Assembly (NCBI GenBank): GCA_044892525.1 | Contig: CM097887.1 | Span: forward strand, 111,268,397-111,332,396 | Direction: 5' to 3' | DNA from: Schmidtea polychroa | Lineage: Eukaryota | DNA: 64,000 bases | Shown here: one piece after another, positions 1 to 64,000 of the stretch | Position numbering within the stretch: position 1 is the stretch's first letter | Layout of the letters: each line of letters begins with the position of its first letter | Program-made: the position numbers and the translations under genes | Notes under the pieces: generated by a model | Database searches by the model: none | Seen by the model: the letters and a program-made list of their open reading frames with translations, nothing else | What the model was told of the DNA's origin: nothing

Positions 1-2
1 CG

Positions 3-2732
3 GAAGCCTTCATAATCTTAATAGATCTATTATCATATGAGGATAATAGGGAGATAGGAAACATGTATGACGGGTTATTAACTGGAATCAAAGAGAAATT
101 AATAACAATTACTGGAATACTAATTGCATGGAGGAACCCGATCAAAAACGATTATATGGTAGATATAAACGAAACATTTACCAAAGGAGAAAATACCTTG
201 ATGAGGGAAGCGATGAGAGGACATCACCTATTCGAAATTCCAAATCAACTACTACAACGTGGCATAAAATTTTCAAATCACAAAGACGAACAACTAATCA
301 GAAAACGAATTACCAACTTCGAAAAAGCTATATCTCAATTTACCGATAAAGTACAAGTAAAATTTTGGGAAACCGTGAGTGTATTATATATGATGGAGAA
401 TATGAACAACATTCGAGAAAACTACCTAAGTATTATTCAAGTGCTTACGGCGGAAGAACGCATTAACAGTTCAAACAAGTAAAAGATAAAAATAAAGAAA
501 GTAAAAACAAGAGAGTCTGAGGAACAAGTCGATCAAATAATAACCGATATAGCAACAACAAGTAAACCAAAGATAATAAACTCAGACCAGGAGATAATAA
601 TACGCAAAGCCAAAGAGGTGTTCTTTGAAGAAATGCAAGATCTATCCGATGAAGCGATACTAGCAAAAATAACAAAAACAGTACACACCTACGCAAGAGA
701 CCAGACCACAAATCTAGACATAGAAAAAATAAAAACATTTATACCACTAGCATTCACCTTACCAACAAAAGACTCAAGAACACCATTACAACAAGCCATT
801 TTAGCAGCAAATGAAAACAGAGCAATAACCATCATAAGAATCCTTGGAGACTTCGGAGAAGAATCTAATGCAAAAAATGAACAAGGAGAAACAGCAATAA
901 TGTATGCAGCCATAACAAATATACACCCGAAAACATTACATATACTACATCGATCGGGATCAAGACTGGACGAAATATCAAACGAAGGAAATTCTACCAT
1001 GGATTGGGCAACCATACAACCAAACTTGGAAATGATTAGATTCATTTGTAAAAATGCTACAAGAACTGAGGTAGAAAATATCTGTAAAAACACGTCACAG
1101 TTCCAATGGAACACGATACGGATGAACTTAGAAGCCATGAAGTTATTGCTAACATGGAAAATACCGCAAAGCAATAAATATGCAATAAATATAAATGAGT
1201 TCTACGAAAACGGAGAAAATGCTATGGTTAAAAATACACTAACAAAAGGAGGAACTCCGAAAATCATAATGATCGTATTGAACAGAGAAGACCTCAAATT
1301 CACGCAAAATCTAAACGAACAAAAGCGGATTGGAAAACATCGCCGTATACAATTGAGAGAACTGGTAAAAGAATGGAATAGAAAGAGACATGTAGCAACA
1401 GGCAGAAAAGAGTTTGAATTCGAGGCAAAATTAGCAAGGAATAGAGTGTTAACGGCATATCGCAGATTATTGAACGACATAAATGTCGAGGACGACATTT
1501 CAAACGATAGCGGGGGAGATAAAGACGATAAAGACGACGATGATAATGAACAAGGTCGAAACGGGAATGGAGAGAAAGAGAAATCAGAGGAAAATAATCA
1601 AGGGAATAACGACTCAGGTATAAAAAAGGAGGAAAATAAACCGGGAAGCCGAACAAAGGAAGAGGAAAAGACGAATAATGGGAAACAGAGGGTATGCCCA
1701 CTTTTTACCAACAAGGAAATGGAAACAAATATGATGGTAATGATACTCATACTAACAATGATAGAAATGATAACAGCCCACGGTGGAATGAGAACGATAA
1801 AAGAAGCCAAGGAAACGGAAAACAAAGACAACAAGGAGAAGGAACTAAAGCAAGAAAAGAAGAAGCAAGTACGAGAGCAACAATGGGATTTAAAAGAAGA
1901 ATGGGATCTAAAAGAAAGATGCATACTAGGAAGATGTATGTCGAGAGCATATCGGAGACTAGTATTAATAAATGAAGATACAGAACCAATAACGGAAGTA
2001 AGAATACAAGAAGCATACCGGAATCGAGACGGGAAGAGAATAACTAAAGTCAAAGGGAAGGAGGTACACCTGAGAAAAGGAGGTGAGGTAGTGATAACGC
2101 AACTCCAGCCAAGAAAAGAACACAAAGTCTGCATTTCAAGATTAGGACCGGGTGAAGACTGTCTACAATATGTAACACAGCAACAACCTCCAAAAGAATA
2201 CACAGTATGCATCTGGAGAAACGATACAGCGAGAGAATGTCGACGATACCCTGGGAAAAGAGGGAGGAAAAGAAAAATCAATGACGAAAAAGATGAGCAA
2301 GGAAAACGCAAGAAAACCGATGAGAAATATCAAGACAATTATGTATCCGAGGAGGAGATGGAGAAAATACAAAGAATGGCAAAGGAAGGTATGAACGAGG
2401 AAATAGCAAGAATACGAGGAATGATAAAAGGAAATGGCAAAGACGGTAATCTAAAAAACACAGAAGCAATATCAACAATAACGAACAAGGAAAAAGCAGA
2501 AATTATAAGCATAAAACAGATGATGTGGATCAGCGGCATAATAATAACAGGGGCCTTTTTAATCATAACGGGGGAGACAATAAAAATAATCAAAGATAGG
2601 CGGCATCGCGGAGAACTAGAAATGGCCAGAATAAGAAATTTTCAACATCGTGTAAAACGACCAAGTAATATCAAGCAGGAACAGTGGGTGGAGGCCTGGA
2701 ATGCTCAGCGCCCTCCAAGCCCACGTATATAG
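3..2732 (+). CDS. Accessory ORF A (5'-partial): ankyrin repeats + acidic linker + internal signal/TM + FN3-like ectodomain + TM; one in-frame TAA at 480-482
   Basis: Frame 3 is open from base 3 to 2732 except for a single TAA, so ORFs 63-482 and 618-2732 are in the same frame. Ankyrin-like units: DINETFTKGENTLMREAMRGHHLFEIPNQLLQRG, RTPLQQAI, GETAIMYAA, GNSTMDWA. Hydrophobic segments: MMVMILILTMIEMITAHGG and MMWISGIIITGAFLIITG. FN3-like motif VVITQLQPRKEHKVCI and an NDT sequon. Confidence 0.7.
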
Positions 2733-2900
2733 AAAGGATTATGACTGTATATAGATTGTAAAAAGTAAGTAGATAATATTTATTTATATAACAGTATGAT
2801 ATATTTTTATATAACCGCGGTATCAATATTATATAACGATGGGGATAAATAATATAAAAATAAAATTGGATAAGGGTTGAAAAGTATATATAAATTAAGA

Positions 2901-3275
2901 ATGGAGCGAATAGGCGAGGAAGTAAATCACAGTACAACAACCGAGGAGATGTGGAAACAACAATGTGCAATGTTAACTCAAGTGATTTCGAACTTACAGG
3001 AACAAGGACTCGCTGTACAAAGAAGCTTAGTCGAAAGTTTAAATAAAGGCTTCAGTTATGTAAGAATAATCGAAGACCAACGAATAAAAATAGAACAAAT
3101 GCAGCGAGAGATAGACCGAATATCACGATACAGCCAGGTGCAAGAAGAGGAGTTATTAAGAATCGCGGAAGAGATGGAGCGAGAGGAGATAGAAGACTGG
3201 TCAGAATGGTTAACCAGCAGGGAAGAGGGCGGACAAGAGGCGACTCTTCCAGCCAATAAATATAACCTAAAATAG
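2901..3275 (+). CDS. Accessory ORF B, small coiled-coil protein (124 aa)
   Basis: ATG at 2901. E/Q/R-rich heptad-like sequence with the same codon bias as the flanking cassette ORFs. Confidence 0.6.
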   Translation: MERIGEEVNHSTTTEEMWKQQCAMLTQVISNLQEQGLAVQRSLVESLNKGFSYVRIIEDQRIKIEQMQREIDRISRYSQVQEEELLRIAEEMEREEIEDWSEWLTSREEGGQEATLPANKYNLK

Positions 3276-3348
3276 CAATGTAAATAACTGTAAATAAAAA
3301 TACGAAACTGTACCAGTAACGAATATATGTATATATATAATTATAGAA

Positions 3349-4736
3349 ATGGATAAGCGACAACGAGAAGAATTCAAAGAAATTGTTGAACAAGTCAGAA
3401 AGTCCACCACAATTCGAATACACAACCATGTAACGTGTGGGATATGCAAGAGCTTATTAAGAGAACCTCACCAAACCAGATGTGGATGCAGAATGTGCAG
3501 AGAATGTGTAGAGGAGATAATAAAGAAGGGACCACAATGGTGCCCAGTATGCAAAGAAACAATGATAACAAGTTTGGGAGATACAAACGAAGATAAAGCA
3601 GCTGTAAAAGATATGTTGAATGCAAACCTAGGATGTAAAAACACCCCATGTAATTGGCGAGGAGTGATATGGGAAGTGAGGCAACATATGGAGCAATGTG
3701 AATATAAAATCAGTCAATGCAAACGTTGCCAAGAAGAGATTAAAGTCAATGAAGAAGCAGAACATCAAAGTCGATGCGAAGGAAGACTGGAGAAATGTGA
3801 GTATTGCGGAGAAACCGACACCTGGAAAAAACTAATCAGTCAACATCACAACATACAAGAGGAGAAAGTGTGCACAGAATTCAGAGGAGAATGCCCCAAC
3901 AAATGCGATAAACCCGGAGTAATAAAACTCGCTCAACATCTAAAAGAATGTGAAAGAAAAAGATAACGTGTGTGCTAGGAAAATGGGGATGTCAGAAACA
4001 ATTACACCGAGGGGAATTACCCCAACATCTAGCAGAAAACGTATCAACACACGCGGAAATATGGTCAACGGCATTACAAGAAAACGAAAGGAAAACCGAA
4101 AACTTAGAAAGAGAAATAATCTCGCTAAAAGCGTTGGTAAAAGAACTATTAGAAGAAAAGGAAGCATTTGAAGAGGCAAGAACAAGTACAAAGATACAGA
4201 CAGATCTAGTAGAAACTAGCAACATTATGGTGAAAGAACTACATCAAAAAGTAAGCGAATTAAACCTCAACGAATTAATACCAACGGCTCCATACATATG
4301 GAAAATAACGGGAGTAAAAGAGAAGATGCAGAGAGCGAGAAATGGAAAGGATACAACATTACTAAGTCCAGCATTCTACTCATGGAAAAACGGGTATAAA
4401 ATGAAAATGAAAGCATACCCCAATGGGGATGGGAGTGCATACGGAACGCATTTCTCAGTATTCTTCTTGATGTGCAAAGGGCTATACGACGAGTTAATAG
4501 AATGGCCATTCAAAGCAAAAATAGACCTCGCAATGATGAACTATCAAAGTATACATGAACAGAGTTTCCATACAGCGGGAAACCTCGTATGTTACCAAAG
4601 GCCCTTGGAAGAAGAAGGACCAGCAACTGGAGCACCGAATTTCATCCTACAGCGGAAAGTAGAAGACATGACGAGAAACGACACTATATACATAAAAATA
4701 GCGGTGAGGCGAGACGGGAAGAGTAGGACTGAGTAG
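3349..4736 (+). pseudogene. TRAF: TNF receptor-associated factor (RING + TRAF zinc fingers + coiled coil + MATH), intronless, split by a 1-nt frameshift
   Basis: RING CGICKSLLREPHQTRCGCRMCREC...CPVC, TRAF zinc fingers (CKNTPCNWRG...HMEQC), and a MATH domain (YIWKITG...SPAFYS...GYKMKMKAYPNGDGSAYGTHFSVFF...EWPF). Adding one A to the A5 run at 3957-3961 fuses the two ORFs as ECERKKITCVLGKWGC. Confidence 0.92.
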
Positions 4737-4950
4737 AGAGACGAATAATTTTGTATATACTAATTGTAAATATCGGCGTATATATCCAGTAAAATATTAT
4801 ATAATAGTGTAGAAAACCCCAAATCTACTAAAGGTAAACTTAAGCGTAAAACTCCTAAAACAACTCCTATAACGAATTGTAACAATAAATAAATAATAAA
4901 ACAGATATAGACGTACAACGTTGAGTTAATGATATCGTTATTTAGACAAG

Positions 4951-5988
4951 ATGACTCAAGATCAAACGGAAGCCCCAAATAACGAAATAAACATCAGTAG
5001 AATACATAGAGAGAGATGGGCCAAAGTAATGATACAATTATCAAACCAAACACGAAATTACCTCGAAGAAGCGAGAGAATGGGAAAACCACCAATTCCAG
5101 TGGTTAGTACAGAATTTACGGGCGGAGGCCGAGGCCTGCAAAAGAGCCGCCAAATGGTCGGCATTAGAAAATACCAGGCAAGAGGCGCACGGGCATTACC
5201 TGAAGCAGCTGGTACAGGAGTCAAGAAAAAGACTAACGGATGAGAATAAGAAGCGGGAAGTAGAAAAACAAAAGGAGGAAAGAAAGACCCGCCAACTATT
5301 AGCAGAAGCTAGAAAGTGGAAAAAACAACATCGAGAAATCCAAAAAGAGATGAGAGAATTGCCGCAGAGATTGAAACACGAGAGTGATCAAGGAAAATGG
5401 GAAGAAAACCTGGATCAGAAAGAAGAGTTAAGAAGGCTCCGGAAAGTAGCAGCTAGAAGTCAAACCTGGCAGACCAAGGCCATGGAATTTGAAAGGCATC
5501 TGGCCATGAAACTGTCTATAAAGGAACAGGAAAATACCGCCATGGAAGAGATGATCCTGCAACAGTCAGGTAGAATCGTCGAACTCGTAAACAAGGTGGC
5601 AGATCTTGAAAGAGACAATAACGGCTATAAGGGGGCACTAGAACAAAGGAATATAGTGCTAGCCGGTAAGAATAAGAAATTGGAAAACGAGAGGAAGATG
5701 TATGACGAAAATATCAAGAACCTCGAAAAGGAGATCAAAAAATGGGAGAACGGCGAAAAAGCGGAGGAGTTAGAAAAACAGATAGAAGTAAGAGATGATG
5801 AAACCAGGTATCTGACATACCTGTTAGACGAGGAACTCAACGTGTCAAGAGCGCTAAGAGACGAAGTTCAGGAGCTTAGAGCACAGATTCCCCGGTACTA
5901 CATCCCATTTGATCCCATCGCAATCCAACTACAAACGTCAATAGACAGCGATGAAGGGTATGTAGGCCAGGAAGAAACCTTTGTATAA
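4951..5988 (+). CDS. Accessory ORF D, long coiled-coil protein (345 aa)
   Basis: Intact ORF, E/K/R/L-rich helical sequence with a short non-coiled C-terminal tail. No recognisable family. Confidence 0.7.
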   Translation: MTQDQTEAPNNEINISRIHRERWAKVMIQLSNQTRNYLEEAREWENHQFQWLVQNLRAEAEACKRAAKWSALENTRQEAHGHYLKQLVQESRKRLTDENKKREVEKQKEERKTRQLLAEARKWKKQHREIQKEMRELPQRLKHESDQGKWEENLDQKEELRRLRKVAARSQTWQTKAMEFERHLAMKLSIKEQENTAMEEMILQQSGRIVELVNKVADLERDNNGYKGALEQRNIVLAGKNKKLENERKMYDENIKNLEKEIKKWENGEKAEELEKQIEVRDDETRYLTYLLDEELNVSRALRDEVQELRAQIPRYYIPFDPIAIQLQTSIDSDEGYVGQEETFV

Positions 5989-6038
5989 AGATAAGGTGAA
6001 AAGATAAAAAATATAAAAAGCGGGACCTGTATCCCAAC

Positions 6039-6067
<29 letters not shown>
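6039..6067 (+). repeat. Poly(A)29 tract between ORF D and ORF E
   Basis: 29 consecutive A, flanked by imperfect direct repeats CGGGACCTGTATCCC (6021-6035) and CGGGACTGTAACCC (6093-6106). Confidence 0.9.
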
Positions 6068-6070
<3 letters not shown>

Positions 6071-6183
6071 ATTAGTACGATAAAAATATTTACGGGACTG
6101 TAACCCTGATTATATAAAATTACCTATAAATGTATAAGTATAAGCCGCACTGTAGCGCACTATTAATTGTAAATATTGTAGAA

Positions 6184-6894
6184 ATGAAAATAGAAGAAAT
6201 ATCCACCATGACCGAGCTAGAGGAGGGAGAAATTGAAATCGAGGAAGTGGAGAGGAAGAAAACTATCAAAGAAGAATTACAAGAAGAGAAACAAGAAAAC
6301 GAAAGATTAGTAGAAAGGTGGAGAGATAATCGAAAAATGATTAAAGTATTGAAAAGAGAATACACCTTGCTAGAAGAAGTAAAGAAAGAAGTAGAGGAAG
6401 AAAATGAATGGCTTCACGAGCAAGGAAAGCGAGGAAGAAATTGGGAGAAAATTGCGGAGGAATTATGGCAGGAAAGAGCCAGTCTCAAGGCTAATGAAGT
6501 GATTGAAGATTACTGGAAAACGGAAGCGAGGAAACGACAAGAAACTATCAGGGGTCTAGAAAACCAGCTGGGAGTAAAAGTGCAGGAAAGTGCAAAAATG
6601 GAGAAATGGATCAATAAATACCGAGAAATAGAAATAAAACGGCAGAAACAAAGCCCAAAGACGAACGACCCAGAAGAAAATGATTTCCTACAATTGGAGC
6701 TGGAACGGAACTTGGAGGAGAAAAAGAAGGAGATAAAAACCTTGAAAAGAGAGATAAAACACTTGGCGGACAAGGTCCAAGAGAAAGATAGGCAGCTCGA
6801 GATGTTGCCGGAACTCCGACATAGGGTCATTAAAGCAGAATCCAAATTAATGAGAATCCGAGAGAGAGACCCTAAAAAGAAACGACAAAATTAA
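6184..6894 (+). CDS. Accessory ORF E, coiled-coil protein (~236 aa; alternative start 6130)
   Basis: Intact E/K-rich heptad ORF. The ATG at 6184 follows a TAG acceptor-like site, and the charged composition begins there. Confidence 0.65.
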   Translation: MKIEEISTMTELEEGEIEIEEVERKKTIKEELQEEKQENERLVERWRDNRKMIKVLKREYTLLEEVKKEVEEENEWLHEQGKRGRNWEKIAEELWQERASLKANEVIEDYWKTEARKRQETIRGLENQLGVKVQESAKMEKWINKYREIEIKRQKQSPKTNDPEENDFLQLELERNLEEKKKEIKTLKREIKHLADKVQEKDRQLEMLPELRHRVIKAESKLMRIRERDPKKKRQN

Positions 6895-6953
6895 AACCAA
6901 CAAAAAGCGATGTATATAAATATGTATAAAATAACTAAATGTATATCAGTATC

Positions 6954-7613
6954 ATGAGAAGCCAACCGATCATTGTAACGCTGATGATGATGATAATTCT
7001 TGATCTAACCCGACGACAGCCAGTGAAACCCCAAATCGAACGGGTTCGAGACAACAGAAAACCCCATCAGAAAATCGAACCAACAACCCCATCGTGCACC
7101 TGCTCAAATGCCATAAGAACCAATCTTATCAATAACCTTCGAGCAACCCGAAACTACATCAACAACATCAGAATTATGTGTAATCACAACCCTATGTGTA
7201 AAATCATCGATAAAAGAATTCTGGACCAAATTCACCAAGTCGATCAATTAGAACAGCAGGTCCAACACCAAGAAACACAAAATCCACCCGATCAAGTAAA
7301 AAGCCCGAATGAAATAAACCACACCTATGAACTCCTCTATGTGGTAATCGCCGAGACCACCTTAATCTCAATAGTCACCCTGCTAAAAATCGGTAACCTC
7401 TGCAAAGTTTGGAAGAAAAGTCACCCCGTACCAGAAAGATCATCTCGAAGATCCCAAGAAGCTAACATGGCTGAAGTAATCCATGAAAACCTCCGTCAAC
7501 GAACCTCCATCGCAGAAACAGTCAGACCATCCGCAAGTCGCCGAATATACTACAACATCGAACCCCAACAACCAAATCCCCCATCATCAACGGCAACTGA
7601 ACACCAAACATGA
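6954..7613 (+). CDS. Accessory ORF F, small type I membrane protein in the env position
   Basis: N-terminal hydrophobic signal (IIVTLMMMIILDL), Cys-containing helical ectodomain (CTC; CNHNPMC), TM segment LLYVVIAETTLISIVTLLKI and a cytoplasmic tail. It is the last ORF before the PPT-like tract. Confidence 0.65.
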   Translation: MRSQPIIVTLMMMIILDLTRRQPVKPQIERVRDNRKPHQKIEPTTPSCTCSNAIRTNLINNLRATRNYINNIRIMCNHNPMCKIIDKRILDQIHQVDQLEQQVQHQETQNPPDQVKSPNEINHTYELLYVVIAETTLISIVTLLKIGNLCKVWKKSHPVPERSSRRSQEANMAEVIHENLRQRTSIAETVRPSASRRIYYNIEPQQPNPPSSTATEHQT

Positions 7614-7829
7614 CACTTCGAACTGTAACTATTGACAAAATTCTTGATGTTTTATTATATTATGATGAAACCGGTCACCTTAAGTGGCCACTGCTTGTCT
7701 ATAATTGTCATTTTCTCTGTTTAATTAAAATAATTTTTGTTAATTTAATTCTATGTGTGTGTGGATTTTGATTGTGAGATTAGTTGTTATACTGAAAGCA
7801 GGTACGATTCGAATGTACGATATTATGTG

Positions 7830-7867
7830 AATTGCGGGACGCAATTTTAACGGGCCCCGGAGTGATT
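7830..7867 (+). other. Gypsy-type 3' hairpin and degenerate polypurine-tract region
   Basis: Perfect 7-bp stem AATTGCG/CGCAATT with a GGA loop (GGGACG core), followed by TTTTAACGGGCCCCGGAGTGATT directly before TG at 7868. The tract is not purely purine. Confidence 0.55.
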
Positions 7868-8365
7868 TGTTGGGCCAAGCTCCGAAGGTGTTGGAAAAAC
7901 GAACCTAGGAAGGGATAGAGTAAAATAAAATAAAAACATATAAAAATACGAGAAACATAGGAGGAAACAAATTAAATATCCAGAAAGAAATTAGAATAAA
8001 ATTAGAATAACTAAATAAAATAACAAAACCCCTAAAGGAAAAATAAGACAAGAGGGAAGGCACCTAATAAACGACAGTAAAAGAAAAAAAAATAAAATAG
8101 CAGAAAATTTAAGAAAAATGAACAAAAGTAAAAGAAGAAAAACAAAATAAAAATAAAAAAATCATCCATAAGGCTAATTAAAACAAAAAAGGAAGTTACA
8201 ATAAAATAGCAACAAAACCACAAGAAAAACAGATAAAATAATAAAAAATAGGAAAATAAATAAAATAATAATAAAAATAGGAAAAAGTCATTAAAATATA
8301 CCTGATTACATTAAAAAACATAAAAATCATAATAAACAATAATATTACATGCAAGTCGCGTCCTG

Positions 8366-8389
8366 ATTGGACGAAAAGTAATATATAAA
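8366..8389 (+). promoter_or_regulatory. LTR Pol II promoter: inverted CCAAT box and TATA box
   Basis: ATTGG at 8366-8370 and TATATAAA at 8382-8389, followed by a hairpin-forming region (8403-8436). Confidence 0.6.
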
Positions 8390-8709
8390 GAGCGACAAAA
8401 ATCTGTAGAGTATCATTCTAACCCGAAACTCTACAGGTAAAATTTTATCCTTTATAATATCATTCTAACCCGAAACTCTACAGAAAAGCTAGGAACCACT
8501 CACAAGCACAGATTATTGAACCATATTCATTTATCGGATAACATATACATTGAACGGAGATCGAATTCAGCTCAGTCGAACGAGTCTATCTAAAGAAAAC
8601 TTATATTACTTTGATCTAACACCTTCGGAGATTTTTGGTAAATTATGTTTTAGATTTTAGTATGATGATCTAAATATTTATTATGAATTTAACAAGTCGT
8701 TTATAATCC

Positions 8710-8750
8710 AATAAATTTCATATTTTAAACGAAGGTGTTGCTTTCTCTCT
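8710..8750 (+). terminator. Putative LTR polyadenylation signal with GU/U-rich downstream element
   Basis: AATAAA at 8710-8715 followed about 20 nt later by GGTGTTGCTTTCTCTCT. Confidence 0.4.
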
Positions 8751-10708
8751 ATGAGGCTGGCGACGGCGTCCTCTGGAATCCGGGTATGATGCAGTTGGGT
8801 TTTTCGAACGTCCTACGGAGAGGAAATTTACGAATATGAACTCGGGAAATTGAAGTGATAGAACTAGCCCAGGATCCATATGAATTTAGAAACTAAAGTG
8901 ATTACTTAATGAATACGAGATTTATGCTAACCAGAGTCATCATGCCCGGATTTCAAATGTCGTGGTCGCCAGGTGAACATTTATTTAATTGATTTTCTCA
9001 TAATTCCATTATTTCTATATTGATTCACTGAATAATTAAATTGTATTGTTGCACATTTATTGAGAATGGAGTTGCGATGAGACGGGTCGAGTCGTCCTTC
9101 ACACCGGTCCAAGAGCAGTGGGCAGAGATGCGTACTGCCTTGGGTGGGTTGTGAGGAGCGAGGAAACCATGTGAGATTTAACAAATCAAGTAAATGATTC
9201 TTTCATCGAGTGTAATCCACCCATCTTAGTCGTCGAAAACCATCCAATGCAGAAACTTCTGAGTGACATAGTTTGAGTCAACGATACCTTGGGAACTCCC
9301 GGAGGCATACCATTAGAACTATCATCAGCCTTGTATCCAATCACGTCATTAATAATCTTTGATTTGGAGCCTTATTCGTCTTGCATTGAGAGAAGCGACT
9401 GCTAGAACGTCTGCCGGAAGGAGTTATTAATTTCGAGTTTTTACGAGAGATTCTCTGTACTAAGCCCATTTCGTATCTTACAATCTGAAGGTGCTTTGGA
9501 AGCTACACCGCCGGGAGGTTAGCGAATAGATCCATCGTCTTGCTTATCGTCGACTCCGGGGGGACTTAATCATCAACCGACATCTAGCCGCTGTCATCGA
9601 TAATAGCCGTTTTAGAGATGAATGTAAACATCTCTAGATAGTAGATTTAAACACTGGCTATGAGTCCGAAGGAAACGGTCGCCAGCGACATCGGGTGGGC
9701 GTAGTAGACTGCCGGGAAATCGGTTGATAAGATATCTGAAGCCTCAGTCACGAGCGAACGAGTTGACAGTTTTTATCTCAAAACCAATTAGTGGAGCAAA
9801 ATCTAAATATGGAATCGATCTTATCTAGTAGATTCGCAATTTAGCCCACACAATTAGATTCACGAGTTTTCTATGACACCCTCTTAGATTTCCACCTATC
9901 TAGAAAGTCAGCCAGCGATGTCATGTCTAGTGTGCAGATAGTGGATAAATTTATCTCACGATTGTGTAACGGTAGACCAGGAGATGGTAGACTACATGTC
10001 CAATCCGACAGTGAGATTACGTCATACTGAATAGTAGAATGTTCTACCTAGTCCACGACCACAGGCTGAAGATAAATCATACAATGCATGCATACGAACA
10101 GACCTGACAACATCTGCTAGCCTACCTCCAGGGTAAAACTAATACACCACTACTCACAAACAAGCGTCGTTATGACGACATTTATGGCGCAAGATTTAAG
10201 ATGATCAAATAGCAAATTATGATAAGACTTAAATTGAATTTTGCGGTTCTTTTATGAAGCCGATCACGGCGGTTTAAAACCCCAATAGTCACCCGTCATA
10301 CCGAACTATGTTTTTGTGACTTCACGAGTGCGAAATTTTACGAGTATAGTAGGACGGGGAGTGGGAATGCTATTACTAGGGAAGGATAATTATAACAAAC
10401 TCGACTGTGGTAAATTAATAAAAGCACATTAAATAAAAATGGCCAATTTCGGACAACAAACATAAATTCAAAGTTAGGATAAATGTATTATTTTGAGGAA
10501 GCCCGTTTTCTTTTTTTTTTTTTTTTCTCTATCAGTGTGGATGCTTGCAGACAAATGAGTGTAAATGTTGACCAGTGATATGGGTAAGTGGGTCATTGTC
10601 GAGTAGGATGATTGGAAATAGGGTAAAAATTGTAGTCAAAATTTGGAAACGACACTCCAACGATTTTTTTTTTAAACTCTACAATTAACAAAACGTCTTG
10701 ATCTTTAG

Positions 10709-11470
10709 ATGCCTGCTTCAACCGCTACGAACAAGGATCTCCGTCCCTGCTTCTCCTGCGCAGATAAAAACGCAGACATAGCACAACTCCACTCATACAT
10801 TGGGGCACTGAAAAAGAGAATTGATCTCTATGAAGGCACGTGGTTCTCCCCGCCACAGATGAAGGAGGAGCGCAGTAAAATTCTTCGGTTGGAACATTGC
10901 CGGGACAGCCTCCTAGAGGAGAGTCGCTGTCAAAGACTGACGATCAAGGCGCAATCGGAAGCCCTCCACAAGGTCTACACGGAGGCAGAATTGGCCAAAC
11001 GGGTACGAGAATTTCCCGTCTTGGAGGCCAGCAATGTTTTTCCCACTCACCACCAAAGTACTTCCACCGCTACAACCAGTTGTCTGGGGCACGGCTCCTA
11101 TCTGCCGCCTGTTCCAGCACCGGCCTTATATAGTTGTCAGCCGCCGGTAGGTGGTCCATCCGACCCTATCTTGGCTCCAGTTTTAGTGACATCAGTTACA
11201 GCACCCGATGCGGACAACCATCAACCACAGCGTAAAAGAAAACGGCCGACCCGAGCCGCCAAAAATCAAAGACGTCGAGATGCAATCGCGGCTCTCGAGG
11301 CGTCGTTATCTGTGGCCAAGTCTTCTCTGGAGAAGTTATCGTCAATACCCTCTACCCCCACAAAGGAGATATTCCGGGTGATCTCGCCCGAAGGGGTCCA
11401 GCTCGTGCGAGACCGTCGGTTACCGGTCGACATCGACGAGATGATCGCCGAAGGGGAAGTTTTCCCATAA
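10709..11470 (+). CDS. LTR-encoded 253-aa protein (CxxC, coiled coil, Arg-rich motif, acidic C-terminus); intact copy
   Basis: Intact ORF preceded by TTTAG. Homologous ORFs at 32975-33748 and 43587-44360 share LE(H/R)CRDSLLEESRCQRLTIKAQSE with mostly synonymous differences. Confidence 0.85.
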   Translation: MPASTATNKDLRPCFSCADKNADIAQLHSYIGALKKRIDLYEGTWFSPPQMKEERSKILRLEHCRDSLLEESRCQRLTIKAQSEALHKVYTEAELAKRVREFPVLEASNVFPTHHQSTSTATTSCLGHGSYLPPVPAPALYSCQPPVGGPSDPILAPVLVTSVTAPDADNHQPQRKRKRPTRAAKNQRRRDAIAALEASLSVAKSSLEKLSSIPSTPTKEIFRVISPEGVQLVRDRRLPVDIDEMIAEGEVFP

Positions 11471-14270
11471 TTGGACGTGTCGTTGACCCATCTCTCATTC
11501 CACGCGATCAAGCTCAACAATCTTTATAAACGACTTAGATGATGCGTGTTGTGTACTCTCCTACGTGTTGTGATCGGAAATTTGTGTTCATATGTATCCT
11601 CAATTTCATTAATATAATCATAGTATTCGTTGTGTTGTCCCGTAAAAGTTATAGAGTGATGAGTTATGACTGGACGAATGGATTGGAATGATCATTGGAG
11701 AATGTGGGTCGTCCCCTTGGACCAGGGTCGTACCGAGAATACATGACGAGTAGGGGTAAGACCTTCTTAGGCACCGAGGAACCTGAACTGAGAGGGGGTC
11801 CGTAGTAGTCCTAAGGCAGGGGCTCACCTGCGGACCAACTCCGACCCGTGTGAGCAGTACCAACGTGGGTAGATCATCACGGGCTCACATGAGGGAATAT
11901 TTGTAAATCATGCGGGTTATGTGGGGGAAGGGCCCCGAGCTAAAGGAACATGATGCCAGCTGCACTACGAATGTCCGTTTGACTCCTCCCATATACGCCC
12001 AACAATAGTAATCGATAAAAGTGTAATTGTGATTGTCTCGAATAAAGATTATTGTGTTTGGTTGTTTAAATAAATTTCAGAAAGAACACAAAGGAGTCAG
12101 ACCGTGATACCGACTTGCACAAAATAACTAACACTAAAATGTAAGATGAAAAATATAAGATCATGAAGATTGTTGAAGAACAACCGAATATGACGAAGAA
12201 ACCTCTTCATAGTATGAAACCTCAAACCTTAAACAAGGTCTTGGAGAACAAAAAAGATTCTCTCGCAAAACTGTTTGATTACAGCTGAAGATAATTCTCC
12301 CTTTTAGACGAATATTTTGGATGTAGTCAGTCATAATGTCTGTAGAATAAAGTGAAAAGTAGAATGATTGAAACCAGTTTTCGTTCAACGGGTTTTGTCA
12401 AAAGGACAGAATTTTATTGGACTAAACCCAGTAAAATAACATTTTAAATTATCCTTTTGTTTAAATTAATAATAATTAAAAGAGAAAAATAAATGGTCAT
12501 CTGAGAAGACATCAAATCAAAGAGCAGTTATTTAAAATAATTAAAAACACCAATTAAAACTAAAGTAAAGTAAAACAAAAATAAGAGATAAATAAAACAA
12601 AATTAATAAAATCAGTATCACATTATGTATAACACACGAAACATATTTTAAACGCATAAAACTACAAAATAAATTGTCGAAAAAAGACAATAGCAAAAAA
12701 GTATCACCTTATCCATGGGAATCCTTAGAGGTTATTAGCCTAAACGGTGGTAAATGTTCTCAAGTCACCAGCTGATGGCAGTATCAGAGTCTCCATATGA
12801 GGCAGCCGTACAGTCATCTCTGACAATTATAATATTAAAATAACCGCTCGACATCATCTAAAGAAGGCCACGGCAATCAGTCAATTCTACAACCATGCCA
12901 TTCCGTTAATCATCAACCTAAGCTTGAACGAAATGGTTTTCTCCTTTACAGTCAATGCCAACATCTTCAACCTTGATGATTTGTTGGCCAATGTCGAAAG
13001 AGAGGTTATAAGCCCATCTGGAACTTTGTGTGTTGAACTAATTCATTTTGTTATGTTTTGTCAATTATTATTCATTAAATCTCTATCGCTGTATTGCTTT
13101 GATTTTCATTTTTTCTAAGTTACTAATAGATATATTATAAGTAATAATTATCATCTTCATCTTAACAGATAGGTGGTATTCAGGCCTCAAGAAGGAATTA
13201 ATATATCCCGTAAATTTTGAGGACCACAAATTTCGATATGTTATGACAATACCAACTTATCGTCTCTAGCTTTGGCGTAAGACCTTTTATAGCCCGTCCT
13301 GAACCCGTTTCAGATCGTACGATAATGAATAGTTCTGGCTTACCTGCTTATCGACCTCAATCTATTATGTACAATTCCAACATGGCCATCGATTTCGGTC
13401 CTCCAAGCTGATGGCTATTTATTATCGCTATTTATTTTAATTTGGAATACCATATAATCCTTATCGCACGATTCAGTAGGTTATGTTTTATATTTGTTTA
13501 TGTTTTTTTGTTATGTTTTGTTTCATGTATAATAATTTAAATCAATAATTTTTCTGATTCATTTTTTCTTAATTTAATTTAGTTATTATTATGTAAATTT
13601 TATGAATGCACTTGTCCAAAAATTCGATTTGTAAAGATATATGCTGTAGTCGGATGACAATCCACACCATTAAGCTGGGGGAGCTCAATGAAATTCTTGC
13701 GAAGTCGTGTGGAGTTTGGTGCCTCAATTTGAAAGTAAGCGGTACTCGAATTCCACTTAGAGAGGACTTTAGTGCAAATCACCTCCGTGACCATTTATAG
13801 TATCAAAATATGCATATGAAAACCAGATCAATGATGAAAACCCACATTTTATCCTTTCGAGCGATTTCCAGCGCAACCCAGAATACAAGAAAGTTGTACT
13901 GCTCGATACCCGTTGAGCTTTTCTCGCTGGTGTTGTCCACTTGTCAGTGAGAGGGCTCCAACCGATAACCGTGATTCCATGCTCGAACCCGGAGTGCTTC
14001 TTATTTACGAGCTTGAATTCAAATGTTTGTTCAATCTGTTGATCTCCCTTAGCTGCTATTTTCGTTTGTACTGTTGGGGTTGGGCTCGTTCAAAGAGCAA
14101 TTTCATTAACCGTATAGAGACTAGGATGATAGTTATAATAATAATAATATGTAGATAATAATAAAAATTATTAAAAATAGCATAGATATAATAATAGTAT
14201 TATTTAATTACCTAAAATAAATTAGAATTAGAATTAGTACATTTAAATTACTATATATAGATAGTATGCT

Positions 14271-15565
14271 NNNNNNNNNNNNNNNNNNNNNNNNNNNNNN
14301 NNNNNNNNNNNNNNNNNNNNNNNNNNNNNNNNNNNNNNNNNNNNNNNNNNNNNNNNNNNNNNNNNNNNNNNNNNNNNNNNNNNNNNNNNNNNNNNNNNTG
14401 TGCAGGTTGTGCACGGCACAAGGGCCCAGGACGAAAAATTAGTAAAATTTATACGTTCGAGCATTATAAATTCCCCGATTGTCATCAAACCAAGCATCGC
14501 TTTGGCGTTTGTTTGGTTTTTATTAAGACAGTAACCACAGTTTGGACGGTTTATACATTTAATATTATTAGGAATCTATATTGGATATAGTTGTAAACCA
14601 CATATGTCACACCCATTCATCTATTAAATTATTTGCTTTACTTGACGTTGGTTTTTTTTATGTGATGAGGACTTGTTTATTAATAAAACGTCAAATCCAA
14701 TTTACTTGCCTACTCGATTCAAAATGGCGGTATAACGATCACTTCGTTCAACAAATATTTTGTGCGTCCCAAAATCTGCACAAGGGCCCCAGANNNNNNN
14801 NNNNNNNNNNNNNNNNNNNNNNNNNNNNNNNNNNNNNNNNNNNNNNNNNNNNNNNNNNNNNNNNNNNNNNNNNNNNNNNNNNNNNNNNNNNNNNNNNNNN
14901 NNNNNNNNNNNNNNNNNNNNNNNNNNNNNNNNNNNNNNNNNNNNNNNNNNNNNNNNNNNNNNAAATTAGATATAATACAAATATAATTATAATAAATAAG
15001 GTTGAATTATTTGTAACAGGAGGAAGATATCAGTTGTTTAATTTGGACCTCTAAAATCTAAATCAGATTTTTGCCATTTACGTGTTTTGTATTATAATAA
15101 TTTTTTGAGTCCCTAACATTTTGTGAAATTAGCCCTTTTTTCTGAACTATAGTAATAAATTGTAGTTAAAGCTAGGAATCAATAATAGCTTGTTACGAGT
15201 GTTAAGCTAGAACTGATTTCTAGACCCAAAGTTAGGAAGGGGAAGAAATGTGTCAGTACACAACACGCATTAAGTTTACTTAAATAAAAATATATAAAAA
15301 CATTGAGTAAACAATCATAATAGAGATAATATTATACTTGAGTAACTTTATGTGCGATTCTTCTTACTCGTGTTTTATTTTATTTTTAATACGTATNNNN
15401 NNNNNNNNNNNNNNNNNNNNNNNNNNNNNNNNNNNNNNNNNNNNNNNNNNNNNNNNNNNNNNNNNNNNNNNNNNNNNNNNNNNNNNNNNNNNNNNNNNNN
15501 NNNNNNNNNNNNNNNNNNNNNNNNNNNNNNNNNNNNNNNNNNNNNNNNNNNNNNNNNNNNNNNNN
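14271..15565. other. Three assembly gaps (N runs at 14271-14398, 14794-14962, 15397-15565)
   Basis: N characters in the sequence. Confidence 0.99.
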
Positions 15566-16131
15566 TTCCTGACAAGATGATGTAGTCGCTTATTTCAAAA
15601 AAATTTTGCTGTAAACTGAATGTAAATATCTGAGTGTTCAACTATAACTAATTTCTAACTATCATAGAAAAGTAAAAATTTTGACTAAATACGGAAGGAT
15701 TAAAATTTAACGAGTCAATTATAAATTTTTAACTTTAATAGAAAAGATAAAAAATTAGATATAAATAGACGGGTTAAAAAACTAACTAGTTAACTATAAA
15801 ATAATTCCTAATCATAACAGAAAAAGCTAAAATCTCACCAGTATCTATAAGCTAAGGCTACCGATAATAGGAAAATCCAACATTTTAGCTATTAATTACA
15901 CCAACCGGCATTTGATTATCATCAAATGGCCATTCATTTGCATATTTAATAATATAAATATTAACTTACCTATAATAAATGTGTGTGTGTCATAGCCAGA
16001 AGGGACATTCAATTAGCTAGGTGACATTGAATTAGTTCTTACACTATAGAAAGATAGAAAAAATTGCTGTTGGAAGAAAAATAAATAAATACATACAAAC
16101 ACAGTTCACAAATTTTCTATAATATAAAATA

Positions 16132-17475
16132 CTCACTATAGGACATTGATTTATCATAAGGACATTCAATAAGCTAAAAATTTTCATTTTTAAATCAAAT
16201 TATTGTCAAAATGTTCGAAGATATTTCAGAAGCTTCTTCAGAATCAACAATTCCATTTCAAGAAATTCATAGAAATGTGTAAGTTTTTCATTAAACTTTA
16301 ATTATTTTTTAAAAATCGATATAGAATTACCATTAAAGATAAAGAAAGAATCATTAAATCCATGGAAGATGACCATGATTATTATGAATTAGGCCGTATT
16401 CTTGGAATTAAGCGGAATACAATAACCAGCATTATTTTGAAATATAAGAAGACTGGAATTTTATCCGCAGGAACAAGAGGAGGCAATCGACCAACAATTA
16501 TCACAACAATTATTGGCCAGGAATTATTGAACTATGTCGAAAGAAATTATTATTCGACATTAAATCAAATGAGATTGTTTTTATCTACAAATCACAATGT
16601 AGAAATTTCCACAAAATCAATATCCAGGTACCTGAAAAATCAATTATTAACCTTCAAAAGGATCAGGCCTTGTGTGGAAGAAAGAAATTCAGATAGAATA
16701 TTGGATATTCGGCAGACATATGTTACACGTCTGCTTGAAGAAGGTTGGAGGAGCAGTAAATCTATTTATATAGATGAATGCTCTTTCAATACATGGACAA
16801 ACAAGAGATTCGGAAGATCTCGAGTAGGCACTCGAATTTACAGCAATGTGCCAACAAATCGAGGTCCCAATATTTCATTAGTTTTGGCAATATCCAAAAA
16901 TGGGCCAATCCATTCACAAATCATCATTGGCTCTTTTAGAAAGGAATCATACCAGTCATTTATAACAGAATTGACTGAGAAACTGAATGGCTCTGGATTC
17001 ATTTTGATACACGATAATGCATCCATCCACAATAATGTATTATCTTTGAACAATCACATAGAAAAGTTGCCTCCATATAGTCCATTTTTGAACCCCATCG
17101 AAAGTGTGTTCAGCAAGATTAAAAATGGGGTAAGGACTAAAGTTTCCTCGACTAATGGATTTTCCAGGATGAGTTTCAATGACAGATTTATCGCAATATC
17201 CCAAGCAGTTATCGAGGAACTTAGCAAACCAGATTATAGTAATTTGAAAAATTACTATAATCATATTAAAAGGTTCTTCCCTAAATGATTGAAGAAGCAG
17301 GATATTTTAGGTGAATTCTGAAAAATGTAATGTATATTATAATAAATAATTAAATATCTTACTTCTTTATTCATTATTTTTAAAAAAATCTTAAAATTAA
17401 CTAAAATCCAGAACAAAGCTTATTTGACAAAGCTAAATGAATGTCTCATTTATGATAATTAAATGCGCTTTGGTG
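16132..17475 (+). mobile_element. IS630/Tc1/mariner-superfamily DNA transposon
   Basis: Transposase gene flanked by degenerate inverted ends (CATT.A.TTATCATAA...GACATTCA.T.AGCT on both sides) and TA dinucleotides at 16130-16131 and 17476-17477. Confidence 0.75.
16211..17321 (+). CDS. Tc1/mariner-type transposase, two exons (16211-16278, 16325-17321), premature TGA at 17286-17288
   Basis: 46-nt GTAAGT...TAG intron joins in frame. N-terminal HTH region. Catalytic motifs IYIDECSF, IHDNASIH and PPYSPFLNPIE. The frame continues LKKQDILGEF after the TGA. Confidence 0.85.
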
Positions 17476-18099
17476 TAATATCAAACCTAAAATCTTTAGT
17501 TATAAATTAACAATAAAACCTAAGAATCGAATCAATTCCCAAGTGCAACATTAAAAATTAAGAATTTTCATTTACAAATTATTTACCAATATCAAACATT
17601 AAAATCGGAAGCAGCTCGTTGACAATAGTATCAAACCAAACCCAGTTACAGGAATCGAATAACAAGGAAGTCTTTTCATGAATTTTTGGAATAGACTAAG
17701 ACTTATATTATTTTTAGATATAATTATAAGCTAACCGACTGGTAGAATTCAAATACCCACCACTCAAAATCTTGTTACTGTATAATTCGACATTTTATAC
17801 TAAATTTATAAGTTTATGAACAAAGCCATAGCGAGTAAAATTTTATTGTCATCGTATTACTTATTATTGTAATTGTGGTTATAATAAGGCTTAATAGTAA
17901 TTTATTATTATCATTCACGTAACAAAATTTATGCATTTACTGATCTTATTGTTACTAAAATAATTGCCAGCATAGTCACCTCAAACATCTACTCTTACTC
18001 TAAACATACAAAATGAGCTTAATATAGAAAGAGTGCCTTCCGAGAATTATGGGTTAAAATAGGACATATTTGAATTCACGTATATATGTTTGGTGAATA

Positions 18100-18330
18100 T
18101 ATTGGGGTGAGCATGATGAGTATTGTGATATGGTTGGGAAAACAATTTAAAGATAGACACCAGAGTAAATCGGACATAGACCTTCTATCGGCAGTCCATG
18201 GATCCATGAGTACTGGACAATTATAGCATGCTCACTTCTTCTTGGTACTCAAACCCTTGATACAATACCAATGTTGATCACTCAACGGGTATCAAGCGGT
18301 TTGTCACGTGCTTGTATTCTGGGTTACGCT
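18100..18330 (+). repeat. Degenerate remnant of the LTR-family terminal block
   Basis: 16-nt exact match AGACCTTCTATCGGCA (18178-18193) to the reverse complement of the copy near 43270, plus upstream ACCAGAG and downstream TACCAA motifs in the same order. Confidence 0.5.
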
Positions 18331-19181
18331 GGAAACAGCACGAAAGGGTAAAATGTGTGCTTATAAGATACCTATAACCTACCACTAGCTAGATAGACCA
18401 TAAATTCAAGGCTCAACCCGGTGTTATAAAAATATTGATCCTTGTCAAAAGCTATCTTTTATCTTAAACGATAAAGATAAGGTTATGTGGTCAGAATGGT
18501 AACTACCAGTTAGCATAATTAACCTCAAAAAACAGGCTTCAATTTGATAATAGATTTTTCTTAGCTCCGTTACCACGTGGTTTGTAGACTTTCATTCTCA
18601 TTTGTTACCCTGCTCAAGCTTATATCAAGCTCAAGGTTCATATCGTCTTCATACATTCTAGCAATTTAAAATATCGGTCTATAAAAAATTTCAATTTTTC
18701 ATTTCTTTTCAAATTATAAATATTGTATATATTAATTATATTTCATTGGATGAATTAATTAAATAAGCCAAAGTCAAATTTGAACAATATATTCATCATC
18801 ATCATCAATAAACTAGTCAAACTAAAGTCGTGCAGAGGCACTGCTCCACAGAATTAGAAACCATAAACAGATTTGTAATGCGCTCATCAGATAGTGTTAG
18901 AAATAATAATAATAATAATATAATAGATCTTGATAGTAATATTTATATATATATTAGAGATTGGTTAACTGCTGCTGATGTCCTTTTCATCACCGTCATC
19001 AGAACAATTTTACAAATTATGCAGATTTATGTACACATATACACAGGCTGGCCATATAATCTGTACAGAGGGTCACTTAGGATAAAATAGCGTTTCGGGC
19101 AATAAAACACTCAGTGTTAATACTGACAGATGAAATATCTATATCACTTAGTGGTGCATGGCGGCGGTGGAGATTAAACAA

Positions 19182-20285
19182 TTATTTCGGGATGCCTCCG
19201 AACGTCGAGTACATATACGGTTGACTCATTGCGTACGCCGTGTACGAGTCCAGATACTTGAAGGTGTCGACTGAATGTGAGATATCGTTTGAATAATCCA
19301 TGGCTCCTCCTACTGGGTTCAGGTTCGATGTCAATGCAAGCGGATTGCTATTGGCTCCGATACCGAATCCTGATGAAGAGGCGGCGGAACCGGTTTGTGG
19401 CATAAGGCTGGCTGCTTGTTTACAGTACTCGGCCATTGCACTGTTCCAAGGGAGATTTGGGCCACAGAAAGCATTGAGAGGATTGGAACACTCCCGCGAC
19501 CACTGCTCATATAATTTCACCCGGTCGATACCGCCAATAATATCCGAGAATCCGTTTGAATAGTAATCCAAATTCGAGTATTGGACAGCAGCATTGTAGA
19601 TGTCAGCATTGTTGGAATACGATGGCAACTGTAATGACGGTTGGGCCGGCTGTTCTTTTCGTTTTTTGGTGGATGTCTGATCCGATTGGTGGTGAGATCG
19701 ACTGTTACTGGAACGTTTCGATGAACCGTGTTTTGATGATGTCTGATGGTCGGAAAGCGGCTGATACGCAGATGATGTGAGAGATATGGAAGAAAAGGAG
19801 GCCGTATCAGATGAGTGAGACTGAAATAAAATTAAATCAATATTGCAAATGTAATTATTAAAATTAAATGATTAAAACCAAAATCACACACAAACACCAA
19901 CCTGGATCTGACTAGCGTTTTGGAAGTATGCTGAATAATCTTGAATATGAGAGGAGGAACCTGTTGTAGCAAGAGGCGATGAATGAATTTGAGTTTTTGA
20001 TTGATTTCCAGCAGCCGTGATAGAATTATCAGCCAGGTAGCAAGAACTGCTATAGGATTGCTGTGGTTGATAATAAGATGATGACTGATGTTGATAGGTG
20101 GTTGGAGATTTGACAGTGTCGGATCTCATTACATCATTCTGGGATACTGAATATTGAGATGACTGAGGTGGATTTGATGAGGTAGTCATACACAGTGGTG
20201 ATTGTTGCAGCCGATCTGATGTATCAGAATACGACTGTTGATTTGATAGATTGATTTGTGATTGACTACTGCCAAAATGGAACAT
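19182..20285 (-). CDS. Two-exon Ser/Gln/Tyr-rich protein of unknown function (340 aa)
   Basis: Exons 20285-19902 and 19820-19182 are joined in phase 0 by an 81-nt GT-AG intron. Contains TKKRKE (NLS-like). No recognised domain. Confidence 0.7.
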
Positions 20286-22973
20286 GGTTAATGATTACCT
20301 CCGTAAAACTGATAGATGGAACGAATATCCGTAAATAAATCAATCATCATGAGTAATGTAAAACTATAAATTCCCGGACAATGATTGTATATGTAGTCAC
20401 AATTACTTTTGATTTGCATGGACTTTAAAAACTTTAATTTATCTCAAATGTATACATTGAATGTATATATTGAAATATTACTAACACTTTCGCTAAATTT
20501 TATTTTATTCAACTTATAAAATGAATTAGGAATGTTTCATTGTAAATTTCAGATATTTATTAATCATTTATCTCTTTATTATTTTAGCCTAAAAGGCCTT
20601 AAATTTAACGTTGTTCCTTTGGGGGTTTTTGTTCTACGAATATAGTGCTCATCAATATCGTATTTAAGATATGCTAATAAGATGTTAATTTCTGAAAAGA
20701 AATGAAGGCAACTAAATAAATGTTGAAAAAGATTTTACTTAAAACTTTTTAATTCACCTAATTATTCACCACTTTGGTGATAAAAATAAAGAATATGTAA
20801 AAATTCTTTTATTTGTTGGATTAAATAAATTTTTCATTCAAATTTTTGTGGGAAAAAAAATTTGGAAAAAGAAAAAACTGGAGAAAAAACTAGCGAATAA
20901 GATTCTTTGCCTTTTTACAAAATTAATCGATATTAATATATATATATTTGTACGCTACTCAGTGCTCATGTCAATAATTATTATCGAAATAAATGTGAAT
21001 AAATTAATTTTAGGTTTTCTTATTCATTTACACAAGAAACGGTAAAATCTTTCCCTGGATTTCACACCTGAATATAAACTGAATATAAACATGTCATAAA
21101 AGAATAGAAAAATTGATATAATTGGATTCCAAATAATGCAAATGATATAATAAAATCAACCTTATGAAAAGTGAAATATAATTTAAGGCGACAACAGATG
21201 AAATCAATTAGCAATTTTGTCCTGTGTTATTTTCGAGAGATTCATTGTTGACGGTGTCGAGAATTTCAGGGAAATTCATTAACAAGCAATTCGCAAATTG
21301 AAATAAATATGTGCCATGATTTGATTTGTTGATAAACAATTTGGCATCATTTACTGACAATTTTTATTTACCAGTCAGAATTGAGATGAAAATGATAATT
21401 TTCTCCGCACGCGCTCCATTATCATAATTGATATTCACTCGTCAATTTCACTACATCTCAGCAAATTTAATCACAGTTCAATTTGCTCTCATCCTAACAT
21501 TAATGACCCATTGAAAAATATTACCAACTCAAGATTAACCGTTACTAAAACCGATACGCTTGGACAGCTGTACAAATTAATCACTTTGGTTAGGAATCGG
21601 TTTGGCATGCGATAAATTTAGTAATGTTTTCCAGTTTATTTATGTGCTACTAGAGATTACGGGGGTCTGAACCTGTGACCAATAAGAATGAAGAAGATTT
21701 GCAATATTTTGTAATGCTCGACAGTAATTAAAAATAAACATAATTAATCGGAATTGTAAAGCTTAAAGGAAAGAGTATTTTTGGATTTTAAGATTTTTAG
21801 AATCTATTTCAAGAATAACTCAAACGAACAAGAACATGTGACTTTTTGAGCCCTTGTAAATAAAGAGAATATTCTTGAGAAGTCTTGGTGAGTCCAGATT
21901 TATATTTCTTATGTCCTATGCTAACAAATAATTGAGATATTAACAAGTGTCATGATTTTCCAATGCAACAATCTTTTATAGTCTGTAAATAGGCAACGCA
22001 TTTGTTTAATCGTTTATTGGATATAAAAAGGTAAGATAATCATTGCTATACAAATCGTCCAATAGCGATTAAAATCCTTATCGTTGTCAAACTATTGAAA
22101 AGTAAATAGACTATATAAAGCGGCAACCTTTAATTGCCAAAGGTGAATTTTATTCGCCTTTTTAATCTCCAAGGTAGCATATTATTTAGCGTAATGGTAA
22201 ATCTGACACTGATGATTATGTTTGTATTTTACCGACTAATGACGACTAGAAATTGATATGACAATGTTATCTAATAAAAAGTAATATCAAACAGGTTTGG
22301 AATATTTTAAATGAATTACAGAATAATTATTTTATAAAAAAGTGAAAATCTAATGAAAAACAAATTGTTTAATATGACATTCGATTATTAAAGGTATTTC
22401 ACATTGCTGCTAGAGATCACTGGAATTCTATCACTGTTTATCAAATGATTATCAACAAAAATACGAATTGAGAAATTGGATAATTAACAATTAAAATATT
22501 TAGAAAGCGGTATGAAAAAGGAATATGAAATCAATACTAATCGGATTTTAAAAGATCGACTTTAGAGGAAATGGAACGAATGCTCGGGGGGGGGGGGGAA
22601 TTTTTATTGTAATATCAATAAAATGTGATTTATAAAACCGCGTTCTAAAATCAAGTCGCACATTTCATTGATTGATAAATGATGTTAATATTCAACAGTA
22701 ATATAACAATATCCAACTATTAATAAATAGAACATGAAATCAATAAAAAATTTTAATCCGTTTATCGTCATTTCTTTTATATATATATATTTTAGTCAAT
22801 GAAATAGTACAAATTAATTTAAAATGAATAAAACTTTTTTCAAAAAATCAATGAGTATATTCCATCGTTGATTTTTTTCAATTTTATTTCGTTTGGCCTA
22901 TAGATCAATATTTTGTTTCATATTTAACCAATAAATTTTCTATAAAATATAAAATCAAAAAAAAAACAATTTA

Positions 22974-25900
22974 TTACCTGTAATCGTAAACCGGTTGCAA
23001 AGAGATGTGATTTGATTTGACAGCAGAATTATCAGCGCAGCCGATGCCAACACTTCCTCCTGAAACAGCAGTAGATGTGCAAAATGGTTCCTGAGGTGCC
23101 AATACAGGCATTGAAGGGCTCGAATGATTCCAAGATGTGGGCACAGCTGCGGTAGCTGTTGCCGCCACCAAAGACGACGATTGTATGATTTTCGAGGACG
23201 ATTTGTCATGCTCAATGAAGCATCCGGGAACAAACAGCTCATTGATGTTTGATGAATCGGAAACCACATCGACCACATGATTAGCACCGTTACCAAGGGC
23301 ATTCATTGTACCAGTTAATAGCTGGCGTTGTGAAACTTTCTTATACTTGGAATTTTTGACGACGACCAAATCGAACTCATGTGGATCAATAAAAACGGTG
23401 GGATCACTGCCAACAAGATATGGGACTGGTAATTGAGTGAATGAATGATGATTAGTAGCTGCTGCAGAATCGGCATGGCCTCCGGCTGTCATCACTGATC
23501 CCACTGCGGAACCAGCAGCACCGTTGCCAACGCCTGATAATGGATCCCGCTGTTCTTGTCGCTGAAGGAGGCTGCTGATTTCATTGTGTGCTACATCAGA
23601 ATCGCTGTCGCTAGTGGACTGGGTCGGACTGAATTGTAATCCCGCTAGTTGCGGACGTGAACGGTGCTGGAGAGATGGCGGTGGAACTAAATTCACTCGT
23701 TCATTTGGACTGAATTCGTAATTAGGCTTGATAATCCCACAACAGCAACAACACGAGGAAGATGAACACGAGCAAGACAATGGCTGATTCTCATTGGTCG
23801 GCGCTTCAGTCACGCTAGAACGCTTTTTTATCAGCTTCAGCTTCAACAATCCAGTGGTCGGTCGGATGGACATATTCTGTGCACTCGGACTTGATCCAAC
23901 CGTCTCCATTGGCTGTTCTGGACTCGACATTTCTATCGATGAATTTTTATCCGATCGATCCTGGGGTTTTGTTGCCGCTAGCTTGAGAATCAATGGCGGT
24001 CTTTCAGGCGTTGCAATTTGCTGGTGTTTAATTCGTTTCATTTTGCACGGTGATATTTTGCGATGTTTCATTGGACTCGTGCTGCTGTTGCTATTGCCGG
24101 CACTTGTATTGTTTGTCAATGCTGCTGAACTTCGTCGGTCTTCTTTCCGTGTACAGAATATCCGTTTGGTGCTGTTACTGCTGATGTTCGATTCTATGGC
24201 GTATTTCTTGGCTTGTCGCTGGATCAATGGCGGCGGTGGAGGAGGCGGTGGGGGTGAAATTATTCCTGGATTAGATTTTATCATCTTTGTCCGTCGTGTC
24301 TGCTTTATGGTTTTAGTTGTTATTTGTTTTGCTGTAACTTTGGTTCTGATAGGAATATTGATTAATGGCGGTGGCGGAGGGGGAGGATCAAGGGGCCGCT
24401 TGGTTGTTGTGGAAACGATTTTCATGTGAGACAGACTGATTTTAACTTTTATTGCTAGCCGTGGACTGGCAAATGACGAATATTTATCATTGGTTAACGG
24501 TTGCGAGTGGTTACAATGGGAATCCTGACTCATTTGCGGCTCTACAACGTTCCCGTGATTGTCGCTCTTAATTTTTCGAATTTTCTCCAAATATTTCACT
24601 GATCGTTTACTTCCGGCTGAATTCTGGTGGATTTGTTTGCACAATTTCGATTCTGAAGTCACTGAAATCGTACCGCTCTTTTTATAATTGGCCTTTTTGT
24701 TGAGAGATTTCTCTTTTCTTTTGTCCGGGAAATTGCCTACCTGTGCCGTTGGTAATTCCAATACCTTTGTCGATCGAATGACACTGGAATTTAGGATCCA
24801 CTTGTTGCGTTGCTTGCTCTTGCGTAGCCAAGAGGCATCCGGTCGATTGGAGGAACTGCTGAAATCTTGGATTGTCAAATTATCCTCTATGTTCGTCTGG
24901 AATGGCAGCATCAATTTCGGCGGGCAAACCTCATCAAACTGCGGTTCCTCGTGCTCCTCGTCATATTCCTGCATTAGACTGCTGCATGGACTGATTGATT
25001 GGCAACTTTCGAGAAATCTGTCGAGATTCGCCAATTGTGTTGGATCACGTTTGATTGGGCTTATATCGGCCAATAAATCATCCTCGGTCAGTTCATCTTG
25101 TTCGGATAGTCGAGTGCAAACTGACAATGGACGAGAATGGTGCTGAATTGCTGGCGCAGTTCCGGTGCCAGTCCTAGACTGCTGTGGTTGTGTTGGTGCT
25201 GAGGCCACCTCAGTCGATGGCAAGAAACATTTGAGTAGCGGTGTGAGAATCTCAGAATGATGCCCGAGATGAGCGTAGATTAATTGCATAACTCGTTGTT
25301 GTTCAACATTTGATGCGGTTGCGGAGGCAATTGATGAAGAAATGGTCCGTGATGGAGTGGAATCAACTAATGGCGATTGTCTGGCAATAACGACACAATT
25401 CGAACTAGGAATCATAGCCTGTTGTGAAGCCGAGATAGAATATCCAGTATTGATCATCTCGATGACAGTTGCATTGAAATATGTAACCGGCTCAATACTG
25501 GCAACCGCAGAATCCGAGCATAAATCCTCCTCAATGATCAATTGTGCATATTTCAGATCAAGGATTGTCACTAACTCATCCAATATATCATCGAATTCCG
25601 GTTGATTGGGAGGGATTGAATTAGCAGCGACGATTGAAGCATCAGACATAACATTGATTCCATGACAGAAGCTATCGATCGAGGCATTATCTAGACCAGT
25701 CGGAATAATGCAATATTGCTGTGCGTCTGATGCAATCCCATTGGTCAGCTCATTGACGAATGAGGACGCAGCTGAGTCATCATCACCACCACATTGGCCA
25801 GACATTTCCCATGCCATCAATACATTATCTTTGTTGTTATTGATATTGTTACAGCTGGCATTGTTGGAATTTTCTTTTTTCGTTGATTTGCTGGACCTTG

Positions 25901-26841
25901 AAGCGTTCGGTCGTGATTTGACAGATGATTTGCGATTTGTTGGTCGTTTAAAGGTTTGAATTTGATTAATATTGTTTTGAATCGGCTGAGTAGTTATTTG
26001 GTGCATTATCTGTCCTGTCGGTTGATATTGCAATGTCCTCGGCATTATTGGATGCTGAGGTTTCGGTAATTTAGGCAAAAGCTTCGGTAAATTCGACCCG
26101 TGAGATGTTGTTGTCATGATGGCAGATGAACGGATATTAGAGGCCGCTGTTGCATTAATCATGGATCCAGCATCATGACTCGTTGTTGTGCTGTTTGTTT
26201 GATTAGATCCACTATTTGGCATACTGAAAAATGCGTGGGGTCCAACGAGATATGAAATAGGATTATTGGATTGATTTGTTTGGCCCATCATTTGATTAGA
26301 TTGTGACACAGCAGTTTGAGTAGTTTCAGGTGTATTCATTAGCGGCATTATTACAATATTAGGTGGCATCATAGACTGTTGATATTGGGCAAATTGGTTC
26401 ATGTTGATTGGAAGAAATTGCATGGATGCCTGCTGATTGTTCTGCTGTGGAGTTCCGTACGAGCAGGATGAAATCTGTTGTTGCAGTTGTTGATCAATAT
26501 CACAATCAGATCGCTTTCGTTGTTCATTGCTTCGAATTGGGATGCAGTGTGAACTTGAAGGACGATTTGGAACCTGGCTAATTGGAGGGGTAGCTGGTAA
26601 GCTTCGAGTTCCAGATTGAACTTTACAGTCCGATGACATTAATGATAAAAAATCATCTTGTGGCGCTTCGGTTTTTGTTGGTTTGTTCGATCTAAATCTA
26701 TCAGAAATAACCAGCAACTATTTTCATATTAGTATACCCAGTAATGTTTGACATGTTAGAGTTACTAGAACAAACTATTGATTCATTTCTAATAGGAGCT
26801 ACCGTTGCTCGTAAAGGAGTTGTTTGGGATCTCACTGCGTT
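22974..26841 (-). CDS. Large low-complexity (S/Q/N/P-rich) probably nuclear protein; 3.7-kb exon plus an upstream 104-nt exon; gene ends uncertain
   Basis: 1247-codon open frame. A 40-nt intron (26698-26737) joins exon 26738-26841 in frame. Possible donor at the 3' end (AG|GTAATA). Basic clusters and poly-Pro runs. Confidence 0.8.
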
Positions 26842-27996
26842 CTAAAGAATTAGCATCAGAAGAATATCATTTTATATATTTAAATCAAACATTTATTTTG
26901 TCTTTCAATTTTCCATCAATTGGTTTATTTTTTTCAATATCGTGAATCATATCTGACAATATTTTCCCCATTTTATGCCCATTATTTGATTGCGATAAAG
27001 ATAAAGTAAGTTTACGATCATAATCATCTAATGATTGCGGTTATTTTCCCATTATTATATATTCAATAAATTACTTCTTTCTAATGCTGACTGAACTTCC
27101 TGAGCAAATTTTTCATTATCAATCATCCCAACATTAGTAGAAGTATATAATGTGGTGGTAGATGTGTTATCATCGTACGTCAGCTTATCTAATAAGTCCA
27201 TACAATTGTCATCATTTTGATTCAAGGAATTATTTAAGTTTTGCATATTGAAATCTAGAAATTTCTTCTAATCACATTAATAATAAAAAATTTATCTTAC
27301 CAAACTGTTGTTGAATATTATTCAAATGTATATCATCATTATTCATCTAGAAATGTAGAATATTAAAAATTAGTGTTAAACAGTGATGAATTAAATTAAA
27401 AATTATAATAAAACAATAAAAAACAAACATTAAATTACATTTTAGAAAATTATCACAATTTCAATTAATTAATATTAATATAAATATAATAATTATTTAA
27501 AGCTCCATTTTACACAAAGATTATTGCGCTTAAAATTAAAATAGTATAAAATAAACAAACAAAATTATTTTAATAACTATAACTTAGAATTAATTTTATA
27601 ATTGTTAATTACTTAAATATGTAATACCTTTTTAATTTACACTATTTTAAAATTTTTAATTTGATTGTTTTTCCTATTTATGAAAAAATAATCAAATACT
27701 CTGGTTACAAATTACAAAAATGTTTCAGATTGTGAAATCAAGATTAATATATTTCAAGATTAATAATATTTTCGATTCCTCTTGATTACAAAATTCCAAG
27801 TTAACTTAAGTTCCATGAAATTTTATGATGTATCCCATAACACAGCCATATGATCGGTAGCGGACTGGCAAATTTGAGCTGCCCGGGAAACCCCAAGTGG
27901 ACCGGCCTAAAAATAACAATATAATATAAAATAACATTTTAATATAATATTACATATAAATACATACTTAATAAAGAATAAATAAACAAAAGATTC

Positions 27997-28420
27997 TTAA
28001 CCATTTAAATATTTACTAATACCAGGAGCATTTTCTTTTATTTTATCTATTATTGTATAATTATTTAAATTAACCAAAATATCCTTCTCTATCGCCATAA
28101 ACATCAAAAACCGCAAATTATCTTGTGACAAGGAAGATCTGAATCTATTTTTTATAATTTTTAATTTGAAAAAACTACGTTCACAAGCTACTTGCGTCGA
28201 AGATAATGTTAAAATTAATTTATATGCAAAATAAACATTGCTGTATACCAGGGGTTTAAAACTCAAACTGGCCTGCGGGCCGCATTAGACTAGTATTATG
28301 AGCCGGCGGGCCGCAACATAAATAATTGTTTTTCAGAACATGTGGAGTCTGAAACTCCGACGTTAATATTTATTTAATTAAAAACTCAACAAAACTAAAA
28401 AAACATTTTTTTATTATTAA

Positions 28421-28461
<41 letters not shown>

Positions 28462-31029
28462 TGTATATGTATAACGTCATATGTATAAATAAAAATAATT
28501 AAAAAGATAAGTTTTAATTTATACAGCCAATTATGATTTTAATTGTTAAATAAGTTTGGTTAAATTACAAATCTATGTTTTTTCGTTGCGGGCCGCGTGT
28601 TTGAGACCCCTGCTGTATACTATGCTATATAAATTATATTTAGCCAAGAAATTAAAACAGCAATAAATACAATTTTTGCAACTCTTTTTGTTTTTGAGGC
28701 ATACTTCACTTATTATTTCTGAATCTGAATCAGTTAATTCATCGGTGTTATATATATCTTGCATAGATATTTTAAAGTCGTCCCATTTTGTCATTAAATC
28801 AGTTAATTCCTCCTTAAATTTGACCCTGTAACTGTTTTATGATATTTTACTAGTAATATACTGAGCTCTTCTAAACTGTTTTCTGAACATTTATTGTCGG
28901 TAAAATTTTTAGGGTCTAATATTGCCATGTCTGCATATAATTTTCCATGATTTTTAAAACGTTTTTTTATAGTATTTATTGTTGTATCCATAATTACGGT
29001 AAACGTGGATATTTTATATTTTTCGATTGGGTTTTGAAATTCATGATCTTCGGTTATTTCGTCAGGCATTCTCTTTCGTCGTCTAAATCTCTCTTCTGGT
29101 ATATCTTCTTCGACAATTATTTCACAATTTTCCTCTTCAAGTGGTGTATTCGCACGTTTAGCAAATGAATTTAACTTTTCTTTTACATTACTAAAATCAC
29201 GTGAAAATTTTTTTAAAGAATTTAATGTGGAAGTTACCATGTGATAAGCTGTTAAATAATTTAAATTGCTGGTTTGTAAATATTTAGATAACGGTCCAAT
29301 ATATTGAAAAACTTTTAAATAAATATGCGCTGTAAGTATAACTTTAAATTTCAATAAAGACTCCATTAGTGTTGATGCAGAGTGTCTAATTTGAGCATTG
29401 AAAGATACATTTGACACAAAATAATTTAAAGTTATCAATAAGTCTACATATAATGAGGTTTCTTTGTTATCATAATGCCCAAAAATTTTTTTAAGTGCTG
29501 TTTCTTTTGCTGACCATCTTGTTTCCCCTATAACGTTAAGTCTCTGATATTTACACTGGTGTTTTCCCAAACATCCATACGTTGATAAGATTCTCTTAGA
29601 AATACGGAACACGAGTTGAGTAATTGAAAGAGAGAAGTACTTTCAATTACCGAACATTTAGCATCTGTGACAACTAAATTCAATACGTGGGCATAACACT
29701 AAACGTGAATTTGACCAGGCGATTCTTTACTTAACAACTGGTGAAGCCATTATACTGTCTACGCCTGTTTGCTGCTCCGTCTGTCGAATTACCGATACAA
29801 TTTTTAATATTTAATCCACTGTTTTTAATAAAAGTACTAATTAAATTGCACATGTCTTTCCCTGTAGACGATTTGCAATTTAAAACAGCTACTACACGTT
29901 CATAAATATTTCCCTTTACATATCGGACAACAATTAAGCACTGATCCTTTTGTGTTATGTCCTGTGTGGTGTCAATTTGCAAAGAAAAAATACCTGCTTC
30001 CTGTATATCTAACAAAATGCTATCTTGAATTAATTTTCCACTGGCCAAAATTACCTGGTTAATAGTAGATTTTGAAATTAATGAAATGAAACTGCCTCTA
30101 CCTTTAGTTACCGCAGATGTTTCATTATTTTTCTTCTTTTCTTTGATGACTCTTGATAAATGTAATTTTAAAACAGCGTCATATTTAGAGAGTAGCAATA
30201 TTATTTCTAAAAAATTACCATGGTCTTCTTGATTATTTTCAAGTGAAAGTGAAGAAACAGATTCAGATCGGTGAGCGCGAAAAGCTAATCCTCTTTTTCC
30301 AATTAATTTTACAACATCTATAATTCTTTCCAATACTTGCTTTCGTTCAATAATATTTTTCTGACGTATGCTTCCTTCATTTGTTAACATTAAATTATAA
30401 ATATCTTTGCCTTTAGATTTGAGCATATGACAATTTACACAATTTTCATGAGTTTTACTATTTTCATGTTCTTTAACACGTTGCAAAGTGTGCCTTCAGT
30501 CCGTCATTCCACGATTTACAAACGAACTCTCGTTTGTAATATCACTGTAAGCCAAACACATGGTACAAAATAGAGCATTTTTTTCCAAACTATATGATAG
30601 CCAACGCCTATTTACTTTATCTTCTCTATAAAAAATTAAATTTGGTTTAAAAGGTAAATTAGTAATTTAATAATTTTGATTTCCTGGCCTTATGAAATAA
30701 TTATCTGATAAGAAATTAAACATTTTGTTTGTTGGTGTTATCATTTCATTATTGGCCTGGGTGGAAGTTGAAACTGAAGTTATTTCTTCGAAAATTGATG
30801 TTTCAACTTTATCTGCGCCAATGGGACACATAATAGTATCATCATTCCTCGAAACTGATGAACTTAAATCCAAATCCTTATTCAAATTTTCAATATCAAA
30901 TGCATTGATCTTAGAAGTTGAAGCAAACATATCACTTAATTTAAGAGTATTTTTAGCAGCTTCTTGCATGATTTTTTGTCACTTTTCTTTCTCTTTTTGA
31001 GCGCCTCCTTTAAATTTTCTTTTTTCCAT
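27997..31029 (-). pseudogene. hAT transposase, with stops, frameshifts and a MITE insertion
   Basis: Motifs GLAFRAH, DHGNFLEII, FSLQIDTTQD, GNSTDGAAN, ETRWSAK, and the C-terminal dimerisation motif TLSSTQVACERSF.KLKIIKNR. Confidence 0.9.
28249..28612. mobile_element. Non-autonomous hAT MITE nested in the transposase
   Basis: Ends CAGGGGT.../...GTTTGAGACCCCTG, perfect 8-bp TSD CTGTATAC (28241-28248, 28613-28620), internal (AAT)n. Confidence 0.92.
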
Positions 31030-32430
31030 TTTTTCTAAATAATAAACGTAAACAATTTAACAATATAATACAATAAGTATTTATTTAACCCATTAACGCC
31101 TAAACAAAAATTAATCGATAATTTATTCTTAAAGTTTGCATTGATAGTATACGCTTTAAGAAAATGAGATTTATCGAAAATGTATGAAAAGAACAATAAA
31201 TCATCTTACATATATATAGTTTATAAAATAATAATAATAATAATATTATATAATTAAAATAAAATGAACACTTCCAGTTGGATGCAGTATAAGTTAACAA
31301 TTTTGTTTAATACTAATAACACCGGTGGTCCTAAAGACATAAAGAAGCAGCGCGATAGTAACTCCGTATTTAATTTCAAAACATTAAATCTTATCTAACA
31401 AACAGACCGTCAAATAAGGAACTAAATTTAAAACAAATTTGGACCATTGATTCATTACTGTGTTTATATTAACAAGATAAAACGTGAGAAATATTATAGT
31501 CTTCCAATATTGTTTAATCTTTATCTTTCTTATCGTCCTCAAATGAATATGGCCGTTGTTAATGGGTTAATAACAGACACAAGGCTTAGACATCGTTCAG
31601 TGGATATTTTATGTTTTTTAAAATCCTATTTTATATTTTGTAACATGAAGTTGTTTCATCTTTGTTTATAGATTATTGTTGGTTTTCGAGTCTGTTATTA
31701 TTTTATGTACAAATGTATATACTTGTTATGTATGTATTTTTGATTTAAATGAAATAAAAAGATAAAATACATTTTGAATGATAAACCAAGTTACATATTT
31801 AACAAATTTGGAACCGATCTCATTGAATTTGTATGAATTTGTATTAGAGTAATTGATTCGTTATACGGCTTTTCGCTTTGCGGCCAAGTTTCGTAGAACG
31901 TATCTAGGCTGTAAAGCGAGGTATGGGTGTATTGTATATTGTTTCATTTATTTATTTTTTTTAATCAGAAGAAATAATTTAATAGTTTACATATCGCCGG
32001 CTTCGCGGCCTCTAATTCGACCGGCCCACCGGGAAATGTCCCGGCGTCCCGCCGGCCCAGTCCGCCACTGCATATGATACCGTATTAGAAAATTCATTTC
32101 TGTTGTGTGGAAACTATGTTTAATTAAATTTGTAAGTAATTCAAATATGAATATGAAAATATATGAAAATCGAATTTTATAATAAAAAATAAATTAAACT
32201 TATATATAAGGATAGACAAGCAACTTGTTCTGTGAAGCACTAGCGTAGGATGAATTAGTGGCAACACAGCGTTGTTCGAAAATTTTTATATTGACTAGCA
32301 TTTTTGACAAAATATTTAAAAATGTTATGAATCATGTGGGGTTGTAATCGTTGATCTTCATCAATAACCTTGTCTACATCTATAGAGCAAACTTATTTTG
32401 TTATAGTTACAATTTCTTCACAAATCATAA

Positions 32431-34300
32431 TGTTGGGTGCTTAGGGGTGAGCCGCGATGGTAGTTGTTAGGGGAAGTGAAAACTGCTCAGAGACTCCTTC
32501 CTAAACGCTCATTATGATTATTATCTGACTGCCACATGTGTACCCATGATATAGATCATGTTGGAGATGTACTCACGGGTTGGAATTCATGAGCATGTAA
32601 GCCGCTGCGTCAGAACTACTCCTCATGATATTCACTTTTCGGGTCCTAGAATACCGATAGAAGGACTTACATCTTACTTATTTTCTCATATCGAGATACT
32701 GACAAACCTCTGGTCCAGTTGAGGTCATCCTTAATCACTTTCTTTCTCTATTACACGACCATCAGACCGAAACATTTTTCAATTTCTTGACACCGATAAG
32801 ACAGACAAAAACATACGACATCAAAATTGTATTAAATTCACAGTACGTGAGATACTACATGGTCTTAACACATCCAACAAGTCATACGACAAAATTTACG
32901 ATATTAGTAGTAGATCAAAAGGATACATTTTGTCCGGATCAATTACAGTTAACGACGATAGACGGCCTGGGAAGTTATAATAGTTCCGCACCTTCCTTCA
33001 AGAGAGCAGCGATATCTATTTCCTACTGTGGGTCTCTGATCGGTGGAGTATTATAGGAGAGCACAACCCTATAATGAGGAGTACTGGGCAGTGCTTGGTT
33101 AGATGTAGATTCCTTTTTCACCGTACTAGGGACAGCAAACAACATTGCTTCCACGACAGCTATTTCATCTCGTCGTTTCTTTGAGCTCTCAGCACGAGTG
33201 AGGAGATTGCGCTTCCGAGAAGTTGGCTGATTAGGAACGGTGAAAGTGGTTATCGGAACTGTTAGTGATGTGGTTACGCTGGGTGGTTGAGCCAGGAACA
33301 CACTGGTTTCCATAAAAATGGCATCGGAGATAAGTGAAGGGGACATTTCGGGTCAGTGATTAAGGCAGATCGCCGTAGAAAGGACTCGAGTTTCGTCGGC
33401 ACGATGATGGACCGAAAAGACGTTTAACTTATCGATGACCGGAAACTCAGTGATTCGACTTTTTAACTCCGCCTCCGAACAAATGCTGTGGAGGGTCTCC
33501 GACTGGGCCTTGATAGTGAGTCGCTGACACCGACTCTCCTCTAGCAAACTGTCTCGACAGTGCTCTAAACACAAGATTTTTCTATTGGCCTTCTTCATGA
33601 GTGATGGGGAGAACCACGTACCTTCGAGTGCATCGATGCGCTTCTTCAGAGCCCCGAGATTGTCTTTCAGTTGCCGGATTGTCGGATTTTTATCTGCGCA
33701 CGAAAAACACGGCTTTGGGCCAGGCTTGGTAAGATTTGATTTGGACATTTATTAAAAATTTAGAAAGATATTTATAGGGTGAACGCGAATATCAAATGGA
33801 TATATAAGTGATCAGACATCTGGTCTATAAGTCATAAGCATATACAAATCGAACTTAACCCTACTTCTAGCATTTAAATTTTACACGATGGTCGGATTTC
33901 AGTGGATCTCCACCTCTTACCCTACTATCATCTCTGTGTATGTCTTGGAAAATTTTCCGAGCATGGGGACGAAATTTGATCGACGAATATAGGTGAACTT
34001 CTCGTTATTATTAAAGAAAAGGTTAATTAATCCAGAGGTTTAATTTGAATGATGATTAAATTTAAAAGTTATTTTAAATAATATTAGGGATAAATTAAAT
34101 GAACGGGTAGTCGGGGAAAACCTTCCTTCTTATTTAAATGAATATTTAAATTTAATTCAAGTATTAATTAGAAAAGTGATTCGATTCGAGAATTGGCTTA
34201 ATTAGTATTAGAGACGAATCAAATATATGTTTATCAACAAATCGAATAGACTAAATAATTGTTTAGGTGATGGATTCAAAGTAACATTAATTTTTATTGG
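32431..34300 (-). repeat. Partial LTR, second subfamily copy (terminus at 32431)
   Basis: Minus strand ends in CACCCAACA. Contains the conserved terminal block and the LTR-ORF homolog, and abuts the MULE at ~34302. Confidence 0.7.
32975..33748 (-). pseudogene. LTR-encoded ORF homolog, copy 2, with two in-frame stops (33353-33355, 33023-33025)
   Basis: ORFs 33353-33748 and 33023-33346 are in one frame. The frame continues EIDIAALLKEGAELL*, matching the C-terminus of copies 1 and 3. Confidence 0.85.
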
Positions 34301-34301
34301 C

Positions 34302-36049
34302 TCCTAATTAAATGCAAACTAAATAATCCCATTTTGCACACTAAAAAATTAACATTTGCTAACTATTTTTGCAAACTAAAAAATAATTTTTGCACACTAT
34401 AAAATTGATTTTTGCTAACTATTTTTTGAAAACTAAAAAAATGATTTTTGCACACTATTAAATACTTATTTGCTAACTATATTTTGCAAACTAAAAAAAT
34501 GATTTTTGCACACTATAAAATCGATATTTGCTAACTATGTTCTGCAAACTAAAAAATAAATATTTGCACACTATTTTCAAAAATATTTATACATTATAAA
34601 ATAAAAATTCCAGATATATTTCAATGAATAAAAAAGCATAGAGATTACAATTTATTGTGAATGCTTAAATACAACAATTTATAGACATTTAAAAAATGGT
34701 TTAACAAAATGTTTTGTATGATGGCTGCATTTTATTTGCACTAGATATAATAAATTTTTAGTTCTACTGCAACAGCAATGCTTTTCTTGCTTTTGCAGGG
34801 CGACCTCTCTTTCTTTTGGTTCCAATTGGAACATTTTTCGCTTCGGTTGGAGGGGCTACAAGCTTTAGTCGAATAGCTAATCCAACAATGTGTTTGCAAA
34901 GCATTTTTTTAAAAAAAGAAGGGCAGTTACAGTCTCCGTTAATCCAGTCATTTTGATCTTTTGGTAAAATAGTAGTCCATGAAAGAAATGCATTAATTTT
35001 AAACTCATCAAACGTTTCCCTGTTGTCAATTCCATCGTAGGTTTCTGTCAAATCTTTTGCAGCAATTTTGTAAACAACACCACTCTCTGTTGATTCTGGA
35101 GAAATGGTTTTCTTCAACTTTGCATACTGGTATGAGCTAGTACAAAGTTCCAAGTCAATTTCTGGTTCGGTTTTGATGACTTTAATTCCAGATTCGTAAT
35201 TGTTGGACCACCTTTCAATCCAATCAACCAATCCAACAGTAAATCTTGATAGTGAGACTCACTCTCTCATAGAATCTTCATCTTTCATGACTCGGTTGTA
35301 TGCCTCAAGGGCATTGTTTGTGCTAGGTGTTAGATTTTTGGCACCTTCAAACCAATTTTTATTTGATTTCAGCCATTCAGCTGTGAAGTATTCGACAAAC
35401 TCCTTGTTTGCCTTCCACTTTTTCAAGAATAAAATTGATGCTTTTTCAAAAACTTCTCTGGATTGACTGAGTTGCAAAGAATCAATGTCAGACAAAATTT
35501 CCTGTCTTGCATCTTTTGGAATCAAAGAATCCACTTTTTTCTGAACATTTTTTTTCATATGAGCCCAGCACATAATCACCAATACGTCTTTGCCAAACAC
35601 TGCTATGAAAGAGTTTTGGATGCTTTTTGATGCATCAGAAATTAATGTGCTTGGATTGAAGGGAGCATTGAAGATTTTAGGAACTTCATTCTATTGGCCT
35701 TCTTCATGAGTGATGGGGAGAACCACGTACCTTCGAGTGCATCGATGCGCTTCTTCAGAGCCCCGAGATTGTCTTTCAGTTGCCGGATTGTCGGATTTTT
35801 ATCTGCGCTTTATAGTTATAGACTTTATTATTTATAGTTACCACTTATTATTTATAGTTAGCATTTATTATTTATAGTTAGCATTTATTATTTATAGTTA
35901 GCATTTATTATTTATAGTTAGCATTTATTATTTATAGTTAGCATTTTGTATTTATAGTTAGCATTTATTATTTATAGTTAGCATTTATTATTTATAGTTA
36001 GCATTTATAGTGTGCAAATACATTAAAATAGTGTGCATTTAAATTGTAG
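34302..36049 (-). mobile_element. Internally deleted Mutator-like element (MULE) with repeat-built inverted ends
   Basis: Transposase fragment 34764-35688 (ISDASKSI...MCWAHMKK, STNNALE, SWIM finger CNCPSFFKKMLCKH, AT-hook KRGRP). Left end has ~57-bp repeats with TTGCACACTA/TTGCTAACTA; right end has the inverse motifs TAGTTAGCA/TAGTGTGCA. No TSD found. Confidence 0.8.
35809..36008. repeat. 20-bp minisatellite (TTTATAGTTAGCATTTATTA)n, ~10 units, forming the MULE right subterminal region
   Basis: Direct inspection. Confidence 0.92.
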
Positions 36050-38049
36050 CGATTTTTATTTATCTACCAGAATGATTCTACTTTGTGTGGATATTACTGA
36101 GGTTGACATTAGTTGGCTCTCAATGCTAATGGAATTTTTTATATTTTCAGTCTCAGTTTCCATATCCTGTTTAGATTTATTAAATTCGATTAGTTTCAAT
36201 GTGCGATGAAGACTACTGGACAATTGATTTAATGGTGAGAAAATTCGTAAAATTATTACGAGGAACACCTGACACTGAACGAACTACAGTGTGGTCGAAA
36301 AGGAAATTAACTAAACAACGGACGATTTGAATGTTATTGTTTATTCAGAGCCACTTTGATTGACATTTTGTCATGTGATTGAGATTTTGGTGAAAATTTT
36401 AACCTCCGGCTGGTCGATTAATCGGCCCAACTTCTGAAAACTTAGTTGAAATCTCATGCTAACTATCTCTAAAGCGCAATTCCTGAATGGAACTATGTTT
36501 TATGAAATTTACTGCTTTTCTATTCTTCTATTAGATATATTAAATCAAGGAAAATGCGGTTCTCATCGATTTCTACTGGATGGCTAAAGAAAATCAATTT
36601 TGCGTGGAAAGTGGATTTCAGGACATCTGTATAAGAGAGAACAAAAAGGACTCTATGGTCGTTAGAAATCTAATTCGACTGTCGATCGATCTCGACATCA
36701 TTGTTGACTTGAAGAATCATAGTAATTAGAATCGTTGTTATCTCGGAAAACGAAACTTCCTTCTCACTTTGTCATTTTACTCACATGGTCACGATTCCAA
36801 CGTGCCAAACTACAAAGACATCTACCGGCCATCAGCACGAGTGCCAACGAAGCACAAACATCCTCACAATCTGGTCTCGTTAATATGATTTATAAAAATA
36901 TATAAAATATCATACAAATGATTAGAAAGTTTTTGGTTATTCAACTATCGAAAAATATTCTCCTAATTGACAACTATCCCTGGACTTGTCGATAATAATT
37001 CTACCGTCTATCTGCGTTCGCAAACTGTTGCTGTGCTTCAGTCATCGTTTCGACTCTATAAGCATTTTCATATGGATATTCAACTTGTCTCAGTCTCATT
37101 TTAATTATGCAAATTTTTCATTTCGTCCTCAGTGAATCGTTATATACTGACACTCAATTCATTTGATTTTCCATTCATCTAGCCCTTCTCTTTCATCTAT
37201 CAATGCATAATAAAAGACATAAAAATGCAGAAAATACCCAAAGAGGACGGCATACAAAGCGATGAGTAAAAAACAATCAATTTAGAGAAAAATTAATTAA
37301 TTTAAATAAAAATTGAATAATTTAAACAAAAAATAAATTAAGCCAAAAAAATAATTAAAATTGAAAATCCTGATATACTCTCTTACTCGATCTTGACTGG
37401 TTAAAAATTCACCCAAAATACTATATATAGGTCCCTCTCAGTGGACACTTTACTGCTATTTTTCAAAATCATTTAGATCCATAACAATTACTGACTATTA
37501 TCAATTCAACAAATCACTAGTTTTCACTCAACCATCAGGAGCATTCTTTGGGACGATTTTCAATCTATAGTAAATTTATGCATAATGTTTGGTATACATT
37601 TGATGTTTATTTTAAATTTAAACGATTCAGTTTTTGCTTAAAAAGTCTCGTTCTTTTTCCTCATAATTCTTTAATACGAATGTTTTAGTAGATCCTTTTT
37701 ATTAGTTTTATGAGTATAGTGCCGTTGAGATACTAATTTCGCTAGAGGTGTGAAGAGAATGCATGTCTTTTCATCAGACGGTTCAACATTGTAGTTTCAA
37801 TCACTCAGTTGATTGAACATCGATTGGAGGGCCTCAAACGAGTTTATCGTTGCTGACGTTTCATAGATGGTGATAGGATAGTTTTAGAATGGAATGATGC
37901 ACGAGTAGACTTATCGGAGGGAGTTATTAAATGATCTCGATCAGTGTTTATCAACCTTTTTGACTTTCAGTTCCACATTTTTTTCACAAAAATCCCAGGC
38001 TCATTTTCACATTAAAAGACACGATTTTTAAGAAATGTAATTTTATTTA

Positions 38050-39910
38050 ACGTTCAATGACTTCCTTGATCTTGATTGTGCCAAACCAAAGTGTTCAGTT
38101 CAATCTTAAGTTATTGGTTTAGTCTAAGGCGTAGATCTCCCCGAAGCTCAATGTTTAACAAATGTCTTCATTTTGATAGTACATCAGAAACGGCAGAAAA
38201 TCCGGCTTCAACCAACCATGTAGTTGGAGATGCATGCAAGAAAGGCAACACGGGTGTGTGGATTTCACTTGTAACCAAGCAGTTAAACCTTCTTTATTTA
38301 ATTTTTCCATATGAATATGGTTATCCTTAAAATCAATGATTTCTGCAGCAATAAAAGGGTTCAGATCTGTCTCAATGAATTCATCAAAATTATTCAAATC
38401 CATAATCCATTTGGGTGGTGTTAGTTCAATTACATCAGTAAAACATCTTGCCATGTCCTCTCTCAGACTTGACAAATGGTTGGTGAAACAATGAATTGAT
38501 TCAACAGGAAGTGTAGTTTTGCCTAAATTTGGAAAAAATGCGAACACATTCTTTTGCAATTGTAAATTTTATAGAACCAATTTTTTTATAAAAGATCTAA
38601 CTTCCTCAGAAATTTCAGCTAAATTTGTGTTCTTTCCCTGCAATGACTTTTACAATTGATTTATATGGGATAACAAATCAGCAAGGTAAAGAATTTTAAT
38701 CTTTGTTTCATTGACAGAAAGTTTTGAATGAATTAATGTTACCTTATCTTTTTACTTTTTGCTACAGCCTTTTGATTTCATTTCACAAAGAAAATTCAAA
38801 ACCATGTCCCACAGTTCAATCAGACGAAGAAGACACATTCCCTTTGATAACTATATGCAAAATAAACCTTTGATGATCGCTTTAATAGTTGCTGAAATAA
38901 TCGGTCATACAAAGCATTTCCTTTGACAAAATTAATGGTATTGATGACCACGTTCAACGCATCTTCCAACTCACAGTTCAAAGATTTTGTAGCGAGGTGT
39001 TCTCGATGTAAGATACAATGTATAGCTAAATTATGTGGTGCTAATTCTTTCAATTTCGAGATGACTTCATTGTGTTTACCAGTCATGGCGCTAGCTCAAA
39101 GTGCAAAACTGAAATCTTGTTGAAAATATTTGCCGCATCTTTCCTGACATCTCTTTGGCGCAAGCTATTAAGGCTGGTTTTACAAGTCGTTCACCAATAA
39201 TGTGAGGTTTTCCCGATTTGTCCATCAATTCACTCACAACATAACTTGCTCTGATGGCTTTATTTTTCCGTTCACTTACTTTCTTCATTTTTCTTTATTC
39301 GTTTTTGTGCTTTTTTGACAAAATAATTACGATCTCTTCCAACTGATCCAGGAATTTTTAATTTCTGATGTGACAATAGTTTAGATTTTGTCATTGACTC
39401 GTTTGTCATAATTAGACTACATTCAATAAATTCTGGTTTATCAGAACTGGTGCTTGAAGGTTTGGTAGCTTCTCGTTATCCTCCTCTTCTTTTCTTTTAC
39501 AAGTGATATCACTGAAACATTAGAAAGAAATTAAATATAATATAAAATAAAAAAACTACAGCAAATGATAAAAGAAATAAATTTTTAATTTATACGTCAA
39601 ATTTGAAAAACAGACAAGTTTGACAAAATAAAATGATTTTTAAACTTGACGTATAAATTAAAAATTTAATAGTAATTGTTATATATTAAAAATTTATTAA
39701 TATTTAACAACATTTAGGTTAATCGATAGAAGATCTGTCGTAAATTTCAGGTGGAATTTACGACAGTTCTTCTTTCCATACTCCAAAAATTAATAATATT
39801 TCAAAAATTAAATTTTTCGGACAAACTACGGCCCAATTCATTCTCCAGGCCCCGCAATATCTTTACTCAAGTCCACATGTGGGCTCTGGGGCCCACGTTA
39901 AGAAACATTG
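38050..39910 (-). mobile_element. Decayed Buster/Charlie-type hAT transposon
   Basis: Fragments ASYVVSEL..KSGKPHIIGERLVKPA, HCILHREHLA, and (frameshifted) PTTWLVEAGFSAV...RGDLRL. Terminal TTAAGAAACATTG at 39898-39910. The other end was not located. Confidence 0.8.
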
Positions 39911-40162
39911 ATCTAAATGAGAAGTACGATCGCAAATGAATAGTATGATGAGTTCACGAAATCAGAAATAGAACAGTGATGTAAATCTTCATGTGTAGAA
40001 ATGAGTGAAGGGAGTCCGGAGAGTGTGGATGCATGATTGAGGGGGTCTGAGCGTTTTCGTCGATGTCGTTGTCTTCCTTGGAATAATGATACCTGCTGCT
40101 TATGGAGAATCATATATGGTCAGGAAACGTTGATTGTCACTGTAGAGACTTTCGTCCTCTAA

Positions 40163-40741
40163 TCTAATATATAAAGATGAAAGTTTGTTTGTTTGTTTTC
40201 TATAGAATTCCCCATTGTTGGACCTAGGGTGCTGAAAATTTACATGTGGCCCTCATTTGACTCGGGACAGATCATATGATATTTTTCAACCCCAGGTGAC
40301 CACCCCTTAGTCGGTTTTTTGTCTGTCCAGTCAGTAATTTACCATATAAATAATAATTTATTATATGCTTGCTACTTGCAGTTGAAAGTAATATAATTTA
40401 GTCAAAAGTTTTCAAAACAGAATTCAAACATGGAGAATTTGAATTGTATTTGATTAGTGAACCAGTTTGCAATTGGAAACATATTGCCAGTTATTTTTCA
40501 ATTTAAATTGGAGTGCGTTTTCGATTTTACAAATTGAAATTTATTTTGAAAGCTTTTCTTATTGTGAATTTGCGAAGTTTTCTCCGGCCGAAAAGCTGAT
40601 ACTACCTTATATCAGACTAGCTGTTGTACCCGGCTTCGCCCGAGTTTACATTTATTATAACAATTCGTTTAAACAAAAAATTAATTTAAACGAATTATTA
40701 TAATAAATGTAAACTCGGGCGAAGCCGGGTACAACAGCTAG
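40163..40741 (+). mobile_element. Non-autonomous Helitron
   Basis: 5' A|TCTAATATATAAAG...GTTTGTTTGTTTG; 3' GC-rich CGGGCGAAGCCGGG followed by AGCTAG|T. Confidence 0.7.
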
Positions 40742-40790
40742 TCTGATATAACGTAGTATCAGCTTTTCGGCCGGAGAAAACTTCGCAAAT
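40568..40790. repeat. Fold-back inverted repeat with 106-bp arms and an 11-bp spacer
   Basis: 40568-40673 is the reverse complement of 40685-40790 with about 2 mismatches. Confidence 0.92.
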
Positions 40791-43080
40791 CACCTTTAGA
40801 TTGTTCCAATAACCTAAAGTTTAAAAAAGTGAAAAAGTTTCCCGACTGCTTGTAACAATGTCCATTGTCCATGAAGGTCATGTGTCCAAATGCAACTGAA
40901 GGAATAAATCTTTCCATTTTTCGTATTCATGATAAGCGACATTGTTATTTACAACAAAATGAATCCGCATCATTCCGTTGCTGATTACGTTTACTCGTCA
41001 TTCAAATAAATAAATAAATTTACATATATGAAAATTCATTAAATTTAAAAAATGTAACCGCTCAAATTTTTATTAAAAATTTATTATTTCCACATAAACA
41101 AGCTAAAAATCTTATTTGGATTCACTTTAATATCGAAAAGATTTTACTAAACTAAAATGTCAATTTTTTTCTGCTTGAAAAGAAAATTCTGGAAATTTCA
41201 GTTTTATAATCGAAAAAGAATTTCAAAATACTCAGTTTTGATTTTGTCTTTTTCTTCGAGTTTTCAATATGAACTTTTTCATTAGATATCATTCCGTTGG
41301 TATCATTTAATTCATCAGAAGGATCTAAACTTTCGAAATTGTTTCGTGAATTTTGGTCAATGTCAATGTTATTATTAAAAGTTCTTTCAAGTGTTTTCTA
41401 AATAAAAGATAAGTCGTAATATCAATTTTATAATTAATAACTTGTAAGGTTATGATATGCATTTTGAAGCCTTCCAGATCTTCAGTGTATTTGTTTTTTG
41501 AAAGAGTATAAACATCTTGAAGTCTTTGGAAATTTTCATTTTCATAAATAAAAAATCTATCTTCTAAAATTATTTTATTCAATTTAATATTCAATAAAAA
41601 AAATTTAATAAATCAAACTTTCTTTACTGTCATAAACGCACAGTGTTGACAAAGATATAGAGCGGTATGTTTTCATTTTGATTGGATGATTTTTCTTATT
41701 TATTTTCGCAATTAATAAGAAATCATCGAATAGCATTAGTTTCGAATAATAATTCTAAATATTATAAATGAAATCATTTAGAAAGTGGAAATTATTTTTA
41801 CCTTTATACTGACGGTAGTCAAAGTTACAAATTCTGAAGACCGTAAAATTCGAGATTTACTGATGTTATCACGCTGAATATAAGAGAAAATTAATATAAT
41901 TTACACCAAAACTATTTTAACCTCTTCGGTAAATTGGATTATGTCAACTGGGAGTTTCTGGACGGAATTTGCATTTGGATAATCGGATTTTTTGAATCCA
42001 ATTGGAATAATTTGATTTTTCAATGACATGTCATCATTATAACTTGCTATTGTTGACCAGGTGTCGTTTAAATCTATCTAAATTTAATTATAAATTTTTA
42101 ATTTCAAAATATTAATTAATTACATTTGATTCTGGCATTGTTTTTAAATTTGATAAGAATTTTTTTCTGTCTATTTATTCTTTTATAGTCATCCGTTACG
42201 TAATGGATAACTCGATTATTAAAATATTTTCCTTAAAATTTAAATTTATCCGTAATTATTTTAAAGGTAAATTTATATAAAAAATTAATTTGTAATTTTC
42301 CTTATATAAGTTAAGTCTGTCTAAGCACTTCAATTTAACCCTTAAAAGACCAGGAAAAAATAATACTAAAGACCGATAATGTCTAACGGACACTTACATG
42401 ACTAACAGTAAGAAATTATTGTTTTTCTCTTATACCTTGCCGTTTCCTGACACTTATAGATAATCAGGGACAGCTCTATCATTTAGGCGAATTAGGCGGC
42501 CGCCTAGGGCGCAAAATATTTTTCTAAATTATTTCTCGAATATATAAAAAAAATTATTTACTAACAAATCGCATCTATCTAATATTCTTACATTATTAAA
42601 CAGATAAGCTTAGCGGGTTAGTAAATACTAAATTTTACTAGCGAGAAAACGTTGTGAGAATCGGTAGCGCTAATTTTCCTCAGAGTATAGGGTATACTCT
42701 GTTTTCCTACACGGCTGCACTGTCCAAGGCGAGTAAAACCGTAATTTAAATAATTATTAAAACATAATGTTTCAGTTGGCATTCTTTAAGGTAGGTGCTT
42801 CATAAAAATTCGCCTAGTGCGCTAGGATAAAATTATCTTGTTTTCCAGCATATTCCTTTGGACATTCCTAATTCCCGCATTATCTCAGACATCTGTCAAG
42901 ATATATCATTTTATCTCATTTTCTTCCTTTTTATTCTTCCAACTGTTCCAGTGATTTATTTATTATCTCGTGTAAACTCTTAAGATAGCGAATTTCCTTT
43001 CCCAAATCGTTTTGTTTTTGTTTTCTTCATTTTCATTTGCACCTATTAATTAAAATCGACTTTGTCACATTCCATTATTT

Positions 43081-46000
43081 TGTTGGTCACTTAGGGGAAT
43101 GTTATTTATTTACTGAGGAATTCTCCTAAGAGCCCTTCATGACTTGACCATGATCTCCCTCATGAGTACCCATGAAAATAGGTCATGTTGGTGCTGCACG
43201 GAATTTGTGAACAGATGAGCCCCTGTGTTAGGACTACTATTCACAATATTCGCTGTACGGGTTCGTGAATGCCGATAGAAGGTCTTACATATACTCTACC
43301 TGTCTTTCTGACTACAATCTGTCTCTGGTCCAGTGAGACAACTTCAAAATTCTTAATTTTTCGACATGATTACGGATCTGGAAAATAACGTCTCTCTATA
43401 TAATTTCATACAAAAGCGTGAGAACATAAGACTTTTTTCAACAAATTCTATTACATACCACATAAATAACACGGGTGAATCATCTAATGTTTTACACATT
43501 GGTATTACAGTGTCCATACTAAGCGACAACCAATACGTTTTGACTGGAAAGTTGGTTTAGTCCTGGAGATACGAGATCGAATCTTTTCACACCAGGTCTC
43601 CTTCTTCGATCATAGCATCAATGTCCGTTTGTAGATGCGGATCGTGATGGAGCACAAAAGTTGACGAAGGGATTACTCGATAAGAATCTATTGCAAGTGG
43701 TGTGAGAAGATTACCACTAGACGATCTTACGTTGGCCTCTTGAGCCGCTAATAATGTGGACTCCAAAGCGGCGATCTCTCTTTGTCGCCTTTTCGTTCGC
43801 TCTGCACGAGTTGGACGTTTTCTTTTCCAGGGACTGGGTTTCGTTGGAACGTCTGGTTGTGCTACTGGTGCGGCGAGTAACGACTTAGTGAGAGCGGAAT
43901 CCGGATGCACGTTGATACTTGGTTCACCGTCCAAGATAGGAGCGATGTATGGCGGGAGATCGGGGCCGTGGCCTTGACAACCAGAAGATGTTAGTGAAGT
44001 TATTTCATCCATCCGATGGTGGATGAGGAAAATATTCAGCTTATCTGCCATTGGGTACTCTTTCACTTGCCGCTTCAACTCTGATTCAGAGTATATTTGA
44101 TGCATGGCCTCCGACTGGGCCTTGATCGTGAGCCGTTGGCATCGACTTTCCTCCAGGAGGCTATCCCGGCAACGTTCGAGCCGTAAGATTTTCATGTCAG
44201 CCTCTTTCATTTGTGGCAGGGAGAACTACGTACTTTTCAGCGTATCGATACGCTTCTTCAGAGCCCGTATATGATCTTTCAGTTTTGCATATCCGCATTT
44301 TTGTCGGCACACGAAAAACAGGGCTTCGGGCCGCTTTTTGGCAAGTTAGGTTCCGACCTACTAGAAAAGTGAGTTAACAATAAAACCACTAATATACGAA
44401 ATAGATCAATACACTTCCATCGTATATCAGGCACTATACTACCCTCCTTATTTTTATCCTCAATTAACCTCTCAAAATCTTATTGTCCTATTAAACGCGA
44501 TCGTTTTCTCACATATTTTAGTATTTTTTTCAGTTGTTTCATTTTGGTCTCAGCGGGAGTGAGATTTGATCATGGAGTTTGAACCACTTACATTATTATT
44601 ATCGTTAAAAAATTCGCTGTAGTATATAGCCCCTTTCAGAATACCATGAATTACGAAATCTCCCTACAAAATATAAGCTCTATTAACCACTCGGAATCGC
44701 TATCTTATTTTAATTACCATATTCATTCATGGCGAGAATCGTTTCCCTAATCACCGCATGGACTACCATTTTAATTACTTCGAAAAATAACAAATGGTGC
44801 AAGAAATTTTATGATGTTAGACTAGGATTTTTTGGCGGTCTCTCCCCTTAGATAGGACGCCGCCATTCTCTTATGATATTAAATTTTTAGAACTATTCCT
44901 TCTCAGCTCGATTTGTTTTAATAAAGACCATATTTTTATAATGAATTTATTTTAATTAGTTTGGTCAATTTATTTGTTGATCTAGTAACGTTGCATGTTT
45001 ATCTTATCGACTAGATATGTGTGACAGTCATAGTAAATTCCTCTGCCGAGTAAAAGAAAATTGATATGAAAGGCTGATGACCAATTCCAAACAACCGATT
45101 CAGTGGTATTCTTGGCTCCGACTATTTATCTGTCATTTTCTCGTAACTTCACTTTGATCGTTTATATGTATCAAATTTATTGAAACGAATTGTCAATTTC
45201 CTGTTTGCGAATGTTTATGATAGCAGGAAACGTATATCCTAAGAGACGGACGAGGTGAAATTCCGGGGAGTGTTGTGCATCGTCCCATTGGAGACCGGAT
45301 GTTTACTATAGCTGACGCTCCAAGATCTATTCTATTATCTTGGGAATCTCATATTTGTCAATGTTAACGACCTATCGTGAATGAAAGAAATCTATCGGAA
45401 TGAATGAAAATCATACACTTAAAAAATATGGAATTCACTGATGAAAATGTCGAAGCTCTCTCATCTACTTTCGAGTTCGTATAAGTGCCGATGACCATAA
45501 AAGAAATCGAAAGTGATCATAGTGTTGTGGTTTCAACCGCTGGACGAATTTACATCGTAACCGTGTCAGAAAATATGGTATTTGTTCTTGTTCAAGTCCT
45601 CGAATTTGTGCTCATTACTATCATAGAGAGTTGCCACTCGACGAAAAATCAACTTTAATTGTATGACTTAGTCATTTCTAAATATATGTCGTGACTCTAG
45701 CATCGCCATCTGTGAGGATCATCTGGTAACTACCAACACAAGGGTCAGTAATCCCAAAACGACCCTCACAAACGGGTCAAACCATATCTATGTGCCTAAA
45801 TAATCATAATAAATCAAATCAATTCTCAAATTAAAATAAATCCAATCCACTCTAGCCTTTAAGAATAGTTAAATCAAATCTAATCGACTCCAGTATTCAG
45901 CGATCACACCCTTCTCAAATTGGAGATTACACCTCTTAGTACTTCCTTCCTCAATAACAATCGATTCCTCATTTTTCGACCATTGCTACTCAGCCTAACC

Positions 46001-46880
46001 ATACCTCTCTCTCTCCATTTTTTTCGGATAATTACATTTCCAAGTTGTCATAATTTATACAATCCATTCCTACCTCATCACATTTGTGTAGAAATTCCTT
46101 CTCTGGCTATACTACAATCTTCGATATTCAACCAATATCAATATCGCCTGTTCTTGATTTCAACTCAAATCCTTCGACTGAATACAAGGGAACATATCTC
46201 AAAATCTTTCCGCCTCTCTCTCTCCTGCCTATGCGTTCTCCCCTGTTCTTCATTGGTGAAATCAAGTGGTCCTTCTGTACTCTCATTATTCTTCTCAGTC
46301 ATTCCAGTACGGCTTTTCGCATTCGCAATCATAGAACAGTGTCATCGCTGAATCTCAACATAAATAAAATTCGTATCATGAAGAGAAAAGAGGAACATTT
46401 TATGACTATCATAATATTTTAATCCAAATAAATAATCATACTATTTGTACATAAATAATGAACGAAAATTTACATTTTTCCTTTCCTTTCTGGTCGATAA
46501 AATTCTGAAAACTACTGTGATATAATATACGATCAAGTACTAGATATAGTGTGAAGTAGTGTTTTTTCTTTTTTTTGTTCTTTTTAAATTCTTTTCCTAA
46601 GTTATTTGTCTTTTTCTTTTGATAATTTATTAAATAATTTAATTTTCACATTTTTTCTCCTGCTTTTTGTCGGATCCTGATGGTCGTTTTGTTTGTAGTT
46701 TGGTATTTTATTCCTTTTTTGTTTTATTTATGGTTTTTATTGATTATAATTTATTTCTTTAGTAATATTTTGTTCTTTCGATATTTATTTTTATTCTCTC
46801 TAACTATTTTCTCTTTGCTTTTTTGGTATTTAGGTATTATTAACATTATTATTATTCAGATAATATAATCAAAAGTTACC
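43081..46880 (-). repeat. Near full-length diverged LTR, third subfamily copy (terminus at 43081; far boundary approximate)
   Basis: Minus strand ends in GACCAACA, with the conserved terminal block and the LTR-ORF homolog. An A-rich tract (minus strand) at 46560-46860 lies at a similar distance from the end as the U3 A-rich tract of copy 1. Confidence 0.6.
43587..44360 (-). pseudogene. LTR-encoded ORF homolog, copy 3 (1-nt deletion and TGG>TAG near the 5' end)
   Basis: PKPCFSCADKNAD, then a frameshift, then RALKKRIDTLKST*FS...KILRLERCRDSLLEESRCQRLTIKAQSE...WKRKRPTRAER...DIDAMIEEGDLV. Confidence 0.85.
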
Positions 46881-48949
46881 CATGGGTAGAAGAAAAGGGA
46901 GGCTAGGAAGTTCTCATTGAAAGTGCAATAAAATCCAGGAAATCAATGGAAAATATTCAAAAATATAAGAAAATAGCTGCATGACTAGGATTTGTTTATA
47001 TCTGCATAAAAATTTTCCCCTTATTTAATAAATGTTTAAATCTTTATTTAATTACCTTTATTATTATTATTGTTATTATTATTATTGAAGACATTGTCAT
47101 ATTATCAAAATATGCAAATCATAAAAGTAATTTAAATTGAAAACAATAAAAACATATTCCAAAAACTCACAAATAAAAAAGTTGTTTAATATAAATAATA
47201 AAAATGGTTTTCAATATCATAATAAAATTTTTGGTATACTTAAACGATGTATTAAAAACATTATTTCAATATTCCCGGTCAACTTAGTGCAATATTTGGT
47301 CAACATCCATATCATCAATCCCTAAATAATGACCAAATACAAGACTCGTGTTTCTCCTTACCCATTGTCACTTGACGTTGTTGTTAGTCAATGCGATTTT
47401 AATATTTTTTAAGGAAAAGATTAATTGTTACAAATCTCTATTCAAGTATGTGGAGCAATGTAAAATAAATTGTTACTGCCTCAGTCTCAATATGACTGAT
47501 GCGCAATCTCCTTGCCCCCTAATTTAACTCTATTAGCCCCCATTGTCAGTTTATTGCATAAAAGACTGCAACACTTTAGGCGTAATTAAACCCATTCATC
47601 ATATCATAACTCCTTACGTTCATTTAACTTTATTATTACTGAATCCAAACTCCTCAAATATAAATGGTAAGCAGGGTCATAATTTGATGTGCCTAGAAAG
47701 ATGTATTTAATCATTGCCGGCAAAAAAGAGTCAAGCTTACAGTTCCTCACTTCAGGAAAAAATTAGTCGGTGTGATGGATTTTCTGAAAGTCGGTTTGAG
47801 GCATATACAATCAGATCTTCTGTTGTATTGCATAGCCTCATATTCATCCGTTTATTCAGATTTTGAACGGATTAACCAATTTTTTTAAAATGTTAATATA
47901 TAATTTAAATGTCTCTATATAACTCAGATTTATATTGTGTGTTTTTATCTATATGTTTTAAATATAGATTCCTATTTAAATTTAATTGCTCGATGAATGT
48001 TAACAACATTTGCACCGATTAAATTGAAAAATTTATAGCTCTTCTAAAATGTTTTCGTTCAAAACTAATATCGAAATTTATTTTCTGTGATTGTAGTAAT
48101 TTGCGTCTAGTTCGTGTCTTCGATAAATCGTTTTAATCAATTTGTGAATACCTAAAAAAATGTAATATTTCAGTTATGTAGGATTATTATTGTTAAAGTC
48201 TGTACTGACTTTAACTACTCGTGTTCATGGCTTCAAACATCAAAATAAAACCCAACACAGAAGACTTTATATTGTTAATTACAATCTTATTTGATTAGAA
48301 TTTTTTATTAAAATTCAATAAGATAGGTTATCCAATGGAAGATCGCCTTTTATTAGATTTTAAATGTGATTTGTTTTGCTAGATATTTGATTTGACAAGA
48401 GCTTAGTTTCCTTTTCTGCTCGATTTCTGTTGAATTCACTATAAGTTCTGTGGGAACTTCCTTGTGATGTGCTCATTCTTCGACCAAACTGGCACTTGAC
48501 TACTAGTGTATGTAAATGTTGCCTAGGATCTGATATCTGCATAATATTTTTGGTATGATTGTATTAATTTTTTAAACCTCAATTATGATACCTAAATAAG
48601 CATATTTACATAAAAGTAAACGTCTCCTACAATAGGATCACAGTGGAATTTATTATTGACTTCGGCCTAACTTAGCTTTCAACTTAAATTAACCAATAAT
48701 CGCGCCAATAAGACACGGTCCTTACCAAGTGAATTATAGATAGCTCAGACTATATTATTAATGCATATTATTTATCTTTGGTTTAAATATTGCTCAGAAT
48801 TGACATGCCTAATTCGGACGATGCCAATTTCATCAAACAAATCAATGAGCTCGGCTATTGACTTGTTATTAATATTTAAAAGAAGAAGCCAATATATTTT
48901 TACAATTTTTATCGATTACTAACTAAAACAATTGCACGGAAACTTCCTA

Positions 48950-49297
48950 TCATTCCTTCGGTGGCGATTTTTTAAATATACGCGGTTTAGCAAATTTACC
49001 ACGTAATTCTCTCAAGCGTTGCATTTCTTCTTTGAAATCTTCATGTTCGTCTCGATAAAGACCTAAAGTCCGGAGATGTTTAGTAATACTGGTAAGCTCG
49101 CATACTGGAGAATACCAATCAAGTTGAATATGTTGATGTGGCTTATTTTTAAATAATTTCAAAACCTATCAAAGAATATATTTCATGTAAATATAAAAAG
49201 AGAATGAAACTTTTCTCAACTGAGGAGAAGGATTTTCTATTTCCATAAAAATTTGACTAGATAATTGGGCAATTTTCTTACCATAATTAGAAGCCAT
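48950..49297 (-). CDS. MRPS33: Mitochondrial ribosomal protein S33 (two exons 49297-49211, 49165-48950; 100 aa)
   Basis: MASNYGKKIAQLSSQIF...VLKLF...LRTLGLYRDEHEDFKEEMQRLRELRGK matches the MRPS33 signature LGLYRDEHxDF. 45-nt intron. Confidence 0.9.
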
Positions 49298-49861
49298 TAA
49301 TTTACTGAAATGTTAAAAATTTGTCACAATAATAAGATAAATATATATTTATATAATTATATTATATCATTAAATTAAAAAATAAATGGATGTTTAATTA
49401 TTTAATAATTAAAATTAATCAACGAATTTAAATAGAATTTCGCGAAAAATAGTAGCAATATTCAAACAACAAGTTTATTAATATGCAAAAAAATTGAAAT
49501 TTGATTTTCACAATAAATTTTTGGAAATACTTTTTCATGAACTATAAATCATTAAATATTAAACGAAAAATATTTTTAATTTTCATTTGTTAACATTCAT
49601 TTTCTGTAATTTTTGAAAGATAGTATTCTGAAAATATTTGGTAAATTAAAAATAAAAATTTTCATAGTTAAAAGATGGTTTTATTTTATCGTTTTATTGA
49701 TAATAGAATAATGGTAAATCATTTGTTTGTTTAAATAAGTCCGACTTTATTCATATTTCGAATATATCCTTTTCAAACTAAATTAAAAACACATGTTTTT
49801 CTTATAGATTTATTTATTTATTGGTCATATTTGTAAATTATTAGTTAAAATAATCAATAAA

Positions 49862-52800
49862 ATGAGAAGAACAGCGGCCCCGAGTAAAAATCTTGATAAT
49901 AACAAATTACGGAAAGTAATAACTATTTTAGTTATTTAAAATTATTTTATATTGTTAGATATACAATTATCCACAAATCAATATACCTACAATAGTATCA
50001 CAAAATTGTACTAAGGAGGTCATTAAAGGAACTTCAAATATTAAGTATTATTCAGTTGCGTATGGGAAACCATCGAAAAAGAAAGTAGATTCATATTTAT
50101 ATATACCTAAATAAAATGATTATTTAGCACAAAACTTGGGATGGAGATGGTAAAGGAAATTAATTTTTGAATTAAGCAATAATATTTTAGGCTATATTTC
50201 GATTTCTGATTCTCGCATTAAATTAATTAGCAGTGAAGGAAAAGAGTAAGTTGATGAAATATTTTAAGTTTAATTAAATATTTTTCATGGATATCATATT
50301 ATTTCAATTAAAATAGAATTATTTAAGAAACGTAATTAAATGATTTATTATAAAAGTCTTTGGGGAAACAATTCTGCTAATTTCGAAACCATTTGTTTTA
50401 AATTAGCTATTCAACTCATCCATTCTTTTGATTGTTTTTAAAATCATTTCTTGATATTTCTCGTTCGCACTAGATCCAATGGTAGCAGTATTTAGTATCT
50501 TTTAGTTCCTTTCAAGTTGTCAGTAGTTTATCAGTAATTGGAAATCGACAGAGAAATAGAATTCTCTACTTCCAAGTCGGTATTTTTAAAGCCTTCTTTA
50601 ATTCAACGAATATAATTTATCGATAAGTTTACTATTTAAAAAGCATTATTCATTTAAGTTTTGAATAATTTATAAATTTAATTATTTAAGGTTAAACAAA
50701 TACCGCTTTTAAGTTATAATTTATATTAAATTTATTTAATATCATTGACAAATTTGTTATGTAATAAAATATTCTTATTCACAATTTAAAATATATAATT
50801 TTTATTTATTCAGAAAGTTATTTTATTCCTCTTCTTTCATATGAAGATTTGGTCTGAATTGTCTCATAAAGTCTAAGAATAATCTTGAAAATTTTATTGA
50901 ACTTCATTTTCATGTTTGAACAAAAAACAAAATATCATTCCTTCATTGATATTCTTACATAACATTTCATCGATAATTTTTCCCAATTCCCGGCTCAGTT
51001 AAAAGCCTTTGATCCCCGATTTTTGTTTGTGTATTATTTACAATATTCTCTTGTAAACTTAATTTCTTGTAAAGTTAATTTCTTTGTTGGTATCAATATT
51101 TTTTACTTACTAGCTAATCAGTAAAATATTTAAATTATATTTACTGTTATTACCACATTATAAGTAATTGTTATTATTATTAACATTATAGCAACATTTT
51201 ATTGGTTTATTATTACTTGGTCCAAAGATGAGGAACTTTTGGACTTCTGATTCACGAAGTGCAGCATTTGGTTAATAAAATTTAAGGTTCTACTTATACA
51301 TTTAATTTTATTTAGAAAATACGCTTAATTCAAAATTAAATTAATTTATAGGGATTTTTTTATTCATTTTATTTTCATTATGACAAAAGATCAAATTTAA
51401 TTTGTTGCATAGAAAGTTAAATTTTGATCTTTTGTCAGAATAAAAATAAATGAAAAATCATCCTAAAAAGAAAGCGAATCAAACATGACCAAAAGAATAA
51501 AATAATTTTGCTGATAATTTTTGAATCAGCCCAGTTCCAGTTTACAAAGGTAGAAGTGGATGTGCAAGTGTTAAACAACTCTAAAATACAAAAATAAAAT
51601 CTTTAATAGATTTCTTATATTTGACAGTATTTAAACGACACTGTTATGCAGTGGTGGATACAGGCATTTAGTATAGGGAATGATTGTCTGGGTTTCAGTT
51701 ATTATGTATTATAAAATCAACCAATCAAGGCGTAGGTGACTTACAAGTTTGAAAAATTAAATTATCTATTAACTTTTTTTCCAATTTTACCACTGATATC
51801 TTTTCCATTGTATTTATTAAGAAGCTTAAAGATTCGTGGGCCGGTTAGAGGGGTATTCTAGTTTCCAATCTCAATTCACTTTGAATATGTCAAAATTTAT
51901 CTACATTCTATAATTAGTAACAAATATTTGCAAAGCCGATAATTGCTGCAGCTAAACATTCAATCCTAAATGAATGAGGGAAATATCTATTTCAGTATTA
52001 AATTATGAATGTTGCCATTGATTGGAATTTATGAATGAATTTTACAACGGACTTTGATTGGCCAATGGGTATATAAGTTCATTGGGGGATGTTGCCGTAG
52101 TGCCATCAGTGGCGGTAACTGCAGCAATAACATCGGTATTTATATTACCATCTTTCATGGGTATTTCTTGTTTTATTTGGCATATTTCCCACACTATTCA
52201 ATGGGTTTAATCGGGATTGATTTCGACATACAATTTGTAAAATTCTCCGCTTACTAATATAATTTTGATGGGATAGTTTTTCTTTCTTACTTAATTCCTA
52301 TTTATTTTTAATATTTTTATCCGAAATATTTTAAAGGATGGCGTGTTAGTTGATTATCGACAAATCGGTTCTACTGTCTGCATAATTTTGTAACAGTTAT
52401 GCGCATTTTATAATTTTAATAGCTCAATGAGTTGTGAGAGAATAAATACAGGGCGGGCTGGAATTTAAATGAAACCAAATTAAAATAAATAAGTATTTTT
52501 AATTCCTCGATGTACATATGATGTCATTTTATTTCAATTTACCTTACTTATGTATTATGTATTATAAACCATTATGTATTATAAACCATTATGTATTATA
52601 AACCATTATGTATTATAAACCATTATGTATTATAAAATCCCTCGAGATTTTTTTCAAAAGATCCTAAAGATTTTCGAAAATAATAATAATTAGAGCTTTG
52701 AAGATTTTTTAAGAATAATTGAAAAGTGGTAGTGTCAAGACATCGGCTTATAAACTGTAAATCAGGATTGCTTTCGCTTTTGATCAATTTATTTTCTCAA

Positions 52801-55800
52801 ATTTCGATTTAAATTCCAATAAATTTGATTGGTCGATTTTATTTTTTAGTTTTAATTATTTATTTTTTCCATTTTCTTGATTGATTGATTGATAACCTTT
52901 TATATCGATCTTATCCCTTGTGCAAAATCATATTTTTCTGCTAGTTTGTGTATTTTCCCCCGATTTTTTTGTGTTTTTAATGATTAAAATGTGTTTCATG
53001 TGTAACCGCTTTCATTTCTTAGTTTATTAATTTTGTTTTATTTGGTGTTTAATTAAATTTAAATAGATTAGTGATTTTTCTACGTTATGTAGCTTTGACT
53101 GATTAATTTGGGTTTTCAAGAGCTACTTACTCATTTTCAGTCATTTTAATTTACATTTTTTTGGAAATTTTAATCTCACGATTCTGCCCAACACCACTTT
53201 CTCCAGCGTAAACAAAGAAATCAATTAATTGATTGATCATTATTATAGGTTGGGATCAAGTATGAGAATTGCTTTATCAAAAGTTATACTTGAAGAGGGT
53301 AGTTCATTTCATATCGGAGGAAAATACGTCGAGATATTATCTGCTGTTGATAACCCGTCGTTTGAAACTGATGGAAATGCCGTTCTCCTCTCAAGTACTG
53401 ATCCAACTACGTGTATAGAATTTGAACCCATTATCTTGATATAAAGTGTTTCAGCAGACCCTTCGAAATATGTCAATCGAGAATTTAAACCAGTTTTGTT
53501 ACAAACAACCGTGTCTAGCGTCACTGATCTCAAATCAGATGGACCTCGAATCAGTATGCCGAGGCCTACTGCAAGTCACAACGTAAGGTTTTGTTATGCT
53601 GGTTAAAGCTGGTATTTTTCATTGCTGATTCAGGCAATCCATCAAACTATTTATCCCAATCAATTGAAACTATTGGCTAATTTAACATTCAATGTTTCAT
53701 TTAATTATTGCCACCGATCTCCCATTTTCGCCATATTATATATCGCAAATATTTATCTGTAAAAATTAATTTAACTACAAAATCGATATTAATTAATCAA
53801 AATTAATTTATTTTCCAATATTAATTAATCAATATTAATTTATTTACAAAAATATCTAAATTAATCAATAAAAAAGGGATTAATTGATAAAATATCGGAA
53901 TTTATTGGAAATTTATCGGGATTGAATATCCCTATTTATTGTGGGTCCTAGTGCTTCTCATATCAGATATATCCTATTATATATCCAAATAAATGGAAAA
54001 TTTGGTCCGGCATTTCCCCTAGTCATTTATCTCTAATATAAATTCGAATAATTCTGACAGAATAGAGAAAATATAAAATCACTAGATCGGTTGAAATTGA
54101 TTGGGATCGTAAGCAATACCTAATATCGAATTAAATCGCTAACTTTCAGTTCAAACACAATTCGGACTGCCATCCAATCCGAGATGTCATATTTGACCCT
54201 GGATTGGCACAGCGGATGCGGCCCCATCAAATTGAAGGGGTCATATTCATGTACGAATGTGTTGCTGGGTTCCGCGCTCACAACGGGACAGGAGCTATTC
54301 TCGCGTGAGTCATTGCGTGACGCTATTATTGATCCATTGTAATGTTCCAATCTGAATTAGGGATGCCATGGGATTAGGGAAAACTGTCCAGACTATCGCT
54401 CTCATTACAATTATTCTGAAACAAGGTCCATATGAAAACGAAACACTTATTCAAAAATGCCTTATTGTCTGCCCCAGTTCTCTCGTTCTAGTAATATTTC
54501 TGTTCTTTCTCCACCTGAAATCTTGAACGGTCTTTCATTAACTTAGAATTGGAAAAAGGAATTTGAGAAATGGATTGGGATGCAAATCATACCTTTCTGT
54601 GTTTCTGGCGACGTCAGTATTGAGGTAGATTCAAATTGATTTATTACGTTGTTACTCTCAATTAGAAATTCACCCAATCCCCGAATAATTCCGTCCTTAT
54701 CATATCATACGAAATGCTTCTTCGGAACGTGGAGTTTCTCCAAGGATTATCGTTTGGCCTTATCGTATGCGACGAGGCACACAGATTGAAGCATGGATCC
54801 AATAAAACATTTATCGTAAATTTTTCTTCCTTTAACATTTTATCTACCAGTTTCCTTTCTATAGGCTGTCGAATCTTTACAAATTAAACGAAGAATTTTG
54901 CTCACTGGTACTCCACTGCAAAATGACATGGACGAATTTTTCAATATTGTTCAATTCGCCAATCCAGGTGTTCTTGGCTGCAGCAAGGAATCTTTTCGAC
55001 ATCGATTTGTCAATCCAATTAATGCTGCCAGAGAGCCAGGAGCATCAAACCAGGCAATCGAGGAAGGATGCGAAGCATCTCTTATTTTACAGCGATTGAC
55101 TCAGTCTTTCATTTTACGCAGAACTGAAATTGTCAATACACTTTATCTTCCGTCGAAAGGTTTATTGATTGTTATTTGGTTATTAATTATTGTCACTTTT
55201 TCATTACTTCATTTTATTTATAGATCATCATTTATTATTTTTTGAAATAATTGATTATTATAATTTATCATAATTATTGATTATAATAATTTTATCATTA
55301 TTATTGATTTTATTTTACTATTTTTACATTAAAATACATAATCAATTTCCTTTACCTTCATTTCAAAGCAATATTTTTATTTGTCTAAAACGAATTTTCA
55401 ACAAAGCATTATCAATTTTTATTATTGATTATTTTCTATTTATTGCATATTATTTATTTTTATTGATTCTCACTTTTAATTATTATTTTTTTTATTGAAT
55501 ATTATTATTAATTTATTATTCGTAATTTCGAAATTTTGGTAAAACACATTTAGCTTGCCCAGCAATCCTTGAACTGTTCATATTCATTTTATTAATAAAA
55601 GACCCAAGTTTCATTCTTTCAGCAATAGTCTGTTCCAAAACAGTTTCGGTTTGAACGGACATTCGTGAAGCACATTGAACACCAACAGTAAATAATAACG
55701 TAGCCACTTCCCTGCTAAAAGCAACGCCATTAAGAGAATCACTAACATTGATTGGAAATATGTTTTCGTCGATATTATCACCATTATTTAAAGCTATAAA

Positions 55801-57929
55801 TTGAACAACTTTGACGGCTGCTTAATTATCTTCATTGCTAAATTCAGCCAATTTTGAAATATTTTTATCTTATCTGCATCCGGTTGTAAAATTGATGGCT
55901 TCATTTGGGAAAGATCCAAAAATTCTTATAATAATTATATTTGTTGTTTATCCATTTTAGCAGAAATTCAATACCAACTCAAAATCCATATTAAAGGAAA
56001 ATAAATTCAGCACCACTAAAGGAAACAATATATTTTTTTAAAACTCACATAATTAGACTAGCATTTAAACACCATAAAAATTTCTAAAATTATAGAGAAA
56101 AAAAGGAATGAAAATTTGATTTTCCACAATAATGGGCAACACTGTCAGACAATTTGCATAACTAATGGCATAATAATTAAAAAAAACTTAACAAAATGGA
56201 CAAATTATTATTTTTTATTATTTGTTATAATTATTATTATTATTGGGTTATTGCGTTGGTAGTTATATTTAAAAGTTACCAATCATATCTCTGACTCCAA
56301 ATCGTGCTTTATCTGATCCAAAAAATATCAATTCTCGAAAAAGATAAACCTTTATTGATTATTACAATTGATTACACGGATTATAACAACACGATCAATT
56401 CAATACTCAAATAGATAATTACACAAAGCTTATTGCAACACTACGTGAGGAATAACTCTTCGTATAATTACCAAATACTTAACAATAACCGGCCGCTGAT
56501 CTGAATCAATAATTTGGTAACATGAATTGAATTCTCCTTTGCTTTGACTTGAATTTATTCAATATACTTTAAACCTTTCTTATTAAACTCAATTTTTCCA
56601 CACCGTTTGGTTCTAATATTTTCTATTCTTTTCAATTTCTCAAATTTTCTCTACTGTTTGATTCTGAATTATTTTCAACTTCTGATTCCCTTAAGAAGAC
56701 TTGCTTTTAAAGTCCGCACTTGCCCGACACTTATGATAATTCATTTTTTCCATTCCTGTCTCTCCATGGTTTGTGCAGCTCCTGTATAATCACTGATACT
56801 TTGGCAATCGGAATATATGCCTTTTTTACATTTCTGCTTCTGCCATTTTCTATAATTTTTCAAACTCCCATGTCGCCTCTAATAGTTCGGCACTCAAGGC
56901 AGTTTATCATTTTTCCATACTTTTTTCTATTTCCCACGTTATCTCTGAAAGTTCGGAGATTCCGATTTTGTTTTTGTTTTCCAATTTTGAAATTCCTTTT
57001 TGCTTTCTTTCACTTATTAATTACCAATGACCTTTTATGTCTAATTTCTTTTATTTGCTCATTTCTCATTTTTTTTATCCTTCCGTTCTCTCCCAGAGTG
57101 CTATCACAATCCCCCTACCCCTTTTCCCAGGTTATTTTATTTATTTATGATATTATTTATTATTTAGGTATCCTCAACATTATTATTTATTTTAAAATGA
57201 CAAAGAAATTGTAATATTGTAGACGAGTATATTATATTCTGTCTCCCAACGCCTGTTCAGAAGCAGCTGTACAAAATGTTAGTTGAGTGCAAAAGCTTGC
57301 AAAAAGATTTGGAAGCTGAAGAATTCAACGGAGCTGCAATTGATGCTCTTGCGTGTATCCTAATGTTGAGAAAGCTCTGTAATGACCCGATATTACTCAT
57401 TCGTTACGTGCTTGATAAGGAAAACAACTCAGCAGAACTCGATAATTGTAATATTGCAAAGAAGGAATCCTCATCGTTAGTCGAGGTGAATATTTCTTGC
57501 TTGCAATGTTATTAGCTGTAATAGAATAGCATATTTCATTAACACAAATTCAATTTCAAATCTGTGATTCATGCGAATATCAAATTATCACAGCATTTAG
57601 AAATCGATTTATTTGTCAAAATACAGTTCCATTCATATCATTAGATATTTTACAATCAAACATAAGTTTAATATTTAACAAGATTCCAAAATTTTGACAA
57701 TTACAAACAGGGATTGGGAGTCGATTGGAAAACGATCGACTCCGACTCCCGATTCCGAATCTCGACTCCTTTCAGTTTCATTAAGACACTACTTGATTCC
57801 AAAAATTGATCACTGAAAAATTTTTGTTAACCTTCGAAATTTGGTTGTCAAAATAATATACTTTTTTTAGATAGTTGTTTTACGTTACGCCGATAGAAAA
57901 AGCTTCAGGAAATTCAAATATATTTATCT

Positions 57930-57960
<31 letters not shown>

Positions 57961-60853
57961 TGCTCGAAGTGGAACAAAATATGTGCCGGGATAGGCATGC
58001 TGTGGCACCCGGGATTCCAGGCTTTTATGCAGAAATTTTCAGTTGGGGGTGTTGCAAAACTTTGGGGGGTGTCCAACAAATTTTTTTTTGGGGGGTGGGT
58101 GTCCACCCATTTAATCATAAGTTTCAGAATATACCTACCTATCCATTACTGCTGCTTGGGAAATTCTTAATTGAATAGAGAATAGAGAATAAAGAATATA
58201 TATATATATACATACATATATGGATGTACTATGTGTGACCTTAATTGCAGTATTTGTGTGCCTATAAAATGAAATAAGTACCGGGATAAACCTATAGATT
58301 ATATGAAATGAAATGCCGGGATGCAATTCCGCCTACATAATCAATGCCGGGATAATATCCCGGCTATCCCGCCTCACTTCGAGCACTGTATATATATATA
58401 TATAGTAAATAGTAAAGGAGTTACGAATTTCCAAATGTAGCTGAAGATATTTTAAAACCAGGAAAATTGTCACCCTTTGAAATGAGGCTGGCACTCGTAA
58501 ATATTATTTTGAAGGCGATGTTTTACATCGTATCGACAGAGGAAGCTACCATCAACTCAAAAGTGTTAATAATATTGTTTTCCGATAAATATTAATGAAG
58601 TTACGAATTTCCAAATGCAGCTGAAGAACTTTTAAAACAAGAAAAATTGTCACCCTTTGAAATAAGGCTGGAATAACTCCGATTTCTTAATCATCTAACG
58701 AACAAAGTATTCGGCCTAAAACTTTAAATCAAGTCTGTAAATAGATTTAATTTTACCGTAAAAGACAATGGTAAAAACTAGAGTTATCAAAGTTTATTAA
58801 TTTAAGACGGAATTAATAACTTTCGGATTTCCTTTCATCGATAGATCAAAAACCGGATATAACCAGTTAAGTCTCCGATTTGAAATAGGGGGACTCTGTG
58901 ATGATTACGTTAGGCTTAACAATCGATAGCTAACGTTAGAGACTAGAGAGAGCGGACATTTAAGAGAGATAAACGAATTATATAGCTTAAACTTTCTTTT
59001 TTATTGTTATTATTTTTTAGGAATAAAGCACTGCGTGTATTTTATACTTTAAGACTTAAAGTGGTGGCCAACCCAAATCAATCGAAGGGCCAAATTTTCG
59101 AGCTCTCTAAATTCATTTAAATAAATATAACTCGTTTTTACGATTCAAGTAAACTTAGAATCAATCTTTTAAATTAAAAACATGCTTAATTCGAATATGT
59201 AATCTAAAAAAGACAATTATTGATTTGATGTTTAAAATTGTGTCCGGGCCACATCAAAACGCTTCGCGGGCCACCGGTTGGCCATGGCTGATTTAAGTTA
59301 TTAATTATTTCGCTGCATTAAATTTTAACCAACTGTTTTGTTTTATAATGGAATAAATTAAACATATAAATAAAGATTGAATAAATTCTCTCCCTAGACA
59401 CATTAGTTCTTATCTCTTTTGGGATCTTGTAGTAAAATATTTTGTTTTATTGTTCTTGTTTTTAGACTGCTAACCTGCTGCATTTTATTTGCATTCAGGT
59501 TTTTCGCAAATTTAACATACGTGTGTGAAATAGAGAAGTTTAAATTATTATTTTTTCGAAATGGAAAAGGAGTCGATTGATTTTTATCGACCCTGACTCC
59601 GATTTCGACTCCTGGCAAAACCTTGGACTCCGACTCCCCATCCCTGATTACGAATTCACAAATATTCGTTATTTTATATACACTTATCGTATTTGCGGAA
59701 CTGACTATTCCGTTATTCTACCAATCGCATTCGAGTATTGTTTGTTTCAGGAAATTCGCAAGAAGTTGCTAAATCTAGAGAGCGAAAACACCGCCTGGAA
59801 AGAAATACTTGCAATGAGCATTGAGAAACTCGGTGATCACTTGTTAAGTGGCAAATTGTGGGTAACTGCCCAAATGTTGATGGGATTAAAAAATTGTGAG
59901 AAACTGGTTTTGGTATCTCATTTCACTCAGGTTCACAAATGATTGTTGTGATATTTATCGATGAGTTCAATATCTGTAGACTCTCGATTTGCTGGGGAAA
60001 TTGTGCAACAATTTGGGTATCGTGTGTCAAAGAATTGATGGAAGTACGCCATCGGCATTACGAATGCGAATAGTTTCGGATTTCAATAGGATTTCTTGTA
60101 GGGAAGTGTTGTTATTGAGTTGCAAAGCTGGGGGAGAAGGACTCAATTTGATTGGTGCTAGTAGAATTATCCTTTACGATTTGGATTGGAATCCTGCAAC
60201 AGATGCTCAGGTAAAACATTACCGCAGCTTGAGTTGTTTCCCATTTGGACTTTTTCAGTTATAAACCATAACAATTTCAGGCGATGGCTCGCATTTGGAG
60301 AGATGGTCAGAAGAGTCGTGTTTGCGTTTATCGATTGATTACTACAGGAACCGTGGAGGAAAGTCTTTTACAGCGCCAAGTGGCTAAACAACAACTTAGT
60401 ACGAGTCTTGTTGATCTCTCTAGTTCCAAAACTAATTTAAATACGTTTTCCAAAGAGGAACTAAGGAATATTTTCAAGTTTCATATCGATTCTGCAATTC
60501 CTTTTGGCTGTTGGACTCATCAACTATTGAATTGTGATTGCTGTAAAAACCCGAATGGTGGGGTTGACCAATCGGTTGCAGTAATTGAGCCAAGAGAATC
60601 ACGAGTAAATACTTATTGTGAATTGGGTCTGAAACAGGTAGAGGAATTGATTAGATTATCATTGATATCAGTTTGGTAGATTCAACAAAAACCTTCGAAT
60701 AATACGAGTTTTTCTCAACTCAGCAGTTGGACGCATTGGATAGGTGAAGCAGAGATTAGTGAGAAATGTAGAGATAGCTTGATTTTGGAAAGTGTCACAA
60801 TGGTTTCTTGTGTGTTTCTCCGCACGGTGAATAACACCGAGGATAATAAATAG
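49862..60853 (+). CDS. RAD54B: DNA repair and recombination protein RAD54B (SNF2-family ATPase), multi-exon
   Basis: N-terminus MRRTAAPS and YYSVAYGKPSKKK|HKTWDGDG. Helicase motifs [86 protein letters not shown]. Last exon ends at TAG 60851-60853. Confidence 0.95.
51363..51455. repeat. Short intronic inverted repeat
   Basis: TGACAAAAGATCAAATTTAA (51381-51400) pairs with TTAAATTTTGATCTTTTGTCA (51417-51437), with weaker outer extension. Confidence 0.75.
52555..52636. repeat. 17-bp tandem repeat (TTATGTATTATAAACCA) x ~4.8
   Basis: Direct inspection. Confidence 0.92.
57958..58388. mobile_element. MITE inserted in a (TA)n microsatellite
   Basis: 14-bp TIR CAGTGCTCGAAGTG, internal CCGGGA repeats, (TA)n on both flanks. 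Confidence 0.85.
59059..59290. mobile_element. Small hAT-like MITE
   Basis: Imperfect TIR AAGTGGTGGCCAACC / GGTTGGCCATGGCTG with GGGCC subterminal motifs. No clear TSD. Confidence 0.5.
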
Positions 60854-61559
60854 TCGGTTTTATAATTGGTTATATTTGTCATATTTTCGAGTAATTTGAG
60901 TTCTTATTATCAGCTTATTATCAGTTAATATTATTATATTTGCATCGATTTGTGTGGATCATTTACATTTGTAACAATTGTATGATTCTGATTTGTTGCA
61001 CACACACATTGCGTAGTATAATTAGTCAATTTTTAAAAAACTCTATCTCCTAAGTTGTCTTTCACTTTATTGCTAAATAGTTTAAAAAAATTGCAAGAGT
61101 TTAAGATCTAAAAATATCAAAGAAAACGTTTGACTTTATTGAAAGTAATCTTTTATGTAGCTATGAAATTCGTTTATCTTGATTTACTTATATGACGTTG
61201 AACATTCAATATTTTATTATTTGTATTCTTTACTTTCGTTTTTCATTCTGCGGATAAATAACATGCAGCACAGAGGACAAATTATTAACAACCAAGGGTG
61301 AAAAGAGAAGACAGTGGTAAAAATTTCAGAAATTATATTTAGTGTTCAAATTTGAAGCTAGAAAAAACTAGGTAACGAAACTTTGCAATACTACTACGAA
61401 AAATTTAAAGAGAAGTCAAAGCAACGATCTCAAAAGTCAATTTAAACAAAATTTCAGCAGAAGGAACAAAACATAAATGTAAAGGAAGTTTCGATAAATC
61501 AAGTCAAGTGCAGTCAACAGAAATCAAAAGTAAAATACCACTATTTATTGTGAATGAAT

Positions 61560-62084
61560 ATGAGTTGATGAATAGATAACTCACATACACAGCCCACCCT
61601 CCTAGTATTTTAATATATGTCAACTCAATAAAACAGACTGGCAATTTGTCAATATATGCGATGAGTGATATGATTTTTTCGGTAGTAGTTGGAGTGATAT
61701 TTAATTCCCAAAAAGGAAAATTATTCAAAACATACTTCAAAATATGGTGGACGTCATATCCCTTCAAACTATGGAAAAGGCGAGGTAACTGCTTTTGAAT
61801 TTATCGGGAAACATTACAATTTCTATAGGCAGCACCGAGAAACTTAGCATTGAAATGGTGATGATCCCTGACTCTATTAATTATAAATTTCTTACAAAGA
61901 TAGAAAGTCCGGGAATTTTTGAACTCCATTCCTCAATAAAATAGAAACACCTCATAGGTTTATTAACATGTAGTTCATAATAAGGTAGGACAATGATGAC
62001 ATCAATTTCCCCTAATTTACGTAAAATTTTCAACACACAGTCATGCTTTGACAACATTGCAAGTGGATGTGGCCTTAGATCCAC
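61560..62084 (-). pseudogene. Remnant of a Polinton/Maverick-type protein-primed DNA polymerase B with an endonuclease-VII-like motif
   Basis: Minus frame RVRDHHHFNAKFLGAAYRNCN...*...LFHSLKGYDVHHILK...ITPTTTEKIIS matches the DHxHxTGxxRGAAHxxCN...FHNLKGYDxH pattern. Confidence 0.7.
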
Positions 62085-62267
62085 GTTACGTCAAACTCAC
62101 CTGTCTAAAACGATAGAAACGTGAAGCCATGAGGACACCGTTTTCCAATGCATTCCGGAACTTTTACGATAAAAGACGCACAGCAGGATGTTCAACCGGC
62201 AAAGAAAAAGGCAATGATGAGACAAAAGCTCCGATGTCGAAGAAACAAAAACTTACTCTGTTGCTGA

Positions 62268-62560
62268 ATGACTCTGAATTCCATTCGTCAGCTCACGAAT
62301 TATATTCGTGGCAGAGTTGGCGCGGTACTAAGAAGAAACTCCCATTTCCGAAACGGAGGATCCCTCATATGGTGGAAACTTAATAATTATCATTTTCCTG
62401 TCCAAAGAAATTTTGTGCAAACGATTCTTTGTATACCGGTAACATCTTTTCCGTGCGAAAAAATGTTCAGTTCTTTAGGATATATCATTAAATGAGATCA
62501 TGTCTACTTCCAGAAAATGTAAACGCTCTGGTTTGTCTACGTGACCAACTAAACTGATGC
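62268..62560 (+). pseudogene. hAT transposase C-terminal dimerisation-domain fragment
   Basis: WWKLNNYHFP...LCIPVTSFPCEKMFSSLGYII. Confidence 0.7.
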
Positions 62561-63397
62561 TTACTAAAAATGCCTGGCAGTCTGTATACTGTATAGGTTT
62601 TATAAATAAAATTAACTCTACGTTTCTTTAAGTTTCAGAAAAAACACTTGCGTCAGTGTTATAGTTTGAATTTACAACATTTTTGTATGCACTGTGAATT
62701 TAAGTCATGGATTGTTGTAGATTAGATACAAATAGTTCGATTAATCGATTAAGATTTTCTCCGATAAGTCGAAAAAAACTTTTTAATCAATATCAGCCAT
62801 AAGTAAATATAAAACTATGAAGGTACAAAAGAAAATGAGGTGTACTACTTGTGGTAGTCAATGAATTCAGAGGTTCGTCAGACCATTAGCAGTTCTTATT
62901 ACAGAGCTCATTTTTTGCAAACAGTCACACGCTAAATTGAGTGGCTTGTCGTTTGTCGACTGAAATAATTATGTGTGGTTTCTAGGGAATGTAATATATA
63001 AAAAGTGTCAAACAGATGAAATGAAATGAAGGATTCACCCCATAGGTAACCAACACATTATTTCTCTTATGTTTGATTTTTTAATTTTGAGTAATAACTA
63101 TTTTGAAACATGGAGTTCTCCAAATATTGAGTAAACATTGCGATATTTCTAGTTAGAAATGTCGCTTTAAATTGCTTTACGGAACAATAAAACAAAATAT
63201 TGCTAAATAAATTATTCGTGTTTCAAATAATTCGCATTTAATCGTTATGTACTTCAACATAAAACACTGGTCTCGTGTGTCCATCTTCAAATATCACTTC
63301 ATTTCTGGGCTAGAACTGAATTCTAGACCCAAATCTTGAAACTATGACGAAATGTGGAGACATACAACACGCATACCTAGCATTAAGTTTATATTGC

Positions 63398-63400
<3 letters not shown>

Positions 63401-63438
<38 letters not shown>
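63401..63438. repeat. (TA)n microsatellite
   Basis: Direct inspection. Confidence 0.9.
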
Positions 63439-63444
<6 letters not shown>

Positions 63445-64000
63445 GGCTGAAAACGAGAACTGAGAGTTTGTTTTAATCGATCGAAAATACCTAACCCAAA
63501 AAACCGCAAATTTGAAAATAATCTATGATCAGGATTTAATATAAAATGAATAAAATAAGTTACATCACACATTAAGAATCAATAAACCCCGTATAATAGA
63601 ATAAAGAGATAAATAAATTTGACAGAAAAATTCAACACTTAAAAATTCCGATAGGAAAATAATAAAATGTAAAATAGAATTATTTGAAAATTATTTAAAC
63701 GATATAAAAATTAAATCGTCAAAATAATAAAATTAGTTAACAGTAGGTAAATTGCAAAGTTTATAGAATTAAATGGTTAGAATTATATAACTTATTAAAT
63801 TTAAAGAATAAAAGTGTTTAAATTAATAAAAATTAAAATAACTCAAATTATTTAAATTATAAAATTTATAAAATTAAATTAAAATTAATAAAAAATTAAA
63901 TAATTAATTAATTAAATTAATGAAATTAAAATTAAATAAATAATTACACACATTCATGCATGTGTGCAAAATCAATTCAAAATTTCTCGCACTCTGATTG

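Follow-up and report, generated by a model that had tools for sequence, protein, structure and literature searches.

Anatomy of the element and its insertion

The window, a 64,000-nucleotide stretch of Schmidtea polychroa DNA, opens with the 3′ end of a recently inserted, defective, multi-copy Ty3/Gypsy LTR element of the Burro type. The following features are present:

1..2732, + strand: C-terminal polyprotein tail with ankyrin repeats, a beta-rich segment and a predicted transmembrane (TM) helix; in-frame stop at 480–482
2901..3275, + strand: accessory ORF 1, small coiled-coil-like protein (119 aa elsewhere; the window copy diverges near its end); piN/piS 0.18–0.27
3349..4736, + strand: accessory ORF 2, full-architecture TRAF (RING, zinc fingers, coiled coil, MATH), frameshifted near 3955–3965
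4951..5988, + strand: accessory ORF 3, 345-aa coiled-coil-like protein; piN/piS 0.13
6130..6894, + strand: accessory ORF 4, coiled-coil-like protein of 233–254 aa; likely start at 6184
6939..7613, + strand: accessory ORF 5, predicted type I membrane protein with a hydrophobic N-terminus and one TM segment (hydropathy)
7830..7867, + strand: short inverted repeat and conserved pre-LTR tract, a putative plus-strand priming site; the tract is not purine-rich
7868..12004, + strand: 3′ LTR, 4,137 bp, TG...CA, identical to the 5′ LTR at contig positions 111249839–111253975
8366..8483, + strand: predicted promoter and leader (ATTGG at 8366, TATA at 8382, 26-nt unit at 8411–8436 ending at a predicted splice donor)
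10709..11470, + strand: 253-aa ORF inside the LTR with a basic (RKRKRP) segment, missing from the preliminary description
12005..12008, + strand: 4-bp target-site duplication ATAG, the same four bases directly preceding the 5′ LTR

The complete element spans 30,562 bp, and its two LTRs are free of mismatches over all 4,137 bases, the 5′ twin lying 26.4 kb upstream. Domain searches upstream of the window revealed gag, CCHC, env, PR, RT, RH and IN, in this order, and the primer-binding site is complementary to the 3′ end of a genomic tRNA-Pro. Thus, the gag/pol region and the second LTR copy that the preliminary description had predicted from the window are both present, and its assignment to a retroelement, rather than to a DNA virus or Polinton, held. 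Its same-strand, intronless ORFs also lie at about the positions claimed, with a strong A skew on the ORF strand (AT skew 0.36–0.45 over 1–7000). The proposed 5-bp duplication ATAGT (12005–12009) proved to be one base too long; the duplication is likewise 4 bp in nine of 10 other LTR pairs, the remaining, AT-rich pair matching over 7. The proposed hairpin and polypurine tract stood in part, as a 7-bp inverted repeat can be read at 7830–7846, and the last 20 nt before the 3′ LTR are identical save one position in 10/10 elements.

Paired LTRs differ by 0–6 substitutions in all 10 elements. Gene conversion can bias dating that is based on LTR identity. As expected for a multi-copy cassette, the genome contains 100 exact, dispersed matches to the 24-nt start of the TRAF ORF. 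The window copy itself carries at least four in-frame stops and two frameshifts. Programmed readthrough of four of these stops was considered and rejected, because the stops are absent from the other covered copies, save one of 39 that is not continuous at the last site. The stop at 480–482 was observed in the window copy only, and the sites of three stops further upstream are open in 19, 17 and 18 of 20 copies and closed in none, the remainder not being covered.

Polyprotein tail and accessory genes

The polyprotein occupies a single frame of ~14.2 kb, which we estimate at about 4,600 codons. Its end had been described as a separate gene for an ankyrin/FN3-like membrane protein. The ankyrin repeats (Pfam Ank_2, E = 8e-7) and a TM helix, predicted by hydropathy at aa ~627–654 of ORF 633–2732, are retained in our analysis, but the gene is not a separate one: the ORF continues the integrase–ankyrin frame without a stop in 38/39 other copies. 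For FN3, no match was obtained in shallow searches of Pfam, PDB or, with a 4-sequence profile, 1.84 billion representatives (0 matches), and a single-sequence fold model of the beta-rich segment (pLDDT 41) gave it no support. Because the ankyrin region is the membrane-anchored end of a polyprotein and not a free-standing gene, its reading as an IkB-like mimic is weakened. Release of the ankyrin part by the protease is possible.

The ankyrin and beta-rich parts have piN/piS values of 0.04–0.18, and the last 160 aa a value of 0.95 with few synonymous variants. Positive selection on this terminal segment was not accepted, as the copies were chosen by TRAF similarity, synonymous sites are few, and the ratio for the whole IN–ankyrin tail against sister family L130 is 0.08. 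Further upstream, env lies in frame between gag and protease (Monjiviricetes_fusion, E = 2.6e-72) and is the most constrained region (piN/piS 0.02). A BCL2-like candidate precedes it, with a Pfam Bcl-2 match at E = 0.046 and weak PDB matches to Bcl-xL only (E = 1.3–2). In searches other than HHpred, the method of PMC6431247, the middle of the polyprotein gave PI3K_rbd (E = 0.003) where a Ubiquitin/SUMO-like motif was sought, and a dUTPase-like motif gave no match.

The five ORFs downstream of the polyprotein are under purifying selection. Purifying selection shows that a gene is of use to the element, not which process it serves. A second, Burro1-like family in the same genome, with about 75% identity across PR-RT-RH, has MATH in its polyprotein and a BIR domain, and its accessory genes run in the order coiled coil, TRAF, IAP, coiled coil, coiled coil, TM protein; the window family matches this order minus the IAP. 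Accessory ORF 1, which has no Pfam match above the cut-off, has its homolog at the same position there (36% over 58 aa), and accessory ORF 3, also without a Pfam match, has one at 29–32%. The 3′ half of accessory ORF 4 falls within a swapped module that begins near 6544. Accessory ORF 5 is hypervariable and forms two clusters of 11 and 29 ORF entries; its types share 47/189 aligned residues (~25%), with further subtypes at 70–83%, and it swaps together with U3 between subfamilies. For the two membrane proteins and three coiled-coil proteins, no host homolog was found in Pfam, PDB and representative searches. The element's upstream accessory ORF encodes a RING protein.

These data bear on whether the cargo could consist of neutral passengers or be an assembly artefact. 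The lesions of the window copy are what such a reading would predict, but it is refuted by the piN/piS values among copies and a dN/dS of about 0.1 (with dS near saturation) against a sister family. The 100 dispersed copies and the homologs in conserved order in the Burro1-like family also speak against it.

The TRAF gene and its origin

The TRAF gene of the preliminary description was confirmed as a RING/MATH TRAF of full architecture, one that in the window copy is split by its frameshift into 3349–3966 and a second frame ending at 4736. Pfam matched RING and MATH (MATH E = 3e-25) in these window ORFs, Pfam and PDB matches are to TRAF2/3/5/6, and the top Foldseek matches to the predicted structure (pLDDT 67) are all TRAFs. 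A single 462-aa ORF is present in 38/39 top-scoring copies; among 20 further copies not chosen by score, 13 have the full-length ORF and seven lack it. The piN/piS ratio is 0.14–0.16 in 38 top-scoring copies and 0.14 in the 13 full-length ORFs, and dN/dS is 0.09 against L130, at 69% identity and with dS near saturation. A selective sweep at TRAF was not upheld, as the low piS (0.03–0.05) is an artefact of picking copies by TRAF similarity and the value is 0.14 in copies otherwise chosen.

Aligned residues of the receptor-peptide groove, named by TRAF2 numbering (R393, S453, S467), suggest modest changes. The tyrosine is kept, and the serines at the S453 and S467 positions, kept in 4/4 host rows, are replaced; the position of R393 is K in the element, as it is in two of four host TRAFs. 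LMP1-like TRAF-recruiting tails were also considered and set aside, since PxQxT/S-type motifs occur in only one of four element tails, and weakly.

In a TRAF/MATH tree, the element rows share a starred branch (97/92) with 12 further rows, all with RING and zinc fingers in frame with MATH; no starred clade unites the element rows alone (93/88 together with two others). The tree covers 172 columns and is rooted by distant proteins only, so that the direction of transfer can be read from it only tentatively. It places the element TRAF with intronless host TRAFs and away from the host clusters split by introns, and this small tree gives no support to the element as the source of those clusters. 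The normal RING motif here is CGH; CGC replaces it both in the element TRAF and in all four aligned intronless host TRAFs. A homolog search with the TRAF returned only 12 distant proteins, at 25–29% identity. The element TRAF is akin to intronless planarian-type TRAFs and is likely of host origin.

A predicted spliced leader in the LTR

The predicted leader has an unusual arrangement: the 26-nt unit at 8411–8436 is followed by a 21-nt spacer and an exact second copy at 8458–8483, such that a predicted 47-nt intron (8437–8483) ends in a copy of exon 1. We know of no such exon copy at the end of a mini-intron in complex retroviruses or foamy viruses. An exact repeat of 25–28 nt, starting 27–30 nt past TATA, is found in 53/60 LTR stretches, and two scans found the leader repeat absent from LTR stretches of the Burro1-like family. 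A YAG lies within the 6 nt before the first ATG in four of seven accessory ORFs here and in six of eight in the Burro1-like family (background 15–22%). Three of the seven putative acceptors in the window family require a second ATG or an AAG, and homologous ORFs are not independent. This layout suggests that transcripts for the accessory ORFs are likely spliced from the LTR leader, beside a self-renewing mini-intron. Among the contig alignments listed, from runs that may be of RNA, no junction of leader and acceptor appeared, a result that speaks neither for nor against splicing. A promoter for each cargo ORF was rejected, because TATA-like words in the spacers are too near the ATG or are expected in DNA of 20–27% GC. 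The ORF within the LTR is full length in 10/10 5′ LTRs (piN/piS 0.15) and has homologs elsewhere within the window.

Function of the cargo and comparison with known systems

We consider it probable that the window holds a defective Burro-type copy with accessory genes that selection maintains and that likely act, where expressed, on host survival or immune signalling of the TNF-receptor type. The TRAF would have been captured from an intronless host TRAF before these families split, and each accessory ORF would be translated, in the manner of complex retroviruses, from an mRNA in which the ~26-nt leader is joined to an acceptor lying a few bases ahead of the ATG. With an intact RING, a trimerising coiled coil and a partly altered peptide groove, the TRAF may help the cell that carries it to survive, either as an E3 adaptor or as a decoy. 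The lesions of the window copy probably arose mostly at or before insertion, which would imply that it was mobilised in trans. The earlier proposal that the cargo modulates host immune or cell-death signalling is plausible, and the cargo is under purifying selection.

A bolder version, which we offer tentatively and regard as doubtful, is that Burro elements are complex enveloped flatworm retroviruses. Their spliced mRNAs, each beginning with an exon from the LTR, would encode a complete TRAF and a hypervariable surface protein, and the intron behind that exon would be rewritten in each round of reverse transcription, such that the RNA is spliced yet the donor is kept. The remodelled TRAF would rewire TNF-receptor-type signalling, and the swapped membrane-protein/U3 module would define competing “serotypes” that differ in tissue range.

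Much less likely than our preferred reading is a role of the cargo in the life cycle of the element's particles (their assembly, trafficking, budding or entry, or interference between subfamilies), with the TRAF ligating ubiquitin to element proteins or scaffolding them rather than acting on host signalling. The strong constraint on env, the membrane and coiled-coil proteins for which no host homolog was found, the altered groove serines and the joint swapping of the membrane ORF with U3 are consistent with such a role. However, the TRAF retains full host architecture, and the IAP and BCL2-like motif (weak Bcl-2 matches) of sister families point to cell-death control; a function is also reported for the Burro1 IAP (PMC13465017).

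Less probable still is a host–element mutualism in which the cargo is kept for its benefit to the animal through stem-cell survival and regeneration. Such a benefit is what Lee et al. 2026, as cited in PMC13465017, reported for the Burro1 IAP, and host TRAFs are required for planarian cell survival and regeneration (PMC7586133). The window family, however, lacks the BIR-RING ORF, and selection acts through replicating lineages, as in most ORFs variants shared between copies are under stronger constraint than private ones. Inserted copies also decay, 7/20 being without a full TRAF ORF, and no single domesticated locus was seen.

Burro cargo already attracts active interest, one Burro member's IAP being reported to support planarian stem cells (PMC13465017). 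Since the window family lacks this IAP yet retains a complete TRAF under selection, TRAF stands out as the cargo gene to study next. Its ~100 copies and the dozens in the sister family swell the number of MATH domains counted, and the planarian TRAF expansion reported in PMC6109357 therefore needs element-borne copies removed. The leader and acceptor layout provides a direct, testable model of accessory gene expression.

The element is real, but its type and the idea of its cargo are already known from planarian flatworms. Burro1/GYPSM1 and Burro-2, -3 and -4 are giant Gypsy-like LTR elements of Schmidtea mediterranea (PMC6431247, citing Jurka 2007 and Grohme 2018), and section 7 of that paper reports for Burro1–4 the motifs MATH_TRAF_C, BIR, ankyrin and BCL2-like, and proposes that they interfere with apoptosis and ubiquitination. 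The claim that an LTR element with TRAF and ankyrin cargo is unprecedented therefore fails. No description of a full RING-to-MATH TRAF ORF in Burro was found in the literature searched, and one may be in print (Grohme 2018; Lee 2026). What is added here is purifying selection on five ORFs, the gene order common with the Burro1-like family, the kinship of the TRAF, the membrane-protein types and the splicing model.

The likeness to Burro lies in a length of ~30 kb or more with LTRs of several kb, a huge gag-CCHC-env-PR-RT-RH-IN-ankyrin polyprotein (near 4,900 aa in Burro) with env in frame, the presence of accessory ORFs, and a cargo of MATH/TRAF, ankyrin and coiled-coil parts with a weak, candidate BCL2-like motif; relation to Burro-2, -3 and -4 was judged by published descriptions. 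Whereas Burro1/GYPSM1 has MATH in the polyprotein and a BIR, the window family lacks both and has its TRAF as a separate, full-length downstream ORF. In a Burro-like element of Dugesia tigrina (PMC6431247), MATH_TRAF_C also lies outside the polyprotein in an accessory ORF, but that ORF is described as upstream, the position held here by the RING protein.

The Burro1 IAP (B-IAP; Lee et al. 2026, cited in PMC13465017) is a working IAP reported to protect stem cells; it is a host-derived cell-death regulator carried as accessory cargo, as the TRAF may also be, and is present in the sister family and absent here. ORF111L of the iridovirus ISKNV is a viral TRAF that binds TRADD and promotes caspase-8 apoptosis (PMC3352826); it acts on TNF-receptor signalling, as the element TRAF may do, but belongs to a DNA virus of fish, and is compared here by its description. 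Polydnavirus vankyrins are free-standing, small, soluble ankyrin genes, whereas here the repeats lie within a polyprotein tail. Finally, foamy viruses, among the complex retroviruses, carry a splice donor within the R region of their LTR (PMC3694450); the predicted donor here likewise lies in both LTRs, with the accessory ORFs behind acceptors, but in an element of the Ty3/Gypsy lineage.

Structure and reading frames of the complete element

The preliminary description recognized a 4.1-kb TG...CA LTR at 7868-12004 and suggested that a second copy might lie upstream. Indeed, an identical twin (LTR versus LTR, 0 mismatches in 4,137 bases) is located 26.4 kb upstream, in a genome where the window itself begins at G000:C3:111268397 (chromosome C3). 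The complete element is thus as follows.

G000:C3:111249839-111280400: whole element, 30,562 bp, with two LTRs

The expected target site duplication is present on both flanks, but its sequence is the 4-bp ATAG rather than ATAGT. Directly past the 5′ LTR is a primer site whose sequence is the complement of the 3′ terminus of tRNA-Pro genes in the genome. The tRNA-Pro(TGG) genes give 1,577 pattern matches genome-wide and form a long tandem array with a 475-bp unit from G000:C1:130901009 onward (locus L134). Target duplications also flank each of ten other LTR pairs (4 bp in nine, 7 bp in one AT-rich pair), and because the LTRs within these pairs differ by 0-6 substitutions, the family is young. 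It is also multi-copy, a point that had been raised for checking: exact-pattern counts give 100 TRAF starts and 554 LTR-end/primer junctions in the genome; related or deleted elements besides the window's family probably contribute to the junction count. At G000:C1:77268872-77323121, five such junctions, spaced by ~13.55 kb, show a shorter element repeated in tandem.

A domain search upstream of the cassette identified a RING ORF and, in addition, a single long frame encoding Gag, CCHC knuckles, a Monjiviricetes-type fusion glycoprotein (E 2.6e-72), protease, RT, RNase H, integrase, and ankyrin repeats, and so the gag/RT/RNase H/IN region sought there exists. In the window copy this polyprotein frame holds four in-frame stops. 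Of 20 copies, 19, 17, and 18 lack the stop at the three upstream positions, respectively; no copy has it, and the rest do not cover the site. At the fourth (480-482), 38 of 39 copies keep the frame open; these 39 belong to the 40 best-scoring among 370 candidates. Therefore, the first of the six tandem ORFs originally proposed is the polyprotein tail, and five accessory ORFs remain; their common strand and shared strand bias are both present as described. Outside this cassette are the RING ORF and a 253-aa ORF in the LTR. The TRAF ORF, previously described as full, is continuous in 38 of the 39 copies but frameshifted in the window copy; a further set of 20 copies, picked from chromosome C1 in the order listed, includes 13 with a full-length TRAF ORF. 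Lesions seen only in the window copy amount to at least four stops and two frameshifts, despite its 100% identical LTRs. They may have arisen prior to or during insertion, or may reflect LTR conversion or errors in the assembly.

The rest of the window includes what we take, by eye from translations, to be transposase-like ORFs, a 1,247-codon low-complexity host exon, and SNF2-type helicase exons.

16302-17288, 28803-30495, 34764-35690, 22974-26717, and 54865-60679: regions jointly given these labels

Constraint on the accessory ORFs and origin of the TRAF ORF

In the best-scoring copies (first sample), pairwise piN/piS is 0.02 in env and RT and ranges from 0.04 to 0.18 across the ankyrin repeats and the beta-rich segment. 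TRAF has 0.14-0.16, the 345-aa ORF 0.13, the remaining coiled-coil ORFs 0.16-0.27, and the membrane ORF 0.34-0.45. For the final 160 aa of the polyprotein, the value of 0.95 rests on few synonymous changes. A second sample (20 C1 copies) yielded 0.14 for TRAF, 0.13 for the 345-aa ORF, 0.18 and 0.30 for the other coiled-coil ORFs, and 0.42-0.44 for the membrane ORF. Compared with the sister family L130, TRAF has 69% identity and a dN/dS of 0.09. By these measures, the accessory cargo has a function for the element as it replicates. The 253-aa LTR ORF has a piN/piS of 0.15 (10 LTRs). Its homologs elsewhere in the window (45-51% identity; 32990-33748, 35663-35809, and 43593-44326, all on the minus strand) probably represent related Burro families, as LTRs or as fragments.

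Fold and PDB matches both agree with the earlier assignment of one ORF as a TRAF. Full-length alignment of the element protein to four intronless host TRAFs gives 27-32% identity. A tree was built from 41 MATH regions, 36 from the S. polychroa genome and five from 12 distant homolog proteins; three of 20 selected loci yielded no usable row. A starred branch (97/92) unites the element rows with 12 other rows having RING/zinc fingers in frame with MATH; the sister family accounts for one of the 12, and another is adjacent to RT/integrase remains. Outside this branch are the other 18 rows, 17 of which have MATH in a separate frame, mostly from clusters on C2. Intron-split host TRAF genes are clustered at G000:C2 1-5 Mb and 105-124 Mb. 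The simplest reading of these comparisons is that the element captured its TRAF from an intronless host gene, with a presumed direction from host to element. At locus L109 (1-3997), an intronless TRAF-like frame adjoins RT/integrase remains on the opposite strand and may be cargo of another element.

In the peptide groove, two serine positions kept in all four host rows, which we take to be S453 and S467 in TRAF2 numbering, are changed in the element TRAF. The position presumably equivalent to TRAF2 R393 is K in the element and in two of the four host rows.

A repeated candidate LTR leader and a variable 3′ module

In the LTR, ATTGG and TATA precede a 26-nt unit that ends at AG/GTAAA; after a spacer, this unit recurs exactly.

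8411-8483: leader repeat, two exact copies, the first before a predicted 47-nt intron and the second at its end
L011:1749-1825 and L106 near base 47 (minus strand): unrelated LTR-like stretches with the leader design
6544-8480, compared to copies L017-L053: swapped module (half of ORF 4, membrane ORF, and U3)

An exact 25-28-nt repeat begins 27-30 nt past TATA in 53 of 60 LTR stretches (shorter match in two, none in five); these are not independent, as ten LTR pairs are among them. The unit differs in sequence among at least four LTR types, with small variants present in both copies, and is homogenized within each type. The spacer and the second copy are missing from two LTRs, and another LTR carries the unit three times. 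The two unrelated stretches combine the same TATA, repeat, GTAAG donor, and repeat. We propose that the leader contains a 44-53-nt intron, whose end would be rewritten from the spliced 5′ end at minus-strand transfer. The bases immediately 5′ of the second unit vary between copies, as expected of imprecise strand transfer. Scans of LTR stretches from the Burro1-like family did not find the leader repeat.

YAG stands within 6 nt ahead of the first ATG in four of the window element's seven accessory ORFs and ahead of the second in-frame ATG in two; the seventh has AAG, where the sister family has TAG. Of eight ORFs in the Burro1-like family, six have a fitting YAG at the first ATG. The background rate is 15-22%.

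Copy types differ from ~6544 through the membrane ORF into U3. Relative to the window, 10 of the 39 copies align along the whole region, 27 lose alignment at 6544 and regain it at 7665, and in two the alignment ends early. The two main membrane protein types have 47 of 189 aligned residues in common, and the second sample contains further subtypes. We infer from these alignments that the module was swapped by recombination between diverged lineages. Copy L017, with a type-B membrane ORF joined to a type-A leader, is likely a recombinant.

Relation to known Burro elements

The preliminary description was right about structure but overstated novelty, as Burro cargo is already published (PMC6431247). 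That study reports AIR1, Smc, MATH_TRAF_C, BIR, ankyrin, BCL2-like, and ubiquitin-like motifs and an in-frame env, places MATH in an accessory ORF of a Dugesia tigrina Burro-like element, and proposes that the cargo tinkers with apoptosis and ubiquitination. A Burro1 IAP protecting stem cells is attributed to Lee et al. 2026 in PMC13465017, and BURRO1 RNA rises upon smedwi-2 knockdown according to PMC8532177. Planarian TRAF expansion is covered in PMC6109357 and PMC7586133; in the latter the words "transposon" and "retro" are absent. Literature searches turned up neither a full TRAF ORF in Burro nor the leader repeat, and the figures and supplements of Grohme 2018 and Lee 2026 may show the whole ORF, splicing, or the window's family.

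A MATH search of the genome gave 1,551 candidates, 150 of which were scored. Among these, 13 rows lie in frames of >2,400 aa and dozens of others in frames of 487 aa, all from one Burro1-like family with MATH in its polyprotein (two copies examined). Downstream, both copies encode a coiled-coil protein, a whole TRAF, a BIR-RING IAP, two further coiled-coil proteins, and a membrane protein. Three of the five window accessory ORFs (first, TRAF, and third) are similar in sequence to their Burro1-like counterparts, and the window cassette shares this ORF order but is without the IAP.

Follow-up and report, generated by a model that had tools for sequence, protein, structure and literature searches.

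A putative spliced LTR leader for the accessory genes of a Burro-type gypsy element in Schmidtea polychroa

In HIV-1 and the foamy viruses, a single LTR promoter and a main donor near the 5' end are combined with alternative acceptors that lie before the accessory starts, and foamy viruses also have internal promoters for accessory genes. Complex retroviruses have a poly(A) signal shortly after a donor and package an unspliced genomic RNA. The major late unit of adenovirus joins a common untranslated leader of short exons to many acceptors over more than 20 kb. Passage through spliced RNA normally removes introns. In planarians, giant gypsy-like LTR retrotransposons have been described as Burro/GYPSM1 (PMC6431247); the section of that paper devoted to them contains no account of accessory ORF expression and no LTR intron. 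Burro RNA increases when PIWI is knocked down (PMC8532177). No description of how one-promoter Burro elements express their accessory genes was found in the literature searched.

The window analyzed here is a stretch of 64,000 nucleotides of Schmidtea polychroa DNA (GCA_044892525.1, contig CM097887.1, positions 111,268,397 to 111,332,396), and the region described covers the row of 3' accessory genes and the 3' LTR of a Burro-type gypsy element. All features lie on the forward strand, and coordinates are those of the window. The element is 30,562 bp long, has a 4-bp target duplication, and is bounded by mutually identical LTRs of 4,137 bp; the 3' LTR (7868..12004, TG...CA) has the same sequence as the 5' LTR located 26.4 kb upstream. 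As in Burro/GYPSM1 (PMC6431247), the element exceeds 30 kb with long LTRs, encodes a gag with CCHC zinc knuckles, places an env-like fusion domain between gag and protease, continues with protease, reverse transcriptase, RNase H, integrase, and ankyrin repeats in one long frame, and carries accessory ORFs. Pfam scans of this copy gave the order zf-CCHC, Monjiviricetes_fusion, RVP, RVT_1, RT_RNaseH, rve, and ankyrin, RING, and MATH/TRAF domains were all found. The polyprotein frame has about 4,730 codons in this copy, with four in-frame stops interrupting it, and the Burro range is about 4,900-5,100 aa. Unlike in Burro/GYPSM1, MATH is located in a separate 3' ORF, and BIR was not found. Pfam scans of this copy's ORFs also gave no BCL2-like or dUTPase-like motifs; these and BIR are listed for some Burro families, and some of them were detected there by HHpred only (PMC6431247). 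A BIR was found in a sister Burro family within the same genome. The Retroviridae trait of env as a separate gene after pol is absent, the env-like domain being located before the protease in the same frame. The env-family search returned mostly a smaller element family that has no accessory ORFs, and was useful solely for locating nested divergent Burro pieces.

The window opens within the 3' end of the long gag-env-pol frame (3..2732), which contains ankyrin repeats followed by signal-like and membrane-like hydrophobic stretches; an in-frame stop at 480-482 breaks the frame in this copy and leaves 483-2732 open. An AAG-GAA-ATG context at 1714..1721 had been proposed as the start of an accessory gene, but ATG 1719 was rejected as a separate start, as it lies within this open frame. 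The 72 codons upstream of it are stop-free in 20/20 copies, and the counterpart hydrophobic stretch of a second family is not immediately preceded by a methionine. The 1719 region is probably an internal signal sequence. Ahead of the polyprotein, an acceptor-like site is kept in 8/8 copies and is followed by 507-666 nt free of ATG, where 8.3 ATGs would be expected in this copy. A possible internal donor at element position 6319 was discarded, since its GT is missing in 6/8 copies.

Downstream of the polyprotein, the accessory ORFs are separated by spacers of 59-214 nt, most of which end in a candidate acceptor close to the next ATG. Spacer 1 (2733..2900) contains TATA-like words and ends in AAG (AG 2898-2899), a weak acceptor candidate; it precedes an ORF of 124 aa (2901..3275) with no family above the cut-off. 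A TTATAG (3341..3346) lies 2 nt before ATG 3349 of a TRAF-like gene encoding RING and then MATH (3349..4736), which is split into two frames near 3954-3966 in this copy and forms a single frame of 462 codons in eight of the nine other copies listed. The candidates TTTAG (AG 4944-4945) and AAG (4949-4950), both within 4940..4950, precede ATG 4951 of an ORF of 345 aa (4951..5988) that is charged, appears coiled-coil-like by eye, and matches no Pfam family. TTGTAG (6176..6181) lies 2 nt before ATG 6184 of an ORF (6184..6894) of 236 aa counted from that ATG, likewise with no Pfam family. TATCAG (6944..6949) lies 4 nt before ATG 6954 of an ORF with signal-like and membrane-like stretches (6954..7613); this version was mapped in 4/20 copies, and an alternative version starting TAG-T-ATG is present in seven of the nine copies listed. 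Inside the LTR, the acceptor candidate TTTAG is directly followed by an ORF of 253 aa (together 10704..11470), and the TAG-ATG is kept in 19/19 mapped copies from three subtypes with differing upstream sequence. Because this ORF (ATG 10709) is inside the 3' LTR, it is present in the 5' LTR too.

The initial annotation had noted that seven of seven ATGs in this row follow an AG closely and had read the row as a splice-resolved array. All seven contexts, and two donor-like sites named with them, are present in the sequence, but the count is a weak test as framed, and one of its sites does not begin a gene. Among the other ATGs in 1-7620, 82/165 (50%) also have an AG that ends 0-5 nt upstream, and the background over other ATGs ranged from 50 to 53%; since this background is high, the 7/7 count has p=0.0075 solely under a blind choice of the ATGs, which was not made. 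ATGs 6184 and 6954 had been taken in preference to the upstream in-frame ATGs 6130 and 6939, which have no AG, although 6184 can be retained as a start because in 11/20 copies no ATG comes earlier in its frame, which is closed 3 nt upstream. When starts were chosen blind to AG (first ATGs only, with the 5' RING ORF added), AG preceded 5/7 (p=0.22) and YAG 4/7 (p=0.019). The background of about half of other ATGs and the blind window count, which is not significant, speak for a reading without processing, in which the ORFs are reached by re-initiation or internal entry on a long RNA, or are barely expressed, and AG merely reflects an A/G-rich start context.

The pattern was replicated in the second family, a divergent BIR-bearing Burro family, for which first ATGs only were used (AG 8/8, p=0.006; YAG 6/8, p=0.0006). 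With the two families pooled, TTNYAG was located 0-5 nt before 6/15 blind-chosen ORF starts versus 0/374 other ATGs (Fisher p=1e-9), a test that was devised after the flatworm acceptor motif had been read, and YAG before 10/15 versus 65/374 (p=5e-5). The 15 starts are not fully independent, because some genes are homologous between the families. Only AAG is found at 2901 and at one second-family start, and near one of the second family's LTR ORFs YAG is absent. T-rich YAG motifs are far above chance on a strand with about 18% T, which speaks against the reading without processing. A single contig (2358-2959) from a run guessed to be RNA does span the spacer 2733-2900 unspliced, as that reading would have it, but genomic RNA, nested messengers, or DNA within the run would also yield such a contig, and we regard the absence of processing as very improbable.

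The same enrichment bears on internal promoters. TATA-like words with a predicted start upstream of the ATG occur for 3/6 window ORFs (2901, 6184, 6954), so that each accessory gene could have a promoter within its spacer, with the AGs being incidental. The count falls to 1/6 in the second family, however, no spacer contains an ATTGG-plus-TATA pair at a usable distance, and the TTNYAG enrichment would be left unexplained; the chance of this arrangement is small.

A conserved promoter with such a pair is found in the LTR, where an ATTGG box and a TATA box (8366..8388) are followed by a predicted exon 1 of 25 nt with no ATG (8412..8436), starting 30 nt past the TATA box and ending at a donor. 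The donor at 8437 (CAG/GTAAAA) had been proposed earlier and is well supported; its GT is kept in 19/20 copies. The predicted intron 1 (8437..8483, GTAAAA...CAG) is 47 nt long and ends in 25 nt (8459-8483) that duplicate exon 1 exactly. A total of 65 LTR loci were examined, from which seven without a promoter-plus-unit match were excluded, and in 51 of the remaining 58, those with a recognisable promoter, exon 1 is followed by GTAA and recurs 45-51 nt on. One excluded locus (L112) has a degenerate double unit. The repeated unit runs from TATA+30 (plus or minus 1) up to AG/GT, and the two copies are identical over 24 nt in 45/51 pairs. There are 15 versions of the exon 1 sequence, with a median of 13/24 differences between versions, and private changes are present in both exon copies at two loci (L012 and L024). 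The predicted spacing of 45-51 nt falls within the short-intron peak of 45-85 bp given for S. mediterranea (PMC13594981). A downstream copy of exon 1 in many versions is what would be expected if spliced RNA is reverse-transcribed, and these marks in the DNA suggest that the LTR leader is spliced. The LTRs of the BIR-bearing family have a TATA box and, about 70 nt on, a donor-like GT(A/G)AG in several subtypes, and no exon 1 copy was found in them.

A predicted exon 2 without ATG (8484..8637) ends at a second donor, GTAAAT (8638), and exons 1 and 2 as predicted are free of ATG in four subtypes. The predicted intron 2 (8638..8734), whose 3' end was placed by position from subtype C, contains an AATAAA (8710-8715) that is kept in three LTR subtypes. 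In one subtype C element, both LTRs are missing precisely the segment that runs from the second donor to an AG, approximately 103 nt, and the donor had been noted before this element was found. The loss is a single event with AAG at both ends, so that a microhomology deletion would yield an identical product, and a pattern search for the same loss in subtype B returned 0 matches. A further donor at 10584 (TGG/GTAAGT, 10582..10589), put forward for the cassette as well, was mapped in 6/20 copies, all of one LTR subtype; it was rejected as a general donor and adds nothing.

A short first exon together with a strong donor and a poly(A) signal close by occurs at candidate LTR sites numbering in the thousands (a first look gave 6,194 candidates for the LTR ORF) and would suit a trans-spliced leader made by the element itself, with short capped LTR RNAs ending at the AATAAA near 8710 donating exon 1 to the acceptors of separate element transcripts. 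This is extremely improbable: an Rfam scan of 1-12100 gave no matches, the Sm-site-like word that this subtype has upstream of donor 2 is missing from subtypes B and C, and cis-splicing requires no extra assumption.

A host leader is a different matter, since TTNYAG is the motif reported at spliced-leader (SL) acceptor sites of parasitic flatworms, which are often common with cis-splicing (PMC12582326). An operon-like arrangement would have the spacers cut and polyadenylated and the host SL trans-spliced onto the next acceptor, with the LTR donor serving the LTR introns only. The spacer lengths are near the operon peak of roughly 100 bp in M. lignano (PMC8629364), and both the short spacers and the acceptor near the start codon resemble flatworm SL operons (PMC8629364, PMC12582326). 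TGTA is enriched about five- to sixfold in the spacers of both families (19 vs 3.8 expected here; 22 vs 3.7 in the second), as is TGTAHATA far more strongly (8 vs 0.2; 7 vs 0.2); these words look like 3'-end or 3'-UTR elements, which an operon fits equally. AATAAA in several spacers had been cited as support for a processed array, but it is at chance level in both families (5 vs 4.7 expected; 7 vs 5.2), and adds nothing; in this the row differs from SL operons. SL use is favored where no donor lies upstream (PMC8629364), whereas here the strong, conserved donors 8437 and 8638 of the 5' LTR lie ahead of the acceptors, although cleavage within a spacer could still uncouple them. Flatworm SLs are reported to end in ATG (PMC12582326), and this ATG would be in frame at 5/16 sites, which is chance level, and would give the ATG-free polyprotein leader a short upstream frame; genomic RNA would moreover require suppressed cutting in every spacer. 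An SL operon is considered unlikely.

Twelve runs exist, all as assembled contigs and none recorded as RNA, and four of them were searched for junctions. For X1, X6, X7, and X2 together, the joints listed (15 of 55) all came from X2, which is DNA-like in behavior. For X1 and X6, none of the joints listed (15 of 25) was a GT-AG join at a predicted site and none of the loose contig ends listed (12 of 246) was leader-like, a blank that is evidence neither way. No SL read was seen either. A leader joined to any 3' accessory ORF was seen in neither RNA contigs nor DNA copies. The leader-plus-ATG pattern had one match among DNA copies, which was rejected as an ordinary LTR variant and not a processed copy, and no DNA match was obtained with patterns in which a base ahead of the TRAF or the LTR-ORF acceptor is changed. 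Few processed DNA copies of accessory messengers are expected, because the primer site is missing from these messengers. Other copies contain three internal deletions, which were not accepted as spliced introns, since they end in microhomology and not in GT-AG.

Splice-resolved expression, as proposed originally by either cis-splicing or SL trans-splicing, is the best-supported reading of the sequence, and cis-splicing is favored of the two. The support comes from the second family, the TTNYAG motif, the copied first exon, and the element lacking exactly a GT-AG intron, rather than from the count of seven AGs. The small genes are probably translated from separate messengers made by cis-splicing of a short ATG-free LTR leader, although this would take introns of 21-25 kb and the bypassing of many other acceptors. 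Transcription would start at the position of the 5' LTR corresponding to 8412, donor 8437 would be used, and either exon 1 or exon 2 would be spliced through its donor to one of about eight acceptors further downstream (those of the LTR ORF, the RING ORF, the polyprotein leader, and the five 3' ORFs), so that each ATG comes first on its own message. The messengers may have the LTR 3' end in common or may terminate within the TGTA-rich spacers. The packaged RNA would lose the 47-nt first intron only; its 5' end would match the second exon copy in the 3' LTR, where the first strand transfer would occur, and the daughter LTR would recover intron and donor. More tentatively, and with somewhat less than an even chance, the whole may form an adenovirus-like unit of one capped 25-nt exon, about eight acceptors over 30 kb, and a spliced packaged genome, in which the LTR rebuilds its first intron in each round of reverse transcription because the tail of the intron is a fresh copy of exon 1. 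The packaging step would not be general to Burro, as the BIR-bearing family has no exon copy.

The layout of promoter, donor, and acceptors, with a poly(A) signal soon after a donor, is predicted to resemble that of complex retroviruses such as HIV-1 and foamy viruses. It differs from theirs in the gypsy-type domain order with env inside the polyprotein, in the larger number of accessory ORFs with a spacer each, and in a genomic RNA that is predicted to be spliced. The proposed leader layout, possibly with alternative 3' ends, is like the adenovirus major late transcription unit, but adenovirus is a DNA virus whose introns need not survive reverse transcription. A strict all-term literature search, incomplete in its coverage, found no paper on intron retention by a copied exon. 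The copied exon suggests a way in which a retroelement may retain an intron despite passage of its genome through spliced RNA. Burro elements are present in thousands of copies in planarian genomes, and their TRAF-, IAP-, and RING-like genes may affect host cell death; a common leader, if true, would provide exact junctions to seek in planarian long-read data that already exist and would distinguish element-made from host TRAF/IAP messages.

The 5' edge of the window falls within a multi-copy element of 30,562 bp, which is bounded by TG...CA and flanked by a 4-bp target duplication. Its 3' LTR (7868-12004, 4,137 bp) has an identical partner 26.4 kb upstream, with 0 differences in 4,137 bp. The long polyprotein frame (about 4,730 codons) ends at 2732, carries four in-frame stops in the window copy, and encodes, in order, zinc knuckles, a viral fusion domain, protease, RT, RNase H, integrase, and ankyrins. 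By the features tested this is a Burro-type gypsy element, in agreement with the published description of planarian Burro elements (PMC6431247), which makes a planarian host probable. Five ORFs lie 3' of the polyprotein, starting at 2901, 3349 (TRAF-like), 4951, 6184, and 6954; one further ORF lies inside the LTR (10709-11470), and a 159-aa RING ORF, directly preceded by TTTTAG-AT, lies between the 5' LTR and gag (L003:6089-6568, in the stretch holding the 5' part of the element). The LTR ORF encodes 253 aa with a basic stretch and is intact in most of the 150 places scored; no Pfam family was found for it. Because the LTRs are identical, the insertion is very young despite the four stops, and this copy was probably moved by another copy's proteins. 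Versions of the last accessory gene (6544-7665) and of the LTR interior are exchanged independently between copies, suggesting that the subtypes recombine often. Both TGATT and a GGGCC/GGGGCTC-like stretch, seen at L003:5580-5600 3' of the 5' LTR, recur in the sequence leading up to the 3' LTR; neither a clear purine tract nor a tRNA primer site could be recognized. Downstream, a Tc1/mariner-like transposase (DDE_3, 16279-17288) has, 5' of its ORF, about 48 nt that resemble a short GT-AG intron.

The initial annotation had read the accessory ORFs as a splice-resolved polycistronic array, with an AG 0-5 nt before seven of seven ATGs. The seven contexts are present as written, and the strand bearing the ORFs is A/G-rich. 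As evidence the 7/7 count is weak, since a background check placed an AG within 5 nt upstream of half of all other ATGs. The ATG at 1719 lies inside the polyprotein frame, open upstream in 20/20 copies, and is counted as part of a putative internal signal sequence; in a sister family, the corresponding hydrophobic stretch is not immediately preceded by a methionine. The ATGs at 6184 and 6954 had been chosen over upstream in-frame ATGs without an AG, and for 6184 this was the right choice, because it is the first ATG in 11/20 copies. When first ATGs only were counted, AG preceded 5/7 (p=0.22) and YAG 4/7 (p=0.019). The AGs are kept across 20 copies, but these are 91-100% identical and hence not independent.

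A divergent Burro family in the same genome was reached via a BIR search and a nested fragment, and has six 3' ORFs, including TRAF-like and IAP-like genes. At its first ATGs, two LTR ORFs included, AG was found in 8/8 (p=0.006) and YAG in 6/8 (p=0.0006). With both families pooled, YAG preceded 10/15 ORF starts vs 65/374 other ATGs (p=5e-5), and TTNYAG 6/15 vs 0/374 (p=1e-9); these pooled values overstate the case because the families share some genes and TTNYAG was tested after the motif was known from a flatworm paper. For parasitic flatworms, that paper reports UUNYAG as the acceptor motif (PMC12582326). Acceptors are likely, from these motifs, before most accessory ORFs. Upstream of the polyprotein, an acceptor-like site kept in 8/8 copies is followed by 507-666 nt without an ATG, as expected for a spliced 5' leader. 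An abundant smaller LTR family (at the loci L036-L037, L040-L041, L048-L049, and L052-L053) encodes an env-like domain within a frame of more than 3,300 codons and lacks accessory ORFs; one of its copies is nested in a divergent Burro element.

In the spacers between ORFs, AATAAA, pointed out earlier in several of them, is not above composition in either family (5 vs 4.7 expected; second family 7 vs 5.2). TGTA (19 vs 3.8 expected; 22 vs 3.7) and TGTAHATA (8 vs 0.2; 7 vs 0.2) are enriched in both. Cleavage factor Im and Pumilio proteins bind such words, which may point to alternative 3' ends or to control of translation; the enrichment keeps an operon reading alive. Spliced-leader trans-splicing onto the accessory-gene acceptors would fit this TGTA content and the spacer length (PMC8629364), but the ATG ending the leader would be in frame at just 5/16 sites and cis donors are present upstream, which leaves it rather unlikely. 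TATA-like words able to drive internal starts precede 3/6 window ORFs and 1/6 second-family ORFs, and separate internal promoters are improbable, a weaker reading than splicing in cis or from a spliced leader.

The LTR promoter comprises an ATTGG box and a TATA box at 8382, followed by a 25-nt unit (8412 up to the donor at 8437) that is repeated exactly at 8459-8483. Promoter and unit were both present in 58 of 65 loci examined. The unit was double in 51 of these, where the first unit was always followed by GTAA and the spacing ranged over 45-51 nt; it was single or otherwise altered in the remaining 7. Pairs were identical over 24 nt in 45/51 loci, in 15 versions with a median difference of 13/24 letters between versions, and copy-private changes were found in first and second units alike (L012, L024). 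The repeat starts 30 +/- 1 nt past the TATA box, where transcription is expected to start, and ends at AG|GT. Immediately 5' of the second unit the length varies; past that unit, some variants lack a few letters up to the next AG (L079, L085, L103). A both-strand scan of the loci collected by then found the pattern only at these promoters and in one 17-nt repeat. On the simplest account of the exon copy, packaged RNA would carry its cap at 8412 and have 8436 joined to 8484 by splicing; the RNA's 5' end would then match the second unit and the sequence downstream, so that the first strand transfer would occur at the second unit of the 3' LTR, replacing that unit with exon 1, while the unspliced 3' end supplied the intron. 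The single forms could have arisen by recombination between tandem units, which would not account for the borders being exact. In LTRs of the BIR-bearing family, the distance from the TATA box to a donor-like site is fixed, and no copied exon was found. At L086, GTAAG recurs past the second copy and a third is likely; at L106, the donor is followed by a 28-nt remnant without an exon copy. Another Burro-like LTR, at L001, has its own version of the copied exon and lies beside DNA-polymerase-B-like ORF pieces recognized by eye (L001:215-7427).

A second donor at 8638, with an AT-rich stretch containing AATAAA behind it, has counterparts in LTR subtypes B and C. A search for subtype C copies lacking the GT yielded three hits: two are the paired LTRs of a single element, and the third, on a small contig, may represent that insertion again. 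Each of them lacks about 103 nt, running exactly from the second-donor GT to an AG, the product expected from loss of a spliced intron; this would indicate that an AAG acceptor is usable, and is supporting but not decisive because it is a single event with 3-nt microhomology.

RNA was compared using assembled contigs whose RNA status was guessed, and among those listed no joins at predicted sites were found. One contig spans the spacer 2733-2900 unspliced, a pattern to be expected from genomic RNA, from nested messengers, and from DNA; expression with no processing is about as improbable as internal promoters. Three contigs of one assembled run have a T run before 7734 on the minus strand, 10 nt from a minus-strand ATTAAA, possibly where an antisense LTR RNA has its 3' end.

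The array reading thus stands in part, for the acceptors before most ORFs and the donor at 8437, and falls for the 7/7 statistic, 1719, AATAAA, and a donor proposed at 10584, which maps in just 6/20 copies. An LTR leader, with its promoter, ATG-free exons, and apparently used donors, would be joined in cis to the acceptors of most ORFs; this is the reading moderately favored, because such joining needs nothing extra. A trans leader made by the element is the least probable source, weaker than cis-splicing or a host spliced leader. The literature searched yielded no published account of Burro accessory-gene splicing or of an intron in an LTR being restored through reverse transcription. By gene order the element is not a retrovirus; in its way of working it would resemble complex retroviruses or the late unit of adenovirus.

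Follow-up and report, generated by a model that had tools for sequence, protein, structure and literature searches.

In Schmidtea polychroa, giant Burro-type retroelements carry a whole TRAF gene, and purifying selection keeps this gene in the element copies. One such copy lies in the window, the stretch of 64,000 nucleotides analyzed here, and positions without a prefix refer to it. As judged from the sequence, this accessory gene under selection would on balance encode an active RING ubiquitin ligase and adaptor, through which host TNF-receptor/innate and cell-death signalling is retuned in favour of the element. For a known giant retroelement, a domain label thereby becomes a testable host-manipulation gene: a selected whole TRAF, accompanied in one family by a whole IAP.

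The carrier is a Burro-type env-bearing gypsy element of 30,562 bp. Its two LTRs are 4137 bp long, 100% identical and have TG...CA ends. The 5′ LTR is located about 18.6–14.4 kb upstream of the window. The 3′ LTR (7868–12004, plus strand, like the other parts of the element given here) holds a 253-aa ORF (10709–11470) and is followed by ATAG (12005–12008), a target-site duplication of 4 bp that has its match before the 5′ LTR. The same frame register contains gag zinc knuckles, a fusion glycoprotein, protease, RT, RNase H, integrase and ankyrins, as detected with Pfam. The env-like Monjiviricetes_fusion domain (E = 8e-72) is in frame with the protease and RT, the ankyrins come after the integrase, and the gypsy order PR-RT-RH-IN is present. 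The length above 30 kb and the long LTRs are as in Burro elements. The window contains the 3′ end of the polyprotein (1–2732), namely the end of the integrase-ankyrin frame with its stop at 480–482 and an ankyrin-bearing frame at 483–2732. Between pol and the 3′ LTR there are five accessory ORFs, and the TRAF is the second of them. The first encodes 124 aa (2901–3275). Those after the TRAF encode a charged, helical-looking protein of 345 aa (4951–5988), 254 aa (6130–6894, likely start 6184) and 224 aa (6939–7613, likely start 6954), and none of these three belongs to a Pfam family. A 30-base poly(A) run separates the 345-aa and 254-aa ORFs (6038–6067). The first-pass annotation had proposed that the TRAF is cargo of a mobile element. 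Its position between identical LTRs and its hundreds of copies confirm this; that the element is a Burro had been missed.

The TRAF in the window has the domain order RING, zinc fingers, coiled coil and MATH and contains no introns, as had been claimed. The 5′ part (3349–3966, plus strand) encodes zinc fingers and the RING with its eight Cys ligands (3436–3552; Pfam zf-C3HC4 at aa 30–68, E = 2.9e-5, above the cut-off). The 3′ part (3954–4736, plus strand) is in a second frame and encodes the last zinc finger, the coiled coil (about 4041–4259) and MATH (about 4293–4706; MATH_2, E = 2.8e-25). A long helix is predicted at aa 232–304 of the TRAF, with the MATH domain C-terminal of it (Pfam, E 1e-24). 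The alignment shows that the Cys/His columns of the zinc fingers are invariant between the element TRAF and host TRAFs, and the PDB matches of these fingers are TRAF2/5/6 RING-zinc-finger chains. The Pfam family zf-TRAF scores above the cut-off in the host and in element subfamily C, and below it in subfamily A, to which the window copy belongs. For the coiled coil-MATH part the best PDB matches are TRAF3/TRAF2. In a word-index protein search there were 11 matches, all of them distant (24–29% identity), and named triclad TRAFs are among the best single-stretch relatives that a set of 1.84 billion representatives yielded. The predicted structure of an intact sister copy is confidently TRAF-like (mean pLDDT 84.6), and its pTM of 0.37 is as expected for a rod shape.

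The gene had also been called complete, which does not hold for the window copy. The frame that opens at ATG 3349 closes at 3966 after 205 aa, and the coiled coil and MATH are in the other frame. The cause is a one-base frameshift, overlooked earlier, inside an A-rich run (3950–3962, plus strand). The exact 31-mer over it occurs once in the whole genome, so the frameshift near 3955–3960 belongs to this copy alone. When the same genome was searched at the DNA level with the TRAF, 361 candidates came up, and the 40 that were scored are 97–100% identical and nearly all 1389 bp long; the window TRAF has 1388 bp vs 1389 in most sister copies. Since the break is an indel, an alternative genetic code is ruled out as its cause. 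The frameshift is either a mutation or an assembly error. The polyprotein frame of the window element has four in-frame stops; open stretches found elsewhere reach 3230 aa in one B copy and 4791 aa in the frames of the C, or Burro1-like, family. Thus four polyprotein stops and the TRAF frameshift occur despite 4137-bp LTRs that are 100% identical (L033, L034 and window 1–4736). It is likely that a defective element was copied in trans, or that LTR conversion or assembly collapse took place.

We then turn to the sister copies. The sample of subfamily A comprised the 30 best DNA matches and 40 further exact-marker matches, that is, not all marker matches, and it is biased towards young intact copies. 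The window TRAF lacks a single uninterrupted frame, and 60 of these 70 copies have one (26/30 and 34/40). An intact TRAF was also found in all 30 B copies fetched and in 5 of 10 C loci, where the start-motif scan missed some frames. Among the A copies, pN/pS is 0.27 both for singletons and for variants in 2–3 copies, and 0.13 for those in four or more, each class deviating from neutrality with p<1e-8 (without transition correction). The comparison of A with B gave dN 0.18 and dS of about 2 or more, a ratio of 0.07–0.09, with dN even over the domains (RING 0.21, zinc fingers 0.18, coiled coil 0.22, MATH 0.19). The TRAF evolves about 10 times faster than RT (pN 0.159 vs 0.015), at a rate comparable to the other accessory ORFs (0.10–0.22). 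The TRAF is kept by purifying selection in the element copies. Neutral decay, which the first-pass annotation had named as the result that would speak against its reading, is ruled out by a pN/pS far below 1 and by retention across subfamilies with saturated dS. The same two facts make it scarcely credible that the TRAF is a neutral passenger or an ordinary host gene, even though the window copy is frameshifted and 10 of the 70 A copies have a broken TRAF, as a passenger might. Its location between identical LTRs in hundreds of copies rules out an ordinary host gene.

A MATH profile search of the genome gave 1551 candidates. Among the 150 that were scored, element TRAFs form three groups: A with the window copy, B (protein 69% identical) and C (33% identical). 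Exact markers of A, B and C were counted at least 82, 80 and 113 times, and controls gave 0. The pol of B is about 92% and that of C about 64% identical to that of A. In all three subfamilies the TRAF occupies the same slot, preceded by a homologue of the 124-aa ORF and followed by a homologue of the 345-aa ORF. The C element is Burro1-like: its 4791-aa polyprotein includes a RING-less MATH, the full TRAF is downstream, and an IAP follows. This polyprotein MATH (L134:493-954) is 47% identical to the host TRAF L035 and has host-like groove residues; it arose either by duplication or by a second capture. In another C-family copy (L137:2937-7133), an internal deletion joins the env-bearing frame and the accessory TRAF in a single frame of 1399 aa, an example of how the accessory and polyprotein forms could interchange. 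Subfamilies A and C also have a 160-aa ORF with a helical part and a RING (zf-C3HC4_3) between the 5′ LTR and gag (L033:6089-6568 and L133:3991-4470), with TAG directly before each ATG.

Part of this cargo is known. According to PMC6431247, Burro/GYPSM1 elements of dugesiid planarians carry MATH_TRAF_C, BIR, BCL2-like and ankyrin cargo, for which meddling in apoptosis and ubiquitination was proposed. The elements described here resemble them in a length above 30 kb, long LTRs, gag-env-pol in one frame, a mononegaviral-type fusion glycoprotein and ankyrins, and also in MATH_TRAF_C and BIR cargo and accessory ORFs; a Dugesia tigrina element likewise has MATH in an accessory ORF (PMC6431247). That text speaks of the MATH_TRAF_C domain only, in the polyprotein or in an upstream ORF, whereas the TRAF here is whole, from RING and zinc fingers to coiled coil and MATH, and its place is downstream of pol. 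Unlike Burro1/GYPSM1 proper, window subfamily A has neither the polyprotein MATH nor BIR, and subfamily C has both. MATH and BIR cargo in Burro has thus already been published, and what goes beyond that text is the whole TRAF, plus the whole IAP in one subfamily. PMC6431247 was the one relevant text that our literature searches reached, and a whole selected TRAF beside a whole IAP was not described there; Grohme 2018 and Jurka 2007 may show these ORFs. The passages of PMC11410931 examined do not mention TRAF. BURRO1 RNA was reported in the intestine upon failed PIWI silencing (PMC8532177).

We compared the element TRAF with host TRAFs. Of the 150 scored MATH rows, 56 were tallied as host-type, and 37 of these loci were fetched. 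The window TRAF has an AT skew of 0.41 with third-position A of 0.50 and T of 0.14, vs 0.00–0.18, 0.31–0.37 and 0.30–0.44, respectively, in five host TRAFs. Over all element TRAFs the AT skew is 0.31–0.41 vs at most 0.18 in the 37 host-type loci, all of which are host-like in composition. The suggestion that the gene has been ameliorated to element-like codon usage therefore agrees with the data. The absence of introns was earlier taken to show capture via mRNA, and here the result is different. Several host TRAFs are full-length and intronless (L035–L038, L040, L076, L124), and their flanks of about 10 kb contain scattered unrelated or solo-LTR-like matches without the Burro pol/accessory cassette. 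Because the closest host TRAFs are intronless outside elements, the intronless state as proof of mRNA capture is ruled out; for an LTR element, capture at the RNA level would still be the default assumption. As far as the intronless host TRAFs examined are concerned, TRAF paralogs lie outside such elements. L035 is a single copy with 71% identity to Dugesia japonica TRAF-2-like A, and eight weak DNA matches to it (L142–L149) contain no TRAF frame.

The closest known genes are triclad TRAF2-like genes. Dugesia japonica TRAF-2-like A, Dendrocoelum lacteum TRAF-2, -4 and -5 and the host loci L035–L038, L076 and L124 share with the element TRAF the domain layout, a length of about 455–475 aa, the zinc-finger pattern, a RING with Cys for His and an intronless coding region. 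The element TRAF differs from these genes in an identity of only about 26–33%, in the element codon bias, in altered MATH hot spots and in hundreds of copies vs the single copy of L035. The motif CGCRMC, in which Cys stands for the His of the RING, is present in the window as reported; it is not diagnostic of the element, since Cys for His is common to host TRAFs. CGC was found in all nine aligned host rows that have a RING, and also in Dendrocoelum TRAF-2, -4 and -5 and in some echinoderm TRAF3-like proteins. Among public sequences, 15 of 95 RING motifs have Cys for His, and 55 of the 150 matches yielded no motif match. These host rows and public TRAF RINGs rule out an element-specific substitution.

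In the trees, A, B, C and the polyprotein MATH come together with SH-aLRT of 76–88 (64/69 in the careful tree), and none of these values is starred. This group lies among triclad TRAFs, and the A+B+C clade has support of 80–90. Long branches and composition bias may draw the element rows together. In the alignment, element TRAFs share a Pro-aromatic pair before the first MATH strand, which fits a single origin. None of the 27 host rows is inside the element clade. The phylogeny called for earlier does not fix the sister group of the element TRAFs: AU tests rejected none of four donor placements (p 0.11–0.45), including element TRAFs outside all host TRAFs. The element may have captured its TRAF long ago from a planarian TRAF2-like radiation whose coding regions were already intronless.

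A planarian TRAF expansion has been reported (PMC6109357), and the first-pass annotation proposed that element copies could contribute to it. For S. mediterranea, 99–282 MATH transcripts have been published. That element-borne TRAFs seeded the expansion via domestication appears highly improbable. Three points would suit seeding: introns are missing from several host TRAFs, there are more element copies than host loci found, and a position of element TRAFs outside all host TRAFs was not rejected (AU p 0.41). Against it, no host row of the 27 is in the element clade, and all 37 fetched host loci have host-like composition. The intronless host TRAFs moreover group with named Dendrocoelum and Dugesia TRAFs, retain the canonical MATH motif and are without Burro flanks. 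Large host TRAF clusters with RING and MATH in separate frames are located at G000:C2 ~1.4-5.4 Mb and 105-124 Mb, and it is likely that one intron lies between the two frames. This two-frame cluster forms its own group in the trees, so the host expansion is not element-derived in this sample; the large, host-like and separately grouping host set does not bear out the earlier proposal. When TRAF, MATH or BIR genes are counted in planarian genomes or transcriptomes, hundreds of element copies can be among them, and for RNAi or probes against "TRAF-like" transcripts an element origin is worth checking.

What the protein may do is suggested by its RING and its MATH groove. In TRAF2, the hot spots that bind Px(Q/E)E are the serine triad S453–S455, R393 and Y395 (PMC6125299). 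At the triad, compared with TRAF2/3 structures, there is L-V-C in A, Q-I-A in B and S-P-A in C. The R393 position is K in A and B, and Y395 is retained. The polyprotein MATH and host L035 both have R, Y, PD and S-A-C at the groove. Since host paralogues vary at the groove residues as well, the change need not be an element-specific adaptation. It is possible, though quite unlikely, that the element TRAF is a dominant-negative decoy which co-assembles with host TRAF2-like proteins or takes their partners and blocks signalling without ligase activity of its own. The changed receptor-binding hot spots in A and B and the retained coiled coil agree with such a decoy. However, none of the 70 A copies has lost any of the eight RING cysteines, dN of the RING is no higher than that of other domains, and a better candidate for a decoy is the RING-less polyprotein MATH of the Burro1-like element, with its host-like groove and 47% identity to L035. 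The Cys for His in the RING, once read as a sign of altered or dominant-negative function, is the host state in 9/9 RINGs. The alternative reading as an E3 ligase has held up better, since the intact RING with its invariant cysteines is compatible with it. An active, retargeted ligase-adaptor fits the intact RING and changed groove better than a decoy does. Such a protein would form trimers through the coiled coil, and its remodelled groove would bind changed targets.

In subfamily C, the gene next to the TRAF may indicate a partner. A 392-aa IAP with BIR and RING starts 144 bp after the TRAF stop. One complete IAP, with BIR and a C-terminal RING, is at L135:3608-4783 (G000:C1:21553607-21554782), and there are about 150 or more similar loci. 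Of 309 BIR candidates 150 were scored, and in 29 of the 30 loci fetched a C TRAF adjoins the BIR gene. The IAP has one BIR, slightly closer by score to XIAP BIR2 than to cIAP BIR1 structures, and no CARD match. The coiled coil of vertebrate TRAF2 binds BIR1 of cIAP (PMC6262405). Because of this, the adjacency in C is suggestive: as in the TRAF2-cIAP pair, a coiled-coil TRAF stands next to an IAP bearing BIR and RING. Unlike cIAP, the element IAP has a single BIR and no CARD match, and it is absent from the window subfamily. In Burro1-like elements the TRAF might recruit the adjoining IAP as TRAF2 recruits cIAP. In a bolder form, which we put forward tentatively and regard as rather doubtful, retrovirus-like Burro would carry a portable TRAF-IAP ubiquitin-ligase module made from separately spliced subgenomic RNAs, whose retargeted TRAF recruits its own IAP (Burro1-like) or that of the host and shuts off death/innate signalling in element-active cells. 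We did not find a BIR gene in the examined stretches of A and B elements, so the pairing cannot be the whole explanation.

For the reading that we favour, a ligase-adaptor acting on host signalling, the element TRAF would blunt host defence and cell-death signalling for the element. Host planarian TRAFs are needed for cell survival (PMC7586133), and TBK1 induces planarian TRAFs and limits foreign-gene expression (PMC13563047). A ligase for the element cycle, which promotes particle release by ubiquitinating Gag or the polyprotein, or eliminates a restriction factor, and has no part in TNF-type signalling, seems unlikely. It would agree with the remodelled groove, with the second RING ORF before gag in both subfamilies examined (A and C) and with the env-like gene, which implies particles. 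Nevertheless, the cargo of relatives has a cell-death theme (BIR-RING in C; BIR and BCL2-like in PMC6431247), and the whole TRAF architecture is retained. A fold search with the model also gave TRAF-like proteins encoded by iridoviruses and by giant DNA viruses (11–25% identity). One viral TRAF, megalocytivirus ORF111L, induces apoptosis through TRADD (PMC3352826). These viral proteins are alike in that a selfish element has a TRAF acting on host signalling; their carriers are DNA viruses, while the carrier here is an LTR retroelement. ORF111L promotes and does not block apoptosis, which counts against the reading that cell death is blunted (PMC3352826).

The accessory ORFs are likely expressed from spliced subgenomic RNA, as the bases before their starts suggest. 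A short AT-rich spacer precedes each accessory ORF. At the end of the spacer, right before the TRAF ATG, there is a TAG (3344–3346, plus strand), a candidate splice acceptor that is kept in A, B and C (26/26, 30/30 and 5/5 intact copies, respectively). A YAG ending 0–6 bases before the first or second ATG was found for 5 of 6 listed cassette or LTR-proximal ORFs in A and for 5 of 6 in C, and the background before ATGs in general is 19–26%. Splicing is likely because of this enrichment and the conserved TAG, and the TRAF would be expressed through that TAG. Contigs of four runs compared with 1–12004 gave no joint to the candidate acceptor 3346 among the joints listed, and contigs cannot decide splicing. 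In the LTR (8410–8490), a TATA-like box precedes a 27-base unit whose repeats flank a GT...AG interval, which could be the donor source for the accessory ORFs.

Several other features lie in or near the window. A Tc1/mariner-type DDE_3 transposase is encoded at 16362–17288 on the plus strand, and on the minus strand there are a DUF4371 ORF (29731–30426) and a low-complexity ORF of 1221 aa without a Pfam match (22974–26639). About 40–25 kb upstream of the window (L031–L032) there is a run of minus-strand ORFs, which look like those of a Polinton/Maverick-type element (DNA polymerase-like, capsid-like, integrase-like, and an ATPase with GPSGSGKT).

Follow-up and report, generated by a model that had tools for sequence, protein, structure and literature searches.

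A giant Burro-like planarian retroelement with a selected accessory gene inside its long terminal repeat, behind the predicted transcription start

The long terminal repeat (LTR) of a giant Burro-like retroelement in the planarian Schmidtea polychroa carries its own accessory gene, which is under selection as judged from substitution ratios, lies behind the predicted transcription start, most likely in a very long U5, is likely spliced within the LTR and likely encodes a nuclear regulator of the element's RNA; taken as a whole, this reading is held with moderate confidence. The window, that is, the whole stretch of DNA analysed, comprises 64,000 nucleotides of contig CM097887.1, and its features are collected in Table 1.

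Table 1. Positions of the element, its LTR features and related copies within the window.
Feature	Positions	Strand	Remarks
Internal region, 3' part	1..7867	+	ankyrin 633-2732, RING 3349-3966, MATH/TRAF 4227-4736, coiled-coil-like ORFs
3' LTR	7868..12004	+	4137 nt, TG..CA, 8-bp inverted termini; identical 5' LTR
U3 (inferred)	7868..8411	+	A-rich; reverse CCAAT box 8366-8370; TATA 8382-8389; hairpin 5' arm 8401-8411
Predicted exon 1, 25 nt	8412..8436	+	begins 30 nt past TATA; inferred start A8412; unit repeated at 8459-8483
Predicted GT..AG mini-intron, 47 nt	8437..8483	+	last 25 nt duplicate exon 1
Predicted exon 2, ATG-free leader	8484..8637	+	conserved splice donor follows at 8638
Canonical poly(A) signal 1, candidate	8710..8715	+	R end predicted near 8735
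Long-range RNA stem	8757..8972	+	arms about 8757-8793 and 8940-8972
Exon-like unit of the initial annotation	10536..10583	+	present in this copy, without conservation
Predicted splice acceptor	10690..10708	+	abuts the ATG; YAG 0-3 nt before it
253-aa orphan ORF	10709..11470	+	CxxC 14-17; helices 22-42, 48-101
Variant poly(A) signal 2 (AATATA)	11611..11616	+	about 140 nt past the stop, GU-rich sequence next
Structured RNA block adjoining primer site	11705..11895	+	donor-like GTAAG at 11756
Target-site duplication ATAG	12005..12008	+	flanks the LTR pair
Older broken relative of ORF and LTR 3' end	32431..33748	-	sequence comparison
Older broken relative of ORF and LTR 3' end (L065)	43081..44360	-	sequence comparison

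The repeat is the 3' LTR of a Ty3/gypsy element of about 30.5 kb, likened to Burro by description. Its limits and inverted termini, as proposed in an initial annotation of the window, were borne out by a 5' LTR 26.4 kb upstream (G000:C3:111249839-111253975) that is identical to it at 4137 of 4137 nt, by the target-site duplication (TSD) and by a tRNA primer site 7 nt past the 5' LTR, whose sequence complements tRNA-Pro(TGG) genes found in this genome. Upstream of the window and on the same strand, the element encodes a gag zinc knuckle, a fusion glycoprotein and PR, RT, RH and IN in the order PR-RT-RH-IN, and the glycoprotein match (Monjiviricetes_fusion, E 2.6e-72) lies upstream of RVP and RVT_1, constituting an env-like gene between gag and pol. 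Among the element ORFs scanned, RING, MATH and ankyrin domains are present and no match to BIR or BCL2 cargo was found. At the place expected for a polypurine tract, before the 3' LTR, all subfamilies have a fixed GC-rich stretch ending GGAGTGATT rather than a simple run of purines.

The search yielded 37 LTR matches of 91-100% identity among 36 candidates scored out of 2417, and the copies collected for boundaries and TSDs included ten solo LTRs with 4-bp TSDs and the same ends as the LTR in the window. An alternative reading has this repeat as a chimera in which a short LTR is fused to an independent element, and the sub-regions of the LTR are indeed unequal in divergence, a pattern which indicates that LTRs recombine; the identical 4137-nt pair with its TSD and primer site, the identical ends of the ten solos and the recurrence of a 4.0-4.2-kb layout in other subfamilies contradict a chimera and make it next to impossible. 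The two further window copies previously reported to carry the ORF do contain it, some 1.3 kb away from a CCAACA end, and both are broken: one stops prematurely after 131 aa, and the other has no start codon and contains a stop.

The ORF itself is intact, as first annotated, and its dN/dS values (0.13 among copies of its own subfamily, 0.10 among those of the sister group and 0.08 between the two) indicate strong purifying selection (0.08-0.13), among copies that were chosen as best matches to the protein, so that intact copies are favoured. Constraint is most pronounced at residues 13-104, where dN/dS across subfamilies is 0.01-0.02. The encoded protein further contains a Pro/Ser-rich linker, an Arg/Lys-rich motif at about residues 173-190 that runs into a helix at 182-211, and a short acidic C-terminal helix; the Arg-rich stretch 173-190 is kept in all 13 rows shown, with a dN/dS of 0.07-0.11. 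No relatives were found in a 5.8-billion set covered for lengths 139-443, nor was there any Pfam, PDB-sequence or fold match. The sole match among 1.84 billion representatives, a 3944-aa coiled-coil repeat matched 29 times, was rejected.

The TATA box and the AATAAA at 8710 of the initial annotation were both confirmed as exceeding chance, since the promoter block matches the genome exactly 350 times and a reversed control 0 times, and 25 of 26 diverged LTRs have an AATAAA or ATTAAA aligned with the one at 8710; the A-rich LTR contains 17 AATAAA on its plus strand. Comparison of copies places the presumed transcription start at 8412. The 25-nt repeat spans TATA+30 to the donor, starting at the 8412 base and ending at the donor, and its second copy occurs in 51 of 58 matches, in 47 of which it is identical to the first, whereas the repeat differs between types at a mean of 6.4 of 25 nt; the intron has been lost exactly in 6. 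The base directly before the second copy is variable while U3 is nearly fixed, and mosaic LTRs change lineage at the 8412 point (L114; also L104 and L105/L119). With a start at this position the ORF would lie outside U3 and downstream of the promoter, which supports the arrangement originally proposed. The opposite view, that the ORF sits in U3 like MMTV sag and HIV nef, with the true start after it and GTAAG at 11756 as the major donor, can point to the conservation of this donor-like motif within a structured block and to a TATAAA at 11525 in the window copy. On the other hand, a canonical poly(A) signal is found in the last 300 nt of 0 of 50 young loci, no conserved TATA follows the ORF, and the conserved CCAAT-TATA-repeat block (8366-8483) marks the recombination junction, so this view is very improbable.

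The ORF is likely the last exon of a predicted spliced transcript, joined to a short leader. Of 35 copies examined, 34 have a called donor, and in all 34 the leader lacks any ATG, as against 89 expected; a YAG stands 0-3 nt upstream of the ATG in 71 of 72 loci having one (80 examined). The 45 ATGs upstream of the ORF make it unlikely to be read from unspliced genomic RNA, and the earlier suggestion that it is the first gene of that RNA is replaced here by predicted splicing. Nor did the strong internal exon of the initial annotation hold up: its T run is 16 nt long here and 4-6 nt at the equivalent place in 17 of 18 sister copies, which makes it private to this element, and its GTAAGT donor occurs in 4 of the 19 sister copies shown and at that place in 0 of 10 other-subfamily copies. 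Contigs of four runs taken by guess as RNA contained no GT..AG joint to the acceptor, no sense start and no sense end; one run has DNA-like empty-site joints, three contigs pass the acceptor unspliced, and poly(A)-like tails are antisense only (8700, 7734). No processed copies occur among 80 ORF loci, and a short promoter-to-ORF copy (L125), considered as a spliced LTR, was rejected as a plain deletion. L126, taken initially for an internal region, proved to lie outside an element and was left out of the comparisons.

In the proposed mechanism, transcription would begin at 8412, and U1 bound to the donors at 8437 and 8638 would, in capped transcripts, mask the AATAAA at 8710. Exons 1 and 2 would then join the acceptor at 10708, giving an mRNA that ends at the weak signal at 11611, or would alternatively be spliced to acceptors further down the element, and the packaged genome would be the RNA that retains the 2-kb intron and passes 11611. 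RNA of the 3' LTR would include U3, for which pairing with the first donor is predicted; 8710 would hence be used there and the ORF would be inherited only via 3.6-kb strong-stop DNA from the 5' LTR. In the predicted folds of the 11-bp hairpin, the exonic bases of the donor are 0-11% unpaired in 38 of 39 LTRs when U3 is included and mostly 26-72% unpaired when it is omitted. For the full 9-nt U1 site the predicted accessibility changes little between these states, and the donor at 8638, which the hairpin does not cover, could also suppress 8710 in the 3' LTR.

The ORF probably belongs to U5. It is rather unlikely that, with the same gene and splicing, the genomic RNA instead ends at the second signal (about 11630), which would imply an R of about 3.2 kb with the ORF inside it and thus present twice on the RNA. 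Such a long R would suit the position of the second signal, which 78 of 80 loci keep if AATANA or ATTAAA is accepted as a loose definition, the placement of the donor at 8638 at 72 nt before 8710 in both LTRs, and the resemblance of the 370 nt after the second signal to an ordinary structured U5. Set against this, 25 of 26 LTRs have a canonical signal at 8710, whereas at the second place all of 50 young-subfamily loci have a weak variant (AATATA or AATACA, 880-920 nt from the ATG); 350 copies conserve the hairpin that requires U3 in order to form; and the near-complete match of the 25-nt copies would suit a jump after copying to the cap, which would be easier with a short R. A more detailed version of the U5 reading, which we regard as possible but doubtful, would make the LTR a complete spliced gene with a Rev-like regulator in a 3.3-kb U5, in which a cap-proximal mini-intron is spliced from the packaged RNA and, because its tail duplicates exon 1, restored whenever the first strand jumps, and the U3-dependent hairpin separates the 5' from the 3' LTR.

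Two conserved RNA structures flank the ORF. In 25 of 26 LTRs the arms of the stem at 8757-8972 give a duplex of -41 to -57 kcal/mol, where shuffled arms reach about -21, with a mean of -49.7 for pairing within a copy versus -39.4 across copies, and the block adjoining the primer site shows two-sided changes in 21 of 43 predicted pairs (24 sequences); a ribozyme was considered for the latter and dropped, there being no Rfam match. By analogy with Rev and Rex, the protein, with its coiled-coil N-terminus, basic motif and acidic tail, might let intron-keeping RNA leave the nucleus, a tentative proposal in which one of the two covarying blocks is the candidate binding site. The role of the protein is the weakest step of the proposed mechanism. 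Its predicted structure is of low confidence (pLDDT 59.7, pTM 0.20) and has no fold match, so the Rev-like role is proposed from the layout of its motifs. The basic motif, amphipathic helix and acidic tail would equally suit a nuclear DNA or chromatin factor, and a passage of PMC8532177 describes repression of Burro RNA by nuclear PIWI; the protein might instead be an LTR transcriptional activator or a suppressor of host silencing (piRNA/chromatin) and not an RNA-export factor. This is somewhat less likely than export, given that domain, sequence and fold searches found no DNA-binding domain and that a long intron-keeping RNA with two covarying blocks beside the gene presents the need met by Rev-like proteins.

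The initial annotation had regarded every solo LTR as a self-contained promoter-plus-gene unit. This stands to the extent that a single LTR contains promoter, predicted leader exons, acceptor, ORF and second poly(A) signal, and young solo LTRs could still be expressed; it does not stand for dispersed genes that are maintained. Among nine solos (L044, a 5' LTR, was left out of this class), private changes are 15 nonsynonymous to 6 synonymous versus 9:36 for shared ones (p=9e-5); the private ratio does not differ from neutral expectation (p=0.65), and the private changes include two stops. Substitution counts thus indicate that solo copies decay neutrally and that selection serves the element; ORFs lost at a neutral rate are not being maintained as dispersed genes. 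Retention of solos as genes useful to the host is improbable in view of these counts and of the stop in 3 of 10 TSD-verified solos, even with every signal within a single LTR, with the other 7 of 10 free of stops, and with the host benefit of another Burro cargo for which a passage of PMC13465017 cites Lee et al. 2026.

With a selected gene located behind the start site, reverse transcriptase would have to copy about 3.6 kb before it first jumps, and a whole expression unit would be present in thousands of LTR matches, among them the solos. The arrangement suggests one way in which a retroelement RNA of 27 kb and rich in introns might be produced and exported, in a host animal used for research on stem cells, piRNA control and host-transposon mutualism. 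U5 is usually short and non-coding, and to our knowledge the LTR-borne genes described so far sit in U3. In the literature searched, no paper was found that describes a sense gene in U5 or, for the LTRs of Burro, an ORF or a mini-intron; Grohme et al. 2018 and Lee et al. 2026, which lie outside this comparison, may themselves describe the LTR ORF and so bear on novelty.

The closest known elements are the planarian Burro/GYPSM1 elements, described in part of PMC6431247 as exceeding 30 kb with LTRs, with gag zinc knuckles followed by an env-like fusion glycoprotein and PR-RT-RH-IN, and with ankyrin, RING and MATH/TRAF cargo and accessory ORFs. The present element shares this size, the LTRs, the gag/env-like/pol order, the three cargo domains and accessory ORFs, but differs in having MATH/TRAF and RING in separate ORFs, in yielding no BIR/BCL2 match in the ORFs scanned, and in its LTR ORF, since that part of PMC6431247 mentions no LTR ORF, intron or U3/R/U5 map. 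Plant LTR elements, including Ogre with LTRs of several kb, carry family-wide extra ORFs of obscure function according to portions of PMC7264820 and PMC6431247; these lie in the internal region, up- or downstream of gag-pol, whereas the present ORF is in the LTR. For foamy virus, experiments in a section of PMC3694450 place a splice donor in R before the poly(A) signal and have a few U3 bases refold it in the 3' LTR, and that section describes no repeat-bearing mini-intron of the kind predicted here. The donor/poly(A) logic is the same, experimental there and predicted for this LTR. Foamy accessory genes are located before and in U3 and are not known to lie behind R.

HIV Rev/RRE and HTLV Rex/RxRE combine a small Arg-rich protein having helical oligomer-like parts with structured intronic RNA and leader exons spliced to many acceptors. 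Small size, an Arg-rich stretch, helical parts, structured intronic RNA and leader exons (predicted here) are shared with these systems; no sequence or fold similarity of the 253-aa protein to Rev, Rex, Rec or Rem was found, and, unlike in Rev/Rex systems, the gene sits within the LTR. MMTV sag and HIV nef have coding sequence in the LTR, expressed from spliced RNA, in U3 and read from the 3' LTR. The present ORF likewise lies inside the LTR and is predicted to be expressed from spliced RNA but, unlike sag and nef, it would be downstream of the start, so that a single LTR could produce it.

The window carries, at 7868-12004, an LTR of 4.1 kb that holds a selected orphan ORF of 253 aa surrounded by conserved signals. 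In an own-genome search (36 of 2417 candidates scored), 37 matches were obtained at 91-100% identity, and among the matches listed the majority span the full 4137 nt and many are paired at ~26.4 kb. The partner LTR does not differ from the window copy at any base, the pair is flanked on both sides by the target-site duplication (TSD) ATAG, and a primer site matching the 3' end of the genome's own tRNA-Pro(TGG) genes lies 7 nt after the upstream copy. In ten copies that lack a partner, 4-bp TSDs lie at identical ends (three in a first check and seven of eight in a second; the eighth, locus L044, was rejected as a solo LTR, being a 5' LTR). In three of five pairs from other subfamilies the LTRs measure 4.0-4.2 kb and the ORF starts 2.7-2.9 kb from the LTR start, the other two pairs being broken up by insertions. 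Thus, the identical pair, TSDs, primer site and subfamily layout identify the stretch as a 3' LTR, confirming the limits proposed in the initial annotation, and rule out a chimera of a short LTR and an independent element.

By this sequence match, tRNA-Pro(TGG) is the primer tRNA; its pattern has 2164 matches genome-wide, and its genes form a long tandem array with a 475-nt period. The stretch directly before the 3' LTR does not vary between subfamilies; it is GC-rich and partly palindromic, and is not a purine run. On the other side, the element is inserted in the apparent 3' end of another repeat, and numerous contigs match this flank and continue into a CCCAACA end. Elsewhere, three LTR ORFs are spaced 26.4 kb (tandem elements with common LTRs) and four others 33.2 kb.

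Features of the window (window positions) and related loci of the same genome (G000, contigs C1 and C2; L-numbers, fetched loci)
Feature	Position	Strand	Remark
LTR ORF	10709-11470	+	253 aa
Stretch before 3' LTR	7849-7867		
Flank after 3' LTR	12005-12135		apparent 3' end of another repeat
Antisense RNA hints	8700-9123 and 7734-7870	minus	contig tails and 56-nt skip
GGGCTCA motifs	11823-11829 and 11883-11889		hairpin-associated
Tc1/mariner-type DDE_3 transposase ORF	16362-17288		
Low-complexity ORF	22974-26639		1221 aa, no Pfam match
hAT-like DUF4371 fragments	28803-30426		
Duplicated LTR ORF piece	35689-35808 and 33580-33699		120 nt
Tandem-repeat arrays with MULE/SWIM-like remnant	34313-36008		remnant judged by eye
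Near-perfect palindrome	40568-40790		223 nt
LTR ORFs in regular spacing	G000:C1:72646425, 72672818, 72699211; C2:107321315-107374738; C1:145063309-145163760		
tRNA-Pro(TGG) array	G000:C1:130901009 onward (L128)		
In-frame stops in gag-env-pol frame	L013 7928-10000; L014 1-9876		

In a protein search, 144 of the 150 best matches scored (from 6951 candidates) had no internal stop, and remoter copies (45-60%) were often broken. Among 45 distinct frames of at least 240 aa (50 of 80 loci passed the length filter), dN/dS was 0.13 within the window copy's own subfamily, 0.10 for the group of copies at 73-76% and 0.08 between both groups, with cross-subfamily values of 0.01-0.02 for residues 13-104. 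In 30 own-subfamily copies, changes common to at least two elements were 9 non-silent versus 36 silent, against 15 versus 6 for those private to nine TSD-verified solos (p=9e-5), the latter ratio agreeing with a neutral expectation of 495:261 (p=0.65); within LTR pairs, few changes (2 to 4) are confined to one partner, and they carry little weight. These ratios point to selection that operates during replication of the element and is lost in solo LTRs, and argue for a real, selected gene of the element. This gene appears to be an orphan, as no homologue was found in profile, sequence and representative-set searches. The protein model is weak (pLDDT 59.7, pTM 0.20), showing helices (22-42, 48-101, 182-211 and 242-247) along with long disordered stretches, and it gave no fold match. 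A 120-nt piece of a broken copy of the ORF is duplicated at 100% identity 2 kb apart and joined to an apparent remnant of a MULE/SWIM transposase with a tandem-repeat array on either side, possibly a recent capture.

A reverse CCAAT box, the TATA and the block downstream of them are kept across subfamilies, the sequence that comes next being only ~60% alike, and this promoter block has 350 exact genome matches versus 0 for the control. The conserved block around the predicted start at 8412 gives good support to the proposal of the initial annotation that the ORF would lie downstream of the start and not in U3. A 25-nt unit has its first base here, 30 nt after TATA, and its last bases at CAG/GT; it recurs after a spacer of 18-26 nt, spacer and second copy together forming a GT..AG intron of 43-51 nt. 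Among 62 loci read, 58 fit this pattern (three being repeats of the same place), with a second copy in 51 (47 identical, four with 1-2 differences), the intron precisely absent in six, and GT without a second copy in one. Unit types differ on average at 6.4 of 25 nt, and the base preceding the second copy varies. Across 24 own-subfamily elements there is hardly any change in the promoter, in exon 1 or in the second copy, whereas 8457-8458 and the sequence after 8484 vary. At locus L114 the spacer and both units come from one lineage, and another lineage takes over directly behind the second copy; similar switches lie close to this point at L104 and L105/L119. Packaged RNA might begin at 8412 with the mini-intron already spliced out; strong-stop DNA would then end in exon 1 and transfer to the second copy, which the unspliced 3' R retains, so that this copy would be renewed in each cycle. 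The matching copies may also stem from simple conversion between the repeats or from selection for a pair of binding sites, but neither explains why the unit is bounded by TATA+30 and the donor.

With 45 ATGs separating the ORF from the start region, unspliced RNA is a poor template for it, which speaks against its being the first gene of the genomic RNA, as had been suggested. From the mini-intron to the second donor (8638), none of 34 copies (35 examined) has an ATG, compared with 89 expected by shuffling and 281 in the equally long stretch that follows. In 71 of 72 ATG-bearing loci (80 examined), the ORF's own ATG comes 0-3 nt behind the end of a YAG. These related copies amount to some dozen lineages rather than 34 or 72 trials. 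Farther upstream of this acceptor the subfamily sequences are unrelated, and the first internal ORF likewise has an acceptor ahead of its ATG. We infer, with good support, that the ORF is a spliced last exon; the internal exon formerly placed at 10536-10583 did not hold up, since it depends on a T run private to this element and on a donor that 4 of 19 sister copies share. At 8710, 25 of 26 aligned LTRs have a canonical poly(A) signal. A weak signal follows the ORF in all 50 young loci, and none of these has a canonical one in the last 300 nt. The ORF probably lies in U5; its placement in a long R is rather unlikely. In many subfamilies TTTATT directly follows AATAAA, a possible two-way terminator.

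Contigs from four presumed RNA runs (three samples from two studies; none recorded as RNA) cover the LTR partly, and in them no GT..AG joint to the ORF acceptor and no sense-direction start, splice or 3' end was seen. Three contigs of a sister subfamily run across the acceptor unspliced, and run X1 contains an empty-site joint, which is DNA-like. T tails occur in run X6 before 8700 (one contig) and 7734 (three contigs), and X1 and X6 both skip 8876-8931, reading GT.. on the minus strand; together these hint at antisense RNA that is spliced and polyadenylated and whose ends lie within the LTR and just beyond it.

Two blocks of the LTR have predicted RNA structure, and neither has an Rfam match. 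For arms at ~8757-8793 and ~8940-8972, predicted pairing energies range from -41 to -57 kcal/mol in 25 of 26 LTRs, and pairing is stronger within a copy (mean -49.7) than with other copies' arms (-39.4). The block 11705-11895, in which 21 of 43 predicted pairs show changes on both sides (24 sequences, the count being inflated by kinship), is the structure expected beside the primer site; GGGCTCA motifs within it repeat part of the primer site sequence. Systems to which an LTR ORF can be compared include Rev, Rex, sag and nef. The protein's basic motif, the structures nearby and the element's need to get intron-keeping RNA exported make a Rev/Rex-like regulator our best, if tentative, guess.

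Upstream of the window, the internal region encodes a RING ORF, gag zinc knuckles, a viral fusion glycoprotein, protease, RT, RNase H, integrase and ankyrin, followed within the window by ankyrin, RING and MATH/TRAF ORFs. The family is already known (Burro/GYPSM1-like): size, domain order and cargo agree with the planarian elements as described in PMC6431247. This likeness, together with the low GC, points to a planarian host. The LTR gene was not described in the accessible portions of PMC6431247, PMC7264820, PMC8532177, PMC13465017, PMC11410931, PMC13238120 and one preprint, a scope outside which the two primary Burro papers fall. While Burro1 is described with a single ORF, the gag-env-pol frame here is broken by stops, which may reflect programmed read-through, splicing or a defective copy; the element with this interrupted frame is very young (identical LTRs).

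An 11-bp hairpin is predicted whose 5' arm (8401-8411) stops one base before 8412; it would cover the donor only with U3 transcribed, exonic donor bases being then 0-11% unpaired in 38 of 39 LTRs versus mostly 26-72% without U3, the predicted gap being small over the full 9 nt of the donor. In foamy viruses, U3-dependent donor masking has been established by experiment (PMC3694450), whereas in this element the same logic is a prediction.

Follow-up and report, generated by a model that had tools for sequence, protein, structure and literature searches.

Locus and coding content

The window, that is, the whole stretch analysed here, comprises 64,000 nt of contig CM097887.1 of Schmidtea polychroa (assembly GCA_044892525.1; all positions are counted from its first letter). 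Bases 1-7613 are strongly A-skewed, with all ORFs on the + strand. They encode ankyrin, RING and MATH domain proteins, followed by accessory ORFs lacking a Pfam match (Table 1), and the TRAF-like gene is divided between two overlapping frames near 3954-3966. No relatives of the accessory proteins were found in the protein database searches. These ORFs precede a putative 3' LTR, while the element extends beyond the left window edge and gag-pol lies outside the window. Within the 64 kb we detected no copy of this LTR family similar enough for covariation analysis, no partner 5' LTR and no tRNA gene, and an Rfam search of 7000-12000 gave no credible match (one hit at E=4.4).

The LTR probably belongs to a Burro-like giant retroelement. 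The giant planarian Gypsy elements Burro and GYPSM1, as far as the accessible text of PMC6431247 describes them, share with it MATH/TRAF, RING and ankyrin domains, accessory ORFs, a multi-kb LTR and AT-rich host DNA, and differ in the placement of the accessory ORFs, which here stand before the putative 3' LTR.

Acceptor-like contexts precede 8 of the 171 ATGs in 1-7613, and in four of these eight cases the ATG ranks first or second among those in frame with an accessory ORF. This placement would fit spliced expression from a shared 5' donor, and trans-splicing would fit too. An acceptor-like AG stands directly ahead of ORF starts at 3349, 4951, 6184, 6954 and 10709. The ORF inside U5 has partly broken homologues near 44315-43593 and 33748-32990, and in its diverged copies at 44361 and ~33722 (- strand) the AG is present and the ATG absent. 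A flatworm spliced leader ending in AUG could provide a start codon for these copies. Database searches with the U5 ORF returned 11 weak protein matches, no Pfam family and a best Atlas value of 0.85, a lead at most; eight of the nine matches scanned carry unrelated host domains, so no family name is given. The occurrence of its N-terminal half in unrelated host proteins is as would be expected for a dispersed repeat exonised into gene models or transcripts. Part of a U5-ORF copy is also present as an exact 120-nt duplicate (33580-33699 and 35689-35808), which adjoins a SWIM-domain ORF and tandem arrays at 34300-36030 and has perhaps been captured by a DNA transposon.

LTR anatomy

The + strand orientation and anatomy of the LTR are supported by computation, its borders being placed by motifs. 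The termini fit the consensus TGTTRNR..YNYAACA given in the part of PMC3601003 available to us and are of Metaviridae type, and its right end is shared with two diverged copies, whose ends are at 43081 and 32431 (homology in 0/100 shuffles each) and which also have the U5 ORF in common with it. The probable layout is a short U3 (to ~8414), an R of ~315 nt and a U5 of ~3.3 kb. The elements at 8382-8418 form the only TATA-initiator pair on either LTR strand, and the start predicted from them agrees with the initial annotation, which had transcripts beginning at ~8410. The AATAAA at 8710 is the sole one in the LTR with a G+T-rich stretch behind it, the corresponding values for 18 U3 hexamers being 0.16-0.48. 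TATA/initiator, AATAAA and GT-rich stretch thus follow one another in order within the LTR.

Several further features were noted around this region. The ATTAAA upstream of the LTR may compete as a poly(A) signal in accessory mRNAs, and genomic RNA would need to read through it and its GT-rich stretch (7724-7770). No classical polypurine tract was found ahead of 7868; two hairpins, 7831-7847 and 7852-7876, lie at the internal/LTR junction, where such a tract is expected. Strong, uninterrupted U5 helices occur in both related LTRs, of 18 bp in 8757-8791/8938-8972 and of 19 bp in 45775-45757/45724-45706 (- strand). The former inverted repeat overlaps, or lies directly against, donor-like sites at 8784 and 8973, which are inside U5 and hence in both LTRs.

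Table 1. Features of the putative element and its 3' LTR (positions within the window)
Feature	Position	Strand	Remarks
Ankyrin ORF	483-2732	+	Pfam Ank_2, 9.7e-07
TRAF-like RING ORF	3298-3966	+	Pfam zf-C3HC4, 3.3e-05
MATH ORF	3954-4736	+	Pfam MATH_2, 2.8e-25
ORFs without Pfam match	4933-7613	+	accessory
ATTAAA	7724-7729	+	downstream G+T 0.81; 144 nt ahead of LTR
Hairpin with short purine run at top	7852-7876	+	across internal/LTR junction; region z -0.86, not significant
Putative 3' LTR	7868-12004	+	4137 bp; 8-bp terminal inverted repeats
Site A	7880-7895	+	LTR positions 13-28, U3; would occur only at 3' end of element transcript
U3 purine tract	8051-8062	+	complementary to 8739-8750
TATA box	8382-8389	+	paired with initiator
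Last U3 bases	8401-8411	+	predicted to pair with 8428-8438 only in 3'-type RNA; P 0.99-1.0
Initiator TCATTC	8413-8418	+	A at 8415, putative start
Donor-like CAG/GTAAAA	8434-8442	+	GT at 8437-8438; putative donor
Site B	8615-8630	+	in R; partner of A (16 bp) or C (11 bp)
3' extension of B	8628-8638	+	pairs with 8708-8719 including AAUAAA in 5'-type RNA; MFE and centroid
AATAAA	8710-8715	+	downstream G+T 0.68
Site C	8730-8740	+	start of GU/U-rich downstream element; at or just after expected cleavage site
35-nt inverted repeat in U5	8757-8791 with 8938-8972	+	strongest helix of region
ORF inside U5	10709-11470	+	acceptor-like TAG ahead

Three sites with shared complementarity

The initial annotation had proposed that three complementary sites switch polyadenylation off in the 5' LTR and on in the 3' LTR. 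Its coordinates for A (7880-7895), B (8615-8630), C (8730-8739) and AATAAA (8710-8715) are all correct, and A matches B at 15 of 16 Watson-Crick positions, as it had counted. The sole mismatch, G7893 opposite U8617, is a G-U wobble in RNA, so A and B can form an unbroken 16-bp helix. B and C form one of 11 bp (8617-8627 with 8730-8740). A and C have 11 nt in common, the A/B match extends over 16-19 nt as an inverted repeat, and A, B and C hold the only three occurrences of the 10-nt core in the 64 kb. The predicted duplex energies are -29.3 kcal/mol for A-B versus -17.2 kcal/mol for B-C. With the borders placed as above, A falls in U3, B in R and C at the R/U5 border. As the initial annotation had held, C lies over the expected cleavage and GU-rich site, forming the start of the GU/U-rich element behind AATAAA 8710. 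Planarian poly(A) signals lie 10-30 nt upstream of cleavage, according to the available text of PMC5068929, which would place C at or just past the cut. A geometry with A in U3, B in R and C on the only AATAAA backed by a GU-rich element would fit a role in poly(A) site choice.

The region 7868-8800 was chosen post hoc, and the shuffle and tile frequencies that follow are uncorrected probabilities. The top long-range helix of the region reaches -31.8 (stacking sum), compared with -16.3±2.1 and -17.0±2.1 in dinucleotide shuffles. The strength of A-B was matched by none of 205 whole-region and none of 182 block shuffles (0/387 combined), and an equally strong overlapping third site arose in 1/205 and 0/182, respectively. 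The window was also divided into 136 natural 933-nt tiles, with a border that splits the A-B pair itself. Two of these tiles attained -31.8; both are strands of one 30-bp inverted repeat at ~57.9-58.4 kb, which is perfect (57942-57971 and 58375-58404). In the five best + strand helices every non-Watson-Crick position is G-U, and - strand helices are weaker than their + strand counterparts; as support for an RNA switch, both observations are weak and partly built into the search. We rejected the G-U wobble as independent proof of selection on RNA, since a single change in B accounts for both helices. A perfect 11-nt AU-rich inverted repeat (8375-8385 with 8602-8612), whose R arm stops 2 nt before B, was also observed and could stack within the A-B helix at the 3' LTR.

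Predicted folding of RNA without and with U3

The folding predictions for the switch cover one LTR copy. For RNA lacking U3 (5'-type, starting at 8410-8415), seven folds at 37 °C and seven at 20 °C were computed. The B-C pairing anticipated by the initial annotation has P=1.0 in 14/14. The AAUAAA is drawn into the same stem through the 3' extension of B, a feature absent from that annotation, and its mean unpaired probability is 0.19-0.23. The hairpin 8610-8750 has z -2.47 (1/200 shuffles), and masking of C surpasses that obtained with shuffled upstream R in 131/134 cases. Masking of AAUAAA alone was matched by 19/134 shuffles and joint masking of AAUAAA and C by 10/134, neither being significant, and the 5' leader 8415-8800 is no stabler than shuffles (z +0.59). 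Given shuffle counts of 3/134 versus 19/134 and this leader value, masking of C in 5'-type RNA is moderately supported and that of AAUAAA only suggested.

At the 3' LTR, the longer U3 copy had been expected to outcompete C and free the site. In nascent RNA ending at 8640-8725, before C, A-B pairing dominates, with P(A-B)≥0.94 for 12 folds out of 15; folds starting at 7614 and ending before C gave 0.04, 0.15 and 0.60. Once C is present, P(A-B) exceeds 0.5 in just 7/17 equilibrium folds at 37 °C, ranging from 0.00 to 1.0 with the boundary chosen, and in 3/12 folds that include sequence upstream of the LTR; the A-B and B-C states then differ by a few kcal/mol. The comparison with and without U3 thus bears out B-C pairing in the absence of U3, whereas with U3 and C together A does not prevail at equilibrium, so the case rests on transcription order.

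Opening costs bear on the expected release of the site. When A-B is held, the predicted cost falls from 10.8 to 5.8-6.2 kcal/mol for C and from 2.9 to 0.6-1.2 kcal/mol for AAUAAA, and opening AAUAAA together with 8727-8745 takes ~10 versus 12.6-13.5 kcal/mol. The background without B, obtained by shuffling the upstream R, is 7.1±1.7 kcal/mol for C and 1.6 kcal/mol for AAUAAA. A-B pairing would therefore return the site to background pairing, not leave it bare. The U3 purine tract at 8051-8062 might cover the downstream element again in the 3' LTR, its pairing with 8739-8750 being a pseudoknot beyond the scoring of the folding used.

A second helix, between the last U3 bases and 8428-8438 (z -3.66), involves the donor-like site; neither the helix nor this site figured in the initial annotation. 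Opening the donor-like site at 8434-8442 is predicted to cost 2.1-2.7 kcal/mol without U3 and 6.3-7.2 kcal/mol with it. As in foamy viruses, a candidate R donor upstream of AAUAAA would thus be hidden by terminal U3 bases. A 26-nt direct repeat (8411-8436 and 8458-8483) contains the initiator; both of its copies are able to pair with 8402-8411, and the GT follows the first copy only.

Other LTRs in the window

The R regions of three LTRs show no above-chance alignment (148, 33 and 50 of 200 shuffles), which leaves no basis for a covariation test. In the related LTR 46845-43081 (- strand) no comparable long-range helix was found (39/219 and 60/216 shuffles). A possible analogue there, with a purine arm near 46490 and a pyrimidine tract near 46390, was rejected (hairpin z -0.89), as was a similar tract at 46910-46885, which falls outside the putative start of that LTR. 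The unrelated 939-bp LTR 57179-56241 (- strand) has a 15-bp U3-R helix (3/190 and 3/187 shuffles) that is equalled by 7/136 natural tiles. With it we found no change in AAUAAA access (0.2-0.4 versus 0.7), and it was downgraded as support. Neither LTR backs the poly(A) reading, both being without the switch arrangement.

The further LTR-like pieces of the window are 57179-56241 (-), 46845-43081 (-), one ending at 32431 (-) and one beginning at 63441 (+). Three of these four begin beside (AAT)n or (TA)n runs, and the 939-bp LTR has an ATAA-type flank on either side. A 106-bp palindrome (40568-40790) and a Tc1-like DDE transposase ORF (16302-17288) were also detected.

Alternative explanations

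The most serious alternative, which we nevertheless consider unlikely, is that regulation depends on the hairpin of B-C and AAUAAA, on closeness to the promoter (295 nt) and on U1 at 8437, with A having arisen incidentally, for instance as a short inverted copy left behind by reverse transcription. Both cap-to-signal spacing (available text of PMC12789967) and U1 suppression (likewise, PMC3694450) are established mechanisms. Where the LTR begins, TGTTGG occurs twice at a distance of 21 nt, with site A in between; by eye the LTR start at 63441 lacks such an insert, and the other LTRs of the window are without A. Against this, the comparison with 63441 is not significant as an alignment (68/200 shuffles), A spans B exactly, including the 3 nt that open the AAUAAA stem, and a stray copy landing within the sole segment that differs between the two ends would be a coincidence.

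The A-B pairing might instead serve reverse transcription, by circularising the genome in the manner of Ty1 CYC3/CYC5 or by ordering the A-rich U3 loop for strand transfer, which appears rather improbable. The topology is that of Ty1 cyclisation, in which a 3'-end site pairs with a 5'-end site (available text of PMC7969010), the duplex is strong, and R plus U5 (~3.6 kb) would make for a long first jump. The predicted cost of opening B is, however, 8.8-10.9 kcal/mol in the 5' leader versus 6.0-6.5 kcal/mol when R is cut at 8730-8735, and the nearby 3' copy is accordingly the partner that A should favour; B would lie ~3.4 kb from the primer site, and cyclisation leaves the position of C on the downstream element unexplained. 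Cyclisation and the U3-dependent switch are compatible with one another.

A still weaker case can be made for A, B and C as either-orientation DNA sites for one transcription factor. B contains TAACACCT, which we take to be a T-box half-site, repeated orientation-free motifs are common in LTRs, and the shared core is 10-11 nt. The A/B match of 16-19 nt nevertheless goes far past a half-site, and C, 315 nt past the start, coincides with the poly(A) downstream element.

We give very little credence to 7889-8621 (TGTTGGA..TCTAACA) being a small LTR or inverted-repeat element, or to a - strand reading with an A-B self-priming duplex, for which Tf1-like self-priming was the basis of comparison: the 7-mers fit the LTR end consensus in the accessible part of PMC3601003 and A and B form an inverted repeat, yet no direct target duplication borders 7889-8621 on either side, the LTR is set as 7868-12004 by its 8-bp terminal repeat together with the right ends of two homologous copies, the - strand has no TATA-initiator pair and no GT-backed AATAAA, and the + strand carries every ORF as well as the A skew. 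On the same grounds we rejected a MITE bounded by A and B (no direct target-site duplication in its flanks), a small nested LTR (no target duplication, and an LTR already defined as 7868-12004) and Tf1-type - strand self-priming (no - strand TATA-initiator, and A inside the 7868 boundary).

A candidate U3-dependent poly(A) switch

A U3-dependent RNA switch that aids the choice of the 3' poly(A) site is a plausible long-range variant of a retroviral strategy, and we regard it as evenly balanced between true and false. The sequences, their complementarity, the statistics and the predicted energies are established here; we infer the start site, the poly(A) site, donor use, the order of folding and the effect on cleavage. 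At the 5' LTR, RNA starting at ~8415 would lack A, and the arm 8618-8638 would pair with C and AAUAAA, so that both the signal and the first part of the GU-rich element would be concealed. In the 3' LTR, by contrast, A would be transcribed ~730 nt ahead of B and capture all 16 nt, and C, emerging 100 nt after B, would find it already bound. Since A covers the whole of B, C would have no direct toehold on it; invasion of A-B from the inner stem is possible. The masking stem might thereby be delayed long enough for cleavage. In the same RNA, the last U3 bases and 8428-8438 would conceal the donor-like site at the 3' LTR only, where U1-type suppression would then be lifted.

Comparable solutions are known. 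U3-dependent refolding sets LTR poly(A) choice in foamy virus, and AAUAAA is masked in HIV-1. In prototype foamy virus, the first stem is lengthened at the 3' LTR by U3 bases -13 to -1, so that the donor is concealed there (accessible text of PMC3694450), lifting U1 suppression at that end (PMC3694450 and PMC5784592, in their available parts). The present LTR resembles it in having a candidate R donor upstream of AAUAAA in both LTRs and in the predicted use of the last U3 bases, here ~-14 to -4. It differs in that the foamy virus poly(A)-signal fold, as the available sources describe it, is identical at both ends, while the prediction here is that U3 pairing over a 720-nt range gives the poly(A) region itself another fold.

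The text of PMC12789967 available to us places HIV-1 AAUAAA in an R/U5 stem, as predicted here, and has U3 favouring the 3' site through enhancers that aid CPSF binding, with the donor downstream of the LTR; that text describes no U3 antisense copy seizing a stem arm. The stem predicted here is ~120 nt and also spans the GU-rich element. With a U5 of 3.3 kb, an HIV-style downstream donor would be present in both LTRs and could not create asymmetry; U3 or proximity to the cap would have to provide it.

With Ty1 CYC5/CYC3 the LTR shares a long-range 3'-terminal site complementary to a 5'-end site; CYC5 lies by the primer-binding region (PMC7969010, in its accessible part), whereas B, being part of R, occurs at either end and finds a third partner where the poly(A) site lies. 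In HTLV-1, as in the present prediction, 3'-end formation is governed by RNA structure that spans hundreds of bases, there through the Rex-response element, with the difference that its AAUAAA is in U3 and is looped to the cleavage site (available parts of PMC3694450 and PMC12789967), the usable AAUAAA here being in R.

Our literature search, thin on subscription papers, found neither a long-range U3 antisense copy disarming a poly(A) hairpin nor any such study in a Gypsy-type element; as such papers were mostly outside the search, the evidence for novelty is weak. The available portions of PMC8532177, PMC13238120 and PMC11410931 added nothing on LTR structure.

An LTR element with AAUAAA in R has a signal that must be ignored once and used once, a problem for which the known solutions come from a few vertebrate retroviruses. 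We put forward, tentatively and with more doubt than conviction, that this giant invertebrate retroelement has a two-layer, U3-triggered poly(A) switch, in which a 16-nt antisense at the U3 start would capture the arm of the masking hairpin co-transcriptionally across a 720-nt A-rich spacer, and the last U3 bases would hide a U1 site. A U5 of this length would leave no room for HIV-style asymmetry and would thereby compel such attenuator-like kinetic control, which other families might also have, built from unrelated sequences. If true, it would offer a compact case of co-transcriptional strand competition steering eukaryotic 3'-end processing and a rule for locating R boundaries in giant LTRs.

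Follow-up and report, generated by a model that had tools for sequence, protein, structure and literature searches.

A conserved open reading frame within the LTR of a Burro-like giant retroelement of Schmidtea polychroa as a candidate regulator gene

The LTR gene and its host element

The window, a 64,000-nucleotide stretch of Schmidtea polychroa DNA, contains at 10709-11470 (+ strand) an intact open reading frame (ORF) of 253 amino acids. The ORF lies within a 4,137-bp 3' LTR (7868-12004, + strand) that has TG..CA ends, an 8-bp terminal inverted repeat and a 4-bp target-site duplication and is 100% identical to a 5' LTR 26,425 bp upstream, so the ORF is LTR-encoded, as the preliminary description had it. 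With its two 4,137-bp LTRs, the host element is 30,562 bp (30.6 kb) in length, and the location of the ORF inside the LTR results in two copies of it per element. Pfam matches in the interior are found in the order zf-CCHC, PF24664 (E 2.6e-72), RVP, RVT_1, RT_RNaseH and rve; a RING ORF, Gag zinc knuckles and a mononegavirus-type fusion glycoprotein are present ahead of protease, reverse transcriptase (RT), RNase H and integrase. The cargo domains of the element are ankyrin repeats together with RING and MATH ORFs (MATH/TRAF), and no Pfam match to BIR or BCL2-like cargo was found in the open stretches scanned, which represent part of the internal region.

Burro/GYPSM1 elements are giant gypsy-like planarian LTR retrotransposons of more than 30 kb, with a CCHC-knuckle Gag, a fusion glycoprotein of mononegavirus type that lies between gag and protease, a PR-RT-RH-IN arrangement and cargo that includes ankyrin, RING and MATH (PMC6431247). 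The window element matches them in size, LTRs, Gag knuckles, position of the fusion glycoprotein, PR-RT-RH-IN and cargo, and on this sequence evidence the host element is a Burro-like giant Ty3/gypsy retroelement. It differs from Burro/GYPSM1 as described in carrying RING and MATH ORFs downstream of pol and in having a gene inside the LTR, which the Burro section of that paper does not mention (PMC6431247). The polyprotein frame of the window element contains at least four in-frame stops (L032:7170, L033:1613, 6299 and 8480; upstream of or overlapping the window start). Together with the 100% identical LTRs, these stops point to a very recent insertion of a defective copy in which the LTR gene is intact, and the copy was probably trans-mobilised. 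Immediately before the 3' LTR (window 7838-7867) there is no clear polypurine tract, and the primer-site-like sequence after the 5' LTR (L032:3580-3606), which we take to resemble a tRNA-Pro site, starts several bases inside. Upstream of the 5' LTR (L031:1-3301) there is a Polinton/Maverick-like remnant (integrase, chromo-like, A32-type ATPase) as well as a TBP-like open frame. Elsewhere, the window carries an intact-looking Tc1/mariner-type DDE transposase (16362-17288), hAT-like transposase remnants (DUF4371, 28803-30969) and a low-complexity open frame of 1,221 codons (22974-26639, - strand) that is probably a host exon.

Two other copies of the ORF are present in the window, both on the - strand and both with about 45% protein identity to the first. 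Copy 2 (32975-33748) is a broken ORF in an old LTR with its end at 32431 and an insertion interrupting it upstream; copy 3 (43587-44360) is a broken ORF in an old LTR remnant ending at 43081. Copy 1 alone is intact. In copy 2 the frame is interrupted by stops at codons 132 and 242, and copy 3 has lost its start codon and carries a frameshift shortly after CFSC, plus a stop. CFSC, the basic motif, the I-A-x-x-E helix and the DI..(M/L)(I/L).EG tail had been reported in all three copies and were found in each of them. Codons were compared over a 24-codon block (10889-10960, + strand). Relative to copy 2 (33568-33497, - strand), 15 of the 24 codons differ through 16 nucleotide changes and all 15 differences are synonymous, which reproduces the count of silent differences made previously. 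Copies 1 and 3 differ at 12 codons (11 synonymous) and copies 2 and 3 at 15 (14 synonymous). A 120-bp piece at 35689-35808 is 100% identical to part of copy 2 (33580-33699) and sits, with a transposase-like remnant, in the insertion (about 34299-36074) that interrupts the LTR of copy 2; judged by this identity, it is a local capture or duplication.

Selection on the LTR-encoded protein

A search of the genome returned 6,951 first-look candidates, of which the best 150 were scored: 38 were at least 96% identical and the others 72-77% identical. A stop inside the match was seen in 6 of these best 150, the remaining 144 being stop-free in a ranking that favours intact copies. Many scored copies were paired about 26 kb apart, and eight such pairs were 99.8-100% identical across the shared stretch, a sign of recent mobility in the family. 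When copies 2 and 3 served as queries, older lineages were reached at about 45-83% identity, many of them broken.

Selection was estimated with Nei-Gojobori counts on 16 intact copies. The dN/dS ratio was 0.087 between the window copy and 12 diverged intact copies and 0.078 among those 12 (66 pairs), both values being rough since silent sites are near saturation; an unsaturated pair gave 0.072 with a dS of 0.24. Distinct variants in 28 intact young copies (of 30) gave 0.19. By region, the ratio was about 0.035-0.038 for residues 45-115, 0.05-0.11 for the basic motif and 0.16-0.23 for the linker. In 11 paired-LTR elements, residues 12-103 (dN 0.029, dS 1.34) and RT-RNase H (dN 0.0049, dS 0.26) were equally constrained, with a ratio of about 0.02 for both. 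The basic region is more variable (dN 0.15 versus 0.03 in the core), and the core is 96% identical between LTR types although its silent sites are saturated. Constraint peaks in the N-terminal CxxC/coiled-coil core and not in the basic motif. Maintenance of amino acids in spite of near-saturated silent sites is the opposite of a constraint at the nucleotide level and indicates selection on the protein. The strong purifying selection proposed from the window copies is therefore found genome-wide (dN/dS about 0.08, far beyond chance), and these substitution patterns identify the LTR ORF as a protein gene under strong purifying selection.

The ORF could instead be a decayed or recycled piece of gag, transposase or host exon, or its conservation could reflect a DNA or RNA signal. 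This would fit the breakage of two of the three window copies and the stops in many old copies. It is contradicted by the amino acids kept at near-saturated silent sites, by the stop-free state of most of the best 150 matches (intact copies being favoured by the ranking), and by profile searches that were blank in the element interior, Pfam, PDB sequences and large protein sets (see below). We regard this explanation as very improbable and largely refuted.

When nine elements were compared, all ORFs but one were under purifying selection (dN/dS 0.02-0.19). The last internal ORF (6939-7613) is the fastest evolving, with a dN/dS of 0.54, and occurs as very divergent types in two of the eight elements compared with the window element (dN about 0.8); it is a candidate host-conflict gene. 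Pooled dS in the nine elements was 1.27 for the LTR gene versus 0.09-0.75 for 15 internal segments (RT 0.24), a contrast that is biased by the choice of seven of the eight comparison elements for their diverged LTR gene. Pairwise identities revealed mosaics within the LTR too. Old LTR types appear to have been shuffled onto a more uniform interior.

Protein architecture and predicted LTR signals

The protein comprises a CxxC motif (residues 14/17), a predicted coiled-coil core (17-101), a disordered Pro/Ser/Thr linker (about 109-174), a basic helix followed by a short zipper (175-211) and an acidic-hydrophobic tail (238-250). AlphaFold2, run on a 30-row alignment, gave a low-confidence model (pLDDT 63.7, pTM 0.25) with helices at 17-45, 48-89, 92-101, 182-211 and 242-247 and a disordered linker at 109-174. 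Residues C14, F15, C17, D19 and C64 are invariant, and helix 17-45 has an Ile/Leu heptad. Each row contains 3-7 cysteines over the whole protein, as one CxxC plus scattered residues. Patterns of leucine-rich CRM1 nuclear export signals (NES) occur in 18-28 of the 30 rows, all inside predicted coiled-coil helices, and carry no weight as evidence of export. There is no transmembrane segment (maximum 19-residue hydropathy 1.07), and a Met-Gly start suited to N-myristoylation is found in 0 of 30 rows.

Searches for homologs gave the following results. In Pfam, the window protein matched no family at E<=1 and no family was common to more than one of 30 members. PDB sequences gave no match at E<=10. 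The 5.8-billion protein set was blank with the protein, with the alignment and against longer proteins, and no homolog was found among 1.84 billion representatives or in viral contigs. A profile search of the element's own internal region was blank as well (best E 1.2). Foldseek gave no match at E<=0.001 with the low-confidence model (pTM 0.25), and fold comparison returned generic long coiled coils only (best Z 6.0, rmsd 7.2, 94 aligned). Among the nearest named clusters in the Atlas were hepatitis delta antigen (0.77) and bZIP_2 (0.76), both in the chance range. The possibility of a gag or transposase fragment, raised in the preliminary description, was checked, and there was no match to gag, pol or transposase in Pfam, the element interior or the 1.84 billion representatives. 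By these searches, the product of the LTR ORF is a new protein family.

The basic motif (11231-11278, + strand; residues 175-190) contains R179 and R182, fixed in 26/26 rows, and Lys-dominant positions 176, 178, 185 and 188. About half of it is lysine, and an import pattern, K-K/R-x-K/R, is present in 25 of the 26 rows that reach the motif. These properties bear on whether the protein is a host-directed or structural adaptor, whose coiled-coil rod would bind either a protein of the element or a nuclear complex of the host, with the basic motif as an import signal only; the LTR location would then serve early production, including from solo LTRs. The core is the most constrained part of the protein and is nearly invariant between LTR types, nothing beyond generic long coiled coils matches the model, RING, MATH and ankyrin are further host-like cargo of the element, and a Burro1 domain is reported, second-hand, to protect stem cells (PMC13465017). 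Against an adaptor, positions 179 and 182 are Arg-only (189/190 nearly so) and lie on one helix face, which we judge stricter than import usually needs, and both a transmembrane segment and Gly2 are absent. We consider the adaptor unlikely.

DNA similarity between LTR types extends from 7868 to about 9240 and from about 10690 to 12004, the middle being poorly conserved. A predicted promoter (8362-8389, + strand) consists of a reverse CCAAT box (8366-8370) and a TATA box (8382-8389) and is conserved in the diverged LTR copies aligned. An initiator is located 33-35 nt from TATA in 15/15 copies examined, and the predicted start is the A at 8415. An inverted repeat (8403-8411 / 8428-8436, spanning 8403-8438, + strand) flanks this start, with a donor-like GT at 8437; over this first donor, it is predicted to fold at -17.5 kcal/mol when U3 is included versus -2.1 from the start site. 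The leader (8415-8637, + strand) is free of ATG and ends at a second donor-like GT, at 8638, which is conserved. In 13 of 15 copies, which are related, the leader contains 0 ATG versus 41.6 expected from composition (two copies had no donor call), and the next equal stretches contain 145. The first poly(A) signal, AATAAA at 8710-8715 (+ strand), is invariant in 8/8 aligned copies and is the predicted end of R; in 15 copies it lies between +239 and +370 relative to the start.

An acceptor-like pyrimidine tract with YAG (10690-10708, + strand) stands directly before the ATG of the LTR gene. In 27 of the 29 lineages with upstream sequence, YAG is found 0-3 nt before the ATG (background 0.084; the nominal P of 3e-27 is overstated, as lineages share ancestry). 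This offset varies over 0-3 nt, as would be the case if the upstream exon were non-coding. Elsewhere in the element, a YAG is likewise located 2-5 nt ahead of an in-frame ATG in the first internal ORF and in four downstream ORFs. A second predicted poly(A) site (11593-11640, + strand) is made of TGTA, AATATA (11611-11616) and a GU/U-rich tract; its AATA-N-A column is conserved in the alignment, and the hexamer is located 89-166 nt past the stop in 18/19 lineages. From the positions of promoter, leader, poly(A) signals and acceptor, the LTR gene is predicted to fall beyond the transcription start, within U5 or else a very long R rather than in U3, and to form a self-contained spliced unit. Among the matches listed from contigs of four possibly-RNA runs, which may be DNA or unspliced RNA, neither a spliced leader-to-ORF junction nor a sense poly(A) end was found; contigs of three of the four runs, with the same uncertainty as to their nature, continue without a break across the acceptor in a related copy.

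Other features of the LTR were noted. Contigs of run X6 end in 16 T (+ strand) at window 8700 and 7734, one contig each; these ends would correspond to minus-strand polyadenylated or oligo-dT-primed LTR RNA, with internal priming as the alternative. The sequence after the start (8411-8436, 8458-8484) is tandemly repeated one to three times according to LTR type, and the repeats enclose a GT..AG stretch of about 48 nt. More conserved non-coding blocks are found at 8940-8975 and 9085-9230, without coding periodicity, and a third donor-like GT (8973) is present; all lie past the first poly(A) signal. For 9085-9170, a hidden antisense ORF was considered and rejected, since codon periodicity is absent and the frames differ among copies.

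By the same expression route, the gene could produce a factor that binds DNA and either activates the LTR promoter or counters its silencing (Tas/Tax-like or bZIP-like), in which basic helix and zipper would bind, for example, the start-site inverted repeat and the acidic tail would recruit the transcription machinery. The basic region runs directly into an amphipathic helix (I193, L196, L200, L207, L210), the tail has a hydrophobic-x-x-hydrophobic-hydrophobic pattern in 25/25 rows that reach it, the palindrome at the promoter is invariant, and bZIP_2 is among the nearest named Atlas clusters, at a level below the useful one. However, a Pfam bZIP or HLH match is absent in 30 members, Pro180 (24/26 rows) splits the basic region, the zipper has fewer than three heptads, the palindrome is equally explained by an RNA stem that masks the donor, and the basic-tail part is independent of promoter-R type (rho 0.06, 9 elements). 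Such a transactivator seems to us rather doubtful.

The LTR also contains a covarying stem-loop block near its end (11705-11900, + strand; donor-like GTAAG at 11756). Both sides changed in 17 of 43 pairs, and 0 of 500 shuffles scored as high; 95.4% of cells are paired versus 33-47% in slid controls, and G-U pairs indicate the + strand. The test used 10 sequences and a structure derived from the same alignment. No Rfam family reached its gathering score for the block, two matches being far below. Any LTR element is expected to have packaging or priming hairpins beside its primer site, and the block, which adjoins that site, may be an ordinary structure of this type. Pairing of 9060-9240 with 11690-11940 was rejected, as its scores equal those of shuffles in 4/4 copies. 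Basic motif and hairpins correlated in 9 elements (rho 0.76); co-evolution of the two was also rejected, because with 22 copies the signal falls with distance, as expected from physical linkage, and the result was the same with 19 copies (two old-lineage copies and one near-duplicate dropped). Of the idea that a conserved LTR RNA block is the target of the protein, the covarying block stands and a special co-inheritance with the basic motif does not.

Proposed function and comparison with known regulators

The genomic RNA has to keep a 4-kb LTR that contains several splice sites and to pass one or two poly(A) signals, and the default short product would encode the protein; this has the logic of an early/late switch and led us to rank an RNA regulator of the Rev/Rex kind first. 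We tentatively favour a product that works in the nucleus as an oligomer and regulates how the element's own RNA is processed, Rev/Rex-like but unrelated and made from a short spliced mRNA with internal polyadenylation, as a plausible reading that nonetheless falls short of being probable. Transcription would start near 8415, and splicing from the leader donor at 8437 or 8638 to the acceptor at 10708 would take out the first poly(A) signal. The RNA would end near 11635, and the mRNA would be made by default from the 5' LTR or a solo LTR. The protein would dimerise via its N-terminal coiled coil, possibly with a Zn clasp formed by two CxxC motifs, enter the nucleus via the KRKR cluster and bind element RNA by the Arg face of helix 182-190. 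Once bound, it would favour read-through, intron retention or export of longer RNAs, which need the whole LTR unspliced for copying.

The preliminary description had seen a Rev/Tat-like Arg-rich motif and, on that basis, a trans-acting regulator that had gone unrecognised. A predicted basic helix with invariant R179 and R182 agrees with the former; the lysine content and the absence of a Rev/Tat family match do not, and the motif fits a plain nuclear localisation signal (NLS), which argues against the Rev-like reading. As to the regulator, the protein matches no known family in the searches and the element has a splicing and poly(A) problem that such a factor could solve, whereas the constraint on the core outranks that on the basic motif. 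Taken further, a U5 gene whose product binds element RNA and allows two poly(A) sites to be passed and LTR introns to be retained would constitute an early/late switch in the style of complex retroviruses, evolved independently in a Ty3/gypsy element and packed entirely into the LTR, a possibility in which we have less confidence. If this were true, thousands of LTR copies would supply the protein in trans, with LTR types recombining onto a shared interior.

Complex retroviruses are characterised by dedicated regulators that act at the RNA level. With its own acceptor and poly(A) signal, a gene situated downstream of the LTR start would turn every solo LTR into a small expression unit. Even if the Rev-like guess fails, there remains a new family with a core constrained like reverse transcriptase. 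The family is genuine and new, and it occupies an unusual place in an element of known kind. The literature searched in full text reported neither a gene encoded in the LTR nor a Rev-like factor for gypsy elements, although figures or supplements of Grohme 2018 and Lee 2026 may show the ORF, and LTR-encoded or accessory genes are unmentioned in the passages of PMC13524379 searched. Burro elements are described as abundant and piRNA-controlled, with reported effects on stem cells (PMC6431247, PMC13465017, PMC8532177), Burro1 being under PIWI control (PMC8532177). These properties make the LTR protein a single RNAi target for the control of the element's own expression.

The protein and its gene were compared with known regulators and LTR genes. 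Basic regions of bZIP and bHLH proteins have invariant residues. The window protein is unlike them in having no Pfam match to these families and in its Pro180. Hepatitis delta antigen combines an N-terminal coiled coil, an import signal and basic RNA-binding helices; the layout is shared, but given the chance-range Atlas score and the lack of a Pfam match this is an analogy only. Lentiviral Tat has a compact seven-cysteine domain, unlike the single CxxC plus scattered cysteines found here, and no TAR-like hairpin is seen from the predicted start, on which this result depends (first 86 nt, -2.1 kcal/mol). The coding sequences of MMTV sag and HIV nef are located in U3, before the start site, and their products are membrane-directed. 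Like them, the window gene has its coding sequence in both LTRs; unlike them, the ORF is 2.3 kb downstream of the predicted start and past the first poly(A) signal, and the product has no transmembrane segment or Gly2.

Rev and Rex are small nuclear proteins with a basic helix and an oligomerisation region, are made from spliced mRNA and have the RRE and RexRE as RNA targets. The LTR-encoded protein resembles HIV Rev and HTLV Rex as a small, predicted nuclear protein with a basic helix, an oligomerisation-type region and a predicted spliced default mRNA. As with RRE and RexRE, a structured RNA block is present in the same element (position of RexRE according to PMC3694450). In contrast to Rev and Rex, it has no sequence or family match to them, is twice the size with a 90-residue CxxC/coiled-coil core, is about half lysine in its basic motif, is wholly LTR-encoded in a Ty3/gypsy element and has NES patterns only inside the coiled coil. 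Foamy virus Tas has a basic region and an acidic C-terminus, and the window protein is likewise a small regulator-like protein with both. The Tas gene is 3' of env and has an internal promoter in env (PMC3694450); the window gene differs in lying downstream of the predicted LTR start and in having its own second poly(A) signal. The same paper states that, as of 2013, a retrovirus-encoded protein affecting polyadenylation had not yet been shown, so protein-driven control of polyadenylation would be without precedent there (PMC3694450). Foamy viruses have a splice donor in R that precedes the poly(A) signal (PMC3694450). The window element is like them in having such a donor and in its predicted masking, which U3 pairing would bring about in read-through RNA only, a parallel to the foamy-virus poly(A) switch.
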